Shown piece by piece: positions 1 to 64,000 of a stretch of DNA of 64,000 bases. How positions within the stretch are numbered: the stretch's first letter is position 1; every line of letters starts with the position of its first letter. Origin of the DNA: Armatimonadota bacterium (GTDB lineage Bacteria; Armatimonadota; Zipacnadia; JAUWAU01); NCBI GenBank assembly GCA_030601885.1, contig JAUWAU010000016.1, positions 66,817-130,816 of the forward strand, written 5' to 3'. The notes under the pieces are model-generated. The model did not search any database, was not told the DNA's origin, and saw nothing but the letters and a program-made list of their open reading frames with translations. The translations under genes and the position numbers were made by a program.

Positions 1-102
1 CGAGTTGGCATCCTCACAGCGGGTGCGGCTGGGGCGAGATGAGGCGCTGTGATCGAGAACAGGAGGGGTTACGACGAGGGGCGATCAAGGCGAGACAGCC
101 GG

Positions 103-133
103 CAAGAATTAAGCAAGGTGTCCCCGGAATTCC
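103..133 (-). repeat. J-repeat copy 1 (32-bp junction repeat family), reverse orientation
   Basis: Reads CAAGAATTAAGCAAGGTGTCCCCGGAATTCC. Its reverse complement matches the unit GGAATTCCGGGGACACCATACTTAATTCTTGG at 4295..4326 with a few mismatches. Confidence 0.8.
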
Positions 134-200
134 ACCGGGCCCTCTCCTAATGAAGCAGAACCTGATGACATGCGGGCCCCCGGGATCGCCCAGCAAGGGA

Positions 201-1073
201 CTACAGAGTCCCCGGAACTCCTAGGGCGTACTGGCGTCGAAGCCACCTCCAGTACCCGATGAGCGTGAGCAGCATTGCCGCGGCAGTCACGCCATGGACG
301 CCAGCCGGGCTCCGCGGCACCAGCCCGAGCCACGCGAGGCCCAGGTACCACCGGCCAACCCAGGTCGCGGCGGTCCACAGAAGAAGGAGGCATGCGAGCT
401 GGTACGCACGGGGGAAGTCCGCGGCTCTAAGGGGGAACCAAAATTGCCGAAGCGTCATTCGCCGGCCAGTGAGGGCGGCACGGACGAACTCCGCCTCGCC
501 CGCCGGTCGAACGGCCCAGGCGGACCGGACCACCGCCCTCCGATGGCGCAGGAAGGCACCTAGAGCCAAGCACCCCCAGAGCAGGTCCGCCGCCTGCCCG
601 ACGCCCGCCAGCAAGTATACCAACCACAGCTCGTGCCCGGAATCAAGCAGTGCTCGGACGAACGGGTTCGCCTCCTGCGATAGGTCGGGCGTGTGCGCAA
701 GCGTCGCGCCCACGTCGAGCATAGACCCTCCCAACATGAAGGCACATCCGGCGCAAAAGGCGCCGCGGGGCACGTCAGCGTCGCCTAGCAACGCTATACG
801 ACGCACCAATCCCAGTAGGAGAGCTAATGAACCCCCAAGAACCCAGACGCAAGCTACCCGAAGGCCACGCAGCTCCTCGACGTATAGGACCGACGCCAGC
901 CCCAGCGAGATAATCGTGAAAGTAACGAGATACCATCGCGCGAGATGGGTCGTTCGCTCCGCCACGGATTGGCTCCGGCTCACTGCCCTTCGCACCCATT
1001 CCCAATCGCGCGAGAGCGGCTGGGCCCACAGGCGGCGGCGTGAAGGTACGGCACGCCTGCTCTCGCACCACAC
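201..1073 (-). CDS. Multi-pass membrane protein of unknown family; candidate immunity partner of Rhs fragment 1
   Basis: 290-aa ORF with several long hydrophobic segments (WYLVTFTIISLGLASVLYV, ACVWVLGGSLALLLGLV, LWLVYLLAGVGQAADLLWGCLALGAF, LACLLLLWTAATWVG). It starts 41 nt after the Rhs fragment stop on the same strand. No family recognised. Confidence 0.55.
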   Translation of the reverse strand: MWCESRRAVPSRRRLWAQPLSRDWEWVRRAVSRSQSVAERTTHLARWYLVTFTIISLGLASVLYVEELRGLRVACVWVLGGSLALLLGLVRRIALLGDADVPRGAFCAGCAFMLGGSMLDVGATLAHTPDLSQEANPFVRALLDSGHELWLVYLLAGVGQAADLLWGCLALGAFLRHRRAVVRSAWAVRPAGEAEFVRAALTGRRMTLRQFWFPLRAADFPRAYQLACLLLLWTAATWVGRWYLGLAWLGLVPRSPAGVHGVTAAAMLLTLIGYWRWLRRQYALGVPGTL

Positions 1074-1114
1074 GGACGGACCTTGCCGCGCCGACGCCCG
1101 CCCATCCGTCGCCT

Positions 1115-2245
1115 CTACCTGGGAGAGTAGTCGTAGTCGTGGCCGTCGTCGCCGCTGTCATCATCCGGGAGGGGCCCCACAGGCGGCCCACCGCCCTCGC
1201 CGTCGCCGCTCCCGTTGCACCCCCTCCAGCACCAGATCCACACCAGAATACCCGCGAGGCAGATCGCTACCCAAAAACGTCCGGCGGGATCGACGTACCG
1301 CGTCGGCGTGCCGCGTGCGTACGCGTACCAGTTCAGGCCTTGTCTGCTCGGGTCCAGCGAAACAAACCGACCGGACCCGGCGTCGTAATACCGCGCGCCC
1401 AGCAACGACAAGCCCAGATCGCCGTCCGCGTAGTAGCCGAACCCGCCCACGAACTTGCAGTGGTTCGTCGTTGAGCCGGTCGAAGTGCTGACGTTGCCCC
1501 ATGCATCGTACTTGTGGGTATCCGTGACCGTCTCCCCGGTGTTCGTTAGCGCCCGCGTGGAGCCCAGGTGGTCGAAGTGATACCAGTACAGCGTACCGCT
1601 CCGTTGCATGGCGATGAGGCCGCCCCCAGCGTTGCGGCGGTACTCAGCCGCCTCATTGCCCAATCCGTCCGTCTCAAACGCAACAGCGCCCACTCCGTAG
1701 AGGAACTTCGTGATCGTCCCGCCGAGGACCTTCTTGACACGCGTGCCATCCCCATCATACCTCATGACCGGATCGTCGCCCGTTGGGAAGTCCACGTTGA
1801 GCATCTTGTTGCGGAAGTCCCAGGTGTAGGTGGTGGTCTGCTGGTTGACCGTCTTGCTCGCCATGTTGCCGGCGTTGTCGTAGGTGTAGGTGATGTTGCC
1901 GGCGGCCGTCATCTGGTTCATGTTGTTGTACGTGTAGTTCGTATCGCTCGGCGCTACCTCATCGCGCTTCTTCGTTCGATTGCCCACGGCGTCGTAGGTG
2001 TAGCTGTAATCGTACAGGGTCTGCTGGCCGGAGTCCTCCTTCGTCTCGCGGGTCAGCCGGTATAGATCGTCATACGTGTAGTCCGTCACATCCCCGTTGT
2101 TCTCGGTCGCCGTGGTCGGATTCCCCAGCTTGTCCTGCTCGTAACTGATGCTCAGGAAGGTGGAGTTGTCGCTCTTCTTGTGCGTGATGGCCGTCAGCCA
2201 GTTGCGCGTGCTGTAAGTGTACAATGTATATGTCCCGTTTGGCAC
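1115..2245 (-). CDS. Rhs/YD-repeat protein, C-terminal fragment only (orphan Rhs tip 1)
   Basis: YD repeats are present (YTYDDLYRL, YSYTYDAVGN, YTYDNAGN, YTWDFRNK). The Rhs-associated core end is present (HFDHLGSTRALT, GARYYDAGSGRFVSLDP, NWYAYARGTPTRYVDPAGR), followed by a 53-aa tip. The ORF is only 376 aa with a GTG start, so the large N-terminal Rhs shell is missing. Confidence 0.85.
   Translation of the reverse strand: MPNGTYTLYTYSTRNWLTAITHKKSDNSTFLSISYEQDKLGNPTTATENNGDVTDYTYDDLYRLTRETKEDSGQQTLYDYSYTYDAVGNRTKKRDEVAPSDTNYTYNNMNQMTAAGNITYTYDNAGNMASKTVNQQTTTYTWDFRNKMLNVDFPTGDDPVMRYDGDGTRVKKVLGGTITKFLYGVGAVAFETDGLGNEAAEYRRNAGGGLIAMQRSGTLYWYHFDHLGSTRALTNTGETVTDTHKYDAWGNVSTSTGSTTNHCKFVGGFGYYADGDLGLSLLGARYYDAGSGRFVSLDPSRQGLNWYAYARGTPTRYVDPAGRFWVAICLAGILVWIWCWRGCNGSGDGEGGGPPVGPLPDDDSGDDGHDYDYSPR
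1799..2041. repeat. Highly similar Rhs core segment shared with 4051..4293
   Basis: Long runs of identical bases are shared with the second copy, e.g. GAGCATCTTGTTGCGGAAGTCCCAGGTGTAGGTGGTGGTCTGCTGGTT and CGTCATCTGGTTCATGTTGTTGTACGTGTAGTTCGTATCGCT. The offset between copies is 2252 bp. Confidence 0.85.
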
Positions 2246-2530
2246 GTCTAGCCGAAAGGCAGGAAACAGGGTCGAGGGAAAAGAGAGAAGGCGGCATCAA
2301 CAGGGCCGTCCCCGGCGGGGGCGATGGGCTGAGGTGAGGCATCCGGTGGGGCAGGTGCTGTGAAATGCTTGGTCGCGCCCGACCGCGGACCTCTTAGCCT
2401 GAGATGGAAAAAGCTCGTTCGGCACCCACCGGCACCCGTGCCGCCAGGGGGGCACCATAGACCGCTGCCGACGGGGAATCTCCTTTTTCCCCAGAGGCTG
2501 TCGACATGGGCAGCCCCACAACTACCTATC

Positions 2531-2550
2531 ATGAATGTCCCCGGAATTCC
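2531..2550 (-). repeat. J-repeat copy 2 (partial), reverse orientation
   Basis: Reads ATGAATGTCCCCGGAATTCC and contains the core GTCCCCGGAATTCC of the J-repeat. It lies 33 nt downstream of the stop of membrane-protein gene 2583..3176, between that gene and Rhs fragment 1. Confidence 0.6.
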
Positions 2551-2582
2551 GACTTGACCGGCGTGTCCCCCACAACCCGTCG

Positions 2583-3176
2583 TCATCCCCGAGTGACCGC
2601 CCGGTACACCGCCGCCAAGCCGGTGGCGCCCGCCAGCAGCAGAGCGACCGCGAACGCGGCCCTCGTGAAAGGAGGCCCTTGGGCGAGCGCCTGTGCCTGC
2701 CGGGCCATGACCGGTGCGACCCACGCATACGCGAGGGCGGCCGTCACGCAGAAGGCCCCCACCGCTAGCCACCATATACGCCTCGGCACGCCCGCACTGA
2801 GCTCCCGGCCCACGGGGCGGCCGCCCCGCCGGCGCTGCCCGGCCAGCGAGGCCCCCAATCCCGCGAGGGCCACCACAGCCAGAGCGCCAGGTGGGCAGTG
2901 GGGCCACCAGGCAAAAAACGCGCACCACAACCCCAGCAGAATGCCAGCCCAGCGCTGCCAGGAGTTGAGTCGGGTGATTCCCACGGCCATCGCCACACAC
3001 ACAAGCGAGAGCGTGACCGCCAGCCAGTGGGTGTGCTGATCGGCCGGGAAGGGGCCTCTGGGCTGTTGTCCGCTGAGTGCTGAAACGAGGGCTCGGGCAC
3101 ACAGTCCCACCAACACCACGGCGGCAACGACGCGGCTGAACTGCGGCAGGGCCACCCGACCCAATGGTCTCTTCAT
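2583..3176 (-). CDS. Multi-pass membrane protein of unknown family; candidate immunity partner of Rhs fragment 2
   Basis: Five or six hydrophobic segments are present (VVAAVVLVGLCARALV, WLAVTLSLVCVAMAVGI, WAGILLGLWCAFFAWW, IWWLAVGAFCVTAALAYAWV, AAFAVALLLAGATGLAAVY). An ATG at 3176 is preceded by GGGGAGG. The track ORF starts 9 nt earlier at a TTG. The gene lies about 30 nt downstream of the Rhs fragment 2 stop. Confidence 0.6.
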   Translation of the reverse strand: MKRPLGRVALPQFSRVVAAVVLVGLCARALVSALSGQQPRGPFPADQHTHWLAVTLSLVCVAMAVGITRLNSWQRWAGILLGLWCAFFAWWPHCPPGALAVVALAGLGASLAGQRRRGGRPVGRELSAGVPRRIWWLAVGAFCVTAALAYAWVAPVMARQAQALAQGPPFTRAAFAVALLLAGATGLAAVYRAVTRG

Positions 3177-3207
3177 GGAGCCCAACCTCCCCTCGCTCTA
3201 GCGGGCC

Positions 3208-4294
3208 CTACGCACCGTACTCCAACCAGCACACGCCATAGCATGCCGCCCAGGCTACGCTGCACGCTGCGAGGCAGCGCCCGAGCGCTTGCACCGCCAG
3301 CTGGTAACAGACGTACATGCATCCACCGCAAAGCGGGGGCGTGATGATGCATACGATGGCGCAACTCACAACGCACGCCGCCACCAGGGAACCGAAGACC
3401 ACGAGGCAGAGGGCCGCGCACCCGGCCATGCTCGCGTCGCAGTCGTCGAGGCAGCACTGCAGCGGGGTCCGGCCCTGCAAGCCCGTCGGATCCAGATGAC
3501 CGAGCGGGCTCGCCATGGCATACAGGTACAGATTGGCCCCCACGTGCAGCGGGTCCACGGAGACGAAGCGGCCTGCCTCGCGTGAGTACCACCTCCCCTG
3601 CAGCAGGAGGAGCCCAACGTCAGGGTCGGTGTAGTACCCCAGCGCTCCAACGAACTTGAAGGGGTTGGCGGTCGAGCCGCTCGAGGCAGTACCCTCGCCC
3701 CAGGCGTCGTACTTGTAGGTGTCTGTGACCGTCTCGCTCGCGTTCGTCAGGGCGCGCGTGGACCCGAGATGATCGAAGTGGTAGTAGCTCATGGTGCCGC
3801 CGCGCTTCATCGAGATGAGCTCCCCGCCCGACGAGCGCCGATATTCTCCGGTCTTCGATCCCTGCCCGTCCGTCTCGAACAGCAGCGGCTGAACCCCAAA
3901 GAGTATCCCGTCCGAGTTAGGCGGACGCACGGCGAACTCGGCCTGACCATACAGGTATCTGGTAACCGTCGCGCCCATCTTCTTGTAGACCCTCAGCCCG
4001 TCACCCTCGTACCGCATCACCGGGTCATCGCCGCTCGGGAAATCCACTTTGAGCATCTTGTTGCGGAAGTCCCAGGTGTAGGTGGTGGTCTGCTGGTTCA
4101 CCACTTTAGTCAGCATGTTGCCGGCGTCATCATACGTGTAGGTGATGTTGCCGGCAGCCGTCATCTGGTTCATGTTGTTGTACGTGTAGTTCGTATCGCT
4201 CTGCGCGACCTCATCGCGCTTCTTCGTGCGGTTGCCCACGGCGTCGTACGTGTAGCTGTAATCGTAGAGCGTCTGCTGCCCGGAGTCCTCCTTC
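3208..4294 (-). pseudogene. 5'-truncated Rhs/YD-repeat fragment (orphan Rhs tip 2)
   Basis: Rhs homology to fragment 1 begins exactly at KEDSGQQTLYDYSYTYDAVGN, immediately after J-repeat copy 3. The core end is GRWYSREAGRFVSVDP ... PLGHLDPTGL, followed by an 89-aa Cys-rich hydrophobic tip. The track ORF extension 4295..4476 reads through the repeat and overlaps the hepT gene in another frame. No credible start codon exists at the homology boundary. Confidence 0.8.
4051..4293. repeat. Highly similar Rhs core segment shared with 1799..2041
   Basis: Second copy of the segment described for 1799..2041. Confidence 0.85.
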
Positions 4295-4326
4295 GGAATT
4301 CCGGGGACACCATACTTAATTCTTGG
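4295..4326 (+). repeat. J-repeat copy 3, forward orientation
   Basis: Reads GGAATTCCGGGGACACCATACTTAATTCTTGG. It abuts the point where Rhs fragment 2 is truncated. Confidence 0.85.
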
Positions 4327-4379
4327 GTCGTGGCTTCCGCGGGCGGCGAACGCGTGGGATATTCTCTCGGACCGGGTAC

Positions 4380-4838
4380 TCACGGCTCTTCGCCCTCCAA
4401 GAAGACCTTGAGCTCTGTCTTGAGTCGCTCCAGCACGTCTTCCGAGCGAAGGACCAGGTCGGCCATTTTCGTCCACTGCAGCTCAAATGTGTAGGCATGG
4501 CGAAAGACGTGCCTGAACTGCATGTACTTGCCGAGCTGCGCACAGAGATCTCCGGATATGGCGGCTGGACGCTCAGCGAACGGCTTGGCCATCCGCAAGA
4601 GCAGATCAGCGTGCCATCGCTCTCCTGCAGGGAGTGAGGCGTCTATCTCGAGAGCTATTCGCTTGAATATGTTCTCAATGCCGGTATAGAGCGCGTGGAG
4701 AAATGCCGAAAGGGCCGACAGTTCAATGCTGTCCGGCTCCACGCTGCGCACTTTCACCAGCAGAGGCCGGTGGGTCTCAGCCAGACGTTGCAGAAGGGCG
4801 AGTTCAAGATTCACCTTCTCCCCAGTTTCAGGCCACAC
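4380..4838 (-). CDS. hepT: HEPN-domain toxin (HepT-like / nucleotidyltransferase substrate-binding family)
   Basis: 152 aa. It carries the Rx4H HEPN motif in FRHVFRHAY. It overlaps the upstream minimal nucleotidyltransferase gene by 11 nt, the classic MNT/HEPN arrangement. Confidence 0.75.
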   Translation of the reverse strand: MWPETGEKVNLELALLQRLAETHRPLLVKVRSVEPDSIELSALSAFLHALYTGIENIFKRIALEIDASLPAGERWHADLLLRMAKPFAERPAAISGDLCAQLGKYMQFRHVFRHAYTFELQWTKMADLVLRSEDVLERLKTELKVFLEGEEP

Positions 4839-5115
4839 GCCTCAGTTCGCCTTTCTTCTCCAAGTACTCGGTAAACGGATTGCGCTCGTCCAGGTCAATC
4901 AGATCGAAGGGCCTGGAGATGGCGAGAGCAGCCCTGCTCATGGCGTCGAAGAATCGTTCGGGCGGCAGCCCTCGCACAGCGAGGTCGAGGTCGGAGCTTG
5001 GCCCTTGCGCCCCGCGGCTGGCAGAGCCGAACACGAACACCTCCCGGGCACCGGCCTCCCGAAGAATTCCCGCCGCCATCTCGATGTCATGCTGTAGGGT
5101 ATTGACTGTGGTCAT
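4828..5115 (-). CDS. mntA: Minimal nucleotidyltransferase antitoxin (MntA-like)
   Basis: 95 aa. It carries the polymerase-beta-type NTase signature FVFGSASRGAQGPSSDLDLAV (GS...RG...DxD). It is translationally coupled to the HEPN gene. Confidence 0.8.
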   Translation of the reverse strand: MTTVNTLQHDIEMAAGILREAGAREVFVFGSASRGAQGPSSDLDLAVRGLPPERFFDAMSRAALAISRPFDLIDLDERNPFTEYLEKKGELRRVA

Positions 5116-5193
5116 CGCTGCACTCCTGAACGCTGTCTCATTGTATCACATTCTGCACCCACCGTGAATTCGGCGTCAATTCCTGAAATCCGG

Positions 5194-5225
5194 GGAATTC
5201 CGAGGACACCATACTCAATTCTTGC
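5194..5225 (+). repeat. J-repeat copy 4, forward orientation
   Basis: Reads GGAATTCCGAGGACACCATACTCAATTCTTGC, two or three mismatches from copy 3. It lies 79 nt upstream of the mntA start. Confidence 0.8.
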
Positions 5226-5428
5226 TCTGTGCCTTCTTGCGTAGGCCCTTGGACGATTCCGCCGACACAACACTCATTCTCTGCCCCCCAGCAACAACGC
5301 CCCGCCGCTCCGCCACGCTGAGCGTCCGGGCTGGCTGGCCGCGGCCGAGAAGGAGGTGTCAGGTGGTGGCAAGTCCAAGAAGCCCGGCACCGGGATTCGC
5401 ACAAGACGCATGAAGGGAGGAATGAGGC

Positions 5429-6469
5429 ATGCCGGATCGGAAGCCCGGCAAGACGGGCCGTCGCGATTTCCTCAAACGCGTTGGGGCGGGCGCGGTCATC
5501 GGCGCCGCCGGTACGGGGCTCGGCCCCACGGCCGGAGCGGCGCTGGCGACGTCGAAAGCCCCGAGTGGCAAGGAGAACATCGAAGACCGCCGTCTGGCAG
5601 AGACGAGCTCAAAGGAGGCGCCGGCTATGAGAATCGGCGTGAATCTGCTGCTTTGGTCAGCCGCAATGGGGAAAGAATCCCTGGGCCTCATTGAGAAGGT
5701 GGCTCGGTTCGGTTTCGACGGAGTGGAGATCTTCATCGACGAGCCCGCCAACATCGACCGCCGGGCCATCAAGAAAGTGGTGGATGATAACGGGCTGGGC
5801 ATCACGTGCTGCTCCATTGTTGGCCCGGACAGGCACCTGATAAGCGACGATCGGAAGATCCGCCGGAACGCGAGAGATTACCTCAAGGCTGCGGTCGAGG
5901 TCTCCCACGACGTCGGCAGCTCCATCTTCTGCGGCCCGCTGTATGCCGGAGTCGGTGTGCTTGTCGGCCGTCCGCGCACCGAGGAGGAATGGGGCCGGGC
6001 GGTCGAGGGACTGTCGGAGGTGGCCAAGGACGCCGAGGCGGCCGGTGTAACGCTATGCCTGGAGCCCCTCAACCGGTTCGAGACATACTTCGTCAACATC
6101 GTGGAGGACGCGGTGAAACTGGCGAAAGACGTGGACAGTCCCAACGTCAAGGTAATGGGCGATACCTTCCACATGAATATCGAGGAGAAGAACCTCCGTC
6201 AACCCCTCGTTGCGGCCGGGGACCTGCTTCACCATATGCATTGCTGCGGGAACGACCGAGGCACGCCGGGGGCAGGACACGTGGACTGGGACGACGTTTT
6301 TGCAGCCCTCCGCGATGTCGGCTACGATGGGTGGCTGGTGATCGAGTCCTTTGTGCTGGGCAACGAGGCCATTGCCAAAGCCGCCGCCATCTGGCGCGAT
6401 ATCGCCCCCTCTGGGGATGACTTGGCAAGGGACGGCCTCGCGTTTCTCAGGAGGATGTCCGCGGCGTAG
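5429..6469 (+). CDS. TAT-exported sugar phosphate isomerase/epimerase (xylose isomerase-like TIM barrel)
   Basis: A GGGAGGA RBS precedes the start. The twin-arginine signal is GRRDFLKRVGAGAVIGAAG. Family-typical blocks are present (MRIGVNLLLWS, FGFDGVEIF, LCLEPLNRFE, GDTFHMNIEE, HMHCCGNDRG). Confidence 0.8.
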   Translation: MPDRKPGKTGRRDFLKRVGAGAVIGAAGTGLGPTAGAALATSKAPSGKENIEDRRLAETSSKEAPAMRIGVNLLLWSAAMGKESLGLIEKVARFGFDGVEIFIDEPANIDRRAIKKVVDDNGLGITCCSIVGPDRHLISDDRKIRRNARDYLKAAVEVSHDVGSSIFCGPLYAGVGVLVGRPRTEEEWGRAVEGLSEVAKDAEAAGVTLCLEPLNRFETYFVNIVEDAVKLAKDVDSPNVKVMGDTFHMNIEEKNLRQPLVAAGDLLHHMHCCGNDRGTPGAGHVDWDDVFAALRDVGYDGWLVIESFVLGNEAIAKAAAIWRDIAPSGDDLARDGLAFLRRMSAA

Positions 6470-6583
6470 GGATGGGGCGCCAGGCACCCCTCTGCGGTCC
6501 GGACGCCGGATGTAAAGCTCGTCAACCTACTTGCTGCTCGGCTCCCACCGGCCCGTGGGTGAGACAAAGGAGAAAAGGCGAAG

Positions 6584-9436
6584 ATGATGCGCAGGCAACT
6601 GATTGCCCTTGCCGTGCTGACTGCTTTGTCGATCGCCGAGTCGTCGTTTGGCGTGGCTGCTCAGAGAGGCGAGGCAGAAGCTATCCTCGACCGGATCGGG
6701 ATCACTCGCGGGATTTGCGTCGTGCTCGGCGACAAGGAGTGTGAACTGGCCCTGGACCTCGCCCGGAACAGCGACCTGACGGTGTACCTGCAACTGGCCT
6801 CCGCCAGGGATGTGGAGGCGGCGAGCCGGGCGGCCGATGCTGCCGGGCTCCTTGGAACGCGGATATGGGTGGCAAAGGGCAATTCGACCCGAATCGGCCT
6901 TGCTGAGAACCTCGCCGACGCGCTCGTTGCAGTGGGCGATCCGGCGGGTGTGCCCAAGGCCGAGGTGCTGCGAGTGCTCAGACCCGAGGGGAAAGCTATC
7001 CAGGGGCGAGGAGAATTGGTCAAGCTCTTTCCCCAGGGGGCGGACGACTGGAGCCATCACTATCATGGGCCGGACAACAACCCCCAGTCCGAGGATCGTC
7101 TCGCCGTGGCTCCCTACATCACCCAGTTCATCGCTGAGCCGCGCTACGGACCGGGCCCGCAGGCTGCCGTCGCCTCGGCCGGACGCATCTTCATGGCCTT
7201 CGGGCATGTCGCCTGGCACAAGCGAGAAGAGCCCTGGCTGAACACCCTCGTCGCAATGAACGGGTTTAACGGCACCATTCTCTGGAAGCGACCACTGTCC
7301 CCGGGAATCATGGTCGATCGCAGCGCGATGATCGCGACGCCAACGACCCTCTACCTGGCGGACGACAAGTCGTGCAAGCTCCTCGACGCCGCCACCGGGA
7401 GGCTCACCGACGAGATCGTGGTACCGGCCAACCTCACGGACGGGCCCTTCTGGAAATGGATGGCGCTGGAAGACGGTGTTCTCTACGCGCTGGTGGGAAA
7501 AGCGGAACCCCTGGACCCCGTGGCACGCTGGCGCAGCGTCAGGCATGGCTGGCCGTGGAGCGGCGTATCGGAGGGGTACAACCGGTCTGAGTACACGTGG
7601 GGACTCGGGAAGACTCTCCTGGCGATAGATCCGAAGACGAAAAAGGTCCGTTGGCATCATCAGGAGGCCGTGCCAATTGACAGTCGGACGCTGTGCATGA
7701 AAAGCGGCCGCATCTACTACGGTTCTTTCGGCCAGTACATCGCGTCTCTGGACGCGAAGACCGGCAAGGTGATCTGGAGGAGAACGGCCGAGGATGACCC
7801 GGACGTCTTCAAGGCGATCGGGCCGTACCGCCCCGGCCACGGGTATGTCGCCGGCTGGAAGAGCACCGTGTATGTAAAATGCACCGACGAGGCGCTCTAC
7901 TTCGTGGGGCCGCAGGTGGAGTGGCTGACGGCGCTCTCGGCAGAGGACGGCCGAGTGCTCTGGACGTTCCCCAACAAAGACCTGCACGTGGTCATTCGCG
8001 ATGACGGTCTCTACACTATCGGCGCTCAGAAGAGCGAGGGACACACGAAGAAGCTAGACCCTCTGACCGGACAAGTCCTCGCCAGCTACGAAACACACCG
8101 GCGGGCGTGCACGCGATCCGTGGGCAGCGCCGATGGGATTCTCTTCCGAGCCAGCGGGGGCTCCGTGCGACTCGACTTGCCAACCGGCAAGCCGCAGTGG
8201 ATCTCGCCCATGCGCCCGTCGTGTCACATTGGCGTCCTCGTGGCCGGTGGACACCTCTACTGGGTGCCCTGGGTGTGCGACTGTAACCTCCAGATGTTCG
8301 GCGTGATCTGCTGCGGGCCGGCGGGCGGATTTGAGTTCGACCGAAGGGCCACCCAGCAGCAGCGACTCGAGAGGTCCGTTGACGACCGAACCAAGATCGC
8401 GCAATTCCAGGAGTCACCGGCTGACTGGCTCACCTACCGGGCGAATAGTGCCCGCACCGCCCGCACGCGGGCCGCGATACGCGATGAGGTGAGTCTCCTG
8501 TGGAAGTCTGAGCCAAAGGTGAAGTTCGAGCCCACGGCCCCGGTTGCCGCCGGCGGCATGGTCTTCGTCGGCGGCTCGGACGGTATCGTGCGCGCCCTGG
8601 ATGCGGCCACCGGAGCGCCTCGCTGGCGGGCCTACACGGGTGGCGCCGTGCGATTCCCGCCGTCGATCGCCGGCGGTCGGGCCCTTGTCGGATCCGGCGA
8701 TGGTTGGGTGTATGCTTTCGAAGCGGCCACTGGCAGGATGCTCTGGCGTTTCCGCGCCGCGCCGGTCGAGCGAAGAATACCGGTCTACGGCTCACTGCTG
8801 TCCACGTGGCCTGTCGCGAGCGGAGTGCTGGTCGAGCAAGGTGTGGCCTACTTCGCGGCCGGCATCAACGACTATGACGGCACCCACCTGTATGCCCTCG
8901 ACGTGGCAACCGGCGAGATCAAATGGCAGAACAACACGGCCGGCCACCTCGATGCCTGGTCCCGCAGGGGCATAGCCTGTCAGGGGGAGCTACTGCTGCA
9001 CGATGGCAAGCTGTACCTGGCGGGCGGCACCGCGGTGTCGCCGGGCGCTTTCGACGTCACGAACGGCGAGTGCCTCAACGATCCACCATCGTGGGTCGGC
9101 ACCCAGGCCCGGCGAGGCCGGGAACTGCGCCTTGCCAACGGGCGCGTGGAAGTCAGCGGACAGCCCCTCTACTCGCGAGCGGACTACCCCGTGTACGACA
9201 AGTCTGCGCAGTGGGATGACCCCGTCGTGGAGACGAAGAACGTCAGTCTCCTGTGCCGCCAGCGCGAAGATCCGCCGGGGGGCGTTTGGAGCCTCGTGGC
9301 CCGGGACCCCGCCAATGGCACTGATCTGTGGGAACAGCCGCTGCCGGACGAGCCGGTGCGGTGGGGCATGGCCGTGGATGCCGGTGGGCGCATCATCGTG
9401 ACGCTCCGAAACGGGCAAGTGCTCTGTTTTGGCTAG
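6584..9436 (+). CDS. Secreted PQQ-like (BamB-type) beta-propeller repeat protein with N-terminal degenerate methyltransferase-like domain
   Basis: AAGGAG RBS and a signal peptide (LIALAVLTALSIAESSFG). Propeller blades recur (LYALVGK, VIWRR, VLWTF, APRWRAYTGG, MLWRFRA, IKWQNN, LWEQPL). It is a paralogue of 25466..29053. Confidence 0.75.
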   Translation: MMRRQLIALAVLTALSIAESSFGVAAQRGEAEAILDRIGITRGICVVLGDKECELALDLARNSDLTVYLQLASARDVEAASRAADAAGLLGTRIWVAKGNSTRIGLAENLADALVAVGDPAGVPKAEVLRVLRPEGKAIQGRGELVKLFPQGADDWSHHYHGPDNNPQSEDRLAVAPYITQFIAEPRYGPGPQAAVASAGRIFMAFGHVAWHKREEPWLNTLVAMNGFNGTILWKRPLSPGIMVDRSAMIATPTTLYLADDKSCKLLDAATGRLTDEIVVPANLTDGPFWKWMALEDGVLYALVGKAEPLDPVARWRSVRHGWPWSGVSEGYNRSEYTWGLGKTLLAIDPKTKKVRWHHQEAVPIDSRTLCMKSGRIYYGSFGQYIASLDAKTGKVIWRRTAEDDPDVFKAIGPYRPGHGYVAGWKSTVYVKCTDEALYFVGPQVEWLTALSAEDGRVLWTFPNKDLHVVIRDDGLYTIGAQKSEGHTKKLDPLTGQVLASYETHRRACTRSVGSADGILFRASGGSVRLDLPTGKPQWISPMRPSCHIGVLVAGGHLYWVPWVCDCNLQMFGVICCGPAGGFEFDRRATQQQRLERSVDDRTKIAQFQESPADWLTYRANSARTARTRAAIRDEVSLLWKSEPKVKFEPTAPVAAGGMVFVGGSDGIVRALDAATGAPRWRAYTGGAVRFPPSIAGGRALVGSGDGWVYAFEAATGRMLWRFRAAPVERRIPVYGSLLSTWPVASGVLVEQGVAYFAAGINDYDGTHLYALDVATGEIKWQNNTAGHLDAWSRRGIACQGELLLHDGKLYLAGGTAVSPGAFDVTNGECLNDPPSWVGTQARRGRELRLANGRVEVSGQPLYSRADYPVYDKSAQWDDPVVETKNVSLLCRQREDPPGGVWSLVARDPANGTDLWEQPLPDEPVRWGMAVDAGGRIIVTLRNGQVLCFG

Positions 9437-9477
9437 CGCTTGATTGCGTCAATCGGCACGTGAAAGGCCTCGGGCCA

Positions 9478-9573
9478 GGAATGGCCCGCACACGCGGGCG
9501 GCGCCGCCCGCGGGCGACCCGCGGCCTCCCACCCACGCGTAGCTCGGGCTTTCGAGCGCGAGATTCCCGATCA
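9478..9573. repeat. REP-like GC-rich palindromic intergenic element (family copy D, diverged)
   Basis: Reads GGAATGGCCCGCACACGCGGGCGGCGCC...CCCACGCGTAGCTCGGGCTTTCGAGCGCGAG. It shares the GAATGGCCCGC...ACGCG / CGCGTAG.TCGGGCTTTC blocks with 19688..19806 and 23083..23276. Confidence 0.6.
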
Positions 9574-9670
9574 AACAACAGCTCTTGCATACCCATCGCC
9601 GGGCCCTTCCCCGTGTGCAATGAGCTGATCACACCTGTCTCTCGCATCCACGGAGCATCAGGAGAAGGAA

Positions 9671-10522
9671 ATGAGCCAAACCGCCGAAAGAAGCGCCGCG
9701 GGCTGGACGGCAAGACAAATCCGTCAGCGTCTCGGTATCTCGACCGCCATCTACCAGAAAAAGCGCCTGGGCGCTGGCGAGATCGCAGCGATACGGGAGA
9801 GAGGCATTCGGCGTATTGAGCTGCTCATAAAGCAGCCCTCCTTCGATTTCGAGGATCGCCACCAGGTGTCAGAGGTCCTCGGCGAATGTGAGAAGCAGGG
9901 CGTGGCGATCGTCTCCGTGCACGGCAGCCTGGAATTGGATTACAAAGCGGAAGACGAGACAACTCGGCGACAGGTCATCGGCGAGACCCTGAACTCGATA
10001 CGATTCGCCGAGGAGGTGGGCGCATCCGTCTTCGTCGCTCATTTTGGCTGGAATGAGAACACCGAGAGGACCGTGACAGAGCTGCTGGGCAATACCGACG
10101 GGTGCCAGGTGAGGCTCACTACCGAGAACATGCTCGGAAAGATCGAGCGGTATCTGCCCGTCGTGGAGGAGATAGGGACCGAGCGCTTTGGGCTGACATT
10201 GGATGTTGGCCACGCCAGAGACGCTGAGGGCCGCAATCCCTTTGCCATGAAACACCGCGCGCGCCGCGCTCTGGCTCAGTGCAGCGCCGGGCTTCTGCAC
10301 CTGCACCTCCACGAGACGTTTGATTTGGAGCAAAAGCGCGACCATTGGCCACCCCTGCACGAACGTGGGATCATCGCATGGGGAGAAGTCTTCGCCGCGC
10401 TCAGAGACATTGACTACCGGGGAGAGCTCCTATTCGAGGACGGCCGCGGCGAAGACCCAGAGGAATGGAGTCAAATGACCGGGGCCTTCCCCGAGAGCTT
10501 CGTTACTCGTTATGCCGAGTGA
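9671..10522 (+). CDS. Sugar phosphate isomerase/epimerase (xylose isomerase-like TIM barrel)
   Basis: AGGAGAAGG RBS. Family blocks are present (IRRIELL, VSVHGS, VFVAHFG, LTTENM, LTLDVGHA, LHLHLHE). Confidence 0.75.
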   Translation: MSQTAERSAAGWTARQIRQRLGISTAIYQKKRLGAGEIAAIRERGIRRIELLIKQPSFDFEDRHQVSEVLGECEKQGVAIVSVHGSLELDYKAEDETTRRQVIGETLNSIRFAEEVGASVFVAHFGWNENTERTVTELLGNTDGCQVRLTTENMLGKIERYLPVVEEIGTERFGLTLDVGHARDAEGRNPFAMKHRARRALAQCSAGLLHLHLHETFDLEQKRDHWPPLHERGIIAWGEVFAALRDIDYRGELLFEDGRGEDPEEWSQMTGAFPESFVTRYAE

Positions 10523-10692
10523 ATCGCTGCAGCTCTTGGGCCTCGCCGGGCACCCCCTGCCGTGCCCGCGCCCCCGCCTCGCGGAAGCCCGGAGGCCGTT
10601 CTTGCCGGATCGCGCGGCAGCATCCCTCCGGCATTGCCAAGGCTCTCAGGTTCTGCCAAGTAGGCTTGAACGGCAGGTTGCATTCCCACGTG

Positions 10693-11232
10693 CTACTCGC
10701 CTGACCTCGCCTTCGCAGCAACGGCCACCGTCGCGAGAGCGTGGGTGCCGTGGCAGTCGGTGCACATGGCCTGCCGAAGAATCTCCCGCCCATTCGGGCG
10801 CACCTTCCCCTTCCACTCGGCCAGGAATGCCGCGACTCTCTCGGGATGCTCGTGGGGGCCATGGCATCTCTCGCAGAACGGCGCCACCTCAGCGCGGCCG
10901 AACATGACGTCCGGCTTGATCTCGTGCCCCTCGTCGTCTGCATGCTCGGAACAGATCCCGTGGCAGACGGCGCAGGTGATGCCGAGTTTGAGATGCGTCG
11001 TGACGAGGAGCTCCTCTTCGAAGTTCGCGTGACAGACCAGGCAGGGCGAGTTGTCTTCAGGCAGCCTGGCTCTCAGGCCACTGCGTACAGCGTGGGCCGT
11101 GACTTGCTGCTGTATCTCCTGCTTGAATTGCTCGACCCTCGCGCCCATCTCCTGCGTCACGGACGACCCGTGGGCGGCCAGCCAGATTCCACCCGTGGCC
11201 ATCACCATGATCGCCGCCAATCTCCACTTCAT
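10693..11232 (-). CDS. Membrane-anchored tetraheme cytochrome c
   Basis: Four CxxCH motifs are present (CLVCH, CAVCH, CERCH, CTDCH). There is an N-terminal hydrophobic anchor (LAAIMVMATGGIWLAA) and a GGAGG RBS 7 nt upstream. It is a paralogue of 23273..23737. Confidence 0.85.
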   Translation of the reverse strand: MKWRLAAIMVMATGGIWLAAHGSSVTQEMGARVEQFKQEIQQQVTAHAVRSGLRARLPEDNSPCLVCHANFEEELLVTTHLKLGITCAVCHGICSEHADDEGHEIKPDVMFGRAEVAPFCERCHGPHEHPERVAAFLAEWKGKVRPNGREILRQAMCTDCHGTHALATVAVAAKARSGE

Positions 11233-11654
11233 TACTTTGCCTCCTACATCTGGTTCCAGGTCATAATGCTTTTTGTGGCCTCGAACATGAGTATCATGTC
11301 GCCGGAATTGCCTTGACGGAATAGAGCATCGCCGTGGGCCTCACGCCTCGCTGCGTGACGTGATGAGCAACTGCAGGAAGGACCGCTCGTGCCATTCGGG
11401 CGCCGGCAGCCAAGATACCAACGACTGCGCGCCATCGTCAAGAGAATGAGTACCATGCCTCCGAGTGCCAACTAACGGGTGTCTTTCAACAAGCCCCTTG
11501 TCTTGTCCCCATCTTGTGGCGAAACAGGTCACGGGTCATCCTCAGCAAAGCCCCCACGCGTCTCGCGTGGGGCAAGAGGACTCCATTCAGCTTTGCGCGA
11601 AGCTCGTCGGCGATCCCGCTGGGCGGGACCAGTCTCGTCACATGGAGAGCCCCA

Positions 11655-13008
11655 ATGAAACGACATCGCGTCCTTTGGCTCTTGCCTCCATTGGCATTGG
11701 CAACTGCCCCATTCGTCGCCACGCTGGGGATGGCTCAGGAGGGCAAAGACTCAGCGGTTCCGGCTCCAGCGAGAATCCACGAGTTGGCGAAGATGCTCCC
11801 GCAGTCGCCTCGCGGACTGGGCAGCCCCATCGAGGATCGCGAATCATGGCAGGCCATCGCCAACGTGCTGGGGGTCGAGGAGATTCTCTCTCGGGCCGAA
11901 GAGCTGACGAGGGGTGCGATCCCCGAGACCGTCGGCGAGGCGCTTTCCGGGACGCTCCGGCAGATCGCCGTTGTGGAGGCTCTACGAGCTGGCAGTGTAT
12001 CGCTTCCCCAATTCGGCAACCAGCAGGGCCGCCGTGGACAAGCCGCCCTCTGTTCCCCCTCGGCGCGACTACTTCCCGGAGGCTGGCGTGCTCATCTGCC
12101 GACCCGCCCCCGACAATCGGGGCCATGCGCTGGGCGTGGCGCTCAAGGGCGGTCATAATGGCGAGCACCACAACCACAACGACGTCGGATCGTTCGTCGT
12201 GGCGTTAGCCGGGAGAACCCCGCTGGTGGACCCGGGAAGGGAGAACTACTCCGCGCTGACCTTCACCGCCCGGCGCTACGAGAGCAAGCTGCTGAGCTCA
12301 TTCGGGCACTCCGTGCCGCGCGTGGCCGGCCGGTTGCAGCGTGCGGGCCGTGCCGCCGCCGCCCGGGTTCTTGAGACGGAGTTCACCGACCGGGCCGACA
12401 CGCTGGTGCTCGACCTCCGCGCGGCCTACGACGTGCCGGGCCTGCAAGGGCTCAAGCGGACCTTCGTCTTCTCCCGCGAGCGTGGCGGCAGCCTGACGGT
12501 AATCGACAGTGTCGAGTTCGCCGCCCCGCGGACCTTCGAGACGGCGCTGGTCACCTTCTCCCGGTGGCGTCAATTGGCCGCCGATCGCCTTTTGATCGGC
12601 GAGGGCCCCGAAGCCGTGCAGGTGGACATCGCCGCCCAGGGTGAGGAATTCGTGGTCCAGGCGGAGAGCATCGAGGCGGACCTCTCCGGCGGCCGACTCC
12701 CGACGCGTCTGGGAATAGCCCTGGCAAAGCCCGCCACCAACGCGACAGTCACAGTGACCATCGCCCCCGCTTCGCCGGACCAGGCGACCGGGCCAATGGA
12801 GTCCAAACGCGCCATGAAGCAAGCAGAGCGACCCATCTCAGACGTCCCCGGCATCAGCATCCCTGAGGATACCTCTCCCGTTCAGACGGCGGAAGTAACG
12901 GCGGAAGACGGCAACACAATTCAGATCGCCATCAGTAATTCTGGGGACACCATACTTAATTATTGGAGTCGAGTGTGGTGTCCGTCGAACTTCGGATTGG
13001 CCCAATAA
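11655..13008 (+). pseudogene. Heparinase II/III-family protein, apparently frameshifted and shortened
   Basis: A signal peptide (MKRHRVLWLLPPLALATAPFVATLG) and N-terminal region lie in one frame up to about 11990. The C-terminal heparinase II/III domain, with GGHNGEHHNHNDVGSFVV, continues in the +1 frame (track ORF 11914..13008). The combined length is much shorter than usual for this family. The last codons run into the J-repeat hairpin. Confidence 0.5.
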
Positions 13009-13033
13009 TTAAGTATGGTGTCCCCAGAATTAC
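12935..13033. repeat. J-repeat copies 5 and 6 forming a perfect 32-bp inverted repeat with a 35-bp spacer (MITE-like hairpin)
   Basis: 12935..12966 reads GTAATTCTGGGGACACCATACTTAATTATTGG. 13002..13033 reads CCAATAATTAAGTATGGTGTCCCCAGAATTAC, its exact reverse complement. Confidence 0.9.
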
Positions 13034-13036
13034 GGC

Positions 13037-13599
13037 ATGTGGATGGGTTCCATCCCCACGCATTCACTGAAGGGCTGCCTGGCCACCGCCCAGTTCATCA
13101 ATCGCTGCCTCGCCCGCGAGGAGGTGGTCGGCGCCAACTACCACAATGTGTCCGCCGGTGTCCGTGGGGCGTCATCTACCGGGGGAGAGAGACCGGAAAG
13201 CTCTACACGACCGGCATTCTCGACATGATCCGCGTCCTCAATGAGGGCGTGGGCGACCAAGTGGTGTTTTCCTCGGTCGAGGGGGAGCGCTGCGATCCGA
13301 GAAAGAGCGACATCAGTTTCACCGTCACCGCAATGACGACGCCTGAGGGGCTGAACCTGATTCTTGTCAACCGCGAAGCGGACGTCGCCCGCGATTTGAC
13401 GTTTCAGTTTCAGCGGGGCTATCGTTTGGTGGAAGAGATCTCACTCTCCGCCGAGTCCCTGGATTCCCACAACACCGAATTCCAGAGGGAGATTATCGTC
13501 TCCCGCGAGCGACCGCAGGTGCCAGAAGAGCTCCGGCGCTTCCTCATGCCCGCCAAAGCCCTGGCAACGCTCAAACTGAAGCTGATTCCCGGCACATGA
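13037..13599 (+). pseudogene. 3' remnant of a glycoside hydrolase (C-terminal beta-sandwich region), frameshifted
   Basis: Coding-looking sequence starts directly at the J-repeat. ATAQFINRCLAREEVVGANYHNV lies in one frame, and GKLYTTGILDMIRVLNEGVGDQVVFSSVEGE...LNLILVNREADVARDLTFQF...LMPAKALATLKL in another. No catalytic domain or plausible start is present. The family assignment is tentative. Confidence 0.4.
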
Positions 13600-13681
13600 T
13601 AGTCATTCGAGAAACCAGGGACAGTGGCGCTGTTGAAATACCCGGGCCCCGGCGGCTCGTTGTCTGGCCACCGGCCGCCCA

Positions 13682-13777
13682 CCGCGTAGGTCGGCCTTCC
13701 GCCTTCGCGAGAGGGACGAAGCTTCGGCGGAGTCCCTTCCAGGCCGACATCGCGGGCTGGAAGGCCCGCGCTACGCG
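13682..13777. repeat. REP-like GC-rich palindromic element (family copy C, permuted)
   Basis: Reads CCGCGTAGGTCGGCCTTCCGCCTTCGCGAGAGGGACGAAGCTTCGGCGGAGTCCCTTCCAGGCCGAC...GGCCCGCGCTACGCG. It shares modules with 23083..23276. Confidence 0.65.
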
Positions 13778-13893
13778 AACGGGTGTGTGGCCTGGGTTTT
13801 TCCACAGCCCCACAGTCACCCATTTCTGGGCACACGTTTACCCGCTGGGTTTGCCCGTCCGCCGAAACTCAGAAATAGGTGACTGTGCCTCGT

Positions 13894-15315
13894 TTAGATG
13901 CTCTCCTGCCAGTCCTTGATTCGCTTGGTCAGTCTCGCGATCACGTCGTCGTGCTTTCCGGAGTCGAAGAGGTTCGTGGTCTCGCCCGGGTCCTCGCTCA
14001 GATTGAAGAGCTGGCAGTGGTCCTCCCGGAAGAGACACAGCTTCCACCCGTCCGGGGACACGACGGTGCGGACCGGGGTGTTGCCGTGCCATTGGATGAA
14101 AACGTGGTCCTCGGCGACGGTCTCCCCGCGCGTCAGGGGGAGGAGGCTCTGGCCGGGAAGCGCCTCCCCCGCATCGGATCCCATCAGCTCCAGCAGCGTG
14201 GGGACCAGGTCGATATGGCTCACGGGCTGACGGATGACAGTCTCTTTCCGCCCGAGCCACGGGATACGCATGAGCCAGGGGACCCTGGAGGCCTCCTCAT
14301 ACATCACGCCCTTTGTCACCAGGCGATGGCTGCCCATCATGTCCCCGTGGTCGCTGGTGTAGACGACGATGGTGTTCTCGGTGAGCCCGAGATCCTCGAG
14401 GGCTCCCAGGATCTGCCCGACGCTCATGTCCACCTGGCTGCACAGCCCCCAGTACCTGGCAATCAGGTTGCGGAAGTCCTCCTCGGTCTCGCCGTACTTC
14501 TCCCGGTACCCCGCCAGTTTCTTGCGATAGGCCTCGGGCTCGTTCTCCTCCAGCGGGTCGTCGAAATTGGCCGGCAGATCCACATAGTCCGGAGCGTGCA
14601 AGTCGTCCAGGGGGCCGTAGAAGGGCATGTGGGGTTCGAGGAAGTTGACGTAGAGAATGAAAGGCTCACCGCGATGGCGCCTGAGGAAATCACCTGCGTT
14701 GTTCCCCAGGAATGCCGGTTTGCACTGCTCGATTGGCCTTCTGGCGGCGAAACCGCGGCTGAACTTGCCGTCCTTGGTGTCGGGCTCGTAGCCATGCTCG
14801 ATCAGGAAGTGGTGATAGTCGCTTCGGGCGTTCCTGTCGCGGCCTTCCCGGTAGTACTTCGCGTAGCCGTCCTCCATGGACACCCATTCCTCGAACCCGT
14901 GCTGGGCGAAGATCTCGTCGCCGAGGTGCCACTTGCCCATGTATGCCGTGCGGTAGTCCGGATCGGCCAGCACCTCGTTGAGGCAGGGGGTATCGAGCGG
15001 AAGCGGGATGTTGTTTTTGACGCACCCGCTCGTGTGGGGCCAAAGGCCGGTCATGACGGAGGAGCGTGAGGGCGTGCACACCGGCTGGGTGACGTATGTC
15101 TTCTCGAAGACGTAGCTCTCGGAGGCGAGCTTGTTGAGGTTCGGAGTCTTGATCTTCCGGTTCCCGTAGACCGCCATGGTGTCGGCGCGCTGCTCGTCGG
15201 TCCAGAGAAACAGCAGGTTGGGCTTGTCGCGCGGCGCCGAGGAGGCAGAGCGGCTCAGCCCCGCCAGGGACAGGGATCCGGCCGCACCCGCACCCAGGAA
15301 TTGTCTTCTGTTCAT
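13894..15315 (-). CDS. TAT-exported sulfatase (formylglycine-dependent, S1 family)
   Basis: The twin-arginine signal is NRRQFLGAGAAGS. Family blocks are NLLFLWTDEQRAD, the active-site CTPSRSSVMTG (CxPxR) and VVYTSDHGDM. Confidence 0.9.
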   Translation of the reverse strand: MNRRQFLGAGAAGSLSLAGLSRSASSAPRDKPNLLFLWTDEQRADTMAVYGNRKIKTPNLNKLASESYVFEKTYVTQPVCTPSRSSVMTGLWPHTSGCVKNNIPLPLDTPCLNEVLADPDYRTAYMGKWHLGDEIFAQHGFEEWVSMEDGYAKYYREGRDRNARSDYHHFLIEHGYEPDTKDGKFSRGFAARRPIEQCKPAFLGNNAGDFLRRHRGEPFILYVNFLEPHMPFYGPLDDLHAPDYVDLPANFDDPLEENEPEAYRKKLAGYREKYGETEEDFRNLIARYWGLCSQVDMSVGQILGALEDLGLTENTIVVYTSDHGDMMGSHRLVTKGVMYEEASRVPWLMRIPWLGRKETVIRQPVSHIDLVPTLLELMGSDAGEALPGQSLLPLTRGETVAEDHVFIQWHGNTPVRTVVSPDGWKLCLFREDHCQLFNLSEDPGETTNLFDSGKHDDVIARLTKRIKDWQESI

Positions 15316-15371
15316 TCGTTGCTCTCCTTTTGAGCTCCATGCGCGGCGTCCGTGATCACAATGACCGGCCG

Positions 15372-16124
15372 TTACGGATCTACGCGAGCGGCGGAGCCGT
15401 CCAGTTCGCGTATCCTGATATTGCGAAAGGCGACACGGGCGCCGTGGTCTTGGAGGAGAATGGCCCCTGTTTTGGCCTTAAAGAAATCCGCGGCGAAATG
15501 ATCCTTGGAGGACGGGCCTGCAAGCAGTTTGGACCATTCGCTACCGGGTGCGGGATCGACCATAACATCGACGGTCTGTGTGCCGTTGAGCCAGAAGCGC
15601 AGCCGGTCTTTGTTGTCACCGGCAGGTTCGAGCAGAATGCGAACATCGTTCCACTCGCCGGGTCGCTTGGCGAGGTCCTTGGGGGCGGCCACCAGGCCGT
15701 ACAGGGCTCCGGCGCAGCGATCGCCGCGGACCTTCACGTTGTATGAATCATAGAGTTGGTACTCGGGAGCGAGCCGCCACGGATGACGCTCCTCGGTCTC
15801 TTCGACCACGCGAAACATGACGCCGCTGTTGCCCTCTTCGGCAATGGTGTGTTCCAGCCGGAGATCGAAGTACCCGAAGCTCTCCTTTGTGATCAGGTCC
15901 CGGCCGCCCTTGGCGGTCATCACCATCGCCCCCTCGATGACCTGCCATTGCGGCTTGATCGTCTCTGATCTGTAGTTGCGCCAGCCGTCCAGGGAAGTGC
16001 CGTCGAAGAGGAGTCGGAAGCCCTGGTCCTTTTCCTCCGGGCTCAACTGGTTGAGCTGGTCGGCGGAGACGCCGGAGAAGATGAGCAGCAGGCAGATCAA
16101 GGCGAATGTGTGTGCCCTGTGCAT
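15372..16124 (-). CDS. DUF1080 (3-keto-disaccharide hydrolase-like) domain protein, secreted
   Basis: Signal peptide MHRAHTFALICLLLIFSGVSA. Family blocks are LFDGTSLDGWRNY, WQVIEGAM, DLITKESFGYFDLRLEH, GNSGVMFR and GAILLQDHGARVAFRNIRIREL. The track ORF starts 24 nt earlier. Confidence 0.85.
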   Translation of the reverse strand: MHRAHTFALICLLLIFSGVSADQLNQLSPEEKDQGFRLLFDGTSLDGWRNYRSETIKPQWQVIEGAMVMTAKGGRDLITKESFGYFDLRLEHTIAEEGNSGVMFRVVEETEERHPWRLAPEYQLYDSYNVKVRGDRCAGALYGLVAAPKDLAKRPGEWNDVRILLEPAGDNKDRLRFWLNGTQTVDVMVDPAPGSEWSKLLAGPSSKDHFAADFFKAKTGAILLQDHGARVAFRNIRIRELDGSAARVDP

Positions 16125-16232
16125 GGCTTTGGCTCCCGTGGAATGCATTGGGTATCCCTGTGTCCCCGGACTACAGGCAACGACAATGCAGGCAGGGATG
16201 CCTGCGTTCCCGGAGAGCGGAGGTCCTCTGAG

Positions 16233-17597
16233 CTACAGTGTCCAGCCCTCGCGGTAGGTCGGCTTGACGAGCTCGTTGGCCTCGTCGCTGTTGGTGAACT
16301 CCATCTTCTCGGCATCCCAGATCAGCTTCTCGTTCTTGATGCGCATGGCGATGACGCCGAGGAGGATGATCTCGGTGAGCGGTCCGCCATACTCGAAGCT
16401 GCCGCTGGCGGGCCTGCCGCCTTTGCAGGCTCTGACCCAGTCCTGCTGGTGGCCGTCTTTGCCGCCCTCGACGCGCTCGATGGCTTTGGGCGGGGGCTCA
16501 TTGTCCTCCAGTTTGTAGTCAGGGAGGATCTTGCAGCCGCCGGCGCCGTGGGAGCCGTGCATGATGACCCCCTTGTCGCCGATGATGAAGGCGCCGTTGC
16601 CGCCGAAGCCCTTGTGCGGCGGGTGCGGCTCGGGCCGGGGCGGGAGGAGGCCGCCCTCAAACCAGGTGAGCTTGACCGGGGGCAGATCGCCCCGGGCGGG
16701 GAACTCATAGCGGATGATCGAGGCGACGGGATAGGTCTCGGCCGCGACTTCGGGCTCGAAGTGCGTGGTATTGGCCTCCACCGAAATGGGCGCGCCGAGC
16801 TTCAGGGCCCAGAATGCCGGGTCGAGCGTATGGCAGCCGTAATCACCCAGAGCGCCGGTGCCGAAGTCGAGCCAGCCGCGCCAGTACCGTGGGCAGTATG
16901 CCGGATGGTAGGGCCGGTACTGCGCCGGGCCGAGCCAGAGGTCCCAGTTGAGGGTCTCGGGCACCGGGGGCGTGTCCTCGGGCCGGCGCATGGCCACGGG
17001 GAAGGAGAAGCCTCCAGGGGGGCGATTGCTCCAGGCGTGGATCTCGCGCACCTCGCCGATGGCGCCGTTCCAGATGGCCTCGCAGCAGAGGCGGATCTCG
17101 TCCGAGGAGTGGCCTTGGTTGCCCATCTGAGTGGCGACTTTGTGTTTGCGGGCCGCTGCCATCAGCCCTCGCACTTCGTAGATCGAATGGGCCAGGGGCT
17201 TCTCGCAGTAGACACGCTTGCCGCGCTCCATGGCAGCCATGGCGGCCACGTAGTGCGTGTGGTCCGGTGTGGCGACGATGACGGCGTCGATGTCTTTGTC
17301 CATCTCGTCCAGCATGACGCGGAAGTCGCGATAGACCTTGGCCTCGGGGTGTTTGTCGATGCCCTTTTTGCCCTGCTCCAGATCGACATCGCACAGGGCG
17401 ACGATGTTCTCGTCCGCTACGCGCCTCAAGTTGGCCCAGCCGCGGCCGCCGGCGCCGATGGCGGCGATGTTGAGCTTGTTGCCGGGGGCATCTTGACCCA
17501 GCACCCGGCCGGGGACGACGGTGAGGGCAAAGGCCGCCGAGGCCGCGGCGCCCATGAAGGTCCGTCGAGGAATCGTCCGCTTAGTCTCTTCTCGCAT
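16233..17597 (-). CDS. TAT-exported Gfo/Idh/MocA family oxidoreductase
   Basis: The twin-arginine signal is PRRTFMGAAASAAF. The Rossmann motif is LNIAAIGAGGRGWANL ... VALCDVD. It forms the usual pairing with the adjacent DUF1080 gene. Confidence 0.9.
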   Translation of the reverse strand: MREETKRTIPRRTFMGAAASAAFALTVVPGRVLGQDAPGNKLNIAAIGAGGRGWANLRRVADENIVALCDVDLEQGKKGIDKHPEAKVYRDFRVMLDEMDKDIDAVIVATPDHTHYVAAMAAMERGKRVYCEKPLAHSIYEVRGLMAAARKHKVATQMGNQGHSSDEIRLCCEAIWNGAIGEVREIHAWSNRPPGGFSFPVAMRRPEDTPPVPETLNWDLWLGPAQYRPYHPAYCPRYWRGWLDFGTGALGDYGCHTLDPAFWALKLGAPISVEANTTHFEPEVAAETYPVASIIRYEFPARGDLPPVKLTWFEGGLLPPRPEPHPPHKGFGGNGAFIIGDKGVIMHGSHGAGGCKILPDYKLEDNEPPPKAIERVEGGKDGHQQDWVRACKGGRPASGSFEYGGPLTEIILLGVIAMRIKNEKLIWDAEKMEFTNSDEANELVKPTYREGWTL

Positions 17598-17679
17598 GGC
17601 CCTGCCTCCTGCTGCTTACTTGAGCGCGTCTCCGTTCGGGCCCTTTGTGGCTTTGGCGCTCAACCCGGATGGCTGCCGT

Positions 17680-19593
17680 TCATCGTGGGTTGCCCTCGCC
17701 GACGCTGCGCCACACCTCGATGCCCGAGAAGTTCGCGGCGCCGCCGGTGCTCGTGATCTCGATCGTCCCGTCCGTCACCGTCGCAATCCACGGCCCTACC
17801 CGATGCCACTCTCCCTCAACCCCGCTGTAGTGATTCCGCGCCACTACGCGCCCCTCCAGCGAGATGCTCAACGTCTCCGGGTTGTTGTCCTCCCATACAT
17901 AAGCATACACCGCATACTTCCCGACGGGCACACTCGTCAGCGTCAGGCTCGCCCGCCCGTTCCATCGGAACGAGTGAATCATCCTCGCCCGCGCCTCATC
18001 CGTCGGCGGCCTCAACTGAACCTGCGGGCTGTTGAGCGCACGATCCTTGCAGACGAAGTTGGCCGCATCGTCCCCGTCCCACTTGTTGCCGTCGATCTCG
18101 ATGGCCGGCCCGTTGAGGTTGACGCCGCGATAGAACTCCCACCTCCCGGTCTCAGCCGGCGGCCCCCCGAGCTTCGTGATCGGCGTTCGCAGGTACACTT
18201 CATCCGTCCCCGTACCCGGCGGCGCCTCCACCGGCTCCCCGCTGACGTTCACAATCGCACGACGATACGCCGTCAGCGGCGGGTTCCCATCATCGACGAC
18301 CTCCAGGATCACATGGATCGTCCTCCCCGACGCCTCCTCTGGGACCGTGACCACGGCCTCAGTCGCGTCCGCACCACGAATCGGCGCCTCGGCCCAGTAG
18401 CTGCCGGCCTCCTTGTAGACCCACCATTTGTACGAGAGCTCATCGCCATCAGGATCCGACGACCCCGCCGCACTGAGCTCGACCTCGTCCCCCGGATCGG
18501 CGGATATCTCGAGCACCTTCCGCGTCGGGTCCCCATTGCACACCGCCGCCGGGTTATGGTTGCACTCCTCGTACGGCTTCACGCACCAGTCCGCCCTGGC
18601 CGCCCAGTCGTTCTGGAACGCCACGGCCCAGCGCAGAATCGATTCGTACCTGTTGCGCTCGTCCGGCGCCGACCTCCACGTGTCGCCGGCTCGCATAAAC
18701 CTGCCGCCCCAACCTCCGTAGGTCGGATGTTCGGCGCTGCCCAGGCCCACATCGATCGTGTGCATGAATGACGGGGAATCACCCTCGGACCGGAAGCTCC
18801 CGTCGTTGCGCGCCTCGTACATGGCGCACAGCGGGCCATGGTCGTTGAGTATATTCTCGTTCATCCATTCGGCGTCGAAGTACTTCTGCACCTCCGGAGA
18901 CTGTATGTCATCCCACCTATACGCAATCGCCCCGAAGGCGTTGCTTACGATGACCAGGACGTCCGGCCATTGCTCTGCGATGTAGTTGCGATATGTCTGG
19001 TCCTGCTCCGTGATGAGGTAGAGCCTGGCTTTCTGTGACACTTCGGCCATGCGGTCGGGGTGCTTCTCCTGGATCGTCTTCAGGGCACGGGCGATGGTGT
19101 TCGCCCCGCCCCAGGCCTGGAGCCACACTGGCGATGGATCGTCATCGAGCAGGACCTCCACGATGCGATCTGAGCCCGGAGTCGGCTCCCTCATGTCTCC
19201 CTCGAGCAGGATGTTGCCGACGAAGACCTGGCTGCGCAAGTACTCCGGGGAGGGATAGCCGGGGTCATTCTGCTTCAGGTAGGGATGGACCTCGGCGTAC
19301 TGGTCGATCTGCTCGTCGAGCCAGGAAACGTCGCGCCATGTCTTGCCCGGGTGGTCCTCGTCGCCCAGCCAGTGGTGCTTGGAGCTGGAGTGGATCAGCC
19401 CCTTGATGTCCCACTCGTTCGCGTACATCAGGAACCGAATCATGGAGCAGCGGTCGTCGATCTCGCCATCGGTGGTTGCGATGGCGCGGGGCTTCTTGCC
19501 GACGGGCGTGCCATCGCTGAGAGCGCAGCCATGGGAGATGGCGATGCAGAGGCATGCCAGGACGGCGGTTGACAGGAGGTGGGATGCGGTCAT
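17680..19593 (-). CDS. DUF1593 (nucleoside-hydrolase-like) protein with Ig-like and C-terminal carbohydrate-binding-like domains
   Basis: Signal peptide present. The DUF1593 block is ATTDGEIDDRCSMIRFLMYANEWDIKGLIHSSS. There is a PKD-like segment (LSAAGSSDPDGDELSYKWWVY). The C-terminal jelly-roll-like part is (NGPAIEIDGNKW ... GTIEITSTGGAANFSGIEVW). Confidence 0.75.
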   Translation of the reverse strand: MTASHLLSTAVLACLCIAISHGCALSDGTPVGKKPRAIATTDGEIDDRCSMIRFLMYANEWDIKGLIHSSSKHHWLGDEDHPGKTWRDVSWLDEQIDQYAEVHPYLKQNDPGYPSPEYLRSQVFVGNILLEGDMREPTPGSDRIVEVLLDDDPSPVWLQAWGGANTIARALKTIQEKHPDRMAEVSQKARLYLITEQDQTYRNYIAEQWPDVLVIVSNAFGAIAYRWDDIQSPEVQKYFDAEWMNENILNDHGPLCAMYEARNDGSFRSEGDSPSFMHTIDVGLGSAEHPTYGGWGGRFMRAGDTWRSAPDERNRYESILRWAVAFQNDWAARADWCVKPYEECNHNPAAVCNGDPTRKVLEISADPGDEVELSAAGSSDPDGDELSYKWWVYKEAGSYWAEAPIRGADATEAVVTVPEEASGRTIHVILEVVDDGNPPLTAYRRAIVNVSGEPVEAPPGTGTDEVYLRTPITKLGGPPAETGRWEFYRGVNLNGPAIEIDGNKWDGDDAANFVCKDRALNSPQVQLRPPTDEARARMIHSFRWNGRASLTLTSVPVGKYAVYAYVWEDNNPETLSISLEGRVVARNHYSGVEGEWHRVGPWIATVTDGTIEITSTGGAANFSGIEVWRSVGEGNPR

Positions 19594-19687
19594 TGCTCTT
19601 ACCTTTCGTGTGCAACTGGTCGGCGGATCGCCATCATCGGTAACTAGCGCTTCGTTCGGTAAGTTCGCGTGTCAAAGGCAGCGGGCC

Positions 19688-19806
19688 AAGAATGGCCCGC
19701 CTACGCGGCTGCGGCCTTCAGTGCGCCGCTCGCGGCCCGCATCCCCGCGTAGGTCGGGCTTTCCAGCCCGACAATTCCGACGCGGACCTACGAAAGCAGG
19801 CACTAG
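19688..19806. repeat. REP-like GC-rich palindromic element (family copy A)
   Basis: Reads AATGGCCCGCCTACGCGGCTGCGGCCTTCAGTGCGCCGCTCGCGGCCCGCATCCCCGCGTAGGTCGGGCTTTCCAGCCCGACAATTCCGACGCGGACCTACGAAAGCAGGCACTAG. It has internal inverted repeats (GCCCGCCTACGCGG / CCGCGTAGGTCGGGC; GTCGGGCT / AGCCCGAC). Confidence 0.85.
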
Positions 19807-19963
19807 CAGCAGGATGTGAATCGTCTTACCGCGGGCGTCCGTCGGCATTAGACGACCGTAATATGAACGAGCAACGGGCGGATATCAACCCGCCAACATG
19901 AGAAAAACGGGCCTCCACGCGGGATGCCCGCTCTTCCATTCATCCGCTTGAGCTCGTGCGACT

Positions 19964-21073
19964 CTAGACCCACTCCCAGTCCTTGAGCCACTGGTAATCA
20001 GCCGGAAGCTTGGCGTGCATCTCGTCGGCCGCCTTTTCCAGCTTGGCTTTCTCCTCGAGATTGAGCTCGCGCCGCTCGCGCACCGCCAGAGCCACGTTGT
20101 CCACCTGGTGCGTATTGATCAGGCCGGGGATCGGCGCGGTAATGCAGTCCGTGGCCAGGATGTTGCGAATGGTGAGCCGCGCGATCTCGTCGTCCTCCTC
20201 CGCGTGAGGGTTGCCAAGTGTGCTGTCGCCCTTGAAGAGCGAGTTGTTGGCGAAGGGCTTGATACCGAAGACTCCGACGTCGTACTTCCGCACGGCCTCA
20301 AACAGGCTGTCTGTACGCCGCTCTTTGCTCTTGGCGGTGAACGGCGTCGCGACGACCTGGACGGTCCCGGGATACGTCTCGATCATCCACTTGATATGGT
20401 CTCGATCGTGGGAGGAGAGGCCGGTAAAGCGCACCTTGCCCTGCTCTCGGGACTTCTCCAGGGCATTCATCATCTCCTCGACTTCCGCCTCGGTGTGCTC
20501 GCCGCTTCGCGAGAGCATGGTAATGCGCCAGACGTCCACGTAGTCCAGCCCGGCTTCCTTCATGCCCTTATCCAGCGTGCCGAGGAGCGCGTCCGCCGTG
20601 CGGTAGTTCTCCCTCCGCATCTCCTCCTGATACCACGAGAAGCCCAGGTAGACCGAGTCGCGCCGGCCCTTGAGGGCCTTGGCGTACGTCACGACCTCCT
20701 GCCAGGTGCAGGCGTCGATGTAGTTGATGCCGTGCTCGATGCAGCGGCTGACGACCTCGTAGCGGTTCTTATTGAAGTCCGAATTGCTCAGGTCGGCGTT
20801 GAGCCATTTGCCCTTCTCCCCGAACAGGCCCGGCACGAGCGTGTCCACGCGCTTCCAGTGCCCGCCCATGCACACGGCCGAGACCATCAGCCCGGTCTGG
20901 CCCAAGCGGCGGTACTCCATATCCGGATTATAGCTGCGCGTCTTCGTCACATCAACGGCCGCACTAGCCCCAGCGCCATCGAGCTGCGTGGCTGCCGCTC
21001 CGATAGCGGCTCCCGCGGCCGCGGTCTTCAGAAAATCACGCCGGTCAATCTTCTCGCCCTTGGGATTAGACAT
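19964..21073 (-). CDS. TAT-exported aldo/keto reductase
   Basis: The twin-arginine signal is DRRDFLKTAAAGAAIGAAA. AKR N-terminal block YRRLGQTGLMVSAVCMGG. Further blocks are INYIDAC and FTGLSSHD. Confidence 0.85.
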   Translation of the reverse strand: MSNPKGEKIDRRDFLKTAAAGAAIGAAATQLDGAGASAAVDVTKTRSYNPDMEYRRLGQTGLMVSAVCMGGHWKRVDTLVPGLFGEKGKWLNADLSNSDFNKNRYEVVSRCIEHGINYIDACTWQEVVTYAKALKGRRDSVYLGFSWYQEEMRRENYRTADALLGTLDKGMKEAGLDYVDVWRITMLSRSGEHTEAEVEEMMNALEKSREQGKVRFTGLSSHDRDHIKWMIETYPGTVQVVATPFTAKSKERRTDSLFEAVRKYDVGVFGIKPFANNSLFKGDSTLGNPHAEEDDEIARLTIRNILATDCITAPIPGLINTHQVDNVALAVRERRELNLEEKAKLEKAADEMHAKLPADYQWLKDWEWV

Positions 21074-21237
21074 ACACTACTCTCCTTTCTCCAGCCTGCG
21101 AAGAGCCGCAGGGAAGCCGGCAGAGGAGCGCGCCTACTGTCATGTGCGATCGCAGTAGAGGCGACTCTGTGCGGTCGCCCCGTTCTCTCCCGTATGAATA
21201 CGGGCTTCGCCTCCGATTACTCGTCCCCGCGGCTGGA

Positions 21238-22149
21238 TCAGCCCGCTGCGACCTTTGCGTAGCACTGCTTCAGATGGTCGCGCGCCATCGCCAGATGCTC
21301 AGACATCACCTCGGGCTCCGGCTCCCCGTGCATGAACGGGTTGACGTACCCGCGATAGCCCACGCTCGCCAGCGCCGCGATCCAGGGGGTGAAGTCCGCC
21401 GCGCCCACGCCGGGGAGCTGCTCTGCCCCCTTCGCCCGCTGCCACGCGTAGAAGAATAGCAATTGTCTCCCGCAGACGTCAATAGCCTTCGCCACCGAGG
21501 CGTTGAGCGCTTGCAGATGGTACGGCGCCAGCGCGATGCCGAGCCGCGGCGAGTCGTTGATGTCAACGAAGGCCTTCAGCGAGTCGATGGTGTTGAGCAG
21601 CCGGTTCCCGTGGTTCTCAATGGCCAGATACGAATCGTACTTCTCGGCAAGCTCCACCAGGGGCTTCAAGCTCTCAATGAAGGCCCTCATGTTCGCCGTC
21701 AGTTCCTCCGGCTCGCCGGGCTTCGTGCTCCCCTGCACGGCCACTCCGCCGCCGGCTTTTCCCAGCAGCTCCGCGTACTTGGCATATCCGCCCTTGTACG
21801 TGCTGAAGGCGAACAGCTTGAGCTTGTTCTTTGCGAGCATTTCCTTGAGCCCCTCAGGGCCCAGGCGCTCCAACACATCGTCCAGGTGCGGGCACCCGGT
21901 GTGTGCTGACCAGATGTCGATGGCCTCGAAGCCGAGCCTGGCGATCTCGGCACATGCCTCTTCAATCGGGAGTTGCTTGTAGTGTATCGAGGAGGTTGAC
22001 AGGCGGAGTTGCCACTTGCCCTCCGCTGCCACCGTCTGCCCTGCTCTGATGCTCTGCGCGGCGATGCCGGCGCCGCCGGCGGCCATCGAGATGAACTGCC
22101 GTCGGCTGAGCTTCCCACATCGCCGGGGACCTTTTTCTGCCCATCGCAT
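21238..22149 (-). CDS. TAT-exported sugar phosphate isomerase/epimerase (TIM barrel)
   Basis: The twin-arginine signal is SRRQFISMAAGGAGIAA. Family blocks are LGFEAIDIW, YLAIENHGN and LGIALAPYH. The start is uncertain: ATG at 22149 or GTG at 22173. Confidence 0.75.
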   Translation of the reverse strand: MRWAEKGPRRCGKLSRRQFISMAAGGAGIAAQSIRAGQTVAAEGKWQLRLSTSSIHYKQLPIEEACAEIARLGFEAIDIWSAHTGCPHLDDVLERLGPEGLKEMLAKNKLKLFAFSTYKGGYAKYAELLGKAGGGVAVQGSTKPGEPEELTANMRAFIESLKPLVELAEKYDSYLAIENHGNRLLNTIDSLKAFVDINDSPRLGIALAPYHLQALNASVAKAIDVCGRQLLFFYAWQRAKGAEQLPGVGAADFTPWIAALASVGYRGYVNPFMHGEPEPEVMSEHLAMARDHLKQCYAKVAAG

Positions 22150-22224
22150 GGTGCTCGAGCCTCGCGCCGTCACTCAACAGCCGTGGCGCCCCTTCCGCCT
22201 CGGCCAGTGCTTCCCTCCCTCAGT

Positions 22225-23067
22225 TCAGGCTTCGGCGAGCACCTGCTTCAGATACGCGATACTGCGCTCCGCCTGCTCTTCGGTGCCACATTCCACGGAG
22301 AGCACGCCGTCGAACCCCGCTTCCCTCAGCACCCGGATCACCGCGGGCCAGTCGATCACGCCATCGCCGCAGGCACAGCCGACCGGCGTGCCTGTGACCT
22401 TACCGCGCTCGGCTTCCTCCTGCTCGATGGAGATATCTTTGGCGTGGAAATGGACGACCCGGTCGGCAACGGCCTGCAGGTACTCGACGGGATCGTTCCC
22501 TGCCAGGAAAGCATTGCCGGCGTCGAAGTTGGCCTTCAGCATGGGCGAGGGGACCAGGTCGAGCAGCCGCAGATAGGTGTCCAGCTTCGTCGTGTAGATT
22601 TGATGCGGTTCGAGGCCGATGTAGACGCCGTGCCGCTCCGCCACGGGCAGCACCCGCTTGAGGGTATAGCGCATGATGTCGAAGGCTTCTTCATCGTTCT
22701 CGATCCAGGGCCCGCGCGGGCCTTCATCGGTGTTGACGACGGGAGCGCCGATGTCAGCGGCCCAGCGAATGGCCTGGGTCAAGTAGGGCACAGCTACCTC
22801 CGGCTTCATCAGCGGCGAGTGCGCCGACAGGCCCGACACCTTCAAGCCGCACTCGTGCAACAGCTCTTTGTAGGCCAGAGGGTCGTCCTCCATGCTCAGC
22901 ATGTGGTAGTACCCGGCTTCGGCCAACAGGTCGCGGCCCGTGGACACACAAGGTTCGACGTACTCGTAGCCCAATTCGGCGGCTCTCCGAGCGCCGTACT
23001 CGAAGTCCTTGTCCGCGTGGCGCACGTAGTCCAGATTGATGCCGATCCCGATCGCCATGACTCGCAC
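22225..23067 (-). CDS. Sugar phosphate isomerase/epimerase (xylose isomerase-like TIM barrel)
   Basis: 280 aa with blocks LGYEYVEP, VYIGLEPH, FDAGNAF, HFHAKD and GFDGVLSVE. Confidence 0.8.
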   Translation of the reverse strand: MRVMAIGIGINLDYVRHADKDFEYGARRAAELGYEYVEPCVSTGRDLLAEAGYYHMLSMEDDPLAYKELLHECGLKVSGLSAHSPLMKPEVAVPYLTQAIRWAADIGAPVVNTDEGPRGPWIENDEEAFDIMRYTLKRVLPVAERHGVYIGLEPHQIYTTKLDTYLRLLDLVPSPMLKANFDAGNAFLAGNDPVEYLQAVADRVVHFHAKDISIEQEEAERGKVTGTPVGCACGDGVIDWPAVIRVLREAGFDGVLSVECGTEEQAERSIAYLKQVLAEA

Positions 23068-23082
23068 CTCCGTACGTTCGGC

Positions 23083-23276
23083 GCGAATGGCCCGCCTACG
23101 CGGCTGCGGCCTTCAGTGCGCCGCTCGCGGCCCGCATCCCCGCGTAGGTCGGGCTTCCGCCTTCGCGAGAGGGACGAAGCTTCCGCCTTCGCGGAGGACG
23201 TAGCTTCAGCGGAGTCATCGGCGGAGTCCCTTCCAGCCCGACAATTCCGACGCGGACCTACGGAAGCAGGCACTAG
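23083..23276. repeat. REP-like element (family copy B = copy A plus a 75-bp internal module)
   Basis: The first ~85 bp and last ~45 bp match 19688..19806 almost base for base. A 75-bp block, CCGCCTTCGCGAGAGGGACGAAGCTTCCGCCTTCGCGGAGGACGTAGCTTCAGCGGAGTCATCGGCGGAGTCCCT, is inserted between GTCGGGCTT and TCCAGCCCGAC. Its last bases, CTAG, supply the stop codon of the cytochrome gene. Confidence 0.85.
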
Positions 23277-23737
23277 TGGGGCTTCTTCAGCCGCAGGCGC
23301 CTCTTCGCTTTCTTAGCTCTTTTGCCCGCCAGGATGTCGTGCGCCCCGTGGCATTGGCCGCAGTTCGGCGCCAGCCCGACGGCATCGGCCTTCCTCAACT
23401 GCTCCTTGTGGCACTCACCGCACAGGCTGGGGGCCGCTTCCTTTGTGAAAAGCCGGTCCGGCTTGACTTCGTTGTGCTCGTCCGTGACATGGCCCCGGCT
23501 CTCGCCATGGCAGGAAGCACAGGTCAGCCCAGCCGGGCCGTGCGCCCCAATGGCGAGCTGTTCCTGTAGATCCACGTGGCACATGGTGCACTTGGAGAAC
23601 ACCATCGCGACCGGCTGAGGCTCCGGCGCCTGTGCCTTCTCGTGGTCACAGCCGCCCCCGCCGCGGGCGCCAAGCAGGATCAGCACTATAATGCGAGCGA
23701 TGCGCCGAAGGGTCACGCCAGCCATCGCTTGGCCCAC
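23273..23737 (-). CDS. Membrane-anchored tetraheme cytochrome c
   Basis: Four CxxCH motifs are present (CTMCH, CASCH, CGECH, CGQCH). There is an N-terminal hydrophobic segment (IARIIVLILLGA). It overlaps the stop of the upstream AKR gene. Motif spacing matches that of 10693..11232. The start is GTG at 23737 or ATG at 23725. Confidence 0.85.
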   Translation of the reverse strand: MGQAMAGVTLRRIARIIVLILLGARGGGGCDHEKAQAPEPQPVAMVFSKCTMCHVDLQEQLAIGAHGPAGLTCASCHGESRGHVTDEHNEVKPDRLFTKEAAPSLCGECHKEQLRKADAVGLAPNCGQCHGAHDILAGKRAKKAKRRLRLKKPH

Positions 23738-24834
23738 TGGTACTCGGCCGTCAGCAGCCTGGGCACGTCGCGGCAGTAGCGATCGAGCGTTCGCAGCTCA
23801 GCTTGTGTCGGCGCTCCTTGCTTGACGACGGCGACGTTCTGCTCGACGTGCTCGAGTGTGTCCATGCCCGGGATAGTGACAGTTATGTAGGGGTTCGCCA
23901 GCACGAAGCGCAGGGCGAAGGCGGCAACCGTCTCCACCTCCCGCTTGTTGGCCTCGTAGCGCTTCTGGAACGCCTCTGTCCTGAACATGGCTGCTTTCAT
24001 GAAAGGCTTGATGGTCACAATGCCTCTGTCCCGGTTCTGGCATAGCTCGAAGAGAGTGCCCTCGCCTTTGGCCCCGGGATAGAGCCGGTCGGCGGCGCCG
24101 CTGAAGACGTAGTTGTAGGGCAGGTAGATGACGTCCACCTGCGGCTCCTCTCTGACCGCTTTGGCCTGGAAGGCCGGATGGTGGGTGGAGAGGCCCATGA
24201 AGCGGCATTTGCCCTCGTCGCGGAGCTTCTCGAACTCCTCGGCGAACCAGTGCACGTTGTGGAACTCCTCCATCGGCCATCCGAGCGGCATGGGGCCCTG
24301 CGGCACCGGCTCAGCGTTCGGATTCCCCTCCGGCGGCGTCATGCGGTAGACGTCTACGCAGTCTGTGCGCAGCATCTCCAGGCCCCGCTCCAGATGCTCG
24401 CGCACTACCCGCTTGTACTCAGCCTCCGGGCTCTGGCGCAGCTCGGGACGTCGAGCCTTCAGGAAATCGCGCACAATGTACGCCCGGTCGCGCCCCTTGC
24501 AGGCCTCCATGGCGATGCCCAGTTCCTTCGCCTCGCCGTCGCTGGTCGTGTCGAAGTAGTTGATGCCGAGACCCAGCGCCTTGGCGACTACGCGGTTGCG
24601 CACTTCCTGGTCGCCACCGCGATGATGCCCGCCCAGCCCAACATGGGAGCACCACAGCCCGGTCCGTCCGAGCCTTCGGTACGCCATGACCTCGTTGTAG
24701 TTCAGGATATCCTTGGGATTCATCTCCGCCGCCTCGGCAGCCGCACGTGCGAACAGGCCTGCTCCCACGGCAGCGGCCGGCAGCCGCTTCAGGAATCCAC
24801 GACGCCCCATTCCTCGCTCCGTCGGCTCGGACAT
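23713..24834 (-). CDS. TAT-exported aldo/keto reductase
   Basis: The ATG at 24834 is preceded by AAGGAGG. The twin-arginine signal is GRRGFLKRLPAAAVGAG. AKR N-terminal block is YRRLGRTGLWCSHVGLGG. The longer track ORF start at 24981 has no support. Confidence 0.85.
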   Translation of the reverse strand: MSEPTERGMGRRGFLKRLPAAAVGAGLFARAAAEAAEMNPKDILNYNEVMAYRRLGRTGLWCSHVGLGGHHRGGDQEVRNRVVAKALGLGINYFDTTSDGEAKELGIAMEACKGRDRAYIVRDFLKARRPELRQSPEAEYKRVVREHLERGLEMLRTDCVDVYRMTPPEGNPNAEPVPQGPMPLGWPMEEFHNVHWFAEEFEKLRDEGKCRFMGLSTHHPAFQAKAVREEPQVDVIYLPYNYVFSGAADRLYPGAKGEGTLFELCQNRDRGIVTIKPFMKAAMFRTEAFQKRYEANKREVETVAAFALRFVLANPYITVTIPGMDTLEHVEQNVAVVKQGAPTQAELRTLDRYCRDVPRLLTAEYQWAKRWLA

Positions 24835-25080
24835 GACAGCTTCCTCCTTACACGAGGTCTCGAGAGTCCGGACTGACAAATGGCGCCCTTGCGCCACCGG
24901 CAGCTTCGACATCTGTGCTCTACATCCTCCGAATACCGCGAATGGACCCGACAGGCGCGGCCGGGGCGTTTGCCAGTTCAAGGTGATCTCTTTACGTTTT
25001 CACACTGGCCCATTTCGCAGTTGCCGTACGACAACGACTCGTGGCGCTGCGGGAGGCACCTGCGCGAGCCATCGCATACC

Positions 25081-25455
25081 TCGCTCTTCGCGGACTTCGC
25101 CGAGACCTTTCTCGACTACGCTGGGGTGCCCATCCCGAAGGCGATGCGAGGCCGAAGTTTCCGTCCGCTTCTACAGGGCAAGACGCCAGCGGATTGGCGC
25201 AAGTCGTCGTTCTATGCCTACTGGGGCCGCCGAACCAAGCACTACGGAGTCCGAACCGAGAGATATAAGCTGGTGATTTGCCATACCGGTGAGCGCGAAC
25301 TGTATGACCTGAAGACAGATCCACAAGAGCGCAGGAGCGAGATCGGTAACCCCGAGTATGCCGCCGTGGTGAAAGAGTTTGAGGCGGAGCTGAAGAAAGT
25401 GATGGAGGAGATAAGAATCTCACAGGATGTTCTGCCCGGAAACCGAGGAGGATAG
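25081..25455 (+). pseudogene. 3' remnant of a sulfatase gene
   Basis: Only the C-terminal sulfatase region is present (FAETFLDYAGVPIPKAMRGRSFRPLLQG ... HYGVRTERYKLV ... ELYDLKTDPQE). There is no N-terminal catalytic CxPxR part. Upstream codons of the track ORF look non-coding. Confidence 0.65.
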
Positions 25456-25465
25456 GACCAAGACC

Positions 25466-28400
25466 ATGACTCAAAAGGTGCTGATTCGGCGGGCAATCGC
25501 GTGGATGAGGACGCCGGCCACGATCTTGGCGTTGGCTGCGGCGTCTGCGACCATGTCGGCGGCGGACTGGCCGCAGTACCGGGCCGACGCCACCCGGAGT
25601 GGATACGCGCCGGAGACGCTGCCGAGCCAACTCTCCCTCAAGTGGGTTCGCCATGCGAGGCATGCGCCCGATCGGGCATGGGTGGGCCGGAGCCTGGCGC
25701 GGTCACGGATGAAGTTTGACTGGGCGCACAGCGTAGTTGTGGCCGATGGCATCGGTTATTTCGGCAGTTCGACAGATGACAAGCTGTACGCTATCGACGC
25801 CGCCACCGGTGAAGAGAAATGGAGTTTCTTCACCGGCGGGCCCATCCGCCTTGCCCCTGCCGTCTGGAAAGATCGTGTGTTCGTCGTCAGCGATGATGGG
25901 TTTCTGCACTGTCTGTCGGCACTGGATGGCACGGAGCTCTGGAAGGTGCGCGGCGGCCCCGATCCCGATCTGGTGATCGGCAACGGGCGCGTCGTGTCGC
26001 GTTGGGTGGCGCGTGGCGGTCCGGCCGTTCGGGACGGCGTGGTCTACTTCGGCGCGGGCATCTGGCCCACGGATGGGGTCGCCATCTACGCCGTTGATGC
26101 TGAGAGCGGCAAGGTTCTGTGGTGCAATGACAACGCCGGCGCCCTGGAGATCGACCAACCGCACATGGGCGCCTATTCCCGGGGAGGCGTCGCGGCGCAG
26201 GGATACCTGGCGGTTACGAGCGACAAGGTGTTCGTAATGACCGGTCGCTCCATCCCGGCGGCGTTTGACCGGAAGACCGGACGCTTTCTCTACTTCCACC
26301 TGAGTCGGTACGGAGGGAAGACGCCGTGGGGTGTGGGCGGTGGCGATGTGGTAGCGACCGATGATGTCTTCTTCACGGCGGGCTTCGCCTTCGATACCGC
26401 AACGGGCATGCGACATCATCAAGTTGGCAAACGTAACTGGTGGATCCCTTTCGTCAGGGACGGACACCAGTATCACGGCGAATTCCTGGTAGGTGTGCGG
26501 CAAGTTATCGCTGCTACGCCGGATGGGTTCGTCAGGTCGGAGGGCTCGACCGTATACGGCTCCGCCCTCTCCAGGAAGACCTATGCTGTCCGCCGGGAAT
26601 GGGAGACCTCTGTTCATACGCCCCGCCTGGCATCTGTCGGACCGGCGAACAAGGGATACATGGAGAGAATCGACGACGCTCCTCTGGTGGCGGATCAGTG
26701 GTCTGTCGAAACAGACGGTCCGATCCAGGAGCTCATTGTCGCCGGCGGAACCATCGCGCTGGGCTCGGCCAACCGGGTCTTTCTCGTGGACGCAGTATCG
26801 AGGAGAGTCACGTGGTCAACCGAACTCGACAGCGCCGTCTACACATTGGCCGCATCGGACGGCTGCCTGTACGCCAGCACCGGCAAAGGGACCATCTACT
26901 GCTTCGGTGCGCAGGATGTGAACGCGGCTCCGAGAGAGATCGAGCTGAGCTCGAGGGCCTCGCCGTATCCGGACAACAGCCTCGCGCGTAGGGCGGCCCA
27001 GGAGATCATTCGCCAGACGGGCATCACCAGCGGTTACTGTCTGGATCTGGGATGTGGCAATGGTGCGCTGGCCTATGAGCTGGCGAAGCGGACCGATCTT
27101 CACATCATTGGCATAGATGCCAATCCGGCTAACGTCAGGGAAGCGCGGCGCAAACTGGATGCCGCCGGGCTCTACGGGGTGAGCGTGGCCGTCCTGCAAC
27201 GGGCTCTCTCGACCACGTATCTTCCCGACTACTTTGCGAACCTCATCGTCTCCTCATCGGCACTTCTCACGGGCACCGGCGGCTTGCCCGAGGGAGAGAT
27301 CGCCCGCCTCCAGCGCCCTTACGGCGGCACAGTTTGCCTGGGGACGCCGGGGGCCATGACTGTCAACGTGCGCGGCGAACTCGAGGGCGCGGGCAGTTGG
27401 ACTCATCCGCTTGGCGATCCCGGCAACACCATGTGCTCGGGCGATGAGCTCGCCAGAGGCCCGCTGGGGGTCTTGTGGTACAGGGACGAGACCCTCGAGA
27501 CCATTGACCGCCACGGCAAGAACCCGGCGCCGCTGTTCTACAAAGGCGTGCTGCTGCGCGAAGGCATCAACGCCATTGACGGAATCGACGCCTACAACGG
27601 CCGCGTCATGTGGCGCGTTTCTTTGCCAGAGCTGTTGGGCGCCTACCTGGGCGGCTCGGGCGTCGGGGCGACCCAGGTCGCAAACACGTACTGCGTCGCC
27701 GATGACGTCGTCTACGCCCGACAGGGGAGCCACTGCCTACTACTGCACGTCTACACGGGAAAACGTCTGGACAGATTCGAAGCGCCCAAGCATCCGGACG
27801 GACGCAAACACGACTGGACGTATGTCGCTTGTGAGGACGGCATTCTGTACGGCGCGCTCGCCAACGACACGCACATCGTCAAGTCGCAGCACGGAAGCGG
27901 AAACGAGCGCACGCAGGTCCCCATGGACAGGCACTTCACGGAATCCTCCATGGTCTTTGCCATAGACGCGGATACGGGCGAGGTGAAGTGGACGTGGGTT
28001 CCTGAACAGTCGATCCGGAACAATTCCTTCGCCGTCGGGAATGGCTGCATCTTCTTCATCGATCGCCCCGTGGCCGAGATTGACCGAATCCTCCGTGAAG
28101 TCGCCGAGGCGAAGCGCCGCGGAGGGGAGCCCCTGCCGGCCCATCCGCTCGGCAGGTTGTTGGCTCTGGACGGGAACACGGGGGAGTTGCTGTGGGATAG
28201 GAAAGACAATGTTCACGGTACCACGCTCGTTCTGAGCGCCAAACATGACGCGCTCCTCATGTGCTACAACCACGTCGGTCGCGCTCTTGCCTCGGATGGC
28301 TTCAATCAAGGAACCACCTGCTTTCGGGCGTCGGATGGAACGATTCTGTGGGAAACGACGCAGAAGCTGGGCGGGCAGCGTCCCGTGGTCGTCGATCGGA

Positions 28401-29053
28401 CGATGTACAGCCCCCCGGGCGCGTGGGATCTGCTGACGGGAGAGCCGAAGACCGTAATGCGAAATGGTCAAGAGGTGCTCTGGCAAATCAAGGACCGGCG
28501 GATGGGTTGCGGCCCGTTGGCCGGCTCGCAACACCTGCTAATGGGGCGCGCGGGGGCCATGGGATACTACGACCTGGCGTATGATCCCGGGAGATACGAG
28601 TACTTCGGCGGCGCGCGGGCGGGATGTTGGATCAACATGATCGCGGCCGGCGGCATCGTTCTGGCGCCTGACGACAGCCGGGCCTGCCGCTGCGCCTATC
28701 AGAACCAGGCGTCCGTTGCCCTCAAAGAGTATGGGGAACGTCCGCCGAGGGTCACGGTGGCGAGCGAACCGGCGAACTACGCCTATGACATCGCCAGGAG
28801 GTCGTATAGCTTCGTTGGCAAGCTCATCATCGAGATGAGTCATCCCAAGGACGATGTCGAGATACGCTACACACTGGACGATAGCTATCCAACGATGGGA
28901 TCAGCTCTCTACACGGGGCCCATTACATTGACGGAGACAATGCCCGTGCGGGCCTCGGCGTTCAGGAACGGCAGGAAAGTGGCCGTTCGCGACGGCATCA
29001 TCTTCACCAAAGTCCGGAAGCTGGACACGACCACCGGGAAGAAGGGGCAATGA
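25466..29053 (+). CDS. Secreted PQQ-like beta-propeller protein with an internal class I SAM-methyltransferase domain and a C-terminal chitobiase/hexosaminidase-type (Fn3-associated) domain
   Basis: Signal peptide present, followed by propeller blades (ADWPQYRAD, KLYAIDAATGEEKWSF, LHCLSALDGTELWK, VLWCND). The SAM motif I is GYCLDLGCGNGALAYELAKRTDLHIIGID. A second propeller follows. The C-terminal block is IRYTLDDSYPTMGSALYTGPITL. The start could instead be the ATG at 25427. Confidence 0.75.
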   Translation: MTQKVLIRRAIAWMRTPATILALAAASATMSAADWPQYRADATRSGYAPETLPSQLSLKWVRHARHAPDRAWVGRSLARSRMKFDWAHSVVVADGIGYFGSSTDDKLYAIDAATGEEKWSFFTGGPIRLAPAVWKDRVFVVSDDGFLHCLSALDGTELWKVRGGPDPDLVIGNGRVVSRWVARGGPAVRDGVVYFGAGIWPTDGVAIYAVDAESGKVLWCNDNAGALEIDQPHMGAYSRGGVAAQGYLAVTSDKVFVMTGRSIPAAFDRKTGRFLYFHLSRYGGKTPWGVGGGDVVATDDVFFTAGFAFDTATGMRHHQVGKRNWWIPFVRDGHQYHGEFLVGVRQVIAATPDGFVRSEGSTVYGSALSRKTYAVRREWETSVHTPRLASVGPANKGYMERIDDAPLVADQWSVETDGPIQELIVAGGTIALGSANRVFLVDAVSRRVTWSTELDSAVYTLAASDGCLYASTGKGTIYCFGAQDVNAAPREIELSSRASPYPDNSLARRAAQEIIRQTGITSGYCLDLGCGNGALAYELAKRTDLHIIGIDANPANVREARRKLDAAGLYGVSVAVLQRALSTTYLPDYFANLIVSSSALLTGTGGLPEGEIARLQRPYGGTVCLGTPGAMTVNVRGELEGAGSWTHPLGDPGNTMCSGDELARGPLGVLWYRDETLETIDRHGKNPAPLFYKGVLLREGINAIDGIDAYNGRVMWRVSLPELLGAYLGGSGVGATQVANTYCVADDVVYARQGSHCLLLHVYTGKRLDRFEAPKHPDGRKHDWTYVACEDGILYGALANDTHIVKSQHGSGNERTQVPMDRHFTESSMVFAIDADTGEVKWTWVPEQSIRNNSFAVGNGCIFFIDRPVAEIDRILREVAEAKRRGGEPLPAHPLGRLLALDGNTGELLWDRKDNVHGTTLVLSAKHDALLMCYNHVGRALASDGFNQGTTCFRASDGTILWETTQKLGGQRPVVVDRTMYSPPGAWDLLTGEPKTVMRNGQEVLWQIKDRRMGCGPLAGSQHLLMGRAGAMGYYDLAYDPGRYEYFGGARAGCWINMIAAGGIVLAPDDSRACRCAYQNQASVALKEYGERPPRVTVASEPANYAYDIARRSYSFVGKLIIEMSHPKDDVEIRYTLDDSYPTMGSALYTGPITLTETMPVRASAFRNGRKVAVRDGIIFTKVRKLDTTTGKKGQ

Positions 29054-29283
29054 GCGGCCCTGAAGCGCCGACACGAAGGGATGTCCTGAGCAACACAGTC
29101 TCGGCGCCGCGATGATGAGAGACCTGCCCACGATATTGCAGTTACTGCGCCTCGACAGTGCGGGCGATGTCCGTGAGGACCTCGGGGATCGCCAGGACCA
29201 GCCTGCGTCCGTCTGAGTGGGCTTCTGTGGCCGACGTTCGATGAATATCTTGGCGGATGATCCGCGTAGAACAGCGGCTTGCC

Positions 29284-30615
29284 TTATCCGGCGGCCATTT
29301 TCGGCTGCAGGCGGCGCGCGGCTGCCCACAGTGCAATGGCAAGCCAAAGCCGCATCTGTGGGGCGTAACGGCGCCAGGAGCGGACGAAGCTCGATTCGAA
29401 CACCCACGTCCACGCCAACGCGGCAGGCAGCGCCAGAAGTGAAGGCAATCCGCCAAGTGCCACCCAAACCTGCCCCCCGCCCGGTGCTGCTACTGCGCTC
29501 CACCATTCCCGCAGCGCCTCCGGGTATTGCATAGCCAGGCACACTACCAGGCCAATGAGGGCCAACTGAGCGACCGCCTCCCCCGCCACCCAGAGCACCG
29601 CCCACCACAACCTCCCCCAGGCGCTCCAGCCCTGCGTGGCTCGATTCATGGTCTCGGGCGCCACCAGCGAGTCGATGCGGTCGAGCAGATCCTCCCACGC
29701 ATCCGCATCGTCGAGCCGCACCAGACCCAACGCATCGGTCAGCAGCCACCAGCCATCGGTCCTCGTCCCGACAAGCAGGCACCAGGCTGCAGTGAACTGC
29801 AGGAAAAGCGCCGCGGCCAGGGCGGCGGGCCAGGCGGTGCCCACATAGATGGCATACGAAACGACCGCAGCCACAAGCTGAAGGTACACGCCACCAGCGT
29901 CCACGATACACCGCCGCGCGCGCGGGAGCCTCCAGGCTTCAGTGACATCCGCACTCCAGGATGCCGGCAGGAGCCCGGTCACATCGCCATGAGTACCGGA
30001 GAATCTTCGGCACGCTGCGAGATGACCTAACTCGTGCAAGAAGACGAGCAACGGCGCCAGGAGGCTCAAGACCAGGACGTCGAGCCACGAAAGCTGGTGC
30101 AGCGCGCGGGCTACTTGGGGAAGCCCATCGAACACGACCATCCGGACTAGCATGGCCAGTACGGCGACCAGTACAGCAGCCGCCACCGGCCGTGCGAATA
30201 GGACGCCCAGCAACGGTGTAGCCACCCCGAGCTGGCCCGCCTTGACAGTGACCCGCCAGGCACCCGCCGTTTTCTCGACAAAACGCGGAGGCACTGGCTC
30301 CATGTCCGGTTCGGCGTCGTCGTCCTGGGCGCGGCGGCCGGCCAGGAGGCCTCGTGGCCCCAGCCTATTCTCCAGAGCCCACTCAACCTCCCACCGCGTG
30401 ACGTGGCGGCGCCAGAGGCGGGAGACGGCGCGCGCAATTCGCTCCTCAGACCGCATCCCATCGATGCAGGAGAGGAGTTGATAGAGGGACTCGGAGATGC
30501 GGAAGAACCTGGCGTCCGGTAGCCGGACCAGGTAGGCCGGCTGGGGCAGATCCACGTCGAAGGGGCCGATCCAAACGCCCTCGGCGAGGCGTGGCTTGGC
30601 GGCGCTCGCGGGCAT
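29284..30615 (-). CDS. PqqD/RRE-like domain fused to an M50-like multi-pass membrane zinc metalloprotease
   Basis: The N-terminal block is FFRISESLYQLLSCIDGMRSEERIARAV (PqqD-like). HELGH sits within a TM segment. TDGWWLLTDALG resembles the second M50-type motif (xDGxxxLxD). At least six hydrophobic segments are present. The ATG lies 3 nt after the stop of 30619..32718. Confidence 0.65.
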   Translation of the reverse strand: MPASAAKPRLAEGVWIGPFDVDLPQPAYLVRLPDARFFRISESLYQLLSCIDGMRSEERIARAVSRLWRRHVTRWEVEWALENRLGPRGLLAGRRAQDDDAEPDMEPVPPRFVEKTAGAWRVTVKAGQLGVATPLLGVLFARPVAAAVLVAVLAMLVRMVVFDGLPQVARALHQLSWLDVLVLSLLAPLLVFLHELGHLAACRRFSGTHGDVTGLLPASWSADVTEAWRLPRARRCIVDAGGVYLQLVAAVVSYAIYVGTAWPAALAAALFLQFTAAWCLLVGTRTDGWWLLTDALGLVRLDDADAWEDLLDRIDSLVAPETMNRATQGWSAWGRLWWAVLWVAGEAVAQLALIGLVVCLAMQYPEALREWWSAVAAPGGGQVWVALGGLPSLLALPAALAWTWVFESSFVRSWRRYAPQMRLWLAIALWAAARRLQPKMAAG

Positions 30616-30618
30616 GGC

Positions 30619-32718
30619 TCAACTCTCTTGGAGGGCCGTGAGCAGCGCCCGGAGGCAGAAGGCGGTGGTCACCGTTGCGCTCTTGAAGGTCAACACGTGT
30701 GCAGACGTCGTCGCCTGCCGCTCCAACCGGAGGCGCGATAGGTCCACTTTCACGAAGGGACTGGCGGGCCATGCGCCGCTGCTGCGCTGGCGGCCGAGGA
30801 GATATGACAGCCCCCGCCTCCCGGCCGTGTCGAGCTCCGGTTGGCCCTCTTGCAGATCACACGCCAGTACACCGAAGGCCGTCTCCAGAGGCGTGCTTTC
30901 CGGTTCTCCCCATCCGCCATCCTGGTGCTGCGCCTGCAGCACGTACTGCAGCCCGCGCGCCAGCGGCTCGCAGTCGGGCTCGACATCAGCCAGAAGCCGA
31001 CAGCACAGCCACGTGGGATAGGTTCGACCCCAATACCAGTGGCCAGACCAACTGCCGTCCGAGTGCTGGACGCTCGCCAGGTAGCTTACACCGGCTCGCA
31101 GAACCTCGCCGAAGGCCTGCTTATCGTACAAGCAAACCCCGAACAGCGCATTGGCAACGACGTCCAGATCCGGCTCTTCGCCCCATGCCTCGTACATTCG
31201 TGCCTTGGCCCGCAGGGCGTCCTCATCGTCGGGGTCGGCCAGCCACGTGTCCACGGCACCATTTGAGCGCACATTGTGCTCGGCCAGCAGGGCCACGACA
31301 TCGCCGCACAGCTCGGCCATTCGCTCCGGCGCCGCACTGGCCAAGGCAGACAGGACGGCGCCCAGCGTGTCGGCATCCGCCGGCAGTCCGCTCACGCCCG
31401 GGATGTACGTCCATCCTCGTTGCGGGCCTTCGAGGCGGCTGCGTGCCAGGTAATCAACCTCGGCCTGCAACACTTCGTCAGGCACCATCAGACCGACGCG
31501 TCGGCAGTGCGCGAGGGCCTCCAGGATAAGGGCTCTGGCGAACACGTCGCCCGTGCGAAGGTGTCCACCCTTCGCCAGGGGCTCCGGTTGGGGGAAAAAC
31601 ACGGGGTGCCGTGCCTCGACAAAGCCCCGCTGCTGCTCCTGGACCAGCAGCCTCAGAGCCGACTCAGTCGCCTCGCGCGCCCGCTCTGTCGTCACTTCAT
31701 CCGATGCCGGTCTGGGGAGGGGCTCTGCCTCAATCCGGGCTCGCTCTTTTGTTGTAGCGCGGAGCAGTTCAAGGTCCTGCTGCAGGTTGGCTGAGCGAGT
31801 TCGTGCGCGCTGGACGTACCCCAGCCAGCCTGGACAGCCCTGCTCAGCGGCCAATTCGTGCGCGTGGTCAAATGCTGCGATGGACTCGCCCAGCGCCTCC
31901 TCAGCCAGCCCCGAGAAGTACATGAATTTGCCCACCAGCTCGGCGTCTGGCTTCTCGTCGCCCATGATCTGGTTGGCTAGGCCGCTTTCGATGAGGGTCC
32001 GGGTCAGGATGTAGGAGTAGTTCCCCCGCTCATAGTCGAACTTCCAATCGCAAAGATCGTCGTGCAATTGCAGGCCCATGGCGTGGTGGTCTTGGGAGGC
32101 GGTCAGCGGCTCAATCTTGTCGGGCTCGTGACCGAGCAGCCCCAGCGCCGTGGGGACCAGCTTGGCACATGCCTGCTTCCCCGTAGCCGAGCGCCAAAGC
32201 TCCTCTCCCGTGTAGGGGATCACTTGGCCGTCGTGGCGGCTGCGCTCCGCGACCATGACACCGGCCTGCTCCAGCCAGAAGGCGTCAAAGCGGAGCCAGA
32301 AGTCCGAGCTGGCGTCGAACAACTCCTGAAACGCGCGCGAGGCTTGCTGCAGACGATAGTGGCAACTCAGATAGCTGGCCAGGATGAACGGCCGCGCGTG
32401 TCCAAGCTGTGCGTCCACCAACTTGTCAAGCAAGATGGCGTGCTCAGCGACGAGCTGCGCACCAACCGCCAGTGTGCGCGCGTCCTCTGCCGTAACCCGC
32501 GGGAAGCCAGACAGAAACAGATAGACGTAATCATGGAACGAGCAATAGGCGGCGATGCTGTCAACCCACGTCCCGTCCTTCTCAATCACGCCGTCCATCG
32601 CTTCCCACTCGATGTAGGGCGATTGCTTCAGTGACTCATAGAAGCTGCCCACCACCTGCGTCGCGAGCGCCCAGACTTGCTCCACCTCGTGTGCCATGTG
32701 AGAATCGGGCTCCTGCAT
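30619..32718 (-). CDS. Fusion protein: N-terminal polyprenyl-synthase-like (class I isoprenoid fold) domain plus C-terminal QW-repeat prenyltransferase/terpene-cyclase-like alpha/alpha barrel
   Basis: N-terminal half: GLQLHDDLCDWKFD sits at about residue 215-228, where a second Asp-rich motif is expected. ATGKQACAKL is KT-like. A degenerate first motif, AILLDKLVD, sits at about residue 95-102. C-terminal half: four QW-like repeats are present (YLARSRLEGPQRGW, YLASVQHSDGSW, YVLQAQHQDGGW, YLLGRQRSSGAW), plus LPADADTLG. The ATG at 32718 is preceded by GAGGAG; the track start at 32724 is a TTG. Confidence 0.6.
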   Translation of the reverse strand: MQEPDSHMAHEVEQVWALATQVVGSFYESLKQSPYIEWEAMDGVIEKDGTWVDSIAAYCSFHDYVYLFLSGFPRVTAEDARTLAVGAQLVAEHAILLDKLVDAQLGHARPFILASYLSCHYRLQQASRAFQELFDASSDFWLRFDAFWLEQAGVMVAERSRHDGQVIPYTGEELWRSATGKQACAKLVPTALGLLGHEPDKIEPLTASQDHHAMGLQLHDDLCDWKFDYERGNYSYILTRTLIESGLANQIMGDEKPDAELVGKFMYFSGLAEEALGESIAAFDHAHELAAEQGCPGWLGYVQRARTRSANLQQDLELLRATTKERARIEAEPLPRPASDEVTTERAREATESALRLLVQEQQRGFVEARHPVFFPQPEPLAKGGHLRTGDVFARALILEALAHCRRVGLMVPDEVLQAEVDYLARSRLEGPQRGWTYIPGVSGLPADADTLGAVLSALASAAPERMAELCGDVVALLAEHNVRSNGAVDTWLADPDDEDALRAKARMYEAWGEEPDLDVVANALFGVCLYDKQAFGEVLRAGVSYLASVQHSDGSWSGHWYWGRTYPTWLCCRLLADVEPDCEPLARGLQYVLQAQHQDGGWGEPESTPLETAFGVLACDLQEGQPELDTAGRRGLSYLLGRQRSSGAWPASPFVKVDLSRLRLERQATTSAHVLTFKSATVTTAFCLRALLTALQES

Positions 32719-33045
32719 GCACAAACTCCTCTCTCGCCAGAGGGCGGAATGCGGTTTCGTTCAGTCTAGGCGCACTGACAGCGCTGCTGGCTCAGGGGCG
32801 GCGCCCGCTTCCGGCCCCAGCTACTTTGTCCGCACCGCGCCGGCCCGCCATGCGCGAACGCTGTGCTCAAGGCGGCACCGACATCGTAGATGCCTGCCCA
32901 TTGTTGGCACAGGCCATTGGCCGGCCGCCTATAGGGTCTACGTTCGGCAATGAACGGGATCCCGCGTGCGCGCGTTGGGAGGAGCGAGGGCTGTGGGGTT
33001 TTGTATCAGGAAGGCTCCATCCGGCCCCCGACGATGTGCAACTCA

Positions 33046-33176
33046 GAGCCTATCCCAAAACCCCTCGACTTGTCATGCTGAGCCTGGCGAAGCATCTCGC
33101 AATAGCCTCCGGGACGAGATTCTTCGCGTTGCTCAGAATGACATTTCTTCGAGCGGCTGGTTTTAGGATAGGCTCT
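33046..33176. repeat. Nested palindromic intergenic element
   Basis: Outer arms are GAGCCTATCCCAAAACC and GGTTTTAGGATAGGCTC. Inner arms are TGTCATGCTGAGC and GCTCAGAATGACA. Each pair has one mismatch. It lies in the spacer between the precursor peptide gene and the fusion gene. Confidence 0.8.
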
Positions 33177-33512
33177 AAATCACGGGACAGCTCCAGCACT
33201 GCCTTCCCAGCCCTCGAGAGCGATTCCCTAACCATCCCGTGTCCGCTTGCCGCTGCTGCCAAGCCCGAAACGGCCGGCTCTCGCGGCCCCGGGTAGTCGC
33301 AATGACACCCTTTCGCGGCTGCCGCCGGCCGGGGCTTGGTCCACGTTGTGCACCAGCGAAACGTCGCCCTGCCCGTGAGCACGTGTGCCCGTGCGTGCAT
33401 GAGCCCGTTCCCCAGAGCGTCACACCGCCTCGCGTCCACGGATAGCACCCCACGGAGCCCTGACCCTCCGCCTGCCCTCGCTGTGGTGCAGAGGGTCCAA
33501 TTCCCACAGCGG

Positions 33513-33704
33513 CTACTCCGGCTCTGGCTTCGGCATTTCTTTCTTGCCCCAGTCGCCGCACGCTTTGAAATTGTCGCACACGCACCCCCAAGCCTCCCCA
33601 CGAACGTCCAGCTCCTCCATGGCCAGCCGTTCCTCAAGCTCGTCTATGGACACCGCAGCGAACAACTCGGTGTTCAATGACTCGATTTGCTTACCAGGGC
33701 TCAT
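33513..33704 (-). CDS. Candidate RiPP precursor peptide (63 aa)
   Basis: The sequence is MSPGKQIESLNTELFAAVSIDELEERLAMEELDVRGEAWGCVCDNFKACGDWGKKEMPKPEPE. The ATG at 33704 follows a GGAGGA RBS (33711..33716) by 6 nt. It lies 97 nt downstream of the rSAM stop. It is hidden in the C-terminus of the 172-aa track ORF, whose upstream part overlaps the rSAM gene out of frame. Confidence 0.6.
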   Translation of the reverse strand: MSPGKQIESLNTELFAAVSIDELEERLAMEELDVRGEAWGCVCDNFKACGDWGKKEMPKPEPE

Positions 33705-33801
33705 GCTGTGTCCTCCTTGTGGAACCGCCACCCCGCCTCCGTGGGCTGCTGGATGCGACCTTTTCCAGGGCCCACACGGAGCCGAACGGTTCTGCTGTTC
33801 C

Positions 33802-35208
33802 CTATGCTGCCGCCGTAGATGAAAGCTGTTGCGCCGACTTGTCACTGTTGCGATCCAGCCACTCGACGTACGCCAGCGGCGCCACTCGTTGGAAGAGCTC
33901 GGGAAAGTCAGCGCAGTGCGGCTCGTACAGGTCGCCGGTTTCCCAAAAGGCGCGCTGCGCGCAGCCGCCTCCGCAAAGCAGGGCGTAGGGACATTTCCGA
34001 CACTGTGGTATGTTCGCCACCGTCCGCGCACGCCATCGCTCGACCGCCTCGTCGTCCAGCTCTAGATCCGGCACATACCTGCCCAGTTTGCCCTCCGGCG
34101 TCCGCACCGCTTCCCAGCATGCATACACATCGCCGGATGGGTCGAACAGATACATGGCTCTATTGGCGCCGCAGAAGGACGGCTGCAGGCGCGGAAGGCC
34201 CGTCTGCCGCAGCAGGCCAAACACGGTTCTGCGTAAGCCGAAGTCTGTACGCAGACACGAGAGTTCGGGATGGCTGGCCTGCAATCGCTGAAGGCCCTGC
34301 ATCATCTCGACCGGAGAAAGAGTTTGCCGAGCAGTCGATGGGGCATACACCACGTGGCAGTACGGGTGGAAGTTTTCGTGTGCCGCCCATCCCTGCTCCC
34401 GATAGAAGCGGGCCAGCTCCGGTATCAGGCTCAGATTGCTGCGGTCCACGTTCGTCCGCAGGCTCACGTCCACGCCGGCTTGAAGCGCGAGGGCGATGTT
34501 GTCGCTGATAGCAGCGAAGGTGCCGCGGCCGTCAGGCCCAATGCGGCGCTGGTCGTGGATCGGCTGGGGCCCGTCCAGGGTGATTTGGATCTCCTCGATC
34601 TTGCCCGCCCCCAGCAAGTGGCGGTAGTGTGCCAACCCTACGCCATTAGTAGTGGCGTGCAAGGCATAGCCGGCCTCAGTGCTCCTCTGGACCATGTACT
34701 CCACTATCTCCAGATTCCGGGGCATCAGCGGCTCGCCGCCATACAGCGTGATTGGCGCCCGCTGCTGGTCCTCGGGCTGCAGCTTCTCGATGGCCCGGAA
34801 CGCAGCGTCCACCGTGGCCTCATCCATGTGCGTCTCGCCACGCTCGGCGTCACGCCCGTCACGCCCGGCCTGAATGCAGTAGGGGCAGCGCAACTGACAG
34901 TCGTAGGTCGGAATCAGGTGAAATGTGGTGTACCGCCGATCCCGCCGATGAATCGCATCGGCAATCCGGCACATCAAGTCCCGTTCCTCTTCGGGGGTCT
35001 TGTCCGTGAGATACCCCCGCTGACGAAGCTGCGCCGCCGTTTGGGGCAGAATGTCTTCCGGCGCATGGGCGCAGCCATCCGCTGCCTCTCGCAGGAACGC
35101 TGCCACCTCACTAGCGACAACATCCACCGCACCCGAATAGCCGTGCACCAGAAGAACGCGACCCGATCCGGGCAAATCCGCCATCATCGTGTAGTCGCTT
35201 GTCCGCAT
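33802..35208 (-). CDS. Radical SAM / SPASM-domain peptide-modifying enzyme with N-terminal RRE-like extension
   Basis: CQLRCPYC (CX3CX2C) sits about 104 aa from the favoured start, MRTSDYTMM. The full 7-Cys SPASM pattern is present: C-x12-G-x4-C (CGANRAMYLFDPSGDVYAC), CX2CX5CX3C (CRKCPYALLCGGGC), then PHC. The track ORF starts 108 nt further upstream. Confidence 0.85.
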   Translation of the reverse strand: MRTSDYTMMADLPGSGRVLLVHGYSGAVDVVASEVAAFLREAADGCAHAPEDILPQTAAQLRQRGYLTDKTPEEERDLMCRIADAIHRRDRRYTTFHLIPTYDCQLRCPYCIQAGRDGRDAERGETHMDEATVDAAFRAIEKLQPEDQQRAPITLYGGEPLMPRNLEIVEYMVQRSTEAGYALHATTNGVGLAHYRHLLGAGKIEEIQITLDGPQPIHDQRRIGPDGRGTFAAISDNIALALQAGVDVSLRTNVDRSNLSLIPELARFYREQGWAAHENFHPYCHVVYAPSTARQTLSPVEMMQGLQRLQASHPELSCLRTDFGLRRTVFGLLRQTGLPRLQPSFCGANRAMYLFDPSGDVYACWEAVRTPEGKLGRYVPDLELDDEAVERWRARTVANIPQCRKCPYALLCGGGCAQRAFWETGDLYEPHCADFPELFQRVAPLAYVEWLDRNSDKSAQQLSSTAAA

Positions 35209-35318
35209 GTGCACCACCGGGCGTTGACATCTCCCAACGGCCAAACGCCAAGCCGGGGCAGCTTTGTCTCTGCTGGCTCGTCCCACCGCGCCCAGCCCGT
35301 TGAGGTAACCAGGCACGT

Positions 35319-35870
35319 CTATGCGTCGATCCGGCCCATTAGAGCCTCGCTGAATTGAAACTGCTGTGTCTCGACTGCACGGTTGTCGAGCGCGGACAGG
35401 CTGGACCTCACACCCCTGGTCTGGCTCATGCTGCGGGACATGCTGGGGTCCTTGACAACCATTATGGCCGTGTACATGGGGGCTCCTTCCGTGCCCACCA
35501 CCAGCTTGTAGATGGCTGCGCGCTGGATGCCCGCCTGTTTGCCGTACTGCGCAAACGCCTGCTGCAAGTCCGCCTCAAGCTGGGCCTCCTGCCCCGCTTT
35601 TGGCTTCCAGTACTGAGCCATGATAACGGGGCTGGCACGAAGCTGTGCAATGGTAGGCGCGTTCGGCATCACCCGTTCGACGCCCGCAGCCCGTGTGGAC
35701 GGTGTCCGCGTCCGACCCAGCGGGCCCCGCCGCGTTCGCAGTTGTGCGGAGGCGCGCTTGGGAAGAATCAGCGCACCCAGACCGCCCAGCAGCGATCCGG
35801 CTAAGGCGCCCAGTCGTATGAGCGCCCGGCGTCGGGCACTGCCTGCCTTCGTCTTACGGTCCTCTGGCAT
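35319..35870 (-). CDS. Hypothetical exported small alpha+beta protein (ABM/Dabb-like?)
   Basis: The N-terminus is TAT-like (SARRRALIRLGALAGSLLGG). The C-terminal ~100 aa (VIMAQYWKPKAGQEAQLEADLQQAFAQYGKQAGIQRAAIYKLVVG...AIMVVKDP) resembles a ferredoxin-like monooxygenase/stress-barrel fold. It lies directly upstream of the rSAM gene on the same strand. Confidence 0.45.
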   Translation of the reverse strand: MPEDRKTKAGSARRRALIRLGALAGSLLGGLGALILPKRASAQLRTRRGPLGRTRTPSTRAAGVERVMPNAPTIAQLRASPVIMAQYWKPKAGQEAQLEADLQQAFAQYGKQAGIQRAAIYKLVVGTEGAPMYTAIMVVKDPSMSRSMSQTRGVRSSLSALDNRAVETQQFQFSEALMGRIDA

Positions 35871-36397
35871 CTCTCAATCCTCCTTGTGCTGGACTCGCTA
35901 GCACGACTGCATTTCAGACTAATTCGGCTTTCTTCTCGGCCGAGTCGTCACCTCCTCCGTTTAGGGCCATATGCACACCCTTGCCGGACTCGCCGACCGC
36001 CGCACAGCGGCGCTGTATGCCATGGGCATGGCTGTTAGGGTGAATTGTGAGCAGTCTAACAAAGGGGGTATTGTATGTCAACCGCCGCCGGTTAGCGCGG
36101 TGGGAACGGCAGTTGACCGGCGACGACGGGCAGCGATGGCGTTAGTCTCCCACCGGAGCTTTGTCCGACTTTTCCCGCCCACGCCAGGATCCAGTTCCGG
36201 CACGCCCATCTCAGTGGAATGCGTGCGTTTCGTCGCGTCACGGTCGTCCTCGCCTCTTCGAGGGGCAGGGCGCGGAGTACAACCTGATGCTGACCTTCGG
36301 CCCGGCAGTCTCGCTGGTGCACTGAGGCAGCTTGCTCGGGCAAAGGACAATCAGCGGCGCTCGCGGAACGACGCCCGGGGGAGGTGCGGCGCACACC

Positions 36398-37492
36398 ATG
36401 GACAAGCAATCGAAGCCACTCGCCTATGTGGAGGCCGGAGTGGACCAGGCGCGCGAGGCACGTGCCCTCGCCGGGCTCGTCGGCTGGCTGGCGAAGGCGA
36501 ACGAGCTCCGCGACGGGATCGGAACGTCGGTATTGCCCTCCGGCCACTACGCCACGGTGGTGGACATCGGGCACAACACCGGCCTGGCGCTCTGCACCGA
36601 CGGCGTCGGCACGAAGGTGCTCGTGGCGCAGCTCATGGGCAAGTACGACACCGTGGGCATCGACTGCATCGCGATGAACGTCAACGACCTGATCTGTGTG
36701 GGGGCCGAGCCCATCGCCATGGTGGACTACCTCGCCGTCGAGGAGGCCGACGAGGAGCTGCTCGAGGGAATCGGCAAGGGTCTGTACGAGGGGGCGAAGC
36801 AGGCCAACATCACCATCCCGGGCGGCGAGGTCGCGCAGCTCCGGGAGATCGTCAAGGGCGCGGTCCAAGGCAAGGGCTTCGACCTGGCCGGCGCCGCCTT
36901 CGGCCTCGTGCCGCTCGATGGCATGATAACGGGCGAAGACATCAAGCCGGGCGATGCGATAGTTGGGCTGGCCAGCAGCGGCATTCACAGCAATGGCTTG
37001 ACGCTGGCGCGGAAGGCGCTCCTGGAGCAACTGGGGCTTCGCGTTGACAGCCACGTGGCGGAGCTTGGGCGCACCGTGGGCGAGGAGCTGCTCGAGCCGA
37101 CGAGGATCTACGTCCGGCCGGCGCTGGAGATGCTGCGCTCAGACGCTGACGTCAAGGGCCTCGCGAACATCACCAGCGACGGCCTCACGAACCTGGCTCG
37201 ACTCTCGCGCGAGGTGGATTACGTCATTGAGGAGCATCCGGAGCCCCCGCCGATATTCCCGCTGATCCAACGCGCCGCCGGCGTGACGGACGAGGAGATG
37301 TACACGGTCTTCAACATGGGCGTCGGCTTCTGCGTGGTGTGCGCCGAAGGGGATGCGGACGCGGTCATCGAGATCGCTCAAGCGCACGAGATAGACGCGT
37401 GGAAGCTCGGCAGTGTGGAACAGGGAAGCGGACGGGTGATGCTTCGGACGCGGGGACTGGTCGGTGAGGGCGGGGAGTTCCGGCGGGTGTAG
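36398..37492 (+). CDS. purM: PurM-type AIR synthase (phosphoribosylformylglycinamidine cyclo-ligase) family protein
   Basis: Family blocks are YVEAGVDQ, LCTDGVGTKVLVAQ, GIDCIAMNVNDLICVGAEPIAMVDYLA, IPGGEVAQL, GLASSGIHSNGLTLARK and FNMGVGFCVV. The start is the ATG at 36398 (MDKQSKPLAY). Confidence 0.7.
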   Translation: MDKQSKPLAYVEAGVDQAREARALAGLVGWLAKANELRDGIGTSVLPSGHYATVVDIGHNTGLALCTDGVGTKVLVAQLMGKYDTVGIDCIAMNVNDLICVGAEPIAMVDYLAVEEADEELLEGIGKGLYEGAKQANITIPGGEVAQLREIVKGAVQGKGFDLAGAAFGLVPLDGMITGEDIKPGDAIVGLASSGIHSNGLTLARKALLEQLGLRVDSHVAELGRTVGEELLEPTRIYVRPALEMLRSDADVKGLANITSDGLTNLARLSREVDYVIEEHPEPPPIFPLIQRAAGVTDEEMYTVFNMGVGFCVVCAEGDADAVIEIAQAHEIDAWKLGSVEQGSGRVMLRTRGLVGEGGEFRRV

Positions 37493-37501
37493 GGCGAAAG
37501 A

Positions 37502-37524
37502 CACGGGTTGACAAGCAACCCGTG
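37502..37524. terminator. Hairpin between convergent genes (possible bidirectional terminator)
   Basis: CACGGGTTG-ACAAG-CAACCCGTG forms a perfect 9-bp stem with a 5-nt loop. It lies between the purM stop (37492) and the stop of 37550..38005. There is no clear U-tract. Confidence 0.35.
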
Positions 37525-37549
37525 CCACACGGCGGTGATGGCGGGGTGC

Positions 37550-38005
37550 TCAGCCTCGCCGCCGAATGACCTTCGCCAGTCGCACCTCGTTGCCCCGCTC
37601 GTTGTACACGACTTCGTCAGCGAGTCTGGTGATCAGCAGCAGCCCCCGGCCGGATGGCTCTGTGGGGGAGACGCTTTTCAGCGCCCTCCCCAGACGTCGC
37701 GCCACGTCGAAGCCATTACCCTCGTCCTTGACGCGCACGATCAGGCGCCCGTCCTCGCAGGCATGCGCGATCTCAACTCGCTTCCGCACGTCCTGCTTGT
37801 TGCCATGCATGATGGCATTGACCACGGCCTCGTGCACCGCCAATGTCATGTCGAAGGCCTCGCGGGGCCCGAGGCCGACATGCTCAACGAGCTCTCGCAT
37901 CCACTGCTTCACTCGCCCGAGTTGATCCAGGGCACTCGCGATTACCATAGCACTTCGAGGAATCGATACCCGTCTCACTTTGCTGTCATCAGTTGCGTCG
38001 CCCAC
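37550..38005 (-). CDS. Anti-sigma regulatory factor / Ser-Thr kinase of the RsbW-SpoIIAB type (HATPase_c_2)
   Basis: Family blocks are AVHEAVVNAIMHGN, VKDEGNGFD and GRGLLLITRLADEV. Confidence 0.7.
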   Translation of the reverse strand: MGDATDDSKVRRVSIPRSAMVIASALDQLGRVKQWMRELVEHVGLGPREAFDMTLAVHEAVVNAIMHGNKQDVRKRVEIAHACEDGRLIVRVKDEGNGFDVARRLGRALKSVSPTEPSGRGLLLITRLADEVVYNERGNEVRLAKVIRRRG

Positions 38006-38154
38006 ACGGCCGTACTCCGAGGGGATATTCCATATCTGACAGGCTCATTCCCAGCCCGGAGCTGCCATCGGCCGCCAGCCCCAGCTCTACAACGAGATCC
38101 TTCGCTCCCGAAGGTCGCTCAGGATGACGTTCGCCAGCACGCTTCCTCGTCGCA

Positions 38155-38862
38155 TCAGTCAATGCCATATATGCGCGCCAGATTGCGCCAGAAGATCAGC
38201 TCCAGCTCCTCTTCGGAGAAGTCCTGTCGTTTGATCGCCTCCACGCACAGCACGGGTATGGCGCCGGGGGCGTTGCTGCCGAAAACGATGCGCTCCGCTC
38301 CGACGGCCTCCACCGCGCGCTTGATGACGATGGGCTCCGCCGTCGCGATGGTCGTGCCCAGGTAGATGTTCGGGCATTTCTCCGCCGCAAGCACCGCTTC
38401 CGCCGTGTGAAGACGGTAGCCCATGTGGTCCATTATGACGGACACGTCGGGATAGCGCTCCGCCAGAGCGGCGATTTGCAGCGGCATCGCATTGTAGTCG
38501 CCCGAATGTATGTTGACTGGTATTCCCAGCTCCTGCACCTTTTCCATGATGGGGTCGAGAATGCGGTCCGTGGCCGCGTACCCGTGATAGGTGGGCATGA
38601 GCTTCAGAGCGCGCATGCCCAGCTCGGTGACGCACATCTCCAACTCAGCCACGGCCTCTTGTTCAAATCGCGGATTGACCTGACAGCAGCCGATGAACCG
38701 GTCATCGCCGGCGATCAGCTCAGCCACCATCCGGTTCGGCGGTCGAAACTTCGCCGACGGCATCCCCACCATCTTCTCGATCCCGGCCTCGTCGGCCCAG
38801 ACGAGCAGTTGCTCCCTCTCCTCGGGATCAGTGACGTACACCTCGAAATCGTAGATCTTCAT
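38155..38862 (-). CDS. Amidohydrolase-2 family metal-dependent hydrolase (TIM barrel)
   Basis: The ATG at 38862 (MKIYDFEVYV) follows AGGAGAG. Family blocks are VNIHSGD, IMDHMGY and VFGSNAPG. Confidence 0.6.
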   Translation of the reverse strand: MKIYDFEVYVTDPEEREQLLVWADEAGIEKMVGMPSAKFRPPNRMVAELIAGDDRFIGCCQVNPRFEQEAVAELEMCVTELGMRALKLMPTYHGYAATDRILDPIMEKVQELGIPVNIHSGDYNAMPLQIAALAERYPDVSVIMDHMGYRLHTAEAVLAAEKCPNIYLGTTIATAEPIVIKRAVEAVGAERIVFGSNAPGAIPVLCVEAIKRQDFSEEELELIFWRNLARIYGID

Positions 38863-38965
38863 CGCGCCGACTCTCCTGGGCTCCAATGCGATCGTCAAGG
38901 AGCCAGTGTCATTTCACCAGGCCGCGCTGCCGGTCCTGCGACGAACGGCACGACCCGCGTTGCCT

Positions 38966-40210
38966 CTATTTGGGAACTTGAGGGGTGACCGCGGTCGCGG
39001 CCGGTCGGGCCTCGGTCGGTGGCGTGCGCACGAAGCAAGCTGCGCAGGCATATATGAATGCCAGCCCTGCGGCCCCGAGGAAGACGGTCGCTGCGGAGAA
39101 GCGGGCCCACACGTAGCCACCGAGAGTGGGAATCGACATCGACACGGCATGATCCAGGGTTACGCTGAGCGCCAGCGATGGGGTCACGTCCTCCCGCTTC
39201 AGGGCGATCTTGTCGAGGTATGTCGTGCGTGCCATGCCGACGGAGAAGAGGAGCTCATCGCACACGTAACACAGACAGATCAGATACAGCGTCCAGTCGC
39301 CCAAGGGCAGGCGATCGCCGTAACCGTAGCCGAGGCACACGAGGATGAGCGCCAGGCCTTCGCCCACCAGGATGATGCGCTCGCCGACTCGGTCGATGAG
39401 CTTGCCTATTTGTGGCTGCAAGAGCACGCCGATGACGGCATTGATCATCCCCAGCTTTGCCAAGGTGGACGCCGGCTGCTGAAAGATGCGGACGAGCACC
39501 CATGGGCCGAAGGTGAGAAAGACCTGCTTACGGGCCCCAAAGAGTACGGACAGCAGATAATAGAGGCCATAGCGCCTCCGGAAGACCAGCGGCCGCTGGC
39601 GGGTGCGATCGACCGGCTCCGATCGCATGCGGAGGTAGACGGCGCTTCCGGCCAGGGCGAATACGGCGCCGGCGATGAATACCGCCGAGTAGGCGCCCGG
39701 CCAGTGCTCCGTGACGATCCACACGACGGCGCAGCCGAGAATCGTCGCCAGTCTCCTGGTGGCCCCCACCTGCCCCAGTCGCCGCCCCCGCTCCCCGGCC
39801 CGCGCTAGCTGCAGCGCGAGAGTACTGGAGGCGGGTTGCGCCAGGTGGCTGCCGGCACTCCAGACCATGAGCGCTGCAATCATGGGGCTGTAATGGCGCC
39901 CTACGAGGCCCAGGCCCAGCATTCCTGCCGCCACTCCAGCCGACGCCACCGCCCCCAGGCGTGATGCCGACAGAAAAAACAGACCGGCCCAAAACGCGGC
40001 GGCGAGAAACCCGGGCAGTTCGCGGGGGAACTCGAGGCGGCCCCGCGTTTGAGGGCCCATGTCGAAGGTGTCGCTGAGGAAGTTGTTGATGGTGCTGTGG
40101 AATACGCCGGCGGTTGCACCCACGCAGGCGATGGCGCCGAGGAAGATGAGCAATTGGGGATCGGCCGCGCGCACTCGCTCGATGGCACGGCCCAGTGGCG
40201 ATCTCAGCAT
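38966..40210 (-). CDS. MFS transporter
   Basis: 414 aa with about 12 hydrophobic segments and typical MFS loop charge patterns (RGRLEFPRELPG, GRRLGQVGATRRLA). Confidence 0.7.
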   Translation of the reverse strand: MLRSPLGRAIERVRAADPQLLIFLGAIACVGATAGVFHSTINNFLSDTFDMGPQTRGRLEFPRELPGFLAAAFWAGLFFLSASRLGAVASAGVAAGMLGLGLVGRHYSPMIAALMVWSAGSHLAQPASSTLALQLARAGERGRRLGQVGATRRLATILGCAVVWIVTEHWPGAYSAVFIAGAVFALAGSAVYLRMRSEPVDRTRQRPLVFRRRYGLYYLLSVLFGARKQVFLTFGPWVLVRIFQQPASTLAKLGMINAVIGVLLQPQIGKLIDRVGERIILVGEGLALILVCLGYGYGDRLPLGDWTLYLICLCYVCDELLFSVGMARTTYLDKIALKREDVTPSLALSVTLDHAVSMSIPTLGGYVWARFSAATVFLGAAGLAFIYACAACFVRTPPTEARPAATAVTPQVPK

Positions 40211-40293
40211 TCAAATGTACCAGGCGTCCGTGCGCCTGGGGCGGCTGCGCGCGAGTGGGAGCAGGGGCGCAGCGGATGGCCCTGGTGCTTCCG

Positions 40294-40476
40294 TCACTGT
40301 TCGGCCTGAAGGTCGTACAGTACCGTCCCGCTTAGCAGCTTCGGATAGAAATACGTTCCCTTCTGAGGCATCTGCTGACCGGCAAGGGCCACCTGCATAA
40401 CCTCATCGGGTCGCGTCGCGTTCACAAACAGCGCCATGGCCGCCTCGCTGGCATCCACGGACTGCATCGCCTCCAC
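40294..40476 (-). pseudogene. Possible C-terminal remnant of a DUF1015-family gene
   Basis: The C-terminal motif QMPQKGTYFYPKLLSGTVLY resembles the conserved DUF1015 end (MPxKSTYFYPK). Only about 60 codons remain, and there is no upstream continuation in any frame. Confidence 0.35.
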
Positions 40477-40848
40477 GGCATCGCCACCACGCGCGAGGTG
40501 TCTCGCACTATCTCAGCATCATCGTGCAGCCTCGCAAACGGCTTGACAACCGCCATTTCCCCAATCCTTTTCCCGCCGACACCGACGGCAGAGTATATCA
40601 GAGCCCCACCGCCGACGCAAGGACCGCGGCCGACGTAGGAATCTTCGCCGGCGGCGCGGAATAGGGAACCGTCCGGCCTGGGGTCTTGCGGTGGATGCGA
40701 GCACCAGGGGGATCCCGGATGACGGCCGACTCAGACCGCACGCTGTGTTGGCACAAGTATGCGCAGACGGCGCTCTGTAGGCCGCCAAGGCAGCGATATG
40801 CATACATCACAACGAGGGGCGTTCGGCTTCTCGAAAGGGGCACACGAA

Positions 40849-41538
40849 ATGCCGACTCTGAAATACCTGGGACACACCTGCTTCACGGTGACCGAGGGCA
40901 CAGACTCCGTTATCTTCGATCCGTTCCTGGAGGGCAATCCGCAGGCAATTGTTGGGCCAGACGACGTGGACGTGGTGGCCGTACTCCCCAGCCACGGACA
41001 CAGCGACCACATCGGCGACACGGTGCGGATCGCCAAGCGCTGCGATGCGCTCGTCATCGCTCCGTACGAGCTCGCCGTGTACTGCGAGCGGCAGGGCTGC
41101 AAGACACATCCGCTGCACATTGGCGGCGGCCGGGACTTCCCCTTTGGTCGCGTCAAGCTCACCATGGCGCTCCACGGCTCTGGCATCATGGAGGAGGAGC
41201 CCCCCATTTACACGGGTCCCCCGTGTGGGTTCATCCTCACCATGGGCGGCAAAACCATCTACTACGCGGGCGATACCGGGCTCTTTGGCGACATGAAGCT
41301 CATCGGCGACCTCAACACCATCGATTTGGCCCTGCTCCCCATTGGCGACAACTTCACCATGGGGATCGATGACGCGGTCCACGCGGTGAAGCTCATCCGC
41401 CCGGCGAAGGTCGTGCCGATGCACTACAAGACGTTCGATCCGATCATGGTGGAGCCTGAAGAGTTCGCTGAAAAGGTGGCAGCCCAAACTTCATCAGAGT
41501 GTATCGTAATGGAGCCGGGCGCGAGTATTGACATCTGA
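40849..41538 (+). CDS. UPF0173-type metal-dependent hydrolase (metallo-beta-lactamase superfamily)
   Basis: Family blocks are MPTLKYLGHTCFTV, FDPFLEGNP, LPSHGHSDHIGD, HIGGG, YYAGDTGLFGDM, LPIGDNFTMG and VPMHYKTF. Confidence 0.85.
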   Translation: MPTLKYLGHTCFTVTEGTDSVIFDPFLEGNPQAIVGPDDVDVVAVLPSHGHSDHIGDTVRIAKRCDALVIAPYELAVYCERQGCKTHPLHIGGGRDFPFGRVKLTMALHGSGIMEEEPPIYTGPPCGFILTMGGKTIYYAGDTGLFGDMKLIGDLNTIDLALLPIGDNFTMGIDDAVHAVKLIRPAKVVPMHYKTFDPIMVEPEEFAEKVAAQTSSECIVMEPGASIDI

Positions 41539-41625
41539 GGACGGCCACGCCTCCCCGAATCTGCCACCGAGAAAACGATCGCCATAGGTGGACCCTCGCG
41601 GGCTGCCCGTGCGCCGATGTCGGGC

Positions 41626-41838
41626 CTATGCGAAGGCATCCTGCGGGACCTTGTCCAGGTACGGCTCCTTCGTCTGCACCAGGTGCTCCCGCAGGCGGCG
41701 GTGCAGACGGCGCACGACCTGGCGGCACTTGCGCTCCTCGATCCGGTTGACGTTCTCGTCCGGATCATCGACCACGTGGTAGAGCTCGTTGAAGCCGTTG
41801 GACCGGTACACGTACTTCCACTCCCCCTGGCGGATCAT
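41626..41838 (-). pseudogene. Displaced 3' fragment of a sulfatase gene (paralogous to the 3' end of 45787..47346)
   Basis: The 70 codons are MIRQGEWKYVYRSNGFNELYHVVDDPDENVNRIEERKCRQVVRRLHRRLREHLVQTKEPYLDKVPQDAFA. The intact gene ends ...MIRQGEWKYVYRSNGFNELYHVVDDPDENVNLVEDRKYRAVVREMHRRLRDHLAATKEPRLDQVPQDPFA. Confidence 0.85.
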
Positions 41839-41847
41839 GGGCGCGCA
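41758..41847. repeat. 90-bp exact direct repeat (partner 45911..46000)
   Basis: ACGTTCTCGTCCGGATCATCGACCACGTGGTAGAGCTCGTTGAAGCCGTTGGACCGGTACACGTACTTCCACTCCCCCTGGCGGATCATG is identical at both positions. Confidence 0.9.
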
Positions 41848-41987
41848 CGTCCGCGCCGTGTCCTTCTTTCTCGGCCTCTCCTTCGGCTACATGGCCGCCA
41901 CAGTGGCCGCCGTGTGCGTCGCCTTCGCCGTCGGCAAGCCCTTCAGCTTCGGCGCCGGCCGGCGGTTGTACTTCGATATCTGATGCA

Positions 41988-44900
41988 CTAAGGCATGAGC
42001 GCCTGGTCGAGCACGGAGAGGCTGTGGAGGTCGGGGTGTGCCTTCTCCATTTGCTGGATCTGCCACTGCAGGGAGCGGCGGAGCTGCTCATCCTCTGCGC
42101 CGAGCATGGCGCTGACGATGATCGGATAGGCCGCTTCGGCGTCGAGGGATGCGAGACTCCCCGCCAGCGCGCTGCCGTAGTTGCGGTAGTTCGTGCGCCG
42201 CTCCGTCGCTGCTCTCTGCCCAAGGCGAGCGTCCTCGGGACCCATCGCCATCAACTGCTCAAGCAGCGCCGCCACGTCGCGAAACGCCGGGCGATGCCCA
42301 TGCTTCCCGAGCACGCCCGCAGCACGCACCCGTGGGGCCAAGGCTGCCGCGCCTCGGAGCACGGAGTGCACCTTCTCAAGGCCAGCGCCGCCGAGGTTGG
42401 CGAGGGCCTCCATCTCCGCGGAGCGGGTCCAACTCGCCCACGTGGCGAGGCTGGTGTCGAGCGCTTGGGAGAGGTCGGGGAGGGCCTCCGTACATCTGAG
42501 CTCGCCGAGCGCGCGGGCCAAGCTAGCGCCGCGGCGGTCCCATGCACGGTAGGCGGCCAGCAGCGCCTTTGCCGCCCCGGGATCGCCCGACCCCGCAAGG
42601 TACTCTATCACCTCGCGTGGTGGATAGGGGCCCGACGCGGCCCAAGTCACCAACTGCTCGACGGGAGGCCAGTCGTCGCTCTCGTCGGTGAAGTTGCCGG
42701 CCACGTACACGAGCGCCTTGGCTGCCGCGACCTGCACAGCGGTGCTGGGATCGCGCAGCGCTTCGTACAGCGGGGCGCGAGCGAGGGCGAATGCATGCGC
42801 GCCGGCGGCGGACTGCTCGGGATCCGCCAGGGGGACTGCCCAGCCCGCGCGAGCGCCCCGCTCGCGATCCTCCGGGGCGAGCGTCCACCGGCGGCCGCGT
42901 TTGGTGGCCAAGGAGCCGAGCCCCTCCGCCGCGCCGAGGCGCTCGTTCGCGTCGGCGGATCGCCGCAGCACGTCCACTAGCAATGGCACCGCGTCCCTGC
43001 CCAGACGGCGCACGAGCGCTTTGACCGCGGCAGCACGCGTCTCGCGGGCTTCGTGGTCCCCCCCGGTGACTCCGAGCAACTTCACGCAGAGCGGTACGAT
43101 CCGCTCGTCGTCGTACGCGGCGAGCACATCGATGGCCTCCGCCCACAGAGTCGGCTCCTGCTGTCTGAGCAGACCGAGGACCGCCGAGACGAGGCGCTCG
43201 TCGTGGTACTCGCTGGCGAGGCGGAGGTAGGCCTCCATCGAGCGGTGCCAAGCCCAGTAGTCGGAGCCCGTGTCCTCGGGCCTCGGGACGCGCAGGCCGG
43301 ACACGATATTGTCCACACCCTTCACGTCTTCGGCCAGAGCAAGCGCCTCCGTCGCGCCACGGTGCCGTCGTGCGCGGACGCCAAAGCGCTCCTTGTCCGG
43401 ATCGGGGGTCGGGATGTGCTTTGCGGCCTCGATGCCCTTCTCACCGAACTCCTGCAGCGCGAGGGCCACCAGGCTGCCGCCGCGCGCGCCCCGCACCCTG
43501 GCGAAGGACTCGGCAATCACGGGCACCGAGCGTTCCTGCTTGAGGCACGCAAGCGCGCAGACGGCAATGCCCGGGTAGAGGGGGTCGGCATCGAAGGCGA
43601 GGGCTGCTTCTAGGAGGGGGATGCCTGCTTCGCCAACGGCGTCGGCCACGTGCCTGCCGGCGGCCTGGTAGTCGCCCACGCTCGGGCCGCCGCGGTTCAT
43701 GAAGCCGCGGGGCCTGAAGGCCGCGGCCTCCACAAACACCGCCACAAGCTCCGGCTCCAGGATGCGAATGAGCAGCGCCTCGCACAACACCCGCGGGTGC
43801 CAGTCGGTGGCCGAGTCCTTGTGCTTGCGAAGAGGACCGACGGCGCGACTGCCGAGTGCGAGGATGTCGTCCCGGAGCTGCCGGTGCATGTGCTCTCGCG
43901 CCGCGACCGCAGCGTCAAGAAGAATACGCAGCCCACGCGCGTCCCCTCTGCGGGCGAGGCAGCGCGCGGCCACCTCGCGTACGGTGGGCGCCTCGGCTTC
44001 GAGGAGCTCCGCGAGGCGCTGGCGGTCGCCCCCCATCGCCGGCAGCACCGCCTCAGCCAACTCGGCCGCGGCCCTGTACTGGGCTGCATGCGCGGCATCT
44101 GGATCGTCGGCTCGCCGCACGACTTCCTCGAGCATCGGGACGGCGTCACGGCTCCCGAGGAGCAACGTGGCCACGACAACAGAATCGATGTACCGCGTCG
44201 GCTCCGGCTCAAGTAGTTCGCGATACGCCTCGAGGGCACGCTTATCGCCCATCCCCGCAAGGGCCAGTGCGAGTTGTGGCCCGTACTCGTCAGAGAACTT
44301 GTGACGGAGCAGCCCGTCGGCGAGCACCTCGAACGCGAGGCTGTTCCCCTTCAGTCGCGCGAGGCGCAGGAGGTCCTCCGAACTGAAGTACACGTAGGCG
44401 CGCTCGATGAGCAGTGGGGCGGGAATCGCCTCGGGGGTCGCGTCAAGGCGGTAGCGTTCCCAGAAGTTGGTGCGACCGAAGAGCGGAGCAACGGTGCGAT
44501 AGAACGATGCCGCTGCCTCCGGGTGCTCGAGCTCGAACAGAAGGCCGGAGGCGATCGCGCGCGTTGTCAGAGGCCCATCGCCGTGGGCGCGCTGCTTCAG
44601 GAACTCCAGTGCCGCATCAGCGAAACTCAGCATGGCCTCCCGCACGGGGGTGTAGCGCCGTTCTCTCGACGTGTTATACCGTCGCTTGCCGTCGGGGCGG
44701 GCTATTCGCCCAAGCTCAGCAAAGACGAGGGGGACGGCCTCGGGCGCGCGCATCTCGCCGAGCGCGGCGCAGTAGCCCTCGGTCTGCTTCGAGTGTGTCG
44801 CCTCTTTGAGCCCGCTCATGAGGAGGGGCGCGCTTTCGGTGTCGCCGATCCGGCCGAGGGCGAGCGCGGCTCCCGTCGCCCGCATCATGGCCGGCCAGTT

Positions 44901-45626
44901 GCGCTCACGGGTCTGCCGTGCCGCTTCCGTATAGCCGTCGGGCCATTCGGTCGGGCAGTCCCGGACCGCATCGCGCAGCACGGGCGCCGCCGGCTCGCCG
45001 ATCGCTGCCAATGCATCGACGATGCTCGCGCCGTGTCGGGAGTACACGCCGTAGCGGTGAAGAAGGCCGGGGGCAGCCTCCGGAGCAGCGAGATGCTCCA
45101 GCACACGGAGGGACCGTCTCCACAGTACCTCGTTCTCGCTTATCCTTCCTCCGGCCGTGTCGCGCAGGCGGTCGAGGATGACGGGGACGGCGTTTCTGTC
45201 TATGACGACCGTTGTGGGCTCCGGCTCCGTGCCGGGTTGGGCCGGCTTTGGCCCCTCGTAGGGCGGCAGCGTGACGCGCACGGTCGCCTCCTCGCCAAGC
45301 TCAACTTCCGCATGCCGCGCCGCCATCGCATGCAGCCACAACGCCACCTTCTCCGGCTCTTCGATGCGAAGGATGAGCGCCCTCGCCAGATTCCGCTGGC
45401 GCCAGACGGGGCTGCTCGCCTTCTGCCTCAGGAACGGAAGGATGGCCTTTCCCTCGCGCTCGAAGAGGCTGCGCCCGATCGCATGGGCTTGGCCGTCGAG
45501 CTGCGCGGTCTGGATGAACGCATCCTCGCGGCTCAGTTCGATCGGCAGAGCCGGTGTCGCGAGAACGCTGAGCGCCGCCGGCAGGAGGACGATCGAGAAC
45601 CATCGGGGATAGTCACTGAGAGGCAC
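41988..45626 (-). CDS. Giant HEAT/Armadillo-type repeat protein with N-terminal signal/anchor
   Basis: 1212 aa. The N-terminal hydrophobic segment is WFSIVLLPAALSVLATPA. Throughout there are recurrent ~30-40-aa helical repeats with A/L/R-rich patterns (e.g. AVPLLVDVLRRSADANERLGAAEGLG, VREVAARCLARRGDARGLRILLDA). Confidence 0.7.
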   Translation of the reverse strand: MPLSDYPRWFSIVLLPAALSVLATPALPIELSREDAFIQTAQLDGQAHAIGRSLFEREGKAILPFLRQKASSPVWRQRNLARALILRIEEPEKVALWLHAMAARHAEVELGEEATVRVTLPPYEGPKPAQPGTEPEPTTVVIDRNAVPVILDRLRDTAGGRISENEVLWRRSLRVLEHLAAPEAAPGLLHRYGVYSRHGASIVDALAAIGEPAAPVLRDAVRDCPTEWPDGYTEAARQTRERNWPAMMRATGAALALGRIGDTESAPLLMSGLKEATHSKQTEGYCAALGEMRAPEAVPLVFAELGRIARPDGKRRYNTSRERRYTPVREAMLSFADAALEFLKQRAHGDGPLTTRAIASGLLFELEHPEAAASFYRTVAPLFGRTNFWERYRLDATPEAIPAPLLIERAYVYFSSEDLLRLARLKGNSLAFEVLADGLLRHKFSDEYGPQLALALAGMGDKRALEAYRELLEPEPTRYIDSVVVATLLLGSRDAVPMLEEVVRRADDPDAAHAAQYRAAAELAEAVLPAMGGDRQRLAELLEAEAPTVREVAARCLARRGDARGLRILLDAAVAAREHMHRQLRDDILALGSRAVGPLRKHKDSATDWHPRVLCEALLIRILEPELVAVFVEAAAFRPRGFMNRGGPSVGDYQAAGRHVADAVGEAGIPLLEAALAFDADPLYPGIAVCALACLKQERSVPVIAESFARVRGARGGSLVALALQEFGEKGIEAAKHIPTPDPDKERFGVRARRHRGATEALALAEDVKGVDNIVSGLRVPRPEDTGSDYWAWHRSMEAYLRLASEYHDERLVSAVLGLLRQQEPTLWAEAIDVLAAYDDERIVPLCVKLLGVTGGDHEARETRAAAVKALVRRLGRDAVPLLVDVLRRSADANERLGAAEGLGSLATKRGRRWTLAPEDRERGARAGWAVPLADPEQSAAGAHAFALARAPLYEALRDPSTAVQVAAAKALVYVAGNFTDESDDWPPVEQLVTWAASGPYPPREVIEYLAGSGDPGAAKALLAAYRAWDRRGASLARALGELRCTEALPDLSQALDTSLATWASWTRSAEMEALANLGGAGLEKVHSVLRGAAALAPRVRAAGVLGKHGHRPAFRDVAALLEQLMAMGPEDARLGQRAATERRTNYRNYGSALAGSLASLDAEAAYPIIVSAMLGAEDEQLRRSLQWQIQQMEKAHPDLHSLSVLDQALMP

Positions 45627-45786
45627 GCTGTTCCACCTCCACGGCCGGCCGAGCCGCCGAAGTGCGGCCCGGTCCCTTTCTCTTGGACCCCATGGACAAG
45701 GCCCGGCGTTGCCTGACTTCGCGAGCTACCGTCAGTACCTCAGACGCTCCGGATCTGTGGCGAGTTCAGCAGCCGGCGCCGCAGCA

Positions 45787-47346
45787 CTACGCAAAGGGGT
45801 CTTGGGGGACCTGGTCGAGGCGGGGCTCCTTCGTGGCGGCGAGGTGGTCGCGGAGGCGCCGGTGCATCTCCCGCACCACCGCCCGGTACTTCCGGTCCTC
45901 CACCAGATTCACGTTCTCGTCCGGATCATCGACCACGTGGTAGAGCTCGTTGAAGCCGTTGGACCGGTACACGTACTTCCACTCCCCCTGGCGGATCATG
46001 CGCATGACCCACGCGCCGGTTCCGTGGGCCGTGCGCTCGCAGAAGGCAGCTCTGTCGCGATCCTCCTTCTCCCGGCCCTCGATGAGCTGCCGGAGGCTGC
46101 GGCCATCGATTCCCTCGGGAGCCGGCACGCCGGCGTAGTCCAGCAGCGTCGGCATGATGTCCACGGAGTTGGCGGGCGTGTTGATCACCGTGCCGGGTCG
46201 AATTCGGCCGGGGAGGCGCATCAGCATCGGCACGCGGCCGACGGCGTCGTAGAAAGCGGGGAGCGACTTGCCTACCGACCCGTGTGAGCCCTGCATGTCA
46301 CCGTGGTCCGCGGTGAAGAGCACGAGCGTCTTGTCCGCGAGGCCCAACTCCTCCAGGCGCTTCAATATGCGGCCGACGTTCCAGTCGATGAATGACACCT
46401 GCCCGTAGTAGCAGCGCAGGTACTCCCGGATGCCCTCCGGGCCGATGCAGTCGCCGAGCCGGCGGGCGACGCTGGTGCGGTACATCTCGGGGCAGATGTC
46501 GAGGTTGTCGGGGAGGGGCATCGCCGCCGGATCGTACATGCTGTAGTAGGGCTCGGAGGTGACCCAGAGGGCGTGCGGCGGCGACCAGGAGCAGGTGATC
46601 ATGAAGTTGCGGTCGCGGTACTTCTCCAGCAGCCCCATAGTCTGCTCGGTCATGAGGCTCTCGGGCAGGCCCTCGGGCGGGATGACGCTGCGCCCGATGA
46701 TGGAGATGTCCTGCTTCGGGCGCCGATCCAACGTCGCCCATACCTTGCGCCCCTCCACGACCGCGTCGGTCATCTCGACGGGGCGCCCCCAGGCGCGCGC
46801 TTCGCCGGGCTTCTTCGGGTAATCGGCGGCCGGGGAGTGTTTCTCCTGGAACACACCGTACCCACTGACGTAGCCTCGGCCCTCGTCATCGCCGCGGTAC
46901 GCGCGGAAGTCCGCCTTCGGCCCGAGATGCCACTTGCCTCGATGGCCGGTGGCGTATCGGCGGTCGAAGAGCATGTCCTCGGTCGTCACCCAGTCGCTCC
47001 GCGCGGCGTGCTCGCGGCCCCGGACGTTGGTGTTCTGCCCGTGCCGATGCGGGTACAGCCCGGTGACGACGGATGCGCGCGTGGGCGAGCAGAAGGGAGT
47101 GGGACAGAAGGCCTGCGTGAACCGAACACCCTCGGCGGCGAGACGGTCGAGGTTGGGTGTGTGGATAAGCTCGTTCCCGGCGCAGCCAAGCGTGCGGTGA
47201 TGCTGCTGGTCGGTCATGAGGAAGAGGATGTTGAGGCCGTCTCCCTCTGCATGAGCCGGCAGCTCCATAGCCTGCACGGCAGCGGCTCCGAGCAGTGTGC
47301 CCCCGGTGCGCGTGATGAACTCCCGGCGGGTCATGTCACGACTCAT
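45787..47346 (-). CDS. TAT-exported sulfatase (S1 family)
   Basis: The twin-arginine signal is TRREFITRTGGTLLGAAA. Family blocks are ILFLMTDQQH, the active-site CSPTRASVVTG and VLFTADHGDM. Confidence 0.9.
   Translation of the reverse strand: MSRDMTRREFITRTGGTLLGAAAVQAMELPAHAEGDGLNILFLMTDQQHHRTLGCAGNELIHTPNLDRLAAEGVRFTQAFCPTPFCSPTRASVVTGLYPHRHGQNTNVRGREHAARSDWVTTEDMLFDRRYATGHRGKWHLGPKADFRAYRGDDEGRGYVSGYGVFQEKHSPAADYPKKPGEARAWGRPVEMTDAVVEGRKVWATLDRRPKQDISIIGRSVIPPEGLPESLMTEQTMGLLEKYRDRNFMITCSWSPPHALWVTSEPYYSMYDPAAMPLPDNLDICPEMYRTSVARRLGDCIGPEGIREYLRCYYGQVSFIDWNVGRILKRLEELGLADKTLVLFTADHGDMQGSHGSVGKSLPAFYDAVGRVPMLMRLPGRIRPGTVINTPANSVDIMPTLLDYAGVPAPEGIDGRSLRQLIEGREKEDRDRAAFCERTAHGTGAWVMRMIRQGEWKYVYRSNGFNELYHVVDDPDENVNLVEDRKYRAVVREMHRRLRDHLAATKEPRLDQVPQDPFA
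45911..46000. repeat. 90-bp exact direct repeat (partner 41758..41847)
   Basis: Identical to 41758..41847. It lies inside the 3' end of the intact sulfatase gene. Confidence 0.9.
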
Positions 47347-47367
47347 GTGATCGCCTCCCAGAGAAGG

Positions 47368-48777
47368 CTATTCCTGCTCGATGGAATGCGGCCCAATCGC
47401 CGCCGTGCGCATCGTCCGGTAGTCGGAGTTAAACAGCCACTCGTCGCCGATCTCCCGCATCTTCCGCCACATGCGCTTGGTCATGTCGATGAGCATGTCG
47501 CGATGGGCGGGATCTTGCGCGAGATTGTGCCGCTCGTCGGGGTCGTCGGCGAGGTCGTAGAGCTCGTCTATCCCGCCGGGCGAGAAGACGAACTTCCAGT
47601 TGTCGCGCCAGACGAGTCGCTGCGTGTAGAAGAAACGCTGGCTGTAGAACTCCGCGTATGCCTCGCGCCACTCGTCCGGGTCGGCGGTCCTTTCGAGCAC
47701 AGGCCGGAGGCTTCGCCCCTGGCAGGCCGGCAACGGATCCAGGCCGACGAGATCCAGCAGCGTCGGCGCGATGTCCACCATGCTCACGAGCGTGTCGGAG
47801 TCAAGGCGGCCATCGGTCATGCCCGGTGCGCGAAGGATCAGCGGGATGTTGTACACGTCCTCGTACGACAGGCAGAGCCCCAGGCCGATGATGCCCCTGG
47901 CGCCGACCATCTGGCCATGGTCCGATGTGAAGACGATGATGGTGTCGTCGTACGTGCCGGTCTCCCGCAGCACGTCGAGCACTCTCCCGACCTCGTGGTC
48001 CACGAAGGTGATGACGGCCAGGTACGAGGCGAGGGTCCTGCGCCACTCGTCGTCCGTGATGCTGCTCCACGAGTCGCGGATCCGGCGGAGCATTTCGGGC
48101 TTGTCGAGCAGGTCGTCATGGAGGGATGCGGGCAGGGGCACGCTCTCCACGTCGTACATGCTCATGAACTGGGTGGGGGCGACGAGGGCCCCGCCCGGCT
48201 CGATCATGGAGACGAAGCAGCAGAAGGGCGCATCGCCGTCGGCGTGCCTGCGGATGAAGTCGATCCCCTTCTCGATGGCCGGATGGCGGATCGGCTCGCT
48301 GCCATCCGCCGCCTCGGCAGTCAGGACGGTGTCGCGGTAGCCCTCGTTGTGCAGGACGACCTCGGTGCCCTTGACGCGCGGCACTCTCGCTCCCTGGACG
48401 TCGGTGTCGTACTCGTCCCAGCCGAAGCGCTTCAGCTTCTCCGACTGCTCGACGTGCCATTTGCCGAAGTAGGCGTTTCGGTAGCCCGCGTCGTGCAGAC
48501 GCTGCGGCCAGTGCACGAGATGCTGCCGGATGTCGAGCCACTCCTTCTGCTGCGTGTGGGTGCAGTCCCACACGCCGTGCGTGGACGGGTACGTGCCCGT
48601 CAGCAGCGACGCGCGAGAGGGAGAACAGATGGCATTCGTGGTGTAGCAGCGGCGGAAACGGATGCCTTCGGCGGCCAGGGCGTCCAGGTTCGGCGTCAGG
48701 CACTGGCCGCCCGGCGCCATCGCCTTCTCGCCCGCGTGGTCCGTCATCAGCAAGACGACATTCGGTTGACCCGGCAT
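47368..48777 (-). CDS. Sulfatase (S1 family) without an obvious signal peptide
   Basis: The ATG at 48777 follows GAGGAG by 7 nt. Family blocks are NVVLLMTDHAG, the active-site CSPSRASLLTG and IVFTSDHGQM. The N-terminus lacks a hydrophobic or RR leader. Confidence 0.85.
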   Translation of the reverse strand: MPGQPNVVLLMTDHAGEKAMAPGGQCLTPNLDALAAEGIRFRRCYTTNAICSPSRASLLTGTYPSTHGVWDCTHTQQKEWLDIRQHLVHWPQRLHDAGYRNAYFGKWHVEQSEKLKRFGWDEYDTDVQGARVPRVKGTEVVLHNEGYRDTVLTAEAADGSEPIRHPAIEKGIDFIRRHADGDAPFCCFVSMIEPGGALVAPTQFMSMYDVESVPLPASLHDDLLDKPEMLRRIRDSWSSITDDEWRRTLASYLAVITFVDHEVGRVLDVLRETGTYDDTIIVFTSDHGQMVGARGIIGLGLCLSYEDVYNIPLILRAPGMTDGRLDSDTLVSMVDIAPTLLDLVGLDPLPACQGRSLRPVLERTADPDEWREAYAEFYSQRFFYTQRLVWRDNWKFVFSPGGIDELYDLADDPDERHNLAQDPAHRDMLIDMTKRMWRKMREIGDEWLFNSDYRTMRTAAIGPHSIEQE

Positions 48778-48987
48778 GGAGGCACTCCTCACTCCCCAGT
48801 CGTCATGCCGTGGGGCGCAGGCCGCTGTCTGAAGCGGGGTCCCGTACGGGACTTCCAGCCTGCATCCCAGGCTTCCAGCCTACAGAAAGCGCCCATCCCG
48901 CTCCGCCCGCAGCGACCACAGGGCCGAATCCGACGGCGCCCGGCTCATCATGTCTGCGAGCGACATGGAGGTGAGCCTCGCTGGGGG

Positions 48988-50028
48988 CTAGTTCGACAGA
49001 ACGACCGGCCGACCCGATTCACAAGACTCATACGCGGCCACGATAACCTCGAGCGTCTTGCGACCTTCTTCGCCCGGTATATCCGCGGGCTCGCCATCCA
49101 GCACGGCAGCCGCGAAGCGGTCCATGGCAAGGACCCCACTATCCATGGACTCGAGCTTGAGGTCAGTCCACTCTCCACTCTCCAGCCCGGGGACTTCGCG
49201 CGTGGTATACACCTGTAGTCGCGCTCTCCCCTCGAAGATGATCTGCCCGTGGGTGCCGTAGATCCTGTTCCCCGGGCCGCGTCCACCGCGGGCGCAGGAG
49301 GAGCCCAGTATGTTGCCGACGGCGCCGTTGTCGTAGCGGAGCGTGACGCTGATGAAGTCCTCCACTTCGACGTCGGTGCAGAACGTGTCGTATTCGGCGT
49401 ACACGCGAGTGGCTTCCAGGCCGGTGATGTAGCGCAATCGATCGATATCGTGCACCAGGTTCATGATGAGAATGCCGCCGCCGGACTCCTCCTTCGACTT
49501 GCGCCACGTCGTCTGAACGCGCCCCGTGAAGCCGCCCGTCCAGTAACTGTCCGCCTTGTCCCCGGCGGCGGTGAACGTCAACGCAATGACGTCTCCAATG
49601 GCGCCGGCTTCGATGAGCTCCTTCGCTCGCCGTGCCGCGGGCGTGTACCGAGTGACGAGGCGCACCATGAGCACCACCGAGGCCTTGCTGCACGCGTCGA
49701 TCATCGCGTCGGCCTGCTCCAGCGTGCAGGCGATGGGCTTCTCCACCATCACGTGCTTCCCGGCCTCGGCGGCCTGGATGGTCTGCGGCGCGTGCAGGTT
49801 GTGCGGCGTGGAGATCACGACGGCGTCAACATCGTCGCGTTCCAGCACCTCGTCGAGGCTCGTCGTCCACTCCGTGTCATACTCGGCCGCGAATGACCTG
49901 GCCACTTCCTCCACAACATCCATGGCGACGACCATCTCGGTGCGGTCGGAGTTCCGGATCGCCTTGCCCGTGGATTTGTAGGCAATCTCGCCGGCGCCGA
50001 TCATCCCAAGTCGCAGTTTGGTGGGCAT
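48988..50028 (-). CDS. Gfo/Idh/MocA family oxidoreductase (cytoplasmic)
   Basis: The start is MPTKLRLGMIGAGEIAYKS. Family blocks are VVAMDV, VVISTPHNLH and HVMVEKP. Confidence 0.85.
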   Translation of the reverse strand: MPTKLRLGMIGAGEIAYKSTGKAIRNSDRTEMVVAMDVVEEVARSFAAEYDTEWTTSLDEVLERDDVDAVVISTPHNLHAPQTIQAAEAGKHVMVEKPIACTLEQADAMIDACSKASVVLMVRLVTRYTPAARRAKELIEAGAIGDVIALTFTAAGDKADSYWTGGFTGRVQTTWRKSKEESGGGILIMNLVHDIDRLRYITGLEATRVYAEYDTFCTDVEVEDFISVTLRYDNGAVGNILGSSCARGGRGPGNRIYGTHGQIIFEGRARLQVYTTREVPGLESGEWTDLKLESMDSGVLAMDRFAAAVLDGEPADIPGEEGRKTLEVIVAAYESCESGRPVVLSN

Positions 50029-50094
50029 GTGGTTCACCTGCTTCAAAGATTCGAGGCCTCTACTGTAGGCGAGCACCTGTGGCTCACCAGTCCG

Positions 50095-51231
50095 CTAAAG
50101 CCATCCCGTCAGCTTCGCCAACAGCCGCGTATACTCGATGAAGTTCGGCCAGGAGATGTCCGGCGGCACCCCGTGGTCGCACCCGGGGATGAAGCCGCCG
50201 TCCTTCAGCATAGGCGGCACCACGCGCATGACTTCCTCCTCCATGACCTTCCCGCCCGCCGCGATGGCGCGCTTGTCGATGGCGCCGTGGTAGGCCATGT
50301 CCTTCCCGAACTCTCGCCGGAACTCCACGATGTCGTTGTGCGCGGCGACCTCGATGGGGCAGCAGCAGTTGATGCCCGCCTCGATCCACAGCGGGATGAG
50401 CTCGCCGATGTAGCCGTCCGAGTCCATGTCGATGATGGGGCAGCCGCTTGCCTTGATCTCGCCGATCCACTGCTCGTAGGCGGGCATGAGGAAGCGGCGG
50501 CACATGGCGGGCGAGATCATGCTGTGCGCCTTGTAGGCCATGTCCTCCGAGATGCCCACGCGGTCGAGCTGGACGCGCTCCAGGATCGGCGCCATGGTGC
50601 GGGAGACGAAGTCGGCCCAGAATTCGCACATCTCGCCCACGAACTCCGGGTCGTCGGCCATCAGGATGCAGAGCCCCTCCATGCCGCACCACTCGCGGAG
50701 CTGCCAGAAAGGGCCGTTGAAGCTTATGCCCGTCACGTAGTCGCGGTTCCTGAGGGCTCTACATCGACGCTCGAAGTCCCTCGGGAAGCGCCCGGGCGTG
50801 TCCGGGTCGTAGCGCTCCTTCATCCGCTCCCAGTCGTCGCGGCCTTCGACGGGGAACTTGTGCCACTTGCGCGTGACGAAGTCCTTGGCGCTGCGCAGGT
50901 AGGTGTAGTCGAACTCGTCCGAGATCTCGACGACGGCGCCCATCCAGTCGCTCACGAGGTAGTGGCCGTCCTCGTGCTTGAGCACCTTCTCCTCGAACTG
51001 GGGCATCATCTTGAACGAGACGCCGACGCTTCGCGATGGCTTCGTCTTGTCGGGCTCGATGCCGAGGATCTCGAGCAGCGTGCTCATGTAATTCGCGCCC
51101 TCGGGCAGCCCCTGCTTGTACCAGGCCGCCCGTGTAGACTCCCTGGGCCCGCCGGGGCTCAGAGGCACTTTGTCCGGTTGGCCGAAGAGCAGTGTTTCGA
51201 GGTAGCGTTCGCGTTGGTTCATTGCTGTCAT
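50095..51231 (-). CDS. Uroporphyrinogen decarboxylase (URO-D) family protein
   Basis: The N-terminus MNQRERYLETLLFGQPDKVP is family-typical. The C-terminal block is GGFIPGCDHGVPPDISWPNF. It is a paralogue of 51429..52526. Confidence 0.7.
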   Translation of the reverse strand: MTAMNQRERYLETLLFGQPDKVPLSPGGPRESTRAAWYKQGLPEGANYMSTLLEILGIEPDKTKPSRSVGVSFKMMPQFEEKVLKHEDGHYLVSDWMGAVVEISDEFDYTYLRSAKDFVTRKWHKFPVEGRDDWERMKERYDPDTPGRFPRDFERRCRALRNRDYVTGISFNGPFWQLREWCGMEGLCILMADDPEFVGEMCEFWADFVSRTMAPILERVQLDRVGISEDMAYKAHSMISPAMCRRFLMPAYEQWIGEIKASGCPIIDMDSDGYIGELIPLWIEAGINCCCPIEVAAHNDIVEFRREFGKDMAYHGAIDKRAIAAGGKVMEEEVMRVVPPMLKDGGFIPGCDHGVPPDISWPNFIEYTRLLAKLTGWL

Positions 51232-51428
51232 CCGTTTTCAAGGTCCGGCCTGGTTTCTGTAGCCGGAGCAGCTTGCTCCGGCAGGCCTTAGGCTCTCCCC
51301 CTCGTGCCACAAGCCCGGAGCCCGGACTATGCAGGTCAGGCAGGGGACCCGCCTGGGCAAGCTGCCCAGGCTACAACGGGTGATATGAATGCTCGGAATA
51401 GGACGATGAGGCATTCTCCCACGGGCTA

Positions 51429-52526
51429 TCAGTTGAGCGCTGCCGGGCCCCACTCCGGCGCGTCGAAGATCTCGCGCAGCAGCTCGAGGTAGTACATGAA
51501 GTTCTCGAAAGGGATGTCCGGCGGGGCGGCGTGGTCCACCATCGGCCCGTAGCCGCCGGCCTCGACGAGCTGCGGCACCTTCGACATCACCTCTTCCCTC
51601 ACGGCCTCACGGTCCGCTGCCAGCGCCCGCTTATCGATGGCGCCGATCATCAGCAGCTCGCGCCCGTATTGCCCGCGGTACTTCAGCGCGTCGCAGTCCG
51701 CGGCCACCTCGATGGGATACACGCCGTTGACGCCGCCCTCGAGCCAGAGCGGGATGAGCTCGTCGGTGTTGCCGTCGCAGTCGAGGAGGAAGACGTCAAT
51801 CCCCCGAGCCCGCAGGAAGGCCGTGACGCGCTGGTAGCACGGCAGCATGAACTCGCGGACGAGCGAGGGCGAGATCAGGCTGCCCGTCTTCATCGCCATG
51901 TCCTCCCAGAGGACCGCGAAGTCCAGCTCCACTTCGTCCACGGCGCGCTCGATGGTGGCGATGACGAAGTCGGCGATGTAGTTGGTCATCTCGCGGACCA
52001 GCTCCGGATCGTCGTAGTACATGACCGCCAGGTGCTCCATCCCCATCCAGTTCCGGATCCAGCCGTAATAGGAGCCCCCATGAATGCCGAGCGGATAGTC
52101 GCGCCCGCTCCAGCCGCGCTTGGCGTCCTCCCAGTACTGCGGGTAGCGGCACGGCGCGGCCGGATCGAGCCGCTCCTTGAAGATCTCCCATTGCTCCCTT
52201 CCGCGGAGCGGATATGTGATCCACTGCGGCATGCCGATCTCGCGGTCCTTCCACACCCTCATGCGCCCGCCCAGCTCATCGGCGACGATCTTGTATTGCT
52301 CCGTCTCCTCTATCGTCTCTTGCTCCAGTCCGGGGACGAGCCCGAGGCTGATGGGCAGCGTCTCGTAGCGGTCGAAGCCGAAGAAGGCGTTGAAGTGGAC
52401 GTCCTTCGGGAGGCCCTCGTTCTGCCAGCGCTTCACCGTGTCGCGGAAGACCCACTGGGGCATCATGAAGGGTCGGTCGGGCTTACCGAAGTGCATGGTC
52501 TCGTGGAAGCGCTCGCGGGCGGTCAC
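51429..52526 (-). CDS. Uroporphyrinogen decarboxylase (URO-D) family protein
   Basis: The N-terminus is MTARERFHETMHFGKPDRPF and the C-terminal block is GGYGPMVDHAAPPDIPFENF. It is co-linear with its paralogue along the whole length. Confidence 0.7.
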   Translation of the reverse strand: MTARERFHETMHFGKPDRPFMMPQWVFRDTVKRWQNEGLPKDVHFNAFFGFDRYETLPISLGLVPGLEQETIEETEQYKIVADELGGRMRVWKDREIGMPQWITYPLRGREQWEIFKERLDPAAPCRYPQYWEDAKRGWSGRDYPLGIHGGSYYGWIRNWMGMEHLAVMYYDDPELVREMTNYIADFVIATIERAVDEVELDFAVLWEDMAMKTGSLISPSLVREFMLPCYQRVTAFLRARGIDVFLLDCDGNTDELIPLWLEGGVNGVYPIEVAADCDALKYRGQYGRELLMIGAIDKRALAADREAVREEVMSKVPQLVEAGGYGPMVDHAAPPDIPFENFMYYLELLREIFDAPEWGPAALN

Positions 52527-52735
52527 TGGGCATCGCCTCGTTTCGTGCGTGACGCGGCGGAGGCTAGTTCCACGCGGCGGCGATGTGTCCTGCCGAGCAG
52601 GCGAGGAGCCGGGTGAGAGCGAAGTAGGGGTCCGGGGTGCACGGCTTGGCCCCTGACCCTTCGGCCCCGTGCGGGATCCCGAAGGGGGTCAGGCGCCGTG
52701 GCACACGGATTCTCGAGGAATGGAGGGCTGGGAAA

Positions 52736-53698
52736 ATGAGCAGTCTAAGATTCGTTGTGGCTGGACTACTGCTCGTCGTTTCGCTGGCGCTTCTTGGAGA
52801 CAGAGGCCTGGCGCAGCAGGCGAGGCGTCAGCCGCCGAGGCCGGCGCCGGATGTGGCCGACGTCTCTTACGGCCCGCACGCGAGCAGCGTGCTCGACCTC
52901 TGGAAGGCCAAGTCCGACGAACCGACGCCGCTGGTCGTGTTCATCCACGGCGGCGGCTTCCGGGGCGGCGACAAACGGGGAGTGCCGGCTCCGCTGCTCC
53001 AGGAGGCTCTCGCAGCAGGCATGTCGGTGGCCTCCATCAACTATCGCCTGAGCAACGTGGCCACCTTCCCGGCGCCTATGCTCGACAGCACCCGGGCCAT
53101 TCAGTTCCTGCGCTCGAGGGCCGCCGAATGGAACCTCGATCCGACGAAGATCGCCTCCACCGGCGGGTCGGCCGGGGCCGGCATCTCCATGTGGATCGCC
53201 TTCCGCGACGACATGGCAAAGCCCGACAGCGACGACCCCATCGAGCGCCAGTCCACCCGGCTCTCGTGCATCGGGCCCTACAACGGTCAGTGCTCGTACG
53301 ATCCGCGCTTCATCAGGAAGCACATCGGCGGGAGCGACATTTCGCATTCGGCGCTGCTGGCGTTCTACGGCCTTGCGCGGGAGGAGTTCGACACGCCGAA
53401 GGCCCACAAGCTGTTCGAGGCGGCATCGGCCATCAACTACCTCACCGCCGACGATCCGCCCGTGTTCATGTTCTACCCGGCGAAGGCGGCTCCGCTTCCC
53501 CTTCCCGCCGACGTGGCCGAGGGCGTATGCATCCACCATCCGCAGTTCGGCGTCGTGCTGAAGCAAGAGATGGACAAGCTGGGGATCAAGTGCGAGCTGC
53601 ACCTGGCTGAGGAGTACGGGGAGGCACGGCAGAAGCTGCAGGCGACCGCCTTCGGCCAGATGGTGAAGTTCTTCGGAGAGTGCTTTGCAGGTAAGTGA
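52736..53698 (+). CDS. Secreted alpha/beta-hydrolase esterase (HGGG / GxSxG type)
   Basis: Signal peptide MSSLRFVVAGLLLVVSLALLG. The oxyanion block is VVFIHGGGFRGGD. The nucleophile elbow is STGGSAGAG. Confidence 0.8.
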   Translation: MSSLRFVVAGLLLVVSLALLGDRGLAQQARRQPPRPAPDVADVSYGPHASSVLDLWKAKSDEPTPLVVFIHGGGFRGGDKRGVPAPLLQEALAAGMSVASINYRLSNVATFPAPMLDSTRAIQFLRSRAAEWNLDPTKIASTGGSAGAGISMWIAFRDDMAKPDSDDPIERQSTRLSCIGPYNGQCSYDPRFIRKHIGGSDISHSALLAFYGLAREEFDTPKAHKLFEAASAINYLTADDPPVFMFYPAKAAPLPLPADVAEGVCIHHPQFGVVLKQEMDKLGIKCELHLAEEYGEARQKLQATAFGQMVKFFGECFAGK

Positions 53699-53715
53699 GG
53701 GAGCGAGGCAGCTCT

Positions 53716-53835
53716 ACGCCTGCGGGAAGCCCTCCTCGCGGAGGCGGGCGCCGATGGCGCGCATCTGGGGCTCGTCTCGGGGGTCGATGGAGCCGTCGCC
53801 CCGGGGGCCGGTGTTGAGGAGCAGGTTGGCGTTGG
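53716..53835 (-). pseudogene. Displaced 3' fragment of the GH29 fucosidase gene
   Basis: It translates on the minus strand to NANLLLNTGPRGDGSIDPRDEPQMRAIGARLREEGFPQA-stop. The intact gene ends NANLLRNTGPRGDGSLDPRDEPQMRAIGARLREEGFPG-stop. Confidence 0.8.
53724..53834. repeat. 111-bp near-identical direct repeat (partner 54768..54878)
   Basis: Reads GGGAAGCCCTCCTCGCGGAGGCGGGCGCCGATGGCGCGCATCTGGGGCTCGTCTCGGGGGTCGA(T/G)GGAGCCGTCGCCCCGGGGGCCGGTGTTG(A/C)GGAGCAGGTTGGCGTTG. I can see two mismatches. Confidence 0.9.
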
Positions 53836-53843
53836 CGTGGCGG

Positions 53844-54722
53844 CTACTGGGCTGCGCGGGTGAGGGCGCCCTTCGCCGCGTGCCACACGACTACAAAGGT
53901 GACGGCATAGGCGGCCGCTGAGCACACCGTGAGCCAGAGCGCGACCGCCTCGCTGGTGCCACCCAGAGAGTTGGCGGCAATTGACGCCAGCCGGCCCACG
54001 ACGATGGGGAGGCCCACCCCCGCGATCAAGACGCTGACCACGCCGGCGACCGCCCGGCGTCGCGTCAGGACGCCGACGAGGAGTCCGAGTGTGCTCGCGG
54101 CGAGAAGCTGCGTGAGGACGCCGATGGCCCAGACCACATGCAGACCCGGATGTGCGCCTGCGGCCATCGCGAGAGGCTCCATTGAAACGGCGCAGACTAG
54201 GCGCACCACACAGAATGGCATTGCCAACGCCCCGAGTCTGCCGACCAGAAGCTGGCGAACTGACGCGCCACTGGTGAGGGCTGCTGCCAGGCGGCCCTCC
54301 CTCCGGTCAGCCACAAGCGACATCGCGGCGTGCGCAGGCAGGACGTAGCGAGCGGCAACAAGCACTAGCCATTCGGCTATTCGGATGATGACTGCGAGAA
54401 TCGCACGCCAGTGTCCCGTCCACAGAGATGCCTCATAGGCGAAGACGGCTGGTCTTGGGAGCTCCGGAGGCAGGCCAGCTTGAAGGAGCCAGAATGTCGG
54501 CCAGACGCGGCTGTCCGGGTCGATCCGGTTGATGGCCAGGAGCGTACCGTGATACGCGACATAGTCCACGAGGGCGACCGGGGGCGCTACGAACAACAGC
54601 ACGCCGATCATCCACCCGGGCCACATCCGCCGGGCCTCGAAGCAGAATACGGAGTTTCTGCCCAAGACCGGCACGCGTTCCCAGCCCAGTCTGTCTGCGC
54701 GTTGCTCACCCGTGTCCGTCAT
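53844..54722 (-). CDS. Multi-pass membrane protein of unknown family (ABC-2-permease-like topology?)
   Basis: 292 aa with about 6-7 hydrophobic segments. It sits between the fucosidase gene and the displaced fucosidase 3' fragment. Confidence 0.55.
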   Translation of the reverse strand: MTDTGEQRADRLGWERVPVLGRNSVFCFEARRMWPGWMIGVLLFVAPPVALVDYVAYHGTLLAINRIDPDSRVWPTFWLLQAGLPPELPRPAVFAYEASLWTGHWRAILAVIIRIAEWLVLVAARYVLPAHAAMSLVADRREGRLAAALTSGASVRQLLVGRLGALAMPFCVVRLVCAVSMEPLAMAAGAHPGLHVVWAIGVLTQLLAASTLGLLVGVLTRRRAVAGVVSVLIAGVGLPIVVGRLASIAANSLGGTSEAVALWLTVCSAAAYAVTFVVVWHAAKGALTRAAQ

Positions 54723-54759
54723 TCCGAACGGCCTCTATCCCCGGGAGACCTCTCGGGCC

Positions 54760-55824
54760 TCACCCCGGGAAGCCCTCCTCGCGGAGGCGGGCGCCGATGG
54801 CGCGCATCTGGGGCTCGTCTCGGGGGTCGAGGGAGCCGTCGCCCCGGGGGCCGGTGTTGCGGAGCAGGTTGGCGTTGCCCTGGCGCGCTTCGCGCAGCGA
54901 CTCCCAGACCTCGTCGGCGGTCTTGTGGTGTGTGTCCTCCGCCTCCTGGTAGCCCCATGAGACGGGCGGGCCGATCATGGTGGTGCAGACCTCGAGTGGC
55001 TTCCCGGGCTGGGCGTACACCTGGCCCTGGCGCCCCTCGTCGCCCTCCTCCGGCACGTGGTGCTCCGGCGCGAAGAAATCCTCTGTGCCCAGCCACCCCT
55101 GCTTGTAGGTGACGAGCACCTGCGGCTGCATGCCGCGGATGAAGTCGTAGAGCTCCTGGCACTTGAACTGTTCCCCGGGGCCCTTGCGCGGGACCGCGAT
55201 CCCGTCCAGCCAGATGCCGGCGATTTGGCCGTAGTTCGCGAGCAGCTCCTTGATCTGCGCCGTCATCAAGTCAACGTAGATCTGCAGATCGTGGTCATCC
55301 CCGTACGCGTACGACGGCTCCGGCGGGTCGTACTTCGGCCGCGCGCTGCCTCCCCACTCGTCGTTGTTGGGCGCGTGGGGGTGCTTCCAGTCGCGGCCGT
55401 GGGAGTAGTAGAAAAAGAGGCCGAGGCGGCGCTTGCTGCAGGCTGCCGCGAGCTCGGCGAGGAGGTCGCGCTTCGCGGGCGAGTTGGCGCTGGTGAAGTC
55501 GGTCTCCCTGCTGTCCCACAGGCAGAAGCTGTCGTGGTGCCGAGTGGTGATGTTGATGTACTTCATGCCGCAGTCCTCGGCGAACGCGGCGATGTGGTCC
55601 GCGTCGAACTTCTCGGCGGTGAACTGGTCCTTGAGCTTGGCGTACTCGGCCACGGGGATCTTCTCCCGAAGCTGCACCCACTCGTGCCGACCCAGCAGCG
55701 AATACAGGCCGTAGTGCAGGAAGAGGCCGTACTTGGCGTCCCTGAACCACTCCGTGGCCGCGGCTCTGGGGTCCTGCTGGTACTGGTCCTCGTAGCCTCT
55801 CAGATAGCTCGGAATCTCGGCCAT
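54760..55824 (-). CDS. Alpha-L-fucosidase (GH29)
   Basis: The ATG at 55824 follows GGAGGG by 7 nt. Family blocks are AKYGLFLHYGLYSLLGRHEW, KYINITTRHHDSFCLWDS and FFYYSHGRDW. Confidence 0.85.
   Translation of the reverse strand: MAEIPSYLRGYEDQYQQDPRAAATEWFRDAKYGLFLHYGLYSLLGRHEWVQLREKIPVAEYAKLKDQFTAEKFDADHIAAFAEDCGMKYINITTRHHDSFCLWDSRETDFTSANSPAKRDLLAELAAACSKRRLGLFFYYSHGRDWKHPHAPNNDEWGGSARPKYDPPEPSYAYGDDHDLQIYVDLMTAQIKELLANYGQIAGIWLDGIAVPRKGPGEQFKCQELYDFIRGMQPQVLVTYKQGWLGTEDFFAPEHHVPEEGDEGRQGQVYAQPGKPLEVCTTMIGPPVSWGYQEAEDTHHKTADEVWESLREARQGNANLLRNTGPRGDGSLDPRDEPQMRAIGARLREEGFPG
54768..54878. repeat. 111-bp near-identical direct repeat (partner 53724..53834)
   Basis: It lies in the 3' end of the intact fucosidase gene. 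See the partner entry. Confidence 0.9.
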
Positions 55825-55906
55825 GAGGTATCCCTCCGATGTATCGTTCGTCACCACGGGCCGTTCGACTTCCCGGCGAGCATCCCCTGCCGACCCCTGT
55901 TGGCTG

Positions 55907-58117
55907 TCATCCTCGCCAGAACCCGAACACCTCGACGCCCCAGATGACGCCGATTATGCTCCACATTCCGCCGATGACGAACTCCCCGATTATCAGCCCC
56001 ATGAACAGCGGCAGCAGGCGCATGTACATCTTGTAGCCGCCGTAGCGTATGATGATGACCTTGGCGAGCCAGGCGATGAACAGGCTCGAGTACGACCAGC
56101 CCATCGACCATTCGCCTGAGATGGCATAGCCCAATGGGTGCAGCGGGAGCGAGACGAAGCGCGCCCGAAGGGTCATAAGCCCCAGGGCCGTGAGCAGCCC
56201 GACGGCGATGGCGCCGCTGACGTTGTAGTCCGGCTGCTGCCCCACCTCGAGCCACGTCTGCAGCCGCGTGAAGGCCTCCCGCCCGTAGCCGTGCGTGCCC
56301 CAGCCGGTCATCTTCCCCCGCACGCCGAGCCGGTACGCGATGTGCAGGTAGGCCCAGAAGTGGCTCAGGCAGCCGGCGAGGACGGCGATCATGATGGCGA
56401 AGGCCATGCGCCGCTGGGACATGCCCGTCCGCTCGCAGAGCTTGAAGCCCTCGAGCTGGTGCGGCATCGGGTGGCTGCGGTACGCCCGGTTGAACCAGCG
56501 ATAGAAAGTGAATACCGTGAGCGCCCGGGGGCCAAAAGCCCCCGTGCCGAGCACCGTCGGGAGCATCGCGTCGGGCCCCACGTGGTGCAGGTCGTGCGTC
56601 GGCGGGCCGAGCTGGGCGCGCATGCGGGTGATGGCGACGGCGATGATGTAGTACAACACGAAAAACGTTATGCCCGCCCAGATGGGGAGGCCTATGGCGT
56701 GCGAGAAGAGCACGAGGGCGACTATCCCGCCAAGAGCCCCATAGACGGCCGCCCGCGGCCGGAGGGCCTCCTTGTCGAACTCGGCGCTTTGCGGTCCAAC
56801 GAAAGCCATGCGCAGCACGCTGCCGAAGTATGCCCGGGCGGCATACACGGCGAAGAGGCAGATGGCGATGTAGGCGCCGAGTGCCTGCTCCTTGGCGTAT
56901 GGCCAGTAGCCCCGGCCGACCGGCAGCCCCAGAGCACTGGAGATGATGGCCTCGAGCTTCCAGATGATGAAGAAGAACCAGCAGCTAAAGAGCAGGTCCA
57001 CCGGCAGTAGGTAGCCGAGACCGACGACGAAGGGGAAGACCGTCACCGGCGTTGAGCCGATGCCGCTCCACGGACGCGCCCGGACGTACTGGCGGAGGTT
57101 GAACCGCTGCGCGTTCCACGCGGGCACGGACGGGAAGAACATGTGCAGGCCGTTGAGCAGATCGTACAGCCCCGCCAGCGCAAAGCCGATCCACATCATC
57201 TTGTCCCGCAGCAGAGAGCCCTGCGGATCGGTCATGTCGTACGGGAGCAGCACAATCGGGTACGTCAGCCGCTCCTGCTCCATCCAGCGCTTGCGCACGA
57301 TCGCACTGAGACACACCATCACGCCGAGCAGCACCATGATGAAGGCGGTCCAGATTAGCGAGGGCCAGAGCCACGTGAGGAGGCGTTCGGGCCGGTAGAA
57401 TGTCGAGCCGCCCTCGAAGTACGGCTTCAGCACGTCCATGTCGCTAACGCCCAGAAAGCCCGGCATGTGCTTGTGGAACATGTCGGCCCAGTCGTTTTCA
57501 GGCGTGGCGTACCAGTAGCCGTACGGCATGATGCAGATGAGCGGCTTGAGCATGTCGATGGAGCACAGGGCGGTGACCATGCAGAGCATGGTGTAAATGA
57601 CCAGCAGCTCGGTGCGGGCAAGGGCGATGCGGGGCCAGAGGCGCCGGAGGATGTGGTTCAGGAGCGTCAGGGCCAGGAGCGTGAGAACGACGTTGAAGAA
57701 GAGCGACACGGTGCTGGCGAAGCCCCGCCCGCGCACGATCTCCATGTGGATGAGCCAGTAGCATTGAAACGGCGCAAGCGCCACGCCGATGAGGATCGAC
57801 CGCCACGTGACGCCCTCGAGAATGGCTGTGCCATTCTCACTGATTCTCTCAATCGTGCTTGGATCAGCCACCGGGTTTGCCGTCGCTGGTTCGCTCTTCG
57901 TCCCTGGCGCCAGGCGTTCGCCTCTCGAGGCGAGGGCTCCTCTTGTGCGTGCGCACAGACGGCTGGTCCGGCGCCTGCCGGTTTCCCTGACTCGTCCCTC
58001 CGAAGGCAGCGGATCATCCTGCCATGGCGTCACGTTCGCTACTACTGGAGAAATGCGGTATAATCGCATGGGCCGGAACACGTCGGTGCACGAGAGGATG
58101 TGCGAGCGATGAATCAA
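55907..58117 (-). CDS. Large multi-pass membrane protein (resembles the DUF6785/DUF6784-type proteins of PVC bacteria); start uncertain
   Basis: About 14 or more hydrophobic segments begin at GVTWRSILIGVALAPFQCYW. The first ~100 track codons are Arg/Pro-rich and probably not all coding. It lies 82 nt upstream of the GH29 gene on the same strand. Confidence 0.6.
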   Translation of the reverse strand: MIHRSHILSCTDVFRPMRLYRISPVVANVTPWQDDPLPSEGRVRETGRRRTSRLCARTRGALASRGERLAPGTKSEPATANPVADPSTIERISENGTAILEGVTWRSILIGVALAPFQCYWLIHMEIVRGRGFASTVSLFFNVVLTLLALTLLNHILRRLWPRIALARTELLVIYTMLCMVTALCSIDMLKPLICIMPYGYWYATPENDWADMFHKHMPGFLGVSDMDVLKPYFEGGSTFYRPERLLTWLWPSLIWTAFIMVLLGVMVCLSAIVRKRWMEQERLTYPIVLLPYDMTDPQGSLLRDKMMWIGFALAGLYDLLNGLHMFFPSVPAWNAQRFNLRQYVRARPWSGIGSTPVTVFPFVVGLGYLLPVDLLFSCWFFFIIWKLEAIISSALGLPVGRGYWPYAKEQALGAYIAICLFAVYAARAYFGSVLRMAFVGPQSAEFDKEALRPRAAVYGALGGIVALVLFSHAIGLPIWAGITFFVLYYIIAVAITRMRAQLGPPTHDLHHVGPDAMLPTVLGTGAFGPRALTVFTFYRWFNRAYRSHPMPHQLEGFKLCERTGMSQRRMAFAIMIAVLAGCLSHFWAYLHIAYRLGVRGKMTGWGTHGYGREAFTRLQTWLEVGQQPDYNVSGAIAVGLLTALGLMTLRARFVSLPLHPLGYAISGEWSMGWSYSSLFIAWLAKVIIIRYGGYKMYMRLLPLFMGLIIGEFVIGGMWSIIGVIWGVEVFGFWRG

Positions 58118-58897
58118 GGGGCGAGCATCATGCTAACCCTGCGCGAGCGTGCCGGCTATGTGGATGTAGAGTCCTTTGTGACCGCTACACGCGCGCTGAC
58201 GGTCATTCTGCGTGAGGTCGGTTCGGCGATCCCTGGCGGGCCCGGCGAGGGCCTTCGATGGGGCGTCTGTGCGTTGAGGTCGGATGGTGGTACGCTGGAG
58301 GCGGTCGCTATTCCGAAAGACTGCGCAGCCGCTCAGGCCAGTCACGTGATCGCCGCGTGCGTGGCTGGACTCAAGCACCTTGAGCACCATGCAGAACCCC
58401 CCGAGTTCTTCACAGACACAGCCCTTGTGGAAGCCAAGGCTCTGGTGAACCTATTGGAGCGTGACGTGGGCCGCATTGCCGTCGCAGGTGCGAATCAGCG
58501 CGCCGTCATTACTCAGCACGTGGCGGCTCACGTGGACGAGATCCTCGCCCGCGGCTACACGACTCCTATCTCTGTGGAAGGCCAAGTGGAGAGCATCTCG
58601 CTCCACGATCGTCCCGTCTTTGGGCTCCGGGAGCGCTTAGGCGGGCGCCGCGTCGAGTGCCACTTCCCGAGAAAGATGCTCGACGATGTGCGGGAGGCAC
58701 TCGGCCGCCGCGTGCTTGTCACCGGCAACGTACGCGTCAGCGAGGTAGACGACCCGCCGAGCATCCAGGTAGCGGCGATTCGAGCGTTCCCGCCGGAGGA
58801 GGAGCTCCCGTCCACCGACAGGATTAGAGGCCTGGATCGCGACTTCACCGGGCCGACCGATTCCGCTACACATGTGCGGGGGCTGTACGATGCCTAA
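58109..58897 (+). CDS. Hypothetical protein (~260 aa), upstream partner of the PIN toxin
   Basis: The ATG at 58109 follows GAGAGGA. No domain recognised. Its stop (TAA, 58895..58897) overlaps the PIN start (ATG, 58890) by 8 nt. Confidence 0.55.
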   Translation: MNQGASIMLTLRERAGYVDVESFVTATRALTVILREVGSAIPGGPGEGLRWGVCALRSDGGTLEAVAIPKDCAAAQASHVIAACVAGLKHLEHHAEPPEFFTDTALVEAKALVNLLERDVGRIAVAGANQRAVITQHVAAHVDEILARGYTTPISVEGQVESISLHDRPVFGLRERLGGRRVECHFPRKMLDDVREALGRRVLVTGNVRVSEVDDPPSIQVAAIRAFPPEEELPSTDRIRGLDRDFTGPTDSATHVRGLYDA

Positions 58898-59369
58898 CAG
58901 GCCGCCACGCCGATACTGGGACTCGAACGTGTTCATAGCGCTCATAAAGGACGAAGAGGGTCGTGCCCCGACGATGGCTGCCATCCTCGATGCGGCTGAG
59001 CGGGGCGAGACCGAGATAGTCACATCGGCGTTCACGCTCGTCGAGGTCATTAAGACCCCGGATGCTGCGACCCCACTCACGGAAGCTGAGGAGGCCCTTA
59101 TCCGAGGTTACTTCGAGCACGAGTTCCTGCTCGCGGTGCCATTCGGCTTGGCTATGGCGCAGGACGCCAGGCAGCTCATTTGGCGGCACAACATCCGTGT
59201 TTCGGACGCCATTCACGTTGTCACCGCGTTGCACGCCGGTGCCGATGTGCTCCAGACCTACAACGCCCGCCTGCATCGCCTCACGGGGCAGGAGGGGATA
59301 TCCCCTCTCGTGGTCCGGGAGCCAACGTTTGAGGGCAAGGTCGCGACGGGCCGCGGAGGAGGCGAGTAG
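58890..59369 (+). CDS. PIN-domain (VapC-like) ribonuclease toxin
   Basis: The PIN acidic residues are in context: YWDSNVFIAL, SAFTLVEV and SDAIHVVTALHAGADVLQTYN. It is about 159 aa with a short C-terminal extension. Confidence 0.75.
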   Translation: MPNRPPRRYWDSNVFIALIKDEEGRAPTMAAILDAAERGETEIVTSAFTLVEVIKTPDAATPLTEAEEALIRGYFEHEFLLAVPFGLAMAQDARQLIWRHNIRVSDAIHVVTALHAGADVLQTYNARLHRLTGQEGISPLVVREPTFEGKVATGRGGGE

Positions 59370-59454
59370 GAGTCCGGTGCCGCGCTGTGGTTGCTGCGTC
59401 AGAGGCATACCCGGGCAATCCCAGTGAGGTGGGAAGGACTGCCCATGGGCTGGC

Positions 59455-60234
59455 TCACTGTGCCTGCCTCGTCGCGACCGCCAGCAGATGATCCCAGGTG
59501 CGCTCCTCGTACTCGGAGCCATCGAAGGCGCCGTAGAAGCCCACCTCGGAGAAGCCGGCGGCGTGGAGCTGGCGCTCGAGGTCGGTGCGGAACGTGGGCC
59601 GGTGCTGCGTCGTCTCCACATGGTGCGCCCACTTGCCGCCTTCTTTCATGAGCGTCACCATGTTGAAGCCCACGAGCTCCGCGCCGAAGTCCAGCACGCG
59701 CAGGAACACCATCTCTTTGCCGTCGCGGAGGCCCGACGACGGTGGCATGAAGCGTTCGCCGTCGGCGATCATCTGCGCGTAGTTCAGCGTCTGCAGCACG
59801 AGCACACCGCCCGGGCCCAGGGAGGCATGGAAATCGTCGAGGGCCTCCTGCGCCGCCGACTCGGTGAGCAGGTGGGGGTAGGAGCTGCCGAGGCAGGTGA
59901 TCGCGTCAAACGTGCGCCCGATCTTCGCCTGGATCTCCCCAAAGCCCACCGGCAGGAACTCAATGCCGAGTTCGCCAAAGCTGCTCTCGCACACCGCCAA
60001 CATCTCCCGGCTCGGGTCGCATCCCACCACCTCCAGGCCCCACTCCCGGAACAGCGCGGCGTGGGGACCGGTGCCACAGGCCATGTCCAGGACGGTGCCA
60101 ACGTCGTGCTTCGTGAAGAGCTGCTCGTAGAAAGGCCCCTCACGCGCCAGGCGCTTCTCCCAGTCGATTAGCAGATCGTAGTTGGCCCCCAGGGCGTCGT
60201 AGAAGCGTGTATCGCCGGTCATGTGATGGCCCAC
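59455..60234 (-). CDS. Class I SAM-dependent methyltransferase
   Basis: Motif I is VLDMACGTGPHAALFREWGLEVVGCDPS and motif post-I/II is FDAITCLGSS. Confidence 0.8.
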   Translation of the reverse strand: MGHHMTGDTRFYDALGANYDLLIDWEKRLAREGPFYEQLFTKHDVGTVLDMACGTGPHAALFREWGLEVVGCDPSREMLAVCESSFGELGIEFLPVGFGEIQAKIGRTFDAITCLGSSYPHLLTESAAQEALDDFHASLGPGGVLVLQTLNYAQMIADGERFMPPSSGLRDGKEMVFLRVLDFGAELVGFNMVTLMKEGGKWAHHVETTQHRPTFRTDLERQLHAAGFSEVGFYGAFDGSEYEERTWDHLLAVATRQAQ

Positions 60235-60364
60235 CTCCTGATCGTGGGTTGCAGTTGACGGCGGCGCACGGAAGATCGTATTGTATAGGGCCCGTCATCG
60301 CCGACGGGCGCCGGTCTGTCGCCCCCGGACAATGCCACTGCCAGCCCTGAAACGGAGGGCCCCA

Positions 60365-61036
60365 ATGAACTGGATAGTCAAAGGCTTGTTCACCGAGCAG
60401 ATGCTCCTCTTCGCAGCAGCGAGCACGTGCCTGTTCATCGCAAGTGCCTTCTCCGCGGCCTGGGCCCAGGCCACGGATACCATCATAGATGAATGGGCCG
60501 CTGTGAAAGCCCCACCACCGCCTGAGCTAGAGCCGGTAACTGTGGACCCAAAAGCGACGGCGCTCCTCGTTTTGGACATTCAGAACCAGAACTGTAATCT
60601 CGAGAGAAGGCCTCGATGTGTAGCTTCGTTGCCGGGAATCAAAGCCCTACTCGCGGAGTGCAGACGCAAGGGCATGCCCGTTGTTTACTCCTTAACGAGA
60701 AACGCGAGCAAAGCAGACATCAGGGACGAGGTAGCACGCATCGCAGAAGAGCCCATAGTCAAGGCTGGAGTGGACAAGTTCTTCGGGACCGACCTGGAGG
60801 GGATATTGAGGTCGAAGGGCATCGAAACGGTGATTTTGGTCGGGACTTCCGCGCACGGAGCTGTCCTCCACACGGCTACTGGCGCCGCTCTGCGAGGGTT
60901 CAGAGTCATCGTCCCAGTCGATGGAATGTCGGCCGGGGAAACCTATGCTGAGCAGTACACCGCCTGGCACTTAGCGAACGCGCCTGGCACGCGAGGCAAA
61001 ACGACTCTAACTCGGATCAGCTTGATCGGATTCTAA
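60365..61036 (+). CDS. Secreted isochorismatase-family cysteine hydrolase
   Basis: Signal peptide LLFAAASTCLFIASAFSAAWA. Family blocks are ALLVLDIQN, VILVGTSAHGAVLHTA and VIVPVDGMSA. Confidence 0.75.
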   Translation: MNWIVKGLFTEQMLLFAAASTCLFIASAFSAAWAQATDTIIDEWAAVKAPPPPELEPVTVDPKATALLVLDIQNQNCNLERRPRCVASLPGIKALLAECRRKGMPVVYSLTRNASKADIRDEVARIAEEPIVKAGVDKFFGTDLEGILRSKGIETVILVGTSAHGAVLHTATGAALRGFRVIVPVDGMSAGETYAEQYTAWHLANAPGTRGKTTLTRISLIGF

Positions 61037-61112
61037 GCGTGGCGAGGTCGCTCGCCGGCAATGCGCCAGGGTCGCCGGCGGCGAACACGACGACCGAACG
61101 GAGTGAGTTTGT

Positions 61113-62477
61113 ATGTGGCGGCACGTCATTATCTGGGTTGGCTTGCTGATGGCAGGACATGCAGCCTACGGACAGGGCGAATCGGCAAACGTGCCGACCG
61201 CCGACGAGGCCCGGGCCGGCCTGCTCCAGGCCGTCTCCGCCTTCCACGCCCTTTCAGTCCAGGGCGGGCACGCCAATGCGTACTCCCCCGACCTCAAGAC
61301 GCGGTACGACGGCAGCCACGGCAAGTACGGGCCCATCAGTGCGCCGGACCAGATCGAGATGGAGCCGCCGGCCACGCCGTGGATCGGCCGGACGATGCTG
61401 GGGGCGTATCGCGTGACGGGAGATGAGCGATACCTTCGGATGGCGAGCGAGGTCGCCGACGCCCTGGCCAAGGTGCAGGCCGAGTCGGGCGGATGGCCCG
61501 CCCGGGCGCGACTCAGCGGCCCGCGACCCAAGACCAGCGACATGGACGACAACCGGACGCAGGCGTGCGTGCTGTTTCTCGTGGAGCTGGCCGAGGTGGA
61601 GCCCGCGCCGGGGCACAGGGATGTCATGCTGCCGGGCCTGGACCTGTTGCTCAAGGCCCAGTACCCGAGCGGCGGCTGGCCGCAGGTGTACCCGCCGCCC
61701 GAGGATCAGGACAACTACCGCCGCTACCACACCATCAACGACGCCACGATCCCCGACTACATGCGCACGCTGCTGACGGCGTACCGCGTGCTGGGCGAGC
61801 AGCGATATCTGGACGCCGTGCTCCGTGCGGCCGATTGGCTCCTGCAGGTGCAGCTCCCCGAGCCGCAGGCCGTCTGGGCACAGCAATACTACGACGACTT
61901 CGTCAACGGCCCGCTGACGCCCAATTCTCCCGCGCCGGCGCGCTGGTTTGAGCCGACGGCGCTCGTCTCCTCCGAGAGCACGGCCGTGCTCCGTATCTTG
62001 ACGGAAATCTGGCTGGAGACGGGCGACAGGCGCTACAGAGACGCCATCCCCAAGGCGGTCAAGTGGTTCAAGCGATCGCGTCTGCCGGACGGTCGTTGGG
62101 CCCGCTTCTACGAGTTGTGCACGAATCGGCCATTGTATTGCACACCGGACCGCATCATCACGTACTCCGATGAGGACCTCCGCCCGGGCTATGCATGGCA
62201 GAGCTCATGGGGCGAGTCCGCCATTGCGCTCTGGACGAAGATCCGGAAGCTCGGGCGCAAGGGCATGCTGGCCGAGCGCGACCGTAAGCCCAGCGCGGAG
62301 CGCGTGCGTGAGCTCGGCGCAGCGGCCCGTCAGGCGCTCGACACCCTCGACGAGCGCGGGCTTTGGGTAACGGAGGGCTTCGAGGGCCACGAGCGCGTAT
62401 GGGCCGGCGCGTTCTGCAGCCGTGTCGGCGAGTTGTGCGCGTATCTGGAAGCTCTGAAGGCCCGCGAGAACGGATAG
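61113..62477 (+). CDS. Secreted alpha/alpha-barrel polysaccharide lyase, probably PelA/Pel-15E (PL10) pectate-lyase family
   Basis: Signal peptide present. Repeated SGGWP blocks occur (ESGGWPARA, YPSGGWPQVYP), followed by HTINDATIPDYMRTLLTAYRV. This assignment rests on my memory of the family motifs. Confidence 0.5.
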   Translation: MWRHVIIWVGLLMAGHAAYGQGESANVPTADEARAGLLQAVSAFHALSVQGGHANAYSPDLKTRYDGSHGKYGPISAPDQIEMEPPATPWIGRTMLGAYRVTGDERYLRMASEVADALAKVQAESGGWPARARLSGPRPKTSDMDDNRTQACVLFLVELAEVEPAPGHRDVMLPGLDLLLKAQYPSGGWPQVYPPPEDQDNYRRYHTINDATIPDYMRTLLTAYRVLGEQRYLDAVLRAADWLLQVQLPEPQAVWAQQYYDDFVNGPLTPNSPAPARWFEPTALVSSESTAVLRILTEIWLETGDRRYRDAIPKAVKWFKRSRLPDGRWARFYELCTNRPLYCTPDRIITYSDEDLRPGYAWQSSWGESAIALWTKIRKLGRKGMLAERDRKPSAERVRELGAAARQALDTLDERGLWVTEGFEGHERVWAGAFCSRVGELCAYLEALKARENG

Positions 62478-63021
62478 AGACTATCGCATCCAGGCAATAG
62501 CAGCGTCACCGTGCGGACTCCCATCCCTCCCGGCAGGCCGCTGACTTGTCGTGGCAGCTCGCGTGCCTCTGCTGCCATGGCACCTGCCTGCGCTGCAGCG
62601 AGGCGCCTCTGCGCGCAGATGGCCCCGACCACGACCTGCCGGTGTGCTGGCCACCTCATCTGCCCCAGCAGCCTGAAGCCTCCCTTGCCTCCGGTAACAC
62701 TGTGTCGCGTTGGCTGGGAACACCCGTGGGCCCGAGGCTATGTGCCCCACCGGCCAGTGCGGCCCAACGCGGTTGATGCTCCGGGATCGATGTTGTCACT
62801 TAACGTAGCACTATGCGCGCTCACTGGTTCCGCCCGCACGAGCGGTGGACATTTATCCAGCATATCTCCATTGCGGCAGGCACATTTGGACACCGAGCGC
62901 GCTGTTGGACAGGAAAAACGGCGCCAAACACCCCGTCGCACGGCGTTGCGCGGCTGAATCCCGCGCCCATCAGTACAACCTTTGCGCCAATCCTGGCAAC
63001 TAAGTAATCAAGAGGTAAACA

Positions 63022-63477
63022 ATGGAAACGCATGCTGTGGCGTGCCCAAATCCTGCCTGCGACAACTTCGGACGCCGCAGAAGCCGCGACATCGTGGCAG
63101 TGTCGCCCGTGGGCAAGGACAAAAAGCGGGAGCGCTTTCGGTGCAAGGCCTGCGGCAGGAAGTTCGTGGCAACCTGCGGCACCTTTATGTACCGGATGCG
63201 AATCCCGGAGGGAGCATTTCTCGATATTCTCAGGCGGCACCACCGCGGTCAAACGATTGCCGACATCGCAGCTTCTATCGGGGTTTCCACGGACACGGTG
63301 CTCCGCGTCTTCGATAGAACGCTGCCGTATCGCGAACAGGTGAATGAGGCGCTCATTATGGAGTGCAGCCTGCCCGCGCGAACGGCCGAGGAGATAGTGC
63401 AATTGATGGAACACCGGGCCCGGCAAAGGACCACCCAGCGCCGACAGCGGGCCCGCGAGACGGGCGTGCCACGGTAG
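63022..63477 (+). mobile_element. Transposase-like zinc-ribbon plus HTH protein (IS1595 / IS1 InsA-type N-terminal module) without a DDE domain
   Basis: The zinc ribbon is CPNPACDNFG...RFRCKACGRKFVATCGTFMY. The HTH is GQTIADIAASIGVSTDTVLRVF. It is 151 aa, and no catalytic transposase ORF follows it in the remaining 520 bp. Confidence 0.5.
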
Positions 63478-64000
63478 CGAGGCGCGAACGACACACTGGG
63501 GCGTGCTCCCAGCAGGCGGTGCGCACCGCACAAGCGTTTCTGTGACCGATTGCACGCGAGGCTGATGCGTCCCGAACTTGAGCTGAGACGCTCCGTCTGC
63601 AGCCCCGGACATACAGGGCGGTGATATACTGAGATGATTGGCTCAAAGGACAAGACGCGATACTGCACGATCACGATCTATGGGGAATTCGCAGAGGTCT
63701 TGGCGGGTACCGACATTGCCCGCGGCATTGCGGAACTGCAGGCAGAGACAGATGCCGCGCAGCACGTGAGAGACTGAGCTAGCAGCGTCAGTATTTGCAT
63801 CGCCGATAACACCCCTGCACTGATCTCCGCGCCACACTCGCAGCAGCAGTTCAGATGGCGATCGGACGGCTCACGGGCTGACGAGCCGTCGCACACCTGA
63901 GGCGACCTCTGGCGTCGGCTCACGTCGGTGCGGGCGAGCCAGAGGTGCGCAGGCACGTGCCATCCAGTACAGGAGGTCAAGGAGATGCACGTGTTGCATG

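Follow-up and report, generated by a model that had tools for sequence, protein, structure and literature searches.

The locus described here raises the question of what substrate is served by a protein that joins a divergent isoprenoid-synthase half to a terpene-cyclase-like half, and whether such a protein is a new kind of enzyme. The gene lies in a 64-kb stretch of DNA from an Armatimonadota bacterium (the window). The initial annotation, made from the letters of the DNA, had considered it an unusual fusion of two folds that normally occur as separate proteins, and had offered two readings, an enzyme that makes a prenyl donor and transfers it to a peptide, or a compact bifunctional terpene synthase. 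We consider it highly probable that the product of the gene is a bifunctional maturase of RiPPs belonging to the 'PC' type, in which, as in ChrPC, a prenyltransferase is joined to a cyclase. The two-domain fusion is most likely a member of an enzyme type first described in 2024 and not a new enzyme kind; its predicted activity is most likely the attachment of an isoprenoid to a Trp of an adjacently encoded small ribosomal peptide, followed by ring formation.

The fusion gene and its neighbours

The open reading frame, an independent gene call and a check of the motifs showed that the PC gene is real and that the motif strings quoted for it lie at the expected positions (Table 1). The same 699-aa product was reported by an independent gene caller on a near-identical metagenome contig (L001). 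A TTG codon lies two codons 5' of the ATG, and a product starting there would have 701 aa. An AlphaFold2 model of the PC protein had a pLDDT of 94.2 and a pTM of 0.91.

Table 1. Features of the PC locus, in positions of the window.
Feature	Position	Strand	Remarks
PC maturase gene, P domain and C domain fused	30619..32718	-	699 aa, ATG start
P domain, divergent trans-isoprenyl diphosphate synthase fold	31714..32718	-	aa 1-~335
D98-K-L-V-D102, first Asp-rich motif analogue	32413..32427	-	aa 98-102
G180-K-Q-A-C-A-K186, counterpart of synthase 'GKT' block	32161..32181	-	aa 180-186
QLHDDLCDWKFD = Q217-LH-DDLCDWKFD228, second Asp-rich motif analogue	32035..32070	-	aa 217-228
C domain, single alpha/alpha toroid, MstE-type monodomain class II terpene cyclase	30622..31689	-	aa 344-699
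D448-A-D450-T451, predicted general-acid motif, DxD variant of DxDD	31366..31377	-	aa 448-451
HExxH polytopic membrane metalloprotease	29284..30615	-	HELGH at 30022-30036
Precursor peptide gene, 63 aa	33513..33704	-	AAGGAGG ribosome-binding site 8 nt 5'
Trp39 codon, predicted prenylation site, leader/core junction	33588..33590	-	invariant column
Radical-SAM/SPASM peptide maturase	33802..35208	-	CxxxCxxC at 34876-34899
Accessory protein, 183 aa, conserved	35319..35870	-	Arg-rich N-terminal signal-like segment
Candidate sigma-70-like promoter, TTGACA-17-TAGACT with extended TG	36053..36081	-	5' of operon

The longest open reading frame of the radical-SAM gene runs from a GTG at 35316, and its likely start is M37 (35208) or M44-M45 (35187/35184); the alignment with an orthologue in a related locus (L003; 42% identical) begins at M37. 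Its product has both the CxxxCxxC motif (CQLRCPYC at aa 140) and a C-terminal SPASM domain (TIGR04085, 55.9 bits, cut-off 27), and matched PF04055 (52.9 bits against 29.5), TIGR04463 (3.5e-36) and the PapB family (1.7e-29). No equivalog cut-off was reached among the curated profiles. The membrane protease gene begins 4 nt past the PC stop codon; its product, a probable leader peptidase, matched NF041824 (daptide_HExxH, 3.9e-16) under the cut-off of that profile. Searches with the 183-aa accessory protein gave no Pfam or NCBIfam match. It resembles a 168-aa ORF that in L003 is flanked by the radical-SAM and precursor genes (BLASTP E 6e-12) and, by eye, a 145-aa ORF in a second related locus (L014). 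The sigma-70-like sequence upstream of the operon is a weak promoter candidate, a consensus scan having found 2 sites where 0.6 were expected. An Rfam search of 28500-36500 found nothing.

The N-terminal half has a trans-polyprenyl synthase fold

A profile of 47 N-domains matched solved trans-polyprenyl synthases in the PDB (4lob, E 5e-9; 3oyr, E 1e-7), and the best 50 Foldseek matches of the N-half alone were all trans-polyprenyl synthases (TM 0.6-0.76), which bears out the class I isoprenoid-synthase fold originally assigned to this half. Pfam, by comparison, gave no match to the P domain of the PC protein, PF00348 included, even at E<=10. Matches to PF00348 were found in 9 of 61 fusion homologues, all of them sub-threshold (best E 3.6e-5; homologue P0016, 19.6 bits, cut-off 27). 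The PC protein has DKLVD at the site of the canonical DDxxD and falls below the PF00348 gathering threshold.

In the profile alignment, DKLVD fell on the first Asp-rich motif (LVHDDVVDE of 4lob), GKxAxAK on the 'GKT' block (GKTSrLFEL of 4lob) and QLxDDLxDW on the second Asp-rich motif (FQIIDDILDY). The first and second motifs are 122 aa apart in the PC protein and ~123 aa apart in 4lob. The preserved synthase spacing and the KT-like block (GKQACAK) recognized in the first reading of the gene are thus both upheld. A different register, with LQLHDDLCD on the first synthase motif, came from a single-sequence match to 3oyr (E 0.32) and likewise from hhalign against one synthase; it was rejected as an effect of the two-fold repeat inside this fold, and the family profile and global structural alignments set LQLHDDLCD on the second motif. 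We also weighed the half as a class I terpene cyclase, with DDxxD and an NSE/DTE-like DDLxDxxxD, and dropped this since its structural and profile neighbours all belong to the chain-length synthases and none to the cyclases.

Alignment of the 61 fusion homologues revealed strong conservation of these motifs. D98 is present in 59 and D102 in all, while position 99 between them most often carries Lys (21) or Arg (17), less often Glu (8) and in 2 Asp; K181 is found in 58/61 and K186 in 48/61. D220, D221, D224 and D228 are invariant and W225 is present in 59/61, giving a family signature of DD[LVI]xDW[KR]xD for the second motif. The second Asp-rich motif therefore stands as first described, and a check for Mg-binding Asp residues found those of both motifs conserved. 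The first motif, which had been called degenerate, does read DKLVD, but as the normal variant of its family; to judge from the alignment, DKLVD and the DADT of the C domain are family norms, not decay. A Gln just upstream of the second motif, as in ChrPC (PMC13290415), is present as Q217 (56/61), although it is a weak discriminator of PC membership because canonical synthases carry the same Gln (FQxxDD).

Kinship with chain-elongating enzymes is the starting point for a self-sufficient enzyme, in which the N-half would elongate IPP and DMAPP into the donor and a toroid of the protein-prenyltransferase or LanC kind would transfer it to the peptide, for example to Cys. Such an enzyme would be in keeping with the homology of the N-half to trans-polyprenyl synthases, with the retention of both first-motif metal Asp and of the whole second motif, with the Cys-rich core peptide, and with the window itself, in which no isoprenoid-donor gene and no separate synthase gene was found across all 64 kb. 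However, 38/61 fusions have K or R as the second residue of the first motif and only 2/61 have D, and the Pfam result above also argues against an active synthase of the PF00348 type. Moreover, three of the eight loci compared below (L005, L009 and L012) have, in the cluster of the fusion, a separate gene for a canonical polyprenyl synthase, which in L012 is the immediate neighbour of the fusion. These data do not support the proposal that the enzyme makes its own donor.

The C-terminal half resembles monodomain class II cyclases

The C-half scored above the Pfam threshold for SQHop_cyclase_C (E 1e-14; C domain against PF13243, E 2.4e-15). Foldseek matched the C domain to 8pak and 8paj (TM 0.79-0.81) and to MstE (0.72-0.75), and phmmer aligned 8pak across aa 446-695 of the PC protein (E 3.4e-13), consistent with the QW-repeat, cyclase-like toroid proposed at the outset. 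Structures of MstE D109 mutants were also listed among the structural matches of the C domain. Three QW repeats are clear (aa 542-557, 586-603 and 635-650) and one or two are degenerate (about 353-366 and 420-436), so that the earlier count of four clean ones does not stand. DADT aligned with DADS of 8pak, which places it at the DxDD site of class II cyclases, as had been suggested.

A squalene-hopene or oxidosqualene cyclase would have a double toroid of ~630 aa; the C domain is a single toroid of ~355 aa. The PC protein scored 62.8 bits with TIGR01787 (cut-off 322.7) and 45.7 with TIGR01507 (cut-off 431). The JGI automatic name of the homologues, 'squalene-hopene/tetraprenyl-beta-curcumene cyclase', is misleading in view of these results.

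With Thr instead of Asp as the last residue of its acid motif, the cyclase could be slower or start differently. The absence of this last Asp of the canonical DxDD (DADT for DADD) is also what would speak for a catalytically dead toroid, serving as a peptide- or lipid-binding module in an enzyme that is a prenyltransferase only. We regard this as unlikely. D448 is present in 57/61 fusions and D450 in 54/61, while the fourth position (451) varies, with Asp in 22, Ser in 17 and Thr in 16. Ser or Thr thus occurs in 33/61, and the first two Asp are still conserved. The crystallised monodomain cyclase 8pak has DADS, and MstE works with a DxD acid motif rather than DxDD (PMC12414744). Finally, the QW repeats and W436, W557, W561, W603 and W650 are invariant or nearly so among the 61 fusions.

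Zn ligands of the LanC or protein-prenyltransferase type, for which a check had been recommended, were not found, as no Cys/His column reaches 60% among the 61 homologues (best H371, 51%; C572, 56%). The toroid matched PF00432 with an E of only 0.21 and gave no LANC_like match. For want of conserved ligands, we rejected LanC-like or Zn-prenyltransferase activity of the toroid. Its closest structures are proton-initiated cyclases and its DxD acid motif is conserved, further evidence against transfer by this half. Together with the Cys-free precursors described below, these results make the self-sufficient enzyme very improbable.

A Trp-bearing precursor peptide and its conserved context

The 63-aa precursor (MSPGKQIESLNTELFAAVSIDELEERLAMEELDVRGEAW39-GCVCDNFKACGDWGKKEMPKPEPE) was called independently on contig L001. 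The gap between its gene and the PC gene is unusually long, 794 nt, and includes a 133-nt mobile insertion. Four near-identical precursor variants differ only within the last 9 residues. In an alignment of 11 precursors from 8 loci, R26 and W39 are the sole invariant columns. The precursors have a common leader (..ELEERL..EELDER..), followed in most loci by a WxCxCD..C core after the Trp; those of L009 and L005 are without any Cys and keep the Trp, which argues against Cys as the acceptor of a self-sufficient enzyme. Characterised trans-IDS-like peptide prenyltransferases all target Trp (PMC13290415). It is also possible that core Cys residues or the second Trp (W52) could be the acceptor instead of W39. 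The window locus has the features of a ChrPC-like system, namely a trans-IDS-like N-domain, an MstE-like C-domain with DxD and a Trp-bearing precursor ORF upstream.

An exhaustive search found the N-domain in 597 clusters at E<=1e-3, many of them fusions of 650-720 aa, and the fusion is thus no singleton; one homologue, P0001, is 99% identical. Some members of the N-domain family are stand-alone P domains of 300-340 aa. A search for related loci among GTDB representatives with the single PC protein as query returned only an ordinary cyclase, from a Verrucomicrobiota MAG. For the comparison of gene context, the window was set beside 7 related loci from several phyla, among them Clostridium thermarum, a Melioribacteraceae MAG and Terracidiphilus, with PC enzymes 34-21% identical. 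An ORF of 45-82 aa lies within a few genes of the fusion in 8/8 loci, and in most the fusion is directly downstream of it. A SPASM-type radical-SAM gene is present in 6/8 loci, and Cys-rich cores and radical-SAM/SPASM genes co-occur. An HExxH protease gene lies immediately 3' of the PC gene in 6/8 loci (homologues in L003, L009, L010, L013 and L014). In some family members a protease-like domain (GldB_lipo/DUF2268) is fused to the PC enzyme. A peptide acceptor, one of the options of the initial annotation, is thus supported by the precursor ORF, radical-SAM/SPASM and HExxH protease genes that flank the PC gene and by the recurrence of this arrangement in other phyla.

The same context bears on the possibility of a free bifunctional terpene synthase that forms a small-molecule terpenoid, as PvCPS does, with the adjacent peptide genes belonging to an unrelated RiPP cluster. 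Both domains fall within terpene-enzyme superfamilies, available accounts describe fungal prenyltransferase-cyclase fusions, and the stand-alone P domains among the relatives would also suit such an enzyme. In contrast, the order of precursor, PC and HExxH genes is kept across phyla even as the PC enzymes diverge to 21-34% identity, the Trp is invariant in 11/11 precursors, and the fused GldB_lipo/DUF2268 domain makes sense for a peptide substrate only. The relative ChrPC acts on a peptide in the account given in PMC13290415. We give a terpene synthase unrelated to peptides very little credence; the conserved precursor context speaks against it.

Proposed pathway

In the pathway that we infer from this architecture, with every chemical step a prediction, the 63-aa precursor, whose leader bears the conserved ..SIDELEERL..EELD.. 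motif, would be made first. The P domain, a trans-IDS fold that would have lost chain elongation, would draw on the isoprenoid pool of the cell for an allylic diphosphate made beforehand, probably C15-C20. Mg2+ held by D98 and D102 would ionise the donor, and the invariant Trp39 would attack the allylic cation, its indole positioned by the Q217/D220-D228 block that binds IPP in true synthases. In the C domain, D450 of DADT would be the putative acid that protonates the prenyl chain at its terminal double bond, and the chain, bound to the peptide, would cyclise to a polycyclic terpene. The radical-SAM/SPASM enzyme may cross-link the adjacent CxCD..C core, probably by thioether bridges like those of ranthipeptides or sactipeptides, and the HExxH membrane protease would remove the leader. 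Two features of the locus weigh against this pathway, the absence of an isoprenoid-donor gene from the window and the long gap between the precursor and PC genes.

More tentatively, and with somewhat less than even confidence, we suggest that the cluster in the window represents a RiPP subclass present in several phyla, in which a PC maturase of the D[K/R]xxD type would place a cyclised terpene (C15-C20) on the invariant Trp, a radical-SAM/SPASM enzyme would bridge the neighbouring WxCxC(D/N)x(F)xC core and an intramembrane HExxH protease would process the peptide. The product would be a terpenoid/thioether hybrid without a described counterpart.

To our knowledge, peptides with cyclised terpene groups were unknown before 2024. 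In the literature, only two enzymes that install them, ChrPC and NctPC, were found described as characterised; as fused RiPP maturases published in 2024, they also remove the normally separate occurrence of the two folds as a ground for novelty. The window locus offers no new enzymatic principle but a new example of a known enzyme type. The synthase-fold version of PC is widespread, with hundreds of clusters in Firmicutes, Ignavibacteriota, Acidobacteriota and uncultured lineages, and radical-SAM cross-linking and a membrane protease regularly go with it; this radical-SAM/Cys-rich PC subfamily appears to be uncharacterised. The five-gene cassette is compact, allows a clear prediction of the acceptor site (Trp39) and could yield a new lipopeptide scaffold. 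The DD[LVI]xDW[KR]xD signature could also serve to re-annotate proteins now called 'squalene-hopene cyclase' or 'hypothetical'.

Comparison with known systems

The P domain has the fold, motif order and spacing of trans-polyprenyl diphosphate synthases (PF00348; 4lob, 3oyr, 3wjk, 4jyx), and differs from them in having D[K/R]xxD instead of DDxxD and a deletion of ~11 residues after the second motif. It belongs to the same superfamily as ComQ, PalQ and Ord1, Trp prenyltransferases of all-helical fold that descend from trans-IDS and for which a second Asp-rich motif repurposed for indole binding has likewise been proposed; ComQ and PalQ have a peptide Trp as acceptor, as predicted for the PC protein. 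Those three enzymes gave no significant sequence match in the PC homology searches. They are stand-alone proteins without a cyclase domain, and DD[LVI]xDW[KR]xD is specific to the PC family.

The C-half shares with MstE (PDB 6sbb) and the myxobacterial 8pak and 8paj a single toroid (TM 0.72-0.81), a DxD-type motif and QW repeats. Unlike the fused PC protein, these are stand-alone enzymes of ~350 aa, and the substrate of MstE is a small-molecule meroterpenoid, not a peptide-bound prenyl chain. Fungal enzymes of the PvCPS type, in the descriptions available, also combine an isoprenoid-synthase fold with a class II cyclase on a single chain; unlike PC they are described with a true GGPP synthase, a beta-gamma didomain cyclase and a free diterpene diphosphate as product, with no peptide involved.

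The closest parallels are among RiPP enzymes. NctPC, an ABBA-fold prenyltransferase-cyclase of a cyanobacterial RiPP pathway, is outlined in PMC13290415 as acting by geranylgeranylation of Trp followed by MstE-like cyclisation, a logic common to PC. ChrPC (Hubrich et al., Chem 2024), as far as the account in PMC13290415 extends, joins a P domain of the trans-IDS kind to a C domain resembling MstE; it first uses C10-C20 donors to prenylate an internal peptide Trp and afterwards cyclises the attached chain, and the Gln upstream of its second Asp-rich motif is implicated, with that motif, in Trp recognition. The PC protein is likened to ChrPC on this described architecture, that is, a P domain followed by an MstE-like cyclase, a RiPP precursor, a Trp acceptor and the Gln. 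Beyond what that account describes for ChrPC, the window locus has two further enzymes, a radical-SAM/SPASM maturase and an HExxH membrane protease, and a WxCxCD..C core in its peptide.

The fusion gene and its operon

The prenyltransferase–cyclase (PC) gene is intact, and an independent gene caller returned the same 699-aa product on L001, a metagenome contig 99% identical to the window. The motif strings quoted in the initial annotation were each found in the protein; of the four QW repeats it claimed, three were clean (aa 542–557, 586–603 and 635–650), while one or two degenerate repeats stood in place of a fourth. The gene is a member of a minus-strand operon whose last gene, for an HExxH metalloprotease, begins 4 nt past the fusion stop codon.

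Features of the operon, its convergent neighbour and the fusion protein
Feature	Position	Strand or molecule	Remarks
Promoter-like site	36081-36053	(-)	Top of operon
183-aa ORF	35319-35870	(-)	No family match; Arg-rich signal-like N-terminus
Radical-SAM/SPASM RiPP maturase	33802-~35208	(-)	TIGR04463 3.5e-36; PapB family 1.7e-29; SPASM above cut-off
63-aa ORF (precursor)	33513-33704	(-)	Strong AAGGAGG ribosome-binding site
PC fusion gene	30619-32718	(-)	699 aa; ATG start; GAGGAG ribosome-binding site
Polytopic HExxH metalloprotease	29284-30615	(-)	Daptide-type protease model 3.9e-16
1208-aa protein gene	25427-29053	(+)	PQQ-like beta-propeller repeats, SAM methyltransferase, CHB_HEX_C/Fn3-associated domains
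DKLVD	aa 98-102	Fusion protein	String located
GKQACAK	aa 180-186	Fusion protein	String located
QLHDDLCDWKFD	aa 217-228	Fusion protein	String located
DADT	aa 448-451	Fusion protein	String located

The 183-aa ORF encodes a putative accessory protein of RiPP clusters of this kind, with a homologue in at least one related locus, L003 (E 6e-12); ORFs of similar appearance also occur in loci L014 and L010. The convergent gene for the 1208-aa protein, whose domains were taken from Pfam matches of an identical gene on contig L008, is probably unrelated to the operon. A tblastn search of the 64-kb window with two cluster-encoded synthases found no donor synthase gene, so the prenyl donor must originate outside the window.

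The gap between the precursor and PC genes (32719–33512) is unusually long, at 794 nt or 661 nt minus an insertion, against a range from overlap to 390 nt in related loci where both genes are adjacent; Rfam gave no match within it, nor did it yield an ORF, promoter or terminator that was convincing. Inverted repeats of 18 nt (AGAGCCTATCCCAAAACC / GGTTTTAGGATAGGCTCT) lie at the two ends of the 133-nt insertion (33045–33177), which also has an internal hairpin (cattctgagcaacgcgaagaatc...). Because the otherwise ~99% identical L001 lacks it, the insertion resembles a miniature mobile element of recent arrival; the window holds no second copy.

The N-terminal half has a trans-polyprenyl synthase fold

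The N-terminal half had been read as a trans-polyprenyl synthase fold from its motifs and their spacing. By itself, the sequence gave no Pfam match even at E ≤ 10, and its sole PDB match was insignificant and in the wrong register. Exhaustive HMMER comparison of aa 1–343 with 1.84 billion cluster representatives identified 597 proteins at E ≤ 1e-3 (258 at E ≤ 1e-10), and lengths among the best 150 were concentrated at 650–720 aa (fusions of the present kind), 300–340 aa (stand-alone domains) and 880–1020 aa. The signature DD[LVI]xDW[KR]xD was present in all N-domain homologues among the matches listed. Across 61 aligned fusions, D102, W141, D220, D221, D224 and D228 were invariant and D98, E158, K181, Q217 and W225 nearly so; nine of these homologues gave weak PF00348 matches. 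A profile built from 47 N-domains matched the trans-polyprenyl synthases 4lob (E 5e-9) and 3oyr (E 1e-7) in the PDB, pairing LLDKviDe with LVHDDVVDE, GKaaLaK with GKTSrLFEL and AlQLyDDLkDW with AFQIIDDILDY. The predicted structure of this half alone (pLDDT 94.3) likewise retrieved only trans-polyprenyl synthases among its top 50 structures (TM 0.6–0.76). The initial annotation was right on fold, motifs and spacing. The first Asp-rich motif had been called degenerate, but DKLVD proved typical of the family: at position 99, 21 of the 61 fusions have K, 17 have R and only two have D.

Several homologues differ in architecture. P0015 and P0021 (~1000 aa) are prenyltransferase–cyclase–protease triple fusions, their third domain being a GldB_lipo/DUF2268 module at the C-terminus that is predicted to be a Zn protease. 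P0029, P0037, P0041, P0048 and others (880–945 aa) have a canonical DDxxD first motif, with an N-terminal extension before the P domain and a long C-terminal region after it; none gave a Pfam match. A word-index protein search with the N-terminal half alone missed a 99%-identical database protein, and its negatives for this domain family are untrustworthy.

The C-terminal half has a monodomain class II cyclase fold

The C-terminal half matched the Pfam model SQHop_cyclase_C above threshold (E 1e-14 to 2e-15) and scored far under the curated cut-offs of true squalene/oxidosqualene cyclases (TIGR01787, 62.8 bits versus 322.7); it comprises a single toroid of ~355 aa. The full-length AlphaFold2 model, computed with 62 homologues as input (pLDDT 94.2, pTM 0.91), matched best the structures of the monodomain class II cyclases 8pak/8paj (TM 0.79–0.81) and MstE (TM 0.72–0.75), with the double-domain enzymes drimenyl-PP synthase and SHC ranked lower.

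Its DADT motif might be taken for the mark of a dead cyclase. However, 57 of the 61 aligned fusion homologues retain D448 and 54 retain D450, while the last residue of the motif varies (D in 22, S in 17, T in 16); PADADT aligns opposite PADADS of 8pak, and MstE reportedly protonates its substrate via DxD rather than DxDD (PMC12414744). DADT thus falls within the normal variation of the active site, and loss of cyclase function is improbable. No Cys/His column is conserved among the same 61 homologues, so the Zn site of LanC or protein prenyltransferase type that the initial annotation proposed to look for is not present.

Related loci pair the fusion with a Trp-containing peptide

Homologues 21–36% identical to the fusion led to seven further loci, giving eight with the window. 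Each of the seven clusters includes a small ORF, which in most immediately precedes the fusion; L012 has four tandem copies downstream, and in L014 the radical-SAM gene separates the small ORF from the fusion. A SPASM-type radical-SAM gene occurs in six of the eight loci, as does an HExxH protease directly downstream of the fusion. The window and L003 encode radical-SAM enzymes with 42% full-length identity, and the proteases of the window and L009 share 32%. L003 also encodes a geranylgeranyl-reductase-like flavoenzyme.

Separate canonical polyprenyl synthases are encoded in three of the eight loci (L005, L009 and L012). Together with K/R in the first Asp-rich motif and the lack of Zn ligands, these argue against a self-sufficient enzyme that makes the donor and transfers it to a peptide.

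L012 belongs to Clostridium thermarum (GCA_010367625.1), which is in culture and so offers a host for work on the pathway. Its four tandem precursor genes (13823–14732; 48–53 aa; ..FEERLxxELEER..W-xCxCDGFxC) neighbour the PC gene, the polyprenyl synthase, ABC transporters and several radical-SAM genes.

Alignment of 11 precursors from the eight loci revealed a common leader, ..S(I/L)xELEERLxxE(E)LDER.., and full conservation at just two columns, R26 and W39, the Trp lying ~12 residues past the ERL of the leader. In six loci it stands in a WxCxC(D/N)x(F)xC pattern; the window core is W39-G-C-V-C-D-N-F-K-A-C. Two precursors retain Trp in Cys-free cores (L009, ..AAWGVTTS; L005, ..SGWHVSVSV..), and their loci have no adjacent SPASM enzyme. 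Natural variants of the window precursor (n = 4) differ only within the last nine residues. Synteny with a peptide across phyla, the invariant Trp and the P–C–protease triple fusions all weigh against the other earlier suggestion, a compact bifunctional terpene synthase acting free of any peptide.

Proposed pathway and comparison with known PC maturases

In the pathway we propose, the P domain would bind a pre-formed allylic diphosphate, with Mg2+ on D98 and D102, and precursor Trp39 would attack the allylic cation. With D450 as the acid, the C domain would then protonate the distal double bond and cyclise the chain. The radical-SAM/SPASM enzyme would bridge the CxCD..C core, and the HExxH protease would cut off the leader. 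The cluster could represent a terpenoid/thioether hybrid RiPP subclass, a reading we put at slightly below even odds.

The fusion had been put forward as unusual, but enzymes of this type were already described in 2024. Three aspects may be new. The fusion consistently goes together with a radical-SAM/SPASM enzyme, an intramembrane HExxH protease and a peptide core of the WxCxCD..C type; its family is broad; and neither Pfam nor NCBIfam has a curated model for it, so that database labels for homologues read 'hypothetical' or, misleadingly, 'squalene-hopene cyclase'.

A review (PMC13290415) covers the bifunctional PC maturases described in 2024. ChrPC joins a trans-IDS-like P domain to an MstE-like monodomain cyclase C domain and transfers C10–C20 donors onto an internal peptide Trp before cyclising the attached prenyl chain. 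NctPC performs the same reactions with a P domain of ABBA fold. According to the same review, trans-IDS-like peptide prenyltransferases have repurposed the second Asp-rich motif and the preceding Gln for Trp recognition, and all those characterised target Trp. Every architectural feature of a PC maturase that was tested was found in the fusion protein, and we therefore assign it, with good confidence, as a ChrPC-type PC maturase, the likeness being one to the described architecture of ChrPC.

Follow-up and report, generated by a model that had tools for sequence, protein, structure and literature searches.

A short open reading frame on the minus strand of the window (the whole 64,000-nt stretch of DNA analyzed here) is, judging from its sequence and its conservation, a real and conserved gene. 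This gene comprises 63 codons plus a stop (positions 33513..33704, minus strand; assigned from sequence, homology, and public gene calls) and encodes MSPGKQIESLNTELFAAVSIDELEERLAMEELDVRGEAWGCVCDNFKACGDWGKKEMPKPEPE. We consider it probable that it is the structural gene, encoding the precursor "A" peptide, of a RiPP cluster that combines radical SAM and terpene chemistry, and that the peptide is modified as we propose below. Most likely, its cysteines would be cross-linked by the radical SAM enzyme and a cyclized terpene would be put on its invariant tryptophan. The biosynthetic cluster spans positions 29284-35870 of the window on the minus strand, and one conserved layout is found around the peptide in nine independent loci with enough contig: an ABM-like protein, one to seven precursors, a CteB-like maturase with RRE, radical SAM, and SPASM domains, a fusion enzyme of ~700 aa, and a membrane protease with an HExxH motif. 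Homologs of the peptide, the radical SAM enzyme, and the fusion enzyme occur together in the window and at L004, L016, L088, L164, L165, L167/168, and L169; the JGI contig P0131 shows the peptide and the fusion-enzyme gene only.

The preliminary description had read the peptide as a RiPP precursor serving the adjacent radical SAM enzyme, with a leader that is acidic and conserved and a core that is short and rich in Cys. The presence of a conserved small ORF in related radical SAM loci supports this proposal, as does the recurrence there of ELE-x-RL in the leader and of C-x-C, for which a check (an ELEERL-type leader with C-x-C) had been suggested. At more than 15 loci, the precursor ORF and a radical SAM homolog are co-oriented neighbors. 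A phmmer search of 1.84 billion representative proteins retrieved 10 more small-protein homologs (E 2.8e-6 to 5.6e-4) and one protein that is 97% identical, which was the sole match in a word-indexed search of 5.8 billion proteins; the family surfaced only through exhaustive phmmer searches and six-frame searches of loci that had been collected by their radical SAM gene. The homologs are 55-92 aa long, with ten further clusters coming from the exhaustive search. Two strong matches of that search, the repetitive eukaryotic proteins P0124 and P0125, were set aside as artifacts of composition. A profile built from 18 family members matches small ORFs beside homologous radical SAM genes (E 1e-13 to 3e-29) and has a single matching place within the window. 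No model in Pfam or NCBIfam matches the peptide, and the alignments indicate that the family is conserved but uncurated.

The leader region (residues 1-38; 33591..33704, minus strand) contains I-x-SLN at residues 7-11 and SIDELEERLAMEELDVRGE at residues 19-37, which correspond to the family motifs I-x-SLN and (S/P)I(E/D)ELE-x-RL-x-MEELD-x-RGE; the exact boundary between leader and core is one that we infer. Five residues are invariant in the 18 aligned sequences (L10, N11, R26, L27, and W39), E24 is at least 90% conserved, and identity between pairs of sequences averages 52% in the leader versus 36% after it. The core predicted from the family alignment (residues 39-52, WGCVCDNFKACGDW; 33549..33590, minus strand) runs from the invariant Trp39 through the CxC motif and one more Cys to Trp52, the position of which is the C-terminal end of most homologs; most family members finish in Trp. 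Throughout the family, (T)GCxC comes after the invariant junction Trp, the Cys-rich core is variable, and a C-terminal Trp is usual, with no conserved Asp, Asn, or Gly acceptor positions outside the (T)GCxC motif. The C-terminal tail of the window peptide, GKKEMPKPEPE (residues 53-63; 33516..33548, minus strand), is without counterpart in other family members and, by this comparison, may be a dispensable follower. Between the window and its ~98.5%-identical relatives, codons 1-56 have zero substitutions and the flanking DNA differs by roughly 2%; the 192 nt of the ORF differ from those of L001 and L002 at three nucleotides, all in codons 57 and 63, a number that gives a dN/dS-type test on close relatives little power. 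At L164, five paralogous precursor genes are called and as many as seven can be detected; their leader motifs are identical and their cores diverge.

The predicted maturase is a radical SAM/SPASM protein of 468 aa (33802..35208, minus strand; Pfam, NCBIfam, and AF2), the start of which was set at 35208 after P0002. It matches the Pfam models Radical_SAM and Fer4_12 and the NCBIfam SPASM domain (55.9 bits versus a cut-off of 27), and both its CX3CX2C motif (C104, C108, and C111) and seven SPASM cysteines (C346, C364, C403, C406, C412, C416, and C432) are invariant. AF2 predicts a beta3-alpha3 domain at the N-terminus (pLDDT 89.8 for the model), and the top Foldseek matches of the model are the CteB structures 5WHY and 5WGG (E 6e-19, TM 0.62-0.69) over the full length including the CteB RRE; the model thus suggests that the N-terminus is an RRE-like, leader-binding domain. 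The best family matches are to maturases of Cys-rich peptides and thioethers, with TIGR04463 at 125 bits (cut-off 525), CefB at 114 (600), and PapB at 103 (340), and SCIFF scores 68 (425); the enzyme passes the cut-off of no named thioether-maturase family among PapB, SCIFF, CteB-like, TIGR04463, and CefB. Two of these, TIGR04463 (rSAM_vs_C_rich) and CefB (Cys-every-fifth), we take to be uncharacterized NCBIfam families.

The window core holds three Cys, and cores at L006, L085, and L009, where the radical SAM genes are orthologous, hold none or one, so that thioether formation is insecure across the whole radical SAM clade. The same three loci are consistent with an alternative in which the precursor is genuine and the radical SAM enzyme forms cyclophane-type C-C links, or performs another radical modification, at aromatic-x-Cys (omega-x-C) sites instead of forming thioethers. 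Such a site is present in the window (W39-G-C41), F-x-C repeats occur in related loci without the fusion enzyme, and the cores of loci with a radical SAM enzyme only are repeated aromatic-x-Cys units (L122, FICGTFVCSSFSKCSSFGC; L089, FVCDTFTCTTFTGTCTAFGC; L087, YFTCGGTFNCSGTYSC; L007, EFTCNVY). The enzyme also matches the model of the cyclophane-forming YhhB (63.7 bits) and structurally resembles SuiB. However, its best sequence and structure matches are to the Cys-rich-peptide and thioether maturases TIGR04463, CefB, PapB, and CteB, and in the sub-family to which the window belongs no other core feature is as consistent as Cys; we regard the cyclophane-type alternative as unlikely.

Downstream of the precursor lies the gene of a 699-aa fusion enzyme (30619..32718, minus strand; its ATG at 32718 agrees with the 699-aa P0122), the N-terminal ~330 aa of which resemble trans-isoprenyl-diphosphate synthases and the C-terminal part of which is a class II terpene cyclase. 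The C-terminal domain matches 8PAK (E 2.7e-31), squalene-hopene cyclase (1e-28), and MstE (6e-7), as well as the Pfam model SQHop_cyclase_C (54.7 bits versus a cut-off of 26.1). Its DxD(D/S/T) motif reads LPADADTLG and lies opposite TPADADSTA in the alignment to 8PAK; the acid motif, canonically DxDD, is DADT in the window, DAEN in L165, and DADS in the solved relative 8PAK, and five of seven fusion-enzyme homologs have DxDD itself. The top four PDB profile matches of the N-terminal domain are all trans-polyprenyl synthases, the best being 4LOB with a marginal E of 0.011 and an alignment over GK…Q-x-x-DDxxD, and one Pfam polyprenyl_synt match, with a marginal E of 0.002, was obtained among eight fusion-enzyme members; no Pfam or NCBIfam model, including the ComQ and polyprenyl models, matched the N-terminal domain of the window enzyme. 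Residues D91, D95, K174, K179, Q210, D213, D214, and D217 are invariant and include both Asp-rich motifs (FARM, D91xxxD95; SARM, in Q210-x-x-D213-D214-x-x-D217) and the Gln ahead of the SARM. An AF2 model of the enzyme, made from a three-sequence alignment, has a pLDDT of 44. On these marginal scores and the agreement of motifs, we assign the N-terminal domain as a putative prenyltransferase.

In another reading, the same modifications would yield a prenylated quorum-sensing pheromone like ComX or PalX, with a signaling rather than an antimicrobial function. The trans-IDS-like Trp prenyltransferases ComQ and PalQ yield pheromone-type peptides, and the PalX cluster has a histidine kinase and PalX a conserved C-terminal Trp (PMC10853753); the C-terminal Trp of most precursors described above would fit such a role, as would a histidine kinase gene downstream of the L164 cluster. 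Nevertheless, the window cluster is without a histidine kinase or a response regulator, no ComQ model was matched, and multiple copies with hypervariable cores, as at L164, are rather to be expected of antimicrobial or diversity-generating RiPPs, which makes a pheromone an unlikely product in our estimation.

The distribution of the junction Trp suggests a link between the fusion enzyme and the peptide. The preliminary description had named the Trp residues as potential prenylation sites, an apt remark: Trp39 is invariant in the 18 sequences, the next large gene encodes a fusion of a prenyl-synthase-like domain to a class II terpene cyclase, and the only characterized enzyme of this architecture prenylates Trp, as described in a section of a review that cites the primary report (PMC13290415, citing Hubrich 2024). 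That enzyme, ChrPC, consists of fused P and C domains and, in the account given there, prenylates an internal Trp with C10-C20 donors, after which the prenyl group is cyclized (PMC13290415, citing Hubrich 2024); all characterized trans-IDS-like peptide prenyltransferases act on Trp (PMC13290415, section 2.4). Every one of the nine fusion-enzyme loci has a Trp at the junction, and this Trp is missing from all seven related loci with adequate flanks that have a radical SAM enzyme only (L122, L089, L087, L007, L010, L013, and L086). This exact tracking (9/9 versus 0/7), together with the synteny of the fusion-enzyme gene and the peptide at nine independent loci and the published P-C fusions that, in the review's description, modify Trp residues of RiPPs (PMC13290415), argues against the precursor being an ordinary ranthipeptide- or sactipeptide-like substrate of the radical SAM enzyme only, with the 699-aa enzyme a mere neighbor that acts on free isoprenoids. 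That reading can draw on the many radical SAM homologs that are accompanied by the HExxH protease and related precursors and lack the fusion enzyme (L122, L089, L087, L006, and L091), and on the gap of ~790 nt, with a mobile-element insertion, between the peptide gene and the fusion-enzyme gene in the window; in syntenic loci, the fusion-enzyme gene is often only 14-175 nt from its upstream neighbor. Weighing both sides, we find it quite improbable.

A Shine-Dalgarno sequence, GGAGGA (33711..33716, minus strand), precedes the ATG (33704-33702) by a spacer of 6 nt (33710-33705), and the frame closes with a TAG (33515-33513, minus strand); the 5' region on the minus strand reads AAGGAGGA-CACAGC-ATG, and direct reading thus bears out the earlier statement that an ATG with GGAGGA 6 nt upstream opens the 63-aa peptide. 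The final 63 residues of a 172-aa ORF with a GTG start (33513..34031) are exactly the precursor peptide. This longer ORF had been said to overlap the radical SAM gene for most of its length and to have only 63 intergenic codons, and both statements need correction: because the radical SAM ORF ends at 33802, the overlap is 230 nt (~77 of 172 codons, 44%), and ~96 codons, including the stop, fall past the radical SAM stop. The expectation that automated annotation would miss the gene did not hold either, the 63-aa ORF being called on every public contig examined and the homologs being called too. A 63-aa ORF is by itself not significant, since the DNA is G+C-rich and yields many such ORFs (115 that reach 40 aa or more within 12 kb of the window), and it is the homology, in the phmmer and family-profile matches, that places this one beyond chance. 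The idea that it is one of these plentiful spurious frames in G+C-rich intergenic DNA, or that the 172-aa ORF is the true product, is effectively refuted already: distant lineages conserve the 63-aa frame together with its start region and context, the homologs have the short lengths given above and N-termini within a few residues of the precursor ATG, the Shine-Dalgarno sequence is strong and optimally spaced, and the upstream 109 codons of the longer ORF overlap or abut the radical SAM gene and have no counterpart in homologs. Neither Rfam nor a terminator scan gave a match in the intergenic regions. A G+C-rich hairpin downstream of the precursor stop was considered as an attenuator and dropped; it is no better than shuffled sequence (z = -0.45), and hence we claim no attenuator on the 3' side of the precursor.

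The remaining genes of the cluster are two. The first encodes a small accessory protein of 183 aa (35319..35870, minus strand) with a Tat-like N-terminal signal, RRRALIRLGALAG, and a C-terminal region of ~100 aa that looks like an ABM or dimeric alpha-beta-barrel domain. No curated family in Pfam or NCBIfam matched the window protein, and the L167 copy has a weak match to the Pfam ABM model (E 1.3e-4, 22.5 bits versus a cut-off of 23.1). Homologs head the cluster in L004, L164, L167, L169, L170, and L171; the ABM-like protein is found in seven loci and not in all. Upstream of this first gene, a sigma-70-like promoter candidate, TTGACA-17-TAGACT with a TG extension (36053..36081, minus strand), agrees with the consensus at 10 of 12 positions, a consensus match only, with two such sites against 0.5 expected. 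The last gene encodes a polytopic membrane protein of 443 aa with an HELGH motif (29284..30615, minus strand), a putative leader peptidase; in NCBIfam this protein comes closest to the intramembrane HExxH metalloprotease of daptides (59 bits, far under the cut-off of 300; E 3.9e-16). Its homologs come after the fusion-enzyme or radical SAM gene in L016, L165, L167, L122, L006, and L091, and the HExxH membrane protease is present at the loci whose contig extended that far. No prenyl-diphosphate synthase gene adjoins the cluster in the window. The L164 cluster also encodes a flavoenzyme resembling geranylgeranyl reductases (GGR_cat, 30 bits versus a cut-off of 27), and at L084 a 380-aa protein without a match in Pfam or PDB adjoins a Trp-containing precursor.

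We hypothesize that the RRE of the radical SAM enzyme would bind the leader of the precursor and that the enzyme would make intramolecular cross-links at the core Cys residues, most likely thioethers of the sactipeptide or ranthipeptide type. The N-terminal domain of the fusion enzyme would draw on a prenyl diphosphate to place a C10-C20 prenyl group on Trp, with Trp39 the prime candidate and Trp52 the alternative acceptor, and the C-terminal domain would cyclize the prenyl chain by protonation through its DxD(T) motif. The HExxH membrane protease would then cut off the leader, possibly along with the lineage-specific tail, and the end product would be a cross-linked peptide bearing a cyclic terpenoid. 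More tentatively, and with somewhat less confidence than an even chance would imply, we suggest that the window cluster is the founding example of an undescribed RiPP class, with an I-x-SLN…ELE-x-RL…RGE leader, a W-(T)GCxC…W core, and both modifications on one precursor. In this class, radical SAM cross-links would be made at aromatic-x-Cys, a polyprenyl group on the invariant Trp would be cyclized by the fused class II cyclase, and the members may extend across several bacterial phyla and possibly to a methanogenic archaeon (L004, a short contig of a Methanotrichaceae MAG).

To our knowledge, the first report of terpene-cyclized ribosomal peptides dates only from 2024, with very few characterized so far, and the union of Cys cross-linking with a cyclized terpene on Trp would be a rare pathway whose precedent is only very recent. 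The cluster family would join terpene cyclization to radical SAM cross-linking of a Cys-rich core and, if so, would make a compact, doubly constrained lipopeptide scaffold from a 63-codon gene. The hypervariable cores, with up to seven precursors per locus, offer natural variation with which to probe the tolerance of the Trp prenyltransferase-cyclase and of the new radical SAM clade, and genome mining gains two search handles outside all current curated HMMs, the leader motif and the invariant W-(T)GCxC signature.

Several known systems share parts of this arrangement. CteB (5WGG/5WHY), PapB, TIGR04463, and CefB have the same RRE, radical SAM, and SPASM architecture and Cys-rich cores; however, the window enzyme is only 18% identical to CteB, and sactipeptide and ranthipeptide clusters have a different leader family and lack a prenyltransferase-cyclase, in contrast to the window cluster with its fusion enzyme. 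As in ComX/ComQ and PalX/PalQ, a trans-IDS-like enzyme is expected to prenylate the Trp of a ribosomal peptide, and the likeness to ComQ and PalQ extends to the conserved Gln ahead of the second Asp-rich motif and to the many family members that end in Trp like PalX. ComQ and PalQ, from Bacillus and Paenibacillus, are nevertheless stand-alone proteins of ~300 aa without a cyclase domain, whereas the window enzyme is a fusion; the ComX and PalX clusters are without a radical SAM enzyme and have leaders that differ from those of the window family (NHLP-type in PalX), and the window cluster, with no ComQ model match and no kinase or regulator, does not classify as a ComQ/ComX system. The C-terminal ~350 aa of the fusion enzyme resemble MstE (6SBB) and 8PAK/8PAJ, aligning end to end with 8PAK at the E value given above and sharing with it the (L/T)PADAD(T/S) acid motif and QW-type repeats, but those cyclases are free-standing and act on small-molecule meroterpenoid or polyprenyl substrates, whereas the window domain is fused to a prenyltransferase-like domain within a peptide cluster. 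The 443-aa protein has the HExxH core and topology of the daptide intramembrane metalloprotease, and it probably acts as a leader peptidase; the cluster is not a daptide cluster, given the score well below the family cut-off and the lack of an aminotransferase, dehydrogenase, and methyltransferase set.

Our literature text searches returned no description of a cluster combining a RiPP, a radical SAM enzyme, and a squalene-hopene cyclase, and ChrPC is known to us through a review. As far as that review describes them, RiPPs of the ChrPC type, which carry a polycyclic isoprenoid, are the closest published precedent (PMC13290415, citing Hubrich et al., Chem 2024). By the description given there, ChrPC fuses a trans-IDS-like P domain to a class II, MstE-like C domain; the window enzyme has its putative prenyltransferase domain and its cyclase domain in the same order, with Asp-rich and Gln motifs in the former, and the invariant internal Trp of its precursor family parallels the internal Trp that is the reported target of ChrPC. 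In addition to its fusion enzyme, the window cluster contains a CteB-like radical SAM/SPASM enzyme, a Cys-rich (T)GCxC core, an HExxH protease, and an ABM-like protein.

Direct reading of the minus strand around the precursor start (…ACAAGGAGGACACAGCATGAGCCCT…) reveals a GGAGGA at 33716-33711 and, after a 6-nt spacer, an ATG at 33704 that opens a single frame running to the TAG at 33515-33513. This 63-aa peptide gene (33513-33704, minus strand), found both in the sequence and in a mechanical ORF list, is identical to the final 63 residues of a 172-aa ORF with a GTG start (33513..34031), as the preliminary description had it. That description also held that the long ORF overlaps the radical-SAM (rSAM) gene for most of its length and that only its last 63 codons are intergenic; because the rSAM ORF ends at 33802, the overlap is only ~77 of 172 codons, and ~96 codons lie beyond the rSAM stop. 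By itself, a 63-aa ORF is unremarkable, because 115 ORFs of at least 40 aa occur in 12 kb of the G+C-rich window DNA. A G+C-rich hairpin of ~10 bp with no U-tract (33462-33497, minus strand) is located 16 nt past the peptide stop; the folding energy of this region is no better than that of shuffled sequence (z = -0.45), and therefore we claim no attenuator here.

Comparative analysis of sequences indicates that the 63-codon ORF is a genuine precursor gene, and in this the first interpretation was largely right; its expectation that automated annotation would miss the gene fails, since the peptide and a 97% twin are already called as genes on several public contigs. A word-indexed protein search with the peptide matched only this twin. 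We retrieved loci via the rSAM gene and searched their six-frame translations by tblastn and HMM, the check originally proposed, which identified conserved small ORFs directly adjoining rSAM homologues in loci L004 (labelled Methanotrichaceae), L016 (Melioribacteraceae), L006, L085, L088, L122, and others. Ten more clusters of 55-92 aa proteins (E 2.8e-6 to 5.6e-4), for example MSEEKKIRSLNKTILSDMSIEELESRLQMEELDIRGEMWTGCGCES…W, emerged when 1.84 billion representatives were searched exhaustively with phmmer; two stronger matches were discarded as repetitive eukaryotic proteins. No curated model covers this precursor family. L10, N11, R26, L27, and W39 are invariant in an alignment of 18 members, the consensus of which (I-x-SLN-x3-L-x2-LSIEELE-x-RL-x-MEELD-x-RGE-x-W-T-G-C-G-C…W) keeps both the ELEERL-type leader and the C-x-C pattern singled out in the preliminary description. 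The leader is better conserved than the core (mean pairwise identity 52% vs 36%), and the L164 paralogues share a common leader and differ in their cores. Compared with ~98.5%-identical relatives, codons 1-56 are unchanged, flanks differ by ~2%, and the three differences within the ORF are confined to tail codons 57 and 63; the tail after Trp52, GKKEMPKPEPE, is lineage-specific and weakly constrained.

The five cluster genes are all on the minus strand: a 183-aa protein with a Tat-like signal (35319-35870, from the ORF list), a 468-aa radical-SAM/SPASM enzyme (33802-35208, from family matches), the peptide, a 699-aa fusion enzyme with a squalene-hopene-cyclase-type C-terminus (30619-32718, from family matches), and a 443-aa HELGH membrane protein whose best match is the daptide intramembrane metalloprotease (29284-30615). 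A sigma-70-like site at 36081-36053 (minus strand) is a candidate promoter. The fusion-enzyme homologue and the peptide occur together in the window, L004, L016, L088, L164, L165, L167/L168, L169, and one JGI contig, and an HExxH membrane protein follows the fusion enzyme on every contig that extends beyond it. In seven loci, the cluster opens with a small ABM-like protein (window 35319-35870, minus strand; L164 1104-1580; L167 3011-3448; L169 565-1008; L170 195-689; L171 504-890; L004 25-348); it is 107-183 aa long, with a signal or Tat-like N-terminus in some copies and a C-terminal domain that is weakly ABM-like. These comparisons establish the gene, the family to which it belongs, and a five-gene setting that is conserved.

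The gap of ~790 nt between the peptide and fusion-enzyme genes contains a 134-nt element (33044-33177) with 18-nt terminal inverted repeats (33045-33062/33159-33176, 94% complementary) and an internal palindrome (GTCATTCTGAGC…GCTCAGCATGAC); it is present once in the window and absent from the ~98.5%-identical loci L001 and L002, and is therefore a MITE-like insertion polymorphism. On the plus strand, 25427-29053 encodes a 1208-aa protein with PQQ/BamB-like beta-propeller repeats and a central SAM-methyltransferase domain, whose best named match, the RiPP methyltransferase ApyS, is weak (37.5 bits vs a cut-off of 400); at its 3' end this gene converges on the protease gene and overlaps an opposite-strand ORF at that ORF's predicted start. 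The cluster is expanded in L164 (GCA_012974705.1, JABAHP010005478.1, 1600-11400), where up to seven precursor paralogues can be detected, five of them called as genes, beside two rSAM/SPASM genes, the fusion enzyme, a geranylgeranyl-reductase-like flavoenzyme, and an HExxH membrane protein, with a histidine kinase after the cluster. Peptide, rSAM, and fusion enzyme are also encoded together in L004 (DATMZB010000029.1, labelled Methanotrichaceae archaeon), a contig that was binned to a methanogenic archaeon but is only 3.5 kb long, so that this assignment is weak.

The CX3CX2C motif and seven SPASM cysteines are invariant in the rSAM alignment. The best family matches, TIGR04463 (Cys-rich peptide maturase), CefB, and PapB, all score far below cut-offs, and the closest solved sequence is the thioether synthase CteB. 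A confident AF2 model (pLDDT 89.8, 30-sequence alignment) has at its N-terminus a beta3-alpha3 domain characteristic of RREs, which would capture the precursor leader, and Foldseek ranks CteB first (E 6e-19, TM 0.62-0.69), followed by anSME, TigE, SuiB, and ChlB. The enzyme would then cross-link core cysteines, most likely as thioethers. The main alternative is a C-C link at aromatic-x-Cys motifs. In seven rSAM loci that lack the fusion enzyme, each compared with several kb of flanks, the cores are aromatic-x-Cys repeats (for example, FICGTFVCSSFSKCSSFGC), suggesting that this rSAM clade recognises the aromatic-x-Cys unit; an Acidobacteriota/Thermoanaerobaculia subgroup ends in ACTEFTCNVYAPPPPPxG. 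Two tandem L006 precursors (7782-8015 and 8080-8238), with an ITIDELEDRLEMQLL leader and cores without cysteine, adjoin genes for an HExxH protease and for an orthologous rSAM enzyme, which argues that the clade is not limited to Cys chemistry.

The leader/core junction residue is Trp in 9/9 fusion-enzyme loci, with a Cys one to three residues after it; in the fusion-free loci, this position is Phe or absent in 7/7 (precursors at L122 2119-2319; L089 7498-7737; L087 7566-7790; L007 7528-7725; L010 7532-7729; L013 7523-7735; L086 7542-7754). L084 encodes a precursor (4220-4435) whose leader is of the double-glycine type, with GWGCNAK as the core; after it comes a 380-aa protein (4637-5779) for which Pfam and the PDB gave no match and which might represent a different type of Trp-modifying enzyme. 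The C-terminal half of the fusion enzyme carries the family motif LP(P/A)DADDLA, a DxDD acid motif, which reads DADT in the window and aligns with DADS of 8PAK, a solved class II terpene cyclase. The N-terminal ~330 aa matched no curated family; the top four PDB matches of a profile of eight homologues are all trans-polyprenyl synthases, with a marginal best E of 0.011, in an alignment spanning GK…(F/L)Q-x-x-DDxxD and the first Asp-rich region. D91xxxD95, K174, K179, Q210, and D213-D214-x-x-D217 are invariant in this domain; the AF2 model of the fusion enzyme is unusable (pLDDT 44). We hypothesize that the N-domain prenylates a Trp, with W39 favoured and W52, in view of the Trp at the end of most homologues, the alternative, that the C-domain protonates the prenyl chain to cyclise it, and that the HExxH membrane protease cuts off the leader.

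Full-text literature searches turned up no account of a RiPP cluster that pairs an rSAM with a squalene-cyclase-type enzyme and this precursor. Sections 2.3 and 2.4 of a 2026 review (PMC13290415) credit Hubrich et al. (Chem 2024) with describing RiPP maturases that are bifunctional prenyltransferase-cyclases ("PC"). According to these sections, NctPC combines an ABBA-type P domain with an MstE-like C domain, and ChrPC has a trans-IDS-like P domain, which attaches prenyl groups from C10-C20 donors to an internal Trp, and a C domain that cyclises the prenyl group; all trans-IDS-like peptide prenyltransferases that have been characterised (ComQ, PalQ, and ChrPC) target Trp and have in common a Gln shortly before the second Asp-rich motif (PMC13290415). 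The PalQ acceptor is a conserved C-terminal Trp (PMC10853753). We liken the window fusion enzyme to ChrPC from the description in the review sections. The system appears to join two known kinds of RiPP chemistry, the terpene part of which has had precedent only since 2024, in a precursor family outside all curated models.

Follow-up and report, generated by a model that had tools for sequence, protein, structure and literature searches.

Probable horizontal gain of a HEAT-repeat gene and displacement of a resident sulfatase tail in an uncultured Armatimonadota species

In one strain of an uncultured Armatimonadota species, a foreign insert has probably entered behind a sulfatase gene by fairly recent horizontal transfer and displaced the resident sulfatase tail; the event is recorded in the window, a 64,000-nucleotide stretch of DNA from an Armatimonadota bacterium. 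The locus is a clean natural instance of a known recombination route and not a new system, and what took place appears to have been generic recombination, homologous on one side and illegitimate on the other, with neither a recombinase gene nor a cassette system. A reading made from the sequence alone had proposed that an incoming 3′ end with its cargo pushed the old end downstream, and this displacement is supported by empty sites in related strains, a foreign tail on the intact sulfatase and a xenologous gene stub. The accompanying proposal of Rhs/CdiA-like displacement with non-toxin cargo holds for the layout and the displacement but not for the mechanism, which looks like generic recombination with an ordinary microhomology joint in an unrelated gene.

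Organization of the Sulfatase Locus

The five-part arrangement that had been described (sulfatase, spacer, HEAT ORF, gap and sulfatase 3′ copy) was confirmed, with all parts recovered on the minus strand at the positions claimed and Pfam supporting both the sulfatase and the HEAT gene (Table 1). The insert contains a single ORF, with HEAT-type domains only. The gap behind it had been taken for a 149-nt spacer, and while that length stands, it is not anonymous DNA, plus-strand 41840..41983 being the overlooked 3′ end of a DUF6785/DUF6784 gene (stub Y), which is convergent on the HEAT stop and truncated at its junction with repeat R.

The two sulfatase 3′ ends lie 4161 nt apart and can be aligned along 217 nt with 82% identity; they share an exact 90-bp repeat (R), far beyond chance in 64 kb. 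The perfect identity of this block and its place within the intact gene had been reported correctly, but the second copy had been put 8 nt off, at 41758..41847. Past the block the tails are diverged, as had been stated, the last 40 codons showing 69% DNA identity and 13 amino-acid-changing codons, such that the attached A tail and the displaced B tail are homologous versions of the same 40 residues. No Shine-Dalgarno-like sequence was found before the ATG at 41838 of the displaced fragment.

Table 1. Features of the sulfatase and fucosidase loci, in window coordinates
Feature	Position	Strand	Description
Metallo-beta-lactamase-fold (MBL-fold) gene	40849..41538	+	Pfam Lactamase_B_2; lies convergent to the sulfatase as its native neighbour; bounds the empty site on the far side
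In-frame 70-codon copy of sulfatase C-terminus	41626..41838	-	
Displaced B tail	41626..41749	-	Resident's native last 40 codons + stop, detached
Repeat R, copy 2	41750..41839	-	90 bp, exact; upstream edge 41839/41840 is the illegitimate junction
Gap between HEAT ORF and sulfatase copy	41839..41987		149 nt
Stub Y	41840..41987	+	3′ end of DUF6785/DUF6784 membrane-protein gene; 47 codons + stop (41981..41983)
Inserted block	41840..45910		4071 nt
HEAT-repeat gene (cargo)	41988..45626	-	1212 aa, hydrophobic N-terminus; Pfam HEAT_2
Spacer, sulfatase stop to HEAT ORF	45627..45786	-	160 nt; belongs to the inserted block
Intact sulfatase	45787..47346	-	519 aa; Pfam Sulfatase + SGSH_C; NCBIfam arylsulfatase-like
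Attached A tail, foreign type	45787..45910	-	Last 40 codons + stop
Repeat R, copy 1	45911..46000	-	90 bp, exact; encodes MIRQGEWKYVYRSNGFNELYHVVDDPDENV inside the intact sulfatase
Resident-type body X of chimeric sulfatase gene	46001..47346	-	Pfam; L002 identity
Second locus of the same layout	53723..55857	-	Alpha-L-fucosidase, 292-aa ORF, fucosidase 3′ copy
Copy of fucosidase 3′ end	53723..53842	-	120 nt
292-aa membrane ORF	53844..54722	-	Between fucosidase and its 3′ copy
Alpha-L-fucosidase gene	54760..55857	-	Pfam Alpha_L_fucos

Empty Sites in Related Strains

Comparison with related genomes, which had been suggested as a search for a sulfatase lacking the HEAT gene, was positive. Four same-species assemblies from four other samples, L002 (GCA_054773435.1), L003 (DRR310882), L090 (ERZ27249619) and L091 (JGI Ga0114930), have an uninterrupted site with the order GFO/IDH, sulfatase-469, sulfatase-519 and MBL-fold gene, and neither the HEAT gene nor a sulfatase 3′ duplicate is present at this site in any of them. 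Their sulfatase carries a B-type tail, their flanks are 94–99% identical to those of the window, and in L002, L003 and L090 the MBL-fold gene directly adjoins the intact sulfatase. The pre-event state shown by these four assemblies is a B-tailed sulfatase lying tail-to-tail with the MBL-fold gene. Alignments to the window break within 3 nt of the Y/R junction, that of L090 at 41839 and those of L002 and L091 at 41842.

The L002-type and L090-type strains are 3.3% apart, and the alignment of the window to L002 is a mosaic with a median identity of 97–98% and patches of 70–90%, from which recombination with diverged relatives appears to be common in this lineage. The three resident-type strains are roughly equidistant as well as mosaic, and the outgroup L008 roots them uncleanly, so that an insertion in the window lineage is only slightly more parsimonious than loss elsewhere. 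The gene order in L008 is sulfatase, GH127 and an intact DUF6785 gene, with the orthologous sulfatase 2.4 kb from the 3′ end of the downstream DUF6785 gene, an arrangement that supports a single contiguous donor block as far as gene order can indicate.

Origins of the Sulfatase Tails, the Stub and the Cargo

Gene body X is 97–100% identical to L002 in most 90-nt windows up to the repeat, against about 77–90% for L004 and L008. The R copies are likewise of resident type, being mutually identical and differing from L002 at 3 of 90 positions, and both carry two window-unique alleles that are absent from L002, L003, L090 and L008, which would speak for recency and a single template. At 45911/45910, in frame within the sulfatase 3′ end, the sequence switches from L002-like to L004-like. 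The A tail beyond this point has 69% identity to the resident tail of L002 and 81–82% to L008 and L004, and it is called foreign since it is closer to this more distant Armatimonadota lineage than to L002. At the protein level 37 of its 40 residues match L008 and L004 (3 amino acid changes) compared with 26 of 40 for the B tail, and 18 of its 22 nucleotide differences from L008 fall at third codon positions.

The B tail, in turn, appears from these comparisons to be the native tail of the resident sulfatase, differing from the tail attached in L002 at 2 of 120 nt (98.3% DNA identity) and having a third-position distance to L008 (13/40) close to the gene-body mean of 12.7. Its 14 amino acid differences from L008, set beside 11–12 in neighbouring 40-codon windows, would fit a fast-evolving C-terminal region.

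Stub Y shares 87.2% nucleotide identity and 43 of 48 amino acids with the 3′ end of the 681-aa DUF6785 gene of L008, but only 80.9% nucleotide identity with the resident species' own orthologue (L088), which lies at another locus beside an aminotransferase gene, while the flanks of the site reach 94–99%. Because it is closer to L008 and its differences fall mostly at third codon positions, the stub was recently part of a working gene in another lineage. Where Y meets R the DUF6785 gene (..CTCATGCCGCC in L008) and the sulfatase (..GCGCATGATCCGCC) have a 4-nt microhomology, CATG, and there is also patchy similarity between the two parental sequences.

Homologues of the HEAT protein are rare, with only five besides the window's own protein among 5.8 billion proteins, one at 75% amino acid identity (L005) and four at 42–43%. 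The flanks of the L005 gene are unrelated to those of the window, the resident-species genome GCA_054773435.1 yielded no homologue, and the protein had no match in the PDB, NCBIfam, plasmid or phage collections. The 160-nt spacer has no homology to L002, L004, L005 or L008, and neither a consensus promoter nor a terminator was found in it. Judging from the stub, the A tail and the failure to recover a HEAT homologue from the resident-species genome, the insert looks foreign; the donor itself was not found.

A Proposed Route of Insertion

The donor would have been a third related lineage, resembling L008, in which a sulfatase, the HEAT gene and a convergent DUF6785 gene were neighbours, and it would have supplied 4071 nt that run from the final 40 codons of its sulfatase through the 160-nt spacer and the HEAT gene to 145 nt of the DUF6785 3′ end. 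A contiguous sulfatase-HEAT-DUF6785 arrangement was found in no collection searched.

Both joints are shown. The left joint lies in frame within the homologous sulfatase 3′ end, at the conserved ..GAGAACGT closing a DPxExN motif, so the sulfatase is still intact but ends in a new tail. At the right joint, which is illegitimate, CATG links the DUF6785 stub to a position in this same resident gene that lies 90 nt further upstream; 90 nt of resident sequence are therefore duplicated, and the native tail is left untranslated behind the cargo. The route would be homology-facilitated illegitimate recombination (HFIR) in a broad sense, and two variants of it fit. In one, a broken or replicating resident end would prime on the donor and return to the resident template slightly upstream (template-switch/BIR type), which would explain two identical resident-type repeat copies without an extra step. 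In the other, a circularised donor fragment would integrate through one crossover, and the repeats would later be homogenised. Resident DNA is lost in classical HFIR, so the duplication seen here calls for something more, whether a template switch, a sister copy or a circular intermediate.

No integrase or transposase domain was found within the insert by Pfam, no terminal inverted repeats occur at the ends of the inserted block, and the insert has no tRNA or Rfam match. A transposable element (IS, MITE or transposon) was rejected, there being no transposase domain, no inverted repeats and a duplication of 90 bp rather than a short one.

Alternative Explanations

The insertion could instead be old and present in the common ancestor of the strains, with L002/L003 and L090/L091 having lost a 4161-bp unit via the 90-bp repeats, in which case the block would still be foreign but acquired earlier. 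Two perfect 90-bp direct repeats separated by 4 kb could readily recombine to give a precise deletion, the product would be exactly the X-R-B gene of L002 and L090, and the star-like mosaic strain trio is compatible with one or two losses. Moreover, gene conversion between attached and displaced tails occurs in this lineage, as in the fucosidase pair (97% identical in the window, 84% in L002), so that identical R copies need not mean youth. Nevertheless such an old insertion is unlikely. The two window-unique R alleles are missing from the empty-site strains and L008 and would require later conversion, the R copies differ from each other at 0 positions yet from L002 at 3 within the same 90 nt, the displaced B tail is undecayed at 2 differences in 120 nt, and the L002-type and L090-type strains would each need a loss unless they are sisters.

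Assembly raises a separate concern, as the R-spanning linkage in the window rests on one 131-kb contig and the insert was seen solely in material from one run, SRR14872663, an independent Logan assembly of which (k=31) breaks inside both repeat copies. An empty-site chromosome might have been joined through the 90-bp repeat to a separate 4161-bp circle or tandem array, or to a second organism; the Logan contigs (L001 = 41810..45940; L089 = 33120..41779) stop 30 nt into each of the repeat copies, and their graph is equally compatible with a loop. This is highly improbable given that the Y/R junction is present in reads independently of the window's assembler, L001 extending 30 nt from Y into R, and as the parental sequences share only CATG at this point no de Bruijn graph could create the junction. 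In addition, ordinary reads and the larger k values exceed 90 bp, so that a repeat of this size is as a rule resolved directly; a circle that does not replicate would have to be an excision product of the integrated form; and the fucosidase locus shows the same layout in two independent assemblies. Of the histories considered, the least probable is that a tandem sulfatase array left this locus as its remnant, a possibility that the sequence-only reading had set against its own inference. A B-type paralogue would have stood between the DUF6785 and MBL-fold genes with the HEAT gene native, a deletion would have taken the 5′ 1350 nt of the paralogue and most of DUF6785, and gene conversion would have equalised the 90 nt. 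No relative has a second sulfatase or a HEAT gene here, neither the four empty-site assemblies nor L008 with its GH127 and intact DUF6785 genes, even though sulfatases are already tandem in the window (474-aa and 519-aa genes). A simple microhomology deletion would explain the Y/R joint equally well and it is the A tail protein that is closer to the L008/L004 orthologue, but the B tail is directly attached to the same gene body in four assemblies and its synonymous distance to L008 is orthologue-like, too small for a deeper paralogue. With only 81% identity to the DUF6785 gene of the resident species, stub Y is no local remnant of that gene, and no full-length B-type paralogue with a different body occurs among the 120 best sulfatase homologues.

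Comparison With Known Systems

Recent horizontal gain, the preferred reading, has one of its closest counterparts in HFIR, which has been shown in the laboratory to join one homologous end and one end of 3–10-bp microhomology (PMC3240628). The window has one joint in homology (45911/45910) and the other at CATG, and its foreign insert likewise needed no recombinase or mobile element. Unlike classical HFIR, which deletes resident DNA (PMC3240628), no resident DNA between the joints has been deleted here and 90 bp have been duplicated. A duplicated homologous segment is shared with single crossovers of circular molecules, which leave duplications of 109–950 bp (PMC3240628), but both R copies are of resident type and a diverged donor would need later homogenisation. 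Furthermore, the homologous joint may involve no more than a short conserved stretch (GAGAACGT) instead of a long anchor, and the event is a natural one in an uncultured phylum, whereas HFIR and single-crossover additive integration are defined by transformation and conjugation experiments (PMC3240628 and its cited studies on S. pneumoniae, Acinetobacter baylyi and P. stutzeri).

As regards layout, the icd-e14-icdC locus of E. coli K-12, as outlined in PMC13626634 (citing Hill et al. 1989), is an existing precedent in a non-toxin, metabolic gene. In that outline, as here, a metabolic gene is kept intact by a replacement 3′ end in the incoming DNA, the original C-terminal fragment is a pseudogene beyond the insert, and loss of the insert re-fuses the old tail, as it would in the window. 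It differs in that e14 is described there as a 15-kb prophage with its own site-specific recombinase and a defined att site, as opposed to a one-gene insert without a recombinase whose far joint is an illegitimate fusion in an unrelated gene stub. More generally, the integrative elements that replace 3′ ends (e14/phage 21 in icd, tRNA-gene islands) share with the window the flanking direct repeats (90 bp, 4161 nt apart) and the replacement 3′ end but not the integrase.

Orphan rhs-CT and cdiA-CT fragments keep a conserved upstream coding stretch followed by a diverged C-terminus and are without translation initiation signals, and recombination with the main gene swaps the tail and deletes the intervening DNA (PMC3967940). 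The downstream sulfatase fragment is of this form, with its conserved 90-bp block, diverged tail and lack of initiation signals. The resemblance is one of layout only, as the main gene is a type I sulfatase and no polymorphic toxin, with neither a DPxGL nor a VENN motif; there is no cognate immunity gene, only the HEAT ORF between the tails and the MBL-fold gene after the displaced tail; the shared block measures 90 bp, against about 500 bp; a 1212-aa HEAT-repeat protein makes up the cargo; and there is no evidence here that tail swapping is selected.

A further parallel is with BIR/MMBIR template switching, which would explain an insert that is copied from an ectopic template and rejoins its target through microhomology, and also a short target duplication if copying returns upstream of where it left. 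Microhomology-mediated template switching of this type has been described mainly in yeast and human genomes, and foreign DNA would have to have served as the ectopic template in a bacterium.

A Second Locus of the Same Layout

The alpha-L-fucosidase locus, 8 kb from the sulfatase locus, is an older example of the same layout. Its direct repeat (53723..53842 = 54766..54885) is 97% identical at a spacing of 1043. The layout is also found in L002, where the copies are 84–85% identical, with about 60 near-identical nt by the junction followed by a diverged distal part.

Implications for Gene Content

The HEAT gene, lying 160 nt behind the sulfatase in the same orientation, is probably co-transcribed with it. 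Recombination between the 90-bp repeats would precisely delete the HEAT gene and restore the B-tailed sulfatase.

Organization of the sulfatase locus

ORF listing, repeat finding and direct alignment confirmed the five minus-strand elements described in the sequence-only reading, in which an intact sulfatase gene is followed by a spacer, a HEAT-repeat gene, a second gap and an in-frame copy of the sulfatase's own C-terminus. The two sulfatase 3′ ends lie 4161 nt apart and align with 82% identity across 217 nt. The perfect 90-bp block claimed for them exists, with the first copy having been placed 8 nt too high such that the correct correspondence is 41750..41839 = 45911..46000. The ends do diverge distal to this block, with 69% DNA identity over the last 40 codons and differences at 13 amino-acid positions. 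The distal part attached to the intact gene is here called tail A and that of the displaced copy tail B.

Features of the sulfatase locus and of the fucosidase locus in the window
Feature	Coordinates	Strand	Size	Basis or remark
Sulfatase	45787..47346	minus	519 aa	Pfam Sulfatase + SGSH_C
Spacer	between sulfatase and HEAT ORF		160 nt	ORF listing
HEAT-repeat ORF	41988..45626	minus	1212 aa	Pfam HEAT_2
Gap	between HEAT stop and tail fragment		149 nt	Holds the DUF6785/DUF6784 stub
DUF6785/DUF6784 stub	41840..41983	plus		Translates as GAHVRAVSFFLGLSFGYMAATVAAVCVAFAVGKPFSFGAGRRLYFDI*
In-frame copy of sulfatase C-terminus	41626..41838	minus	70 codons	
Alpha-L-fucosidase	54760..55857			Second-case locus, 53723..55857
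Membrane ORF	53844..54722		292 aa	Second-case cargo, without family match
Copy of fucosidase 3′ end	53723..53842		120 nt	Repeat scan

Empty sites in related strains

The protein nearest to the window sulfatase (P0001, 95% identity, 519 aa) has the fragment-type tail NRIEDRKCRQVVRRLHRRLREHLVQTKEPYLDKVPQDAFA, and its gene is carried by a 107-kb contig of GCA_054773435.1 (L002) and by a Logan contig of DRR310882 (L003). Both loci are fully syntenic with the window (GFO/IDH, sulfatase-469, sulfatase-519, convergent MBL-fold gene, 87-aa ORF, MFS and amidohydrolase), with neither the HEAT gene nor a duplicate tail present at the site in L002 or L003. BLAST comparison of the window with L002 gave 94-99% identity on either flank, with L002 11344..11563 matching both window copies. 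The same empty site was found in a second strain type from other samples (L090, ENA ERZ27249619; L091, a JGI contig), the two loci being 99.5% identical to each other and 98% and 95.5% identical to the window flanks, with alignment to the window stopping at the repeat edge (41839 for L090 and 41842 for L091). Relatives with the sulfatase and no HEAT gene, the comparison to which the sequence-only reading had pointed, are thus represented by four assemblies (L002, L003, L090, L091).

Origin of the two tails and the joints

In a sliding comparison the body of the window sulfatase is 97-100% L002-like as far as the repeat. At 45911/45910 it gives way to a tail with 69% identity to L002 but 81-82% to L004 and L008, two MAGs from a more distant branch of the Armatimonadota with an orthologous sulfatase of 83-84% overall identity. 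Only 2 of 120 nt separate the displaced fragment from the attached tail of L002. At the protein level the L008/L004 outgroup tail matches A at 37 of 40 positions and B at 26 of 40, from which A could be taken as ancestral and B as a paralogue or decayed piece; codon-level counts removed this reading. The third-position distance of B to L008 is 13/40 against a gene-body mean of 12.7 (sd 3.4), and the C-terminal windows preceding the tail have 11-12 replacements per 40 codons in the same orthologous comparison. The even spread of B-L008 differences over the codon positions (10, 7 and 13) raised the possibility of a long-term pseudogene or deep paralogue, which was rejected on the equally replacement-rich neighbouring windows, the average third-position distance and the residues common to B and distant homologues (NRI..KC and QTK.PY.D). 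Since the third-position distance is average and the neighbouring windows are as rich in replacements, B is the resident's own fast-evolving tail, with A a conserved tail of another lineage.

At the right joint (41839/41840) two genes are fused through a microhomology of 4 nt, CATG, which has patchy similarity around it (L008 DUF6785 gene ..CGTGGGCCCTCATGCCGCC; resident sulfatase ..GGGTCATGCGCATGATCCGCC; window ..CGTGCGCGCCCATGATCCGCC). The left joint is in frame after ..GAGAACGT, the end of a conserved DPxExN motif. The resident 90 nt between the joint positions are present twice and both copies are of resident type, sharing two alleles (the G in GGGGGAG, and AAC) that are absent from L002, L003, L090 and L008. 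Since these window-only alleles occur in both copies, both go back to a single template of the window lineage, which had by then been separate for some time.

Origin of the insert

The 149-nt gap, given as a plain spacer in the sequence-only reading, holds a stub at the far end of the insert. This stub comes from the 3′ terminus of a gene for a DUF6785/DUF6784 membrane protein and is 87% identical in DNA, and at 43 of 48 residues in protein, to the end of a 681-aa gene in L008, where the order is sulfatase, convergent GH127, DUF6785, aminotransferase, placing the DUF6785 gene just downstream of the orthologous sulfatase. The intact orthologue of the resident species (P0128) sits elsewhere, again adjoining an aminotransferase gene (L088, contig 1 of GCA_054773435.1), and the stub is only 80.9% identical to this gene, with the remaining sequence shared by the window and GCA_054773435.1 being 94-99% identical. 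Over the stub stretch L008 and L088 are 83% identical. The stub differences are mostly at third codon positions, and the stub was therefore until recently part of a working gene in a third lineage. No other copy of the 160-nt spacer or of the stub was found in the window or the compared loci, and a local origin for them was rejected on this basis. The simplest reading takes everything from tail A through the spacer and the HEAT gene to the stub as a single contiguous piece of 4071 nt, from a donor with the gene order sulfatase, HEAT, convergent DUF6785; a genome-contig scan with the HEAT protein, made in search of this arrangement, gave no match.

A protein search with the HEAT protein recovered only five homologues beyond the window's own, with none in the resident-species genome GCA_054773435.1. 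The nearest (L005, 75% amino acid identity) has unrelated flanks, while those at 42-43% occur in other glycan-degradation contexts beside glycoside hydrolases. Such neighbours would fit an involvement of the HEAT protein in breaking down glycans, this being only an association. No relatives of the gene were found in plasmid and phage collections, and comparing the protein with these, with NCBIfam and with PDB sequences yielded no informative match. The GC content of the HEAT gene (0.70-0.73) is above that of the flanks, and its GC3 (0.82) is no outlier, lying within the range of neighbouring genes, so base composition was given up as evidence of transfer.

Proposed mechanism of integration

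Integration by homology-facilitated illegitimate recombination (HFIR) is well characterised in the laboratory. HFIR is defined by one homologous joint and one microhomology joint, with resident DNA deleted in the classical form, and most of the events described were single crossovers of circular molecules in which 109-950 bp of the homologous segment was duplicated (PMC3240628). The insert contains one ORF, with no recombinase or transposase domain and no terminal inverted repeats. Scanning the entire window for Rfam families and tRNAs gave no matches, and therefore no tRNA-type attachment site, and a promoter and terminator consensus scan gave nothing useful. Had a diverged donor simply integrated by a single crossover, one copy of the repeat should be of donor type. 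Either the repeat would have been homogenised after integration, or a resident 3′ end would have used the conserved motif to prime on donor DNA, copied 4 kb and then returned at CATG, 90 nt upstream, to the resident template. The template-switch route is preferred over crossover and homogenisation because it needs no extra step.

The alignment of the window with L002 is a mosaic (median 97-98%, with patches of 70-90%), and since some patches carry L008-like alleles this indicates frequent recombination with diverged relatives, a setting that favours an event of this sort. Dense clusters of strain-specific substitutions interrupt an otherwise 97-100% identical alignment of the window with L002 and L090 at 47512..47560, at 49200..49800 and in codons 1-120 of the 519-aa sulfatase, and suggest that short tracts have recombined in from paralogues or diverged relatives. 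The first lies in the 3′ region of the upstream sulfatase (47368..48792), and 9 of its ~16 window-unique alleles match L008. Stretches at 51193..51492, 37493..37542 and 32997..33196 are essentially unalignable with L002 (18-58% identity per 100-nt window) between genes that are 95-99% identical; they are probably intergenic and look like replaced or indel-rich spacers.

Alternative explanations and related systems

The k = 31 Logan contigs of SRR14872663, the one run with the insert, stop 30 nt into each repeat copy (L001, 41810..45940; L089, 33120..41779), a graph that would fit a loop equally well. The junction of stub and repeat is nevertheless also present in this independent assembly, its parents share only four bases such that no graph could create it, and the repeat is shorter than a read; misassembly is regarded as improbable. 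That the arrangement is a remnant of an ancestral tandem sulfatase array, the scenario named in the sequence-only reading as fatal to displacement, is contradicted by the four empty sites, the outgroup gene order, the orthologue-like synonymous distance of B and the foreign stub. It is less likely, though conceivable, that the insertion is old and was afterwards lost from the strains with the empty site: the direct repeat invites precise deletion, and the window, L002 and L090 rooted with L008 give a mosaic, conflicting signal that does not fix the order of the strains; the window-unique alleles common to both repeat copies and the undecayed state of tail B favour a young event instead.

The displacement of the old gene end by an incoming segment is supported in substance. 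The likeness to Rhs and CdiA holds for the layout, which resembles that of orphan Rhs/CdiA tips (PMC3967940), and fails for the defining toxin/immunity pair, which is absent at the sulfatase locus. The layout is also like that of icd-e14-icdC (PMC13626634), with the sulfatase locus differing in having no recombinase. The sulfatase locus is best classed as the natural trace of an additive integration of the HFIR type, with target duplication. To our knowledge, clean natural footprints of HFIR seldom come with all four of an empty site, the resident tail, evidence of a foreign insert and nucleotide-level joints. The advance is a modest one, process and layout both being known, and lies in the new phylum and the unusually complete evidence.

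A second case at a fucosidase gene

A window-wide repeat scan detected the same layout of gene, cargo and own 3′ end at an alpha-L-fucosidase gene 8 kb from the sulfatase case. This layout is also found in L002 (1664..3766), so the fucosidase case is older. The L002 tail copies are 84-85% identical, with ~60 near-identical nt at the junction followed by a diverged distal part, and differ in stop context (FPG* versus FPEA*). The window copies are 97% identical, compared with 84-85% in L002; the distal part of the displaced copy in the window has therefore been homogenised by gene conversion. The case shows that the layout recurs in the lineage and that attached and displaced tails undergo gene conversion.

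Two footprints of different age, at the sulfatase and the fucosidase, both inside 12 kb, hint that operons here grow preferentially by one route, such as template switching at gene ends, and that the two cases are not independent accidents. Such a recurrent process would begin within the final 100-200 nt of coding sequence, keeping the enzyme intact with its tail swapped. Its mark would be 60-90 nt matching the resident gene exactly, and after them the old diverged tail. That one particular process has repeatedly added genes just behind glycan-degrading enzyme genes in this Armatimonadota lineage is nonetheless regarded as unlikely.

Other variation in the window and outgroup loci

DUF6785/DUF6784 membrane proteins are encoded directly upstream of glycoside hydrolase genes in the window (55907..58117, fucosidase) and in L008 (7649..9694, GH127), which suggests that they are transporter-like partners of glycan-degrading enzymes in Armatimonadota. 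The clade varies just downstream of the orthologous sulfatase, where L008 has an intact GH127 gene (beta-L-arabinofuranosidase-like) and the DUF6785 gene (5262..9694), 1.37 kb of the GH127 gene is missing from L004 (4496..4611) and the HEAT gene takes this position in the inferred donor of the window. An extra gene between GFO/IDH and the first sulfatase in L008 encodes a DRL-type oxidoreductase, ruling out an IS. In L008 a 350-nt sequence over the 5′ region of a 430-aa gene (11056..11404) is repeated directly, at 83-91% identity, 3.7 kb further downstream (14732..15077), past a 784-aa gene; it is either a tandem paralogue or another scar, with the locus ending soon after. In the window, intergenic repeats at 19690..19806 and 23085..23276 share a 72-nt exact and a 46-nt 98% repeat ~3.4 kb apart, with a related 47-nt piece at 13682..13728; a long palindrome lies inside them (GCCCGCCTACGCGG ... 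CCGCGTAGGTCGGGC), and they resemble a family of REP- or MITE-like elements.

Implications

The sulfatase locus indicates that a bacterium can acquire a large gene without a mobile element while the function of the target gene is kept, the gain being reversible by construction through the repeat created at insertion. For annotation, short in-frame tail fragments need not be decayed paralogues and can instead be scars left by gene gain, and the "spacers" beside them may hold stubs that reveal the gene order of the donor. If the second case were to reflect a general habit of the phylum, counts of such scars would measure the rate of recombination-driven gene gain in uncultured bacteria.
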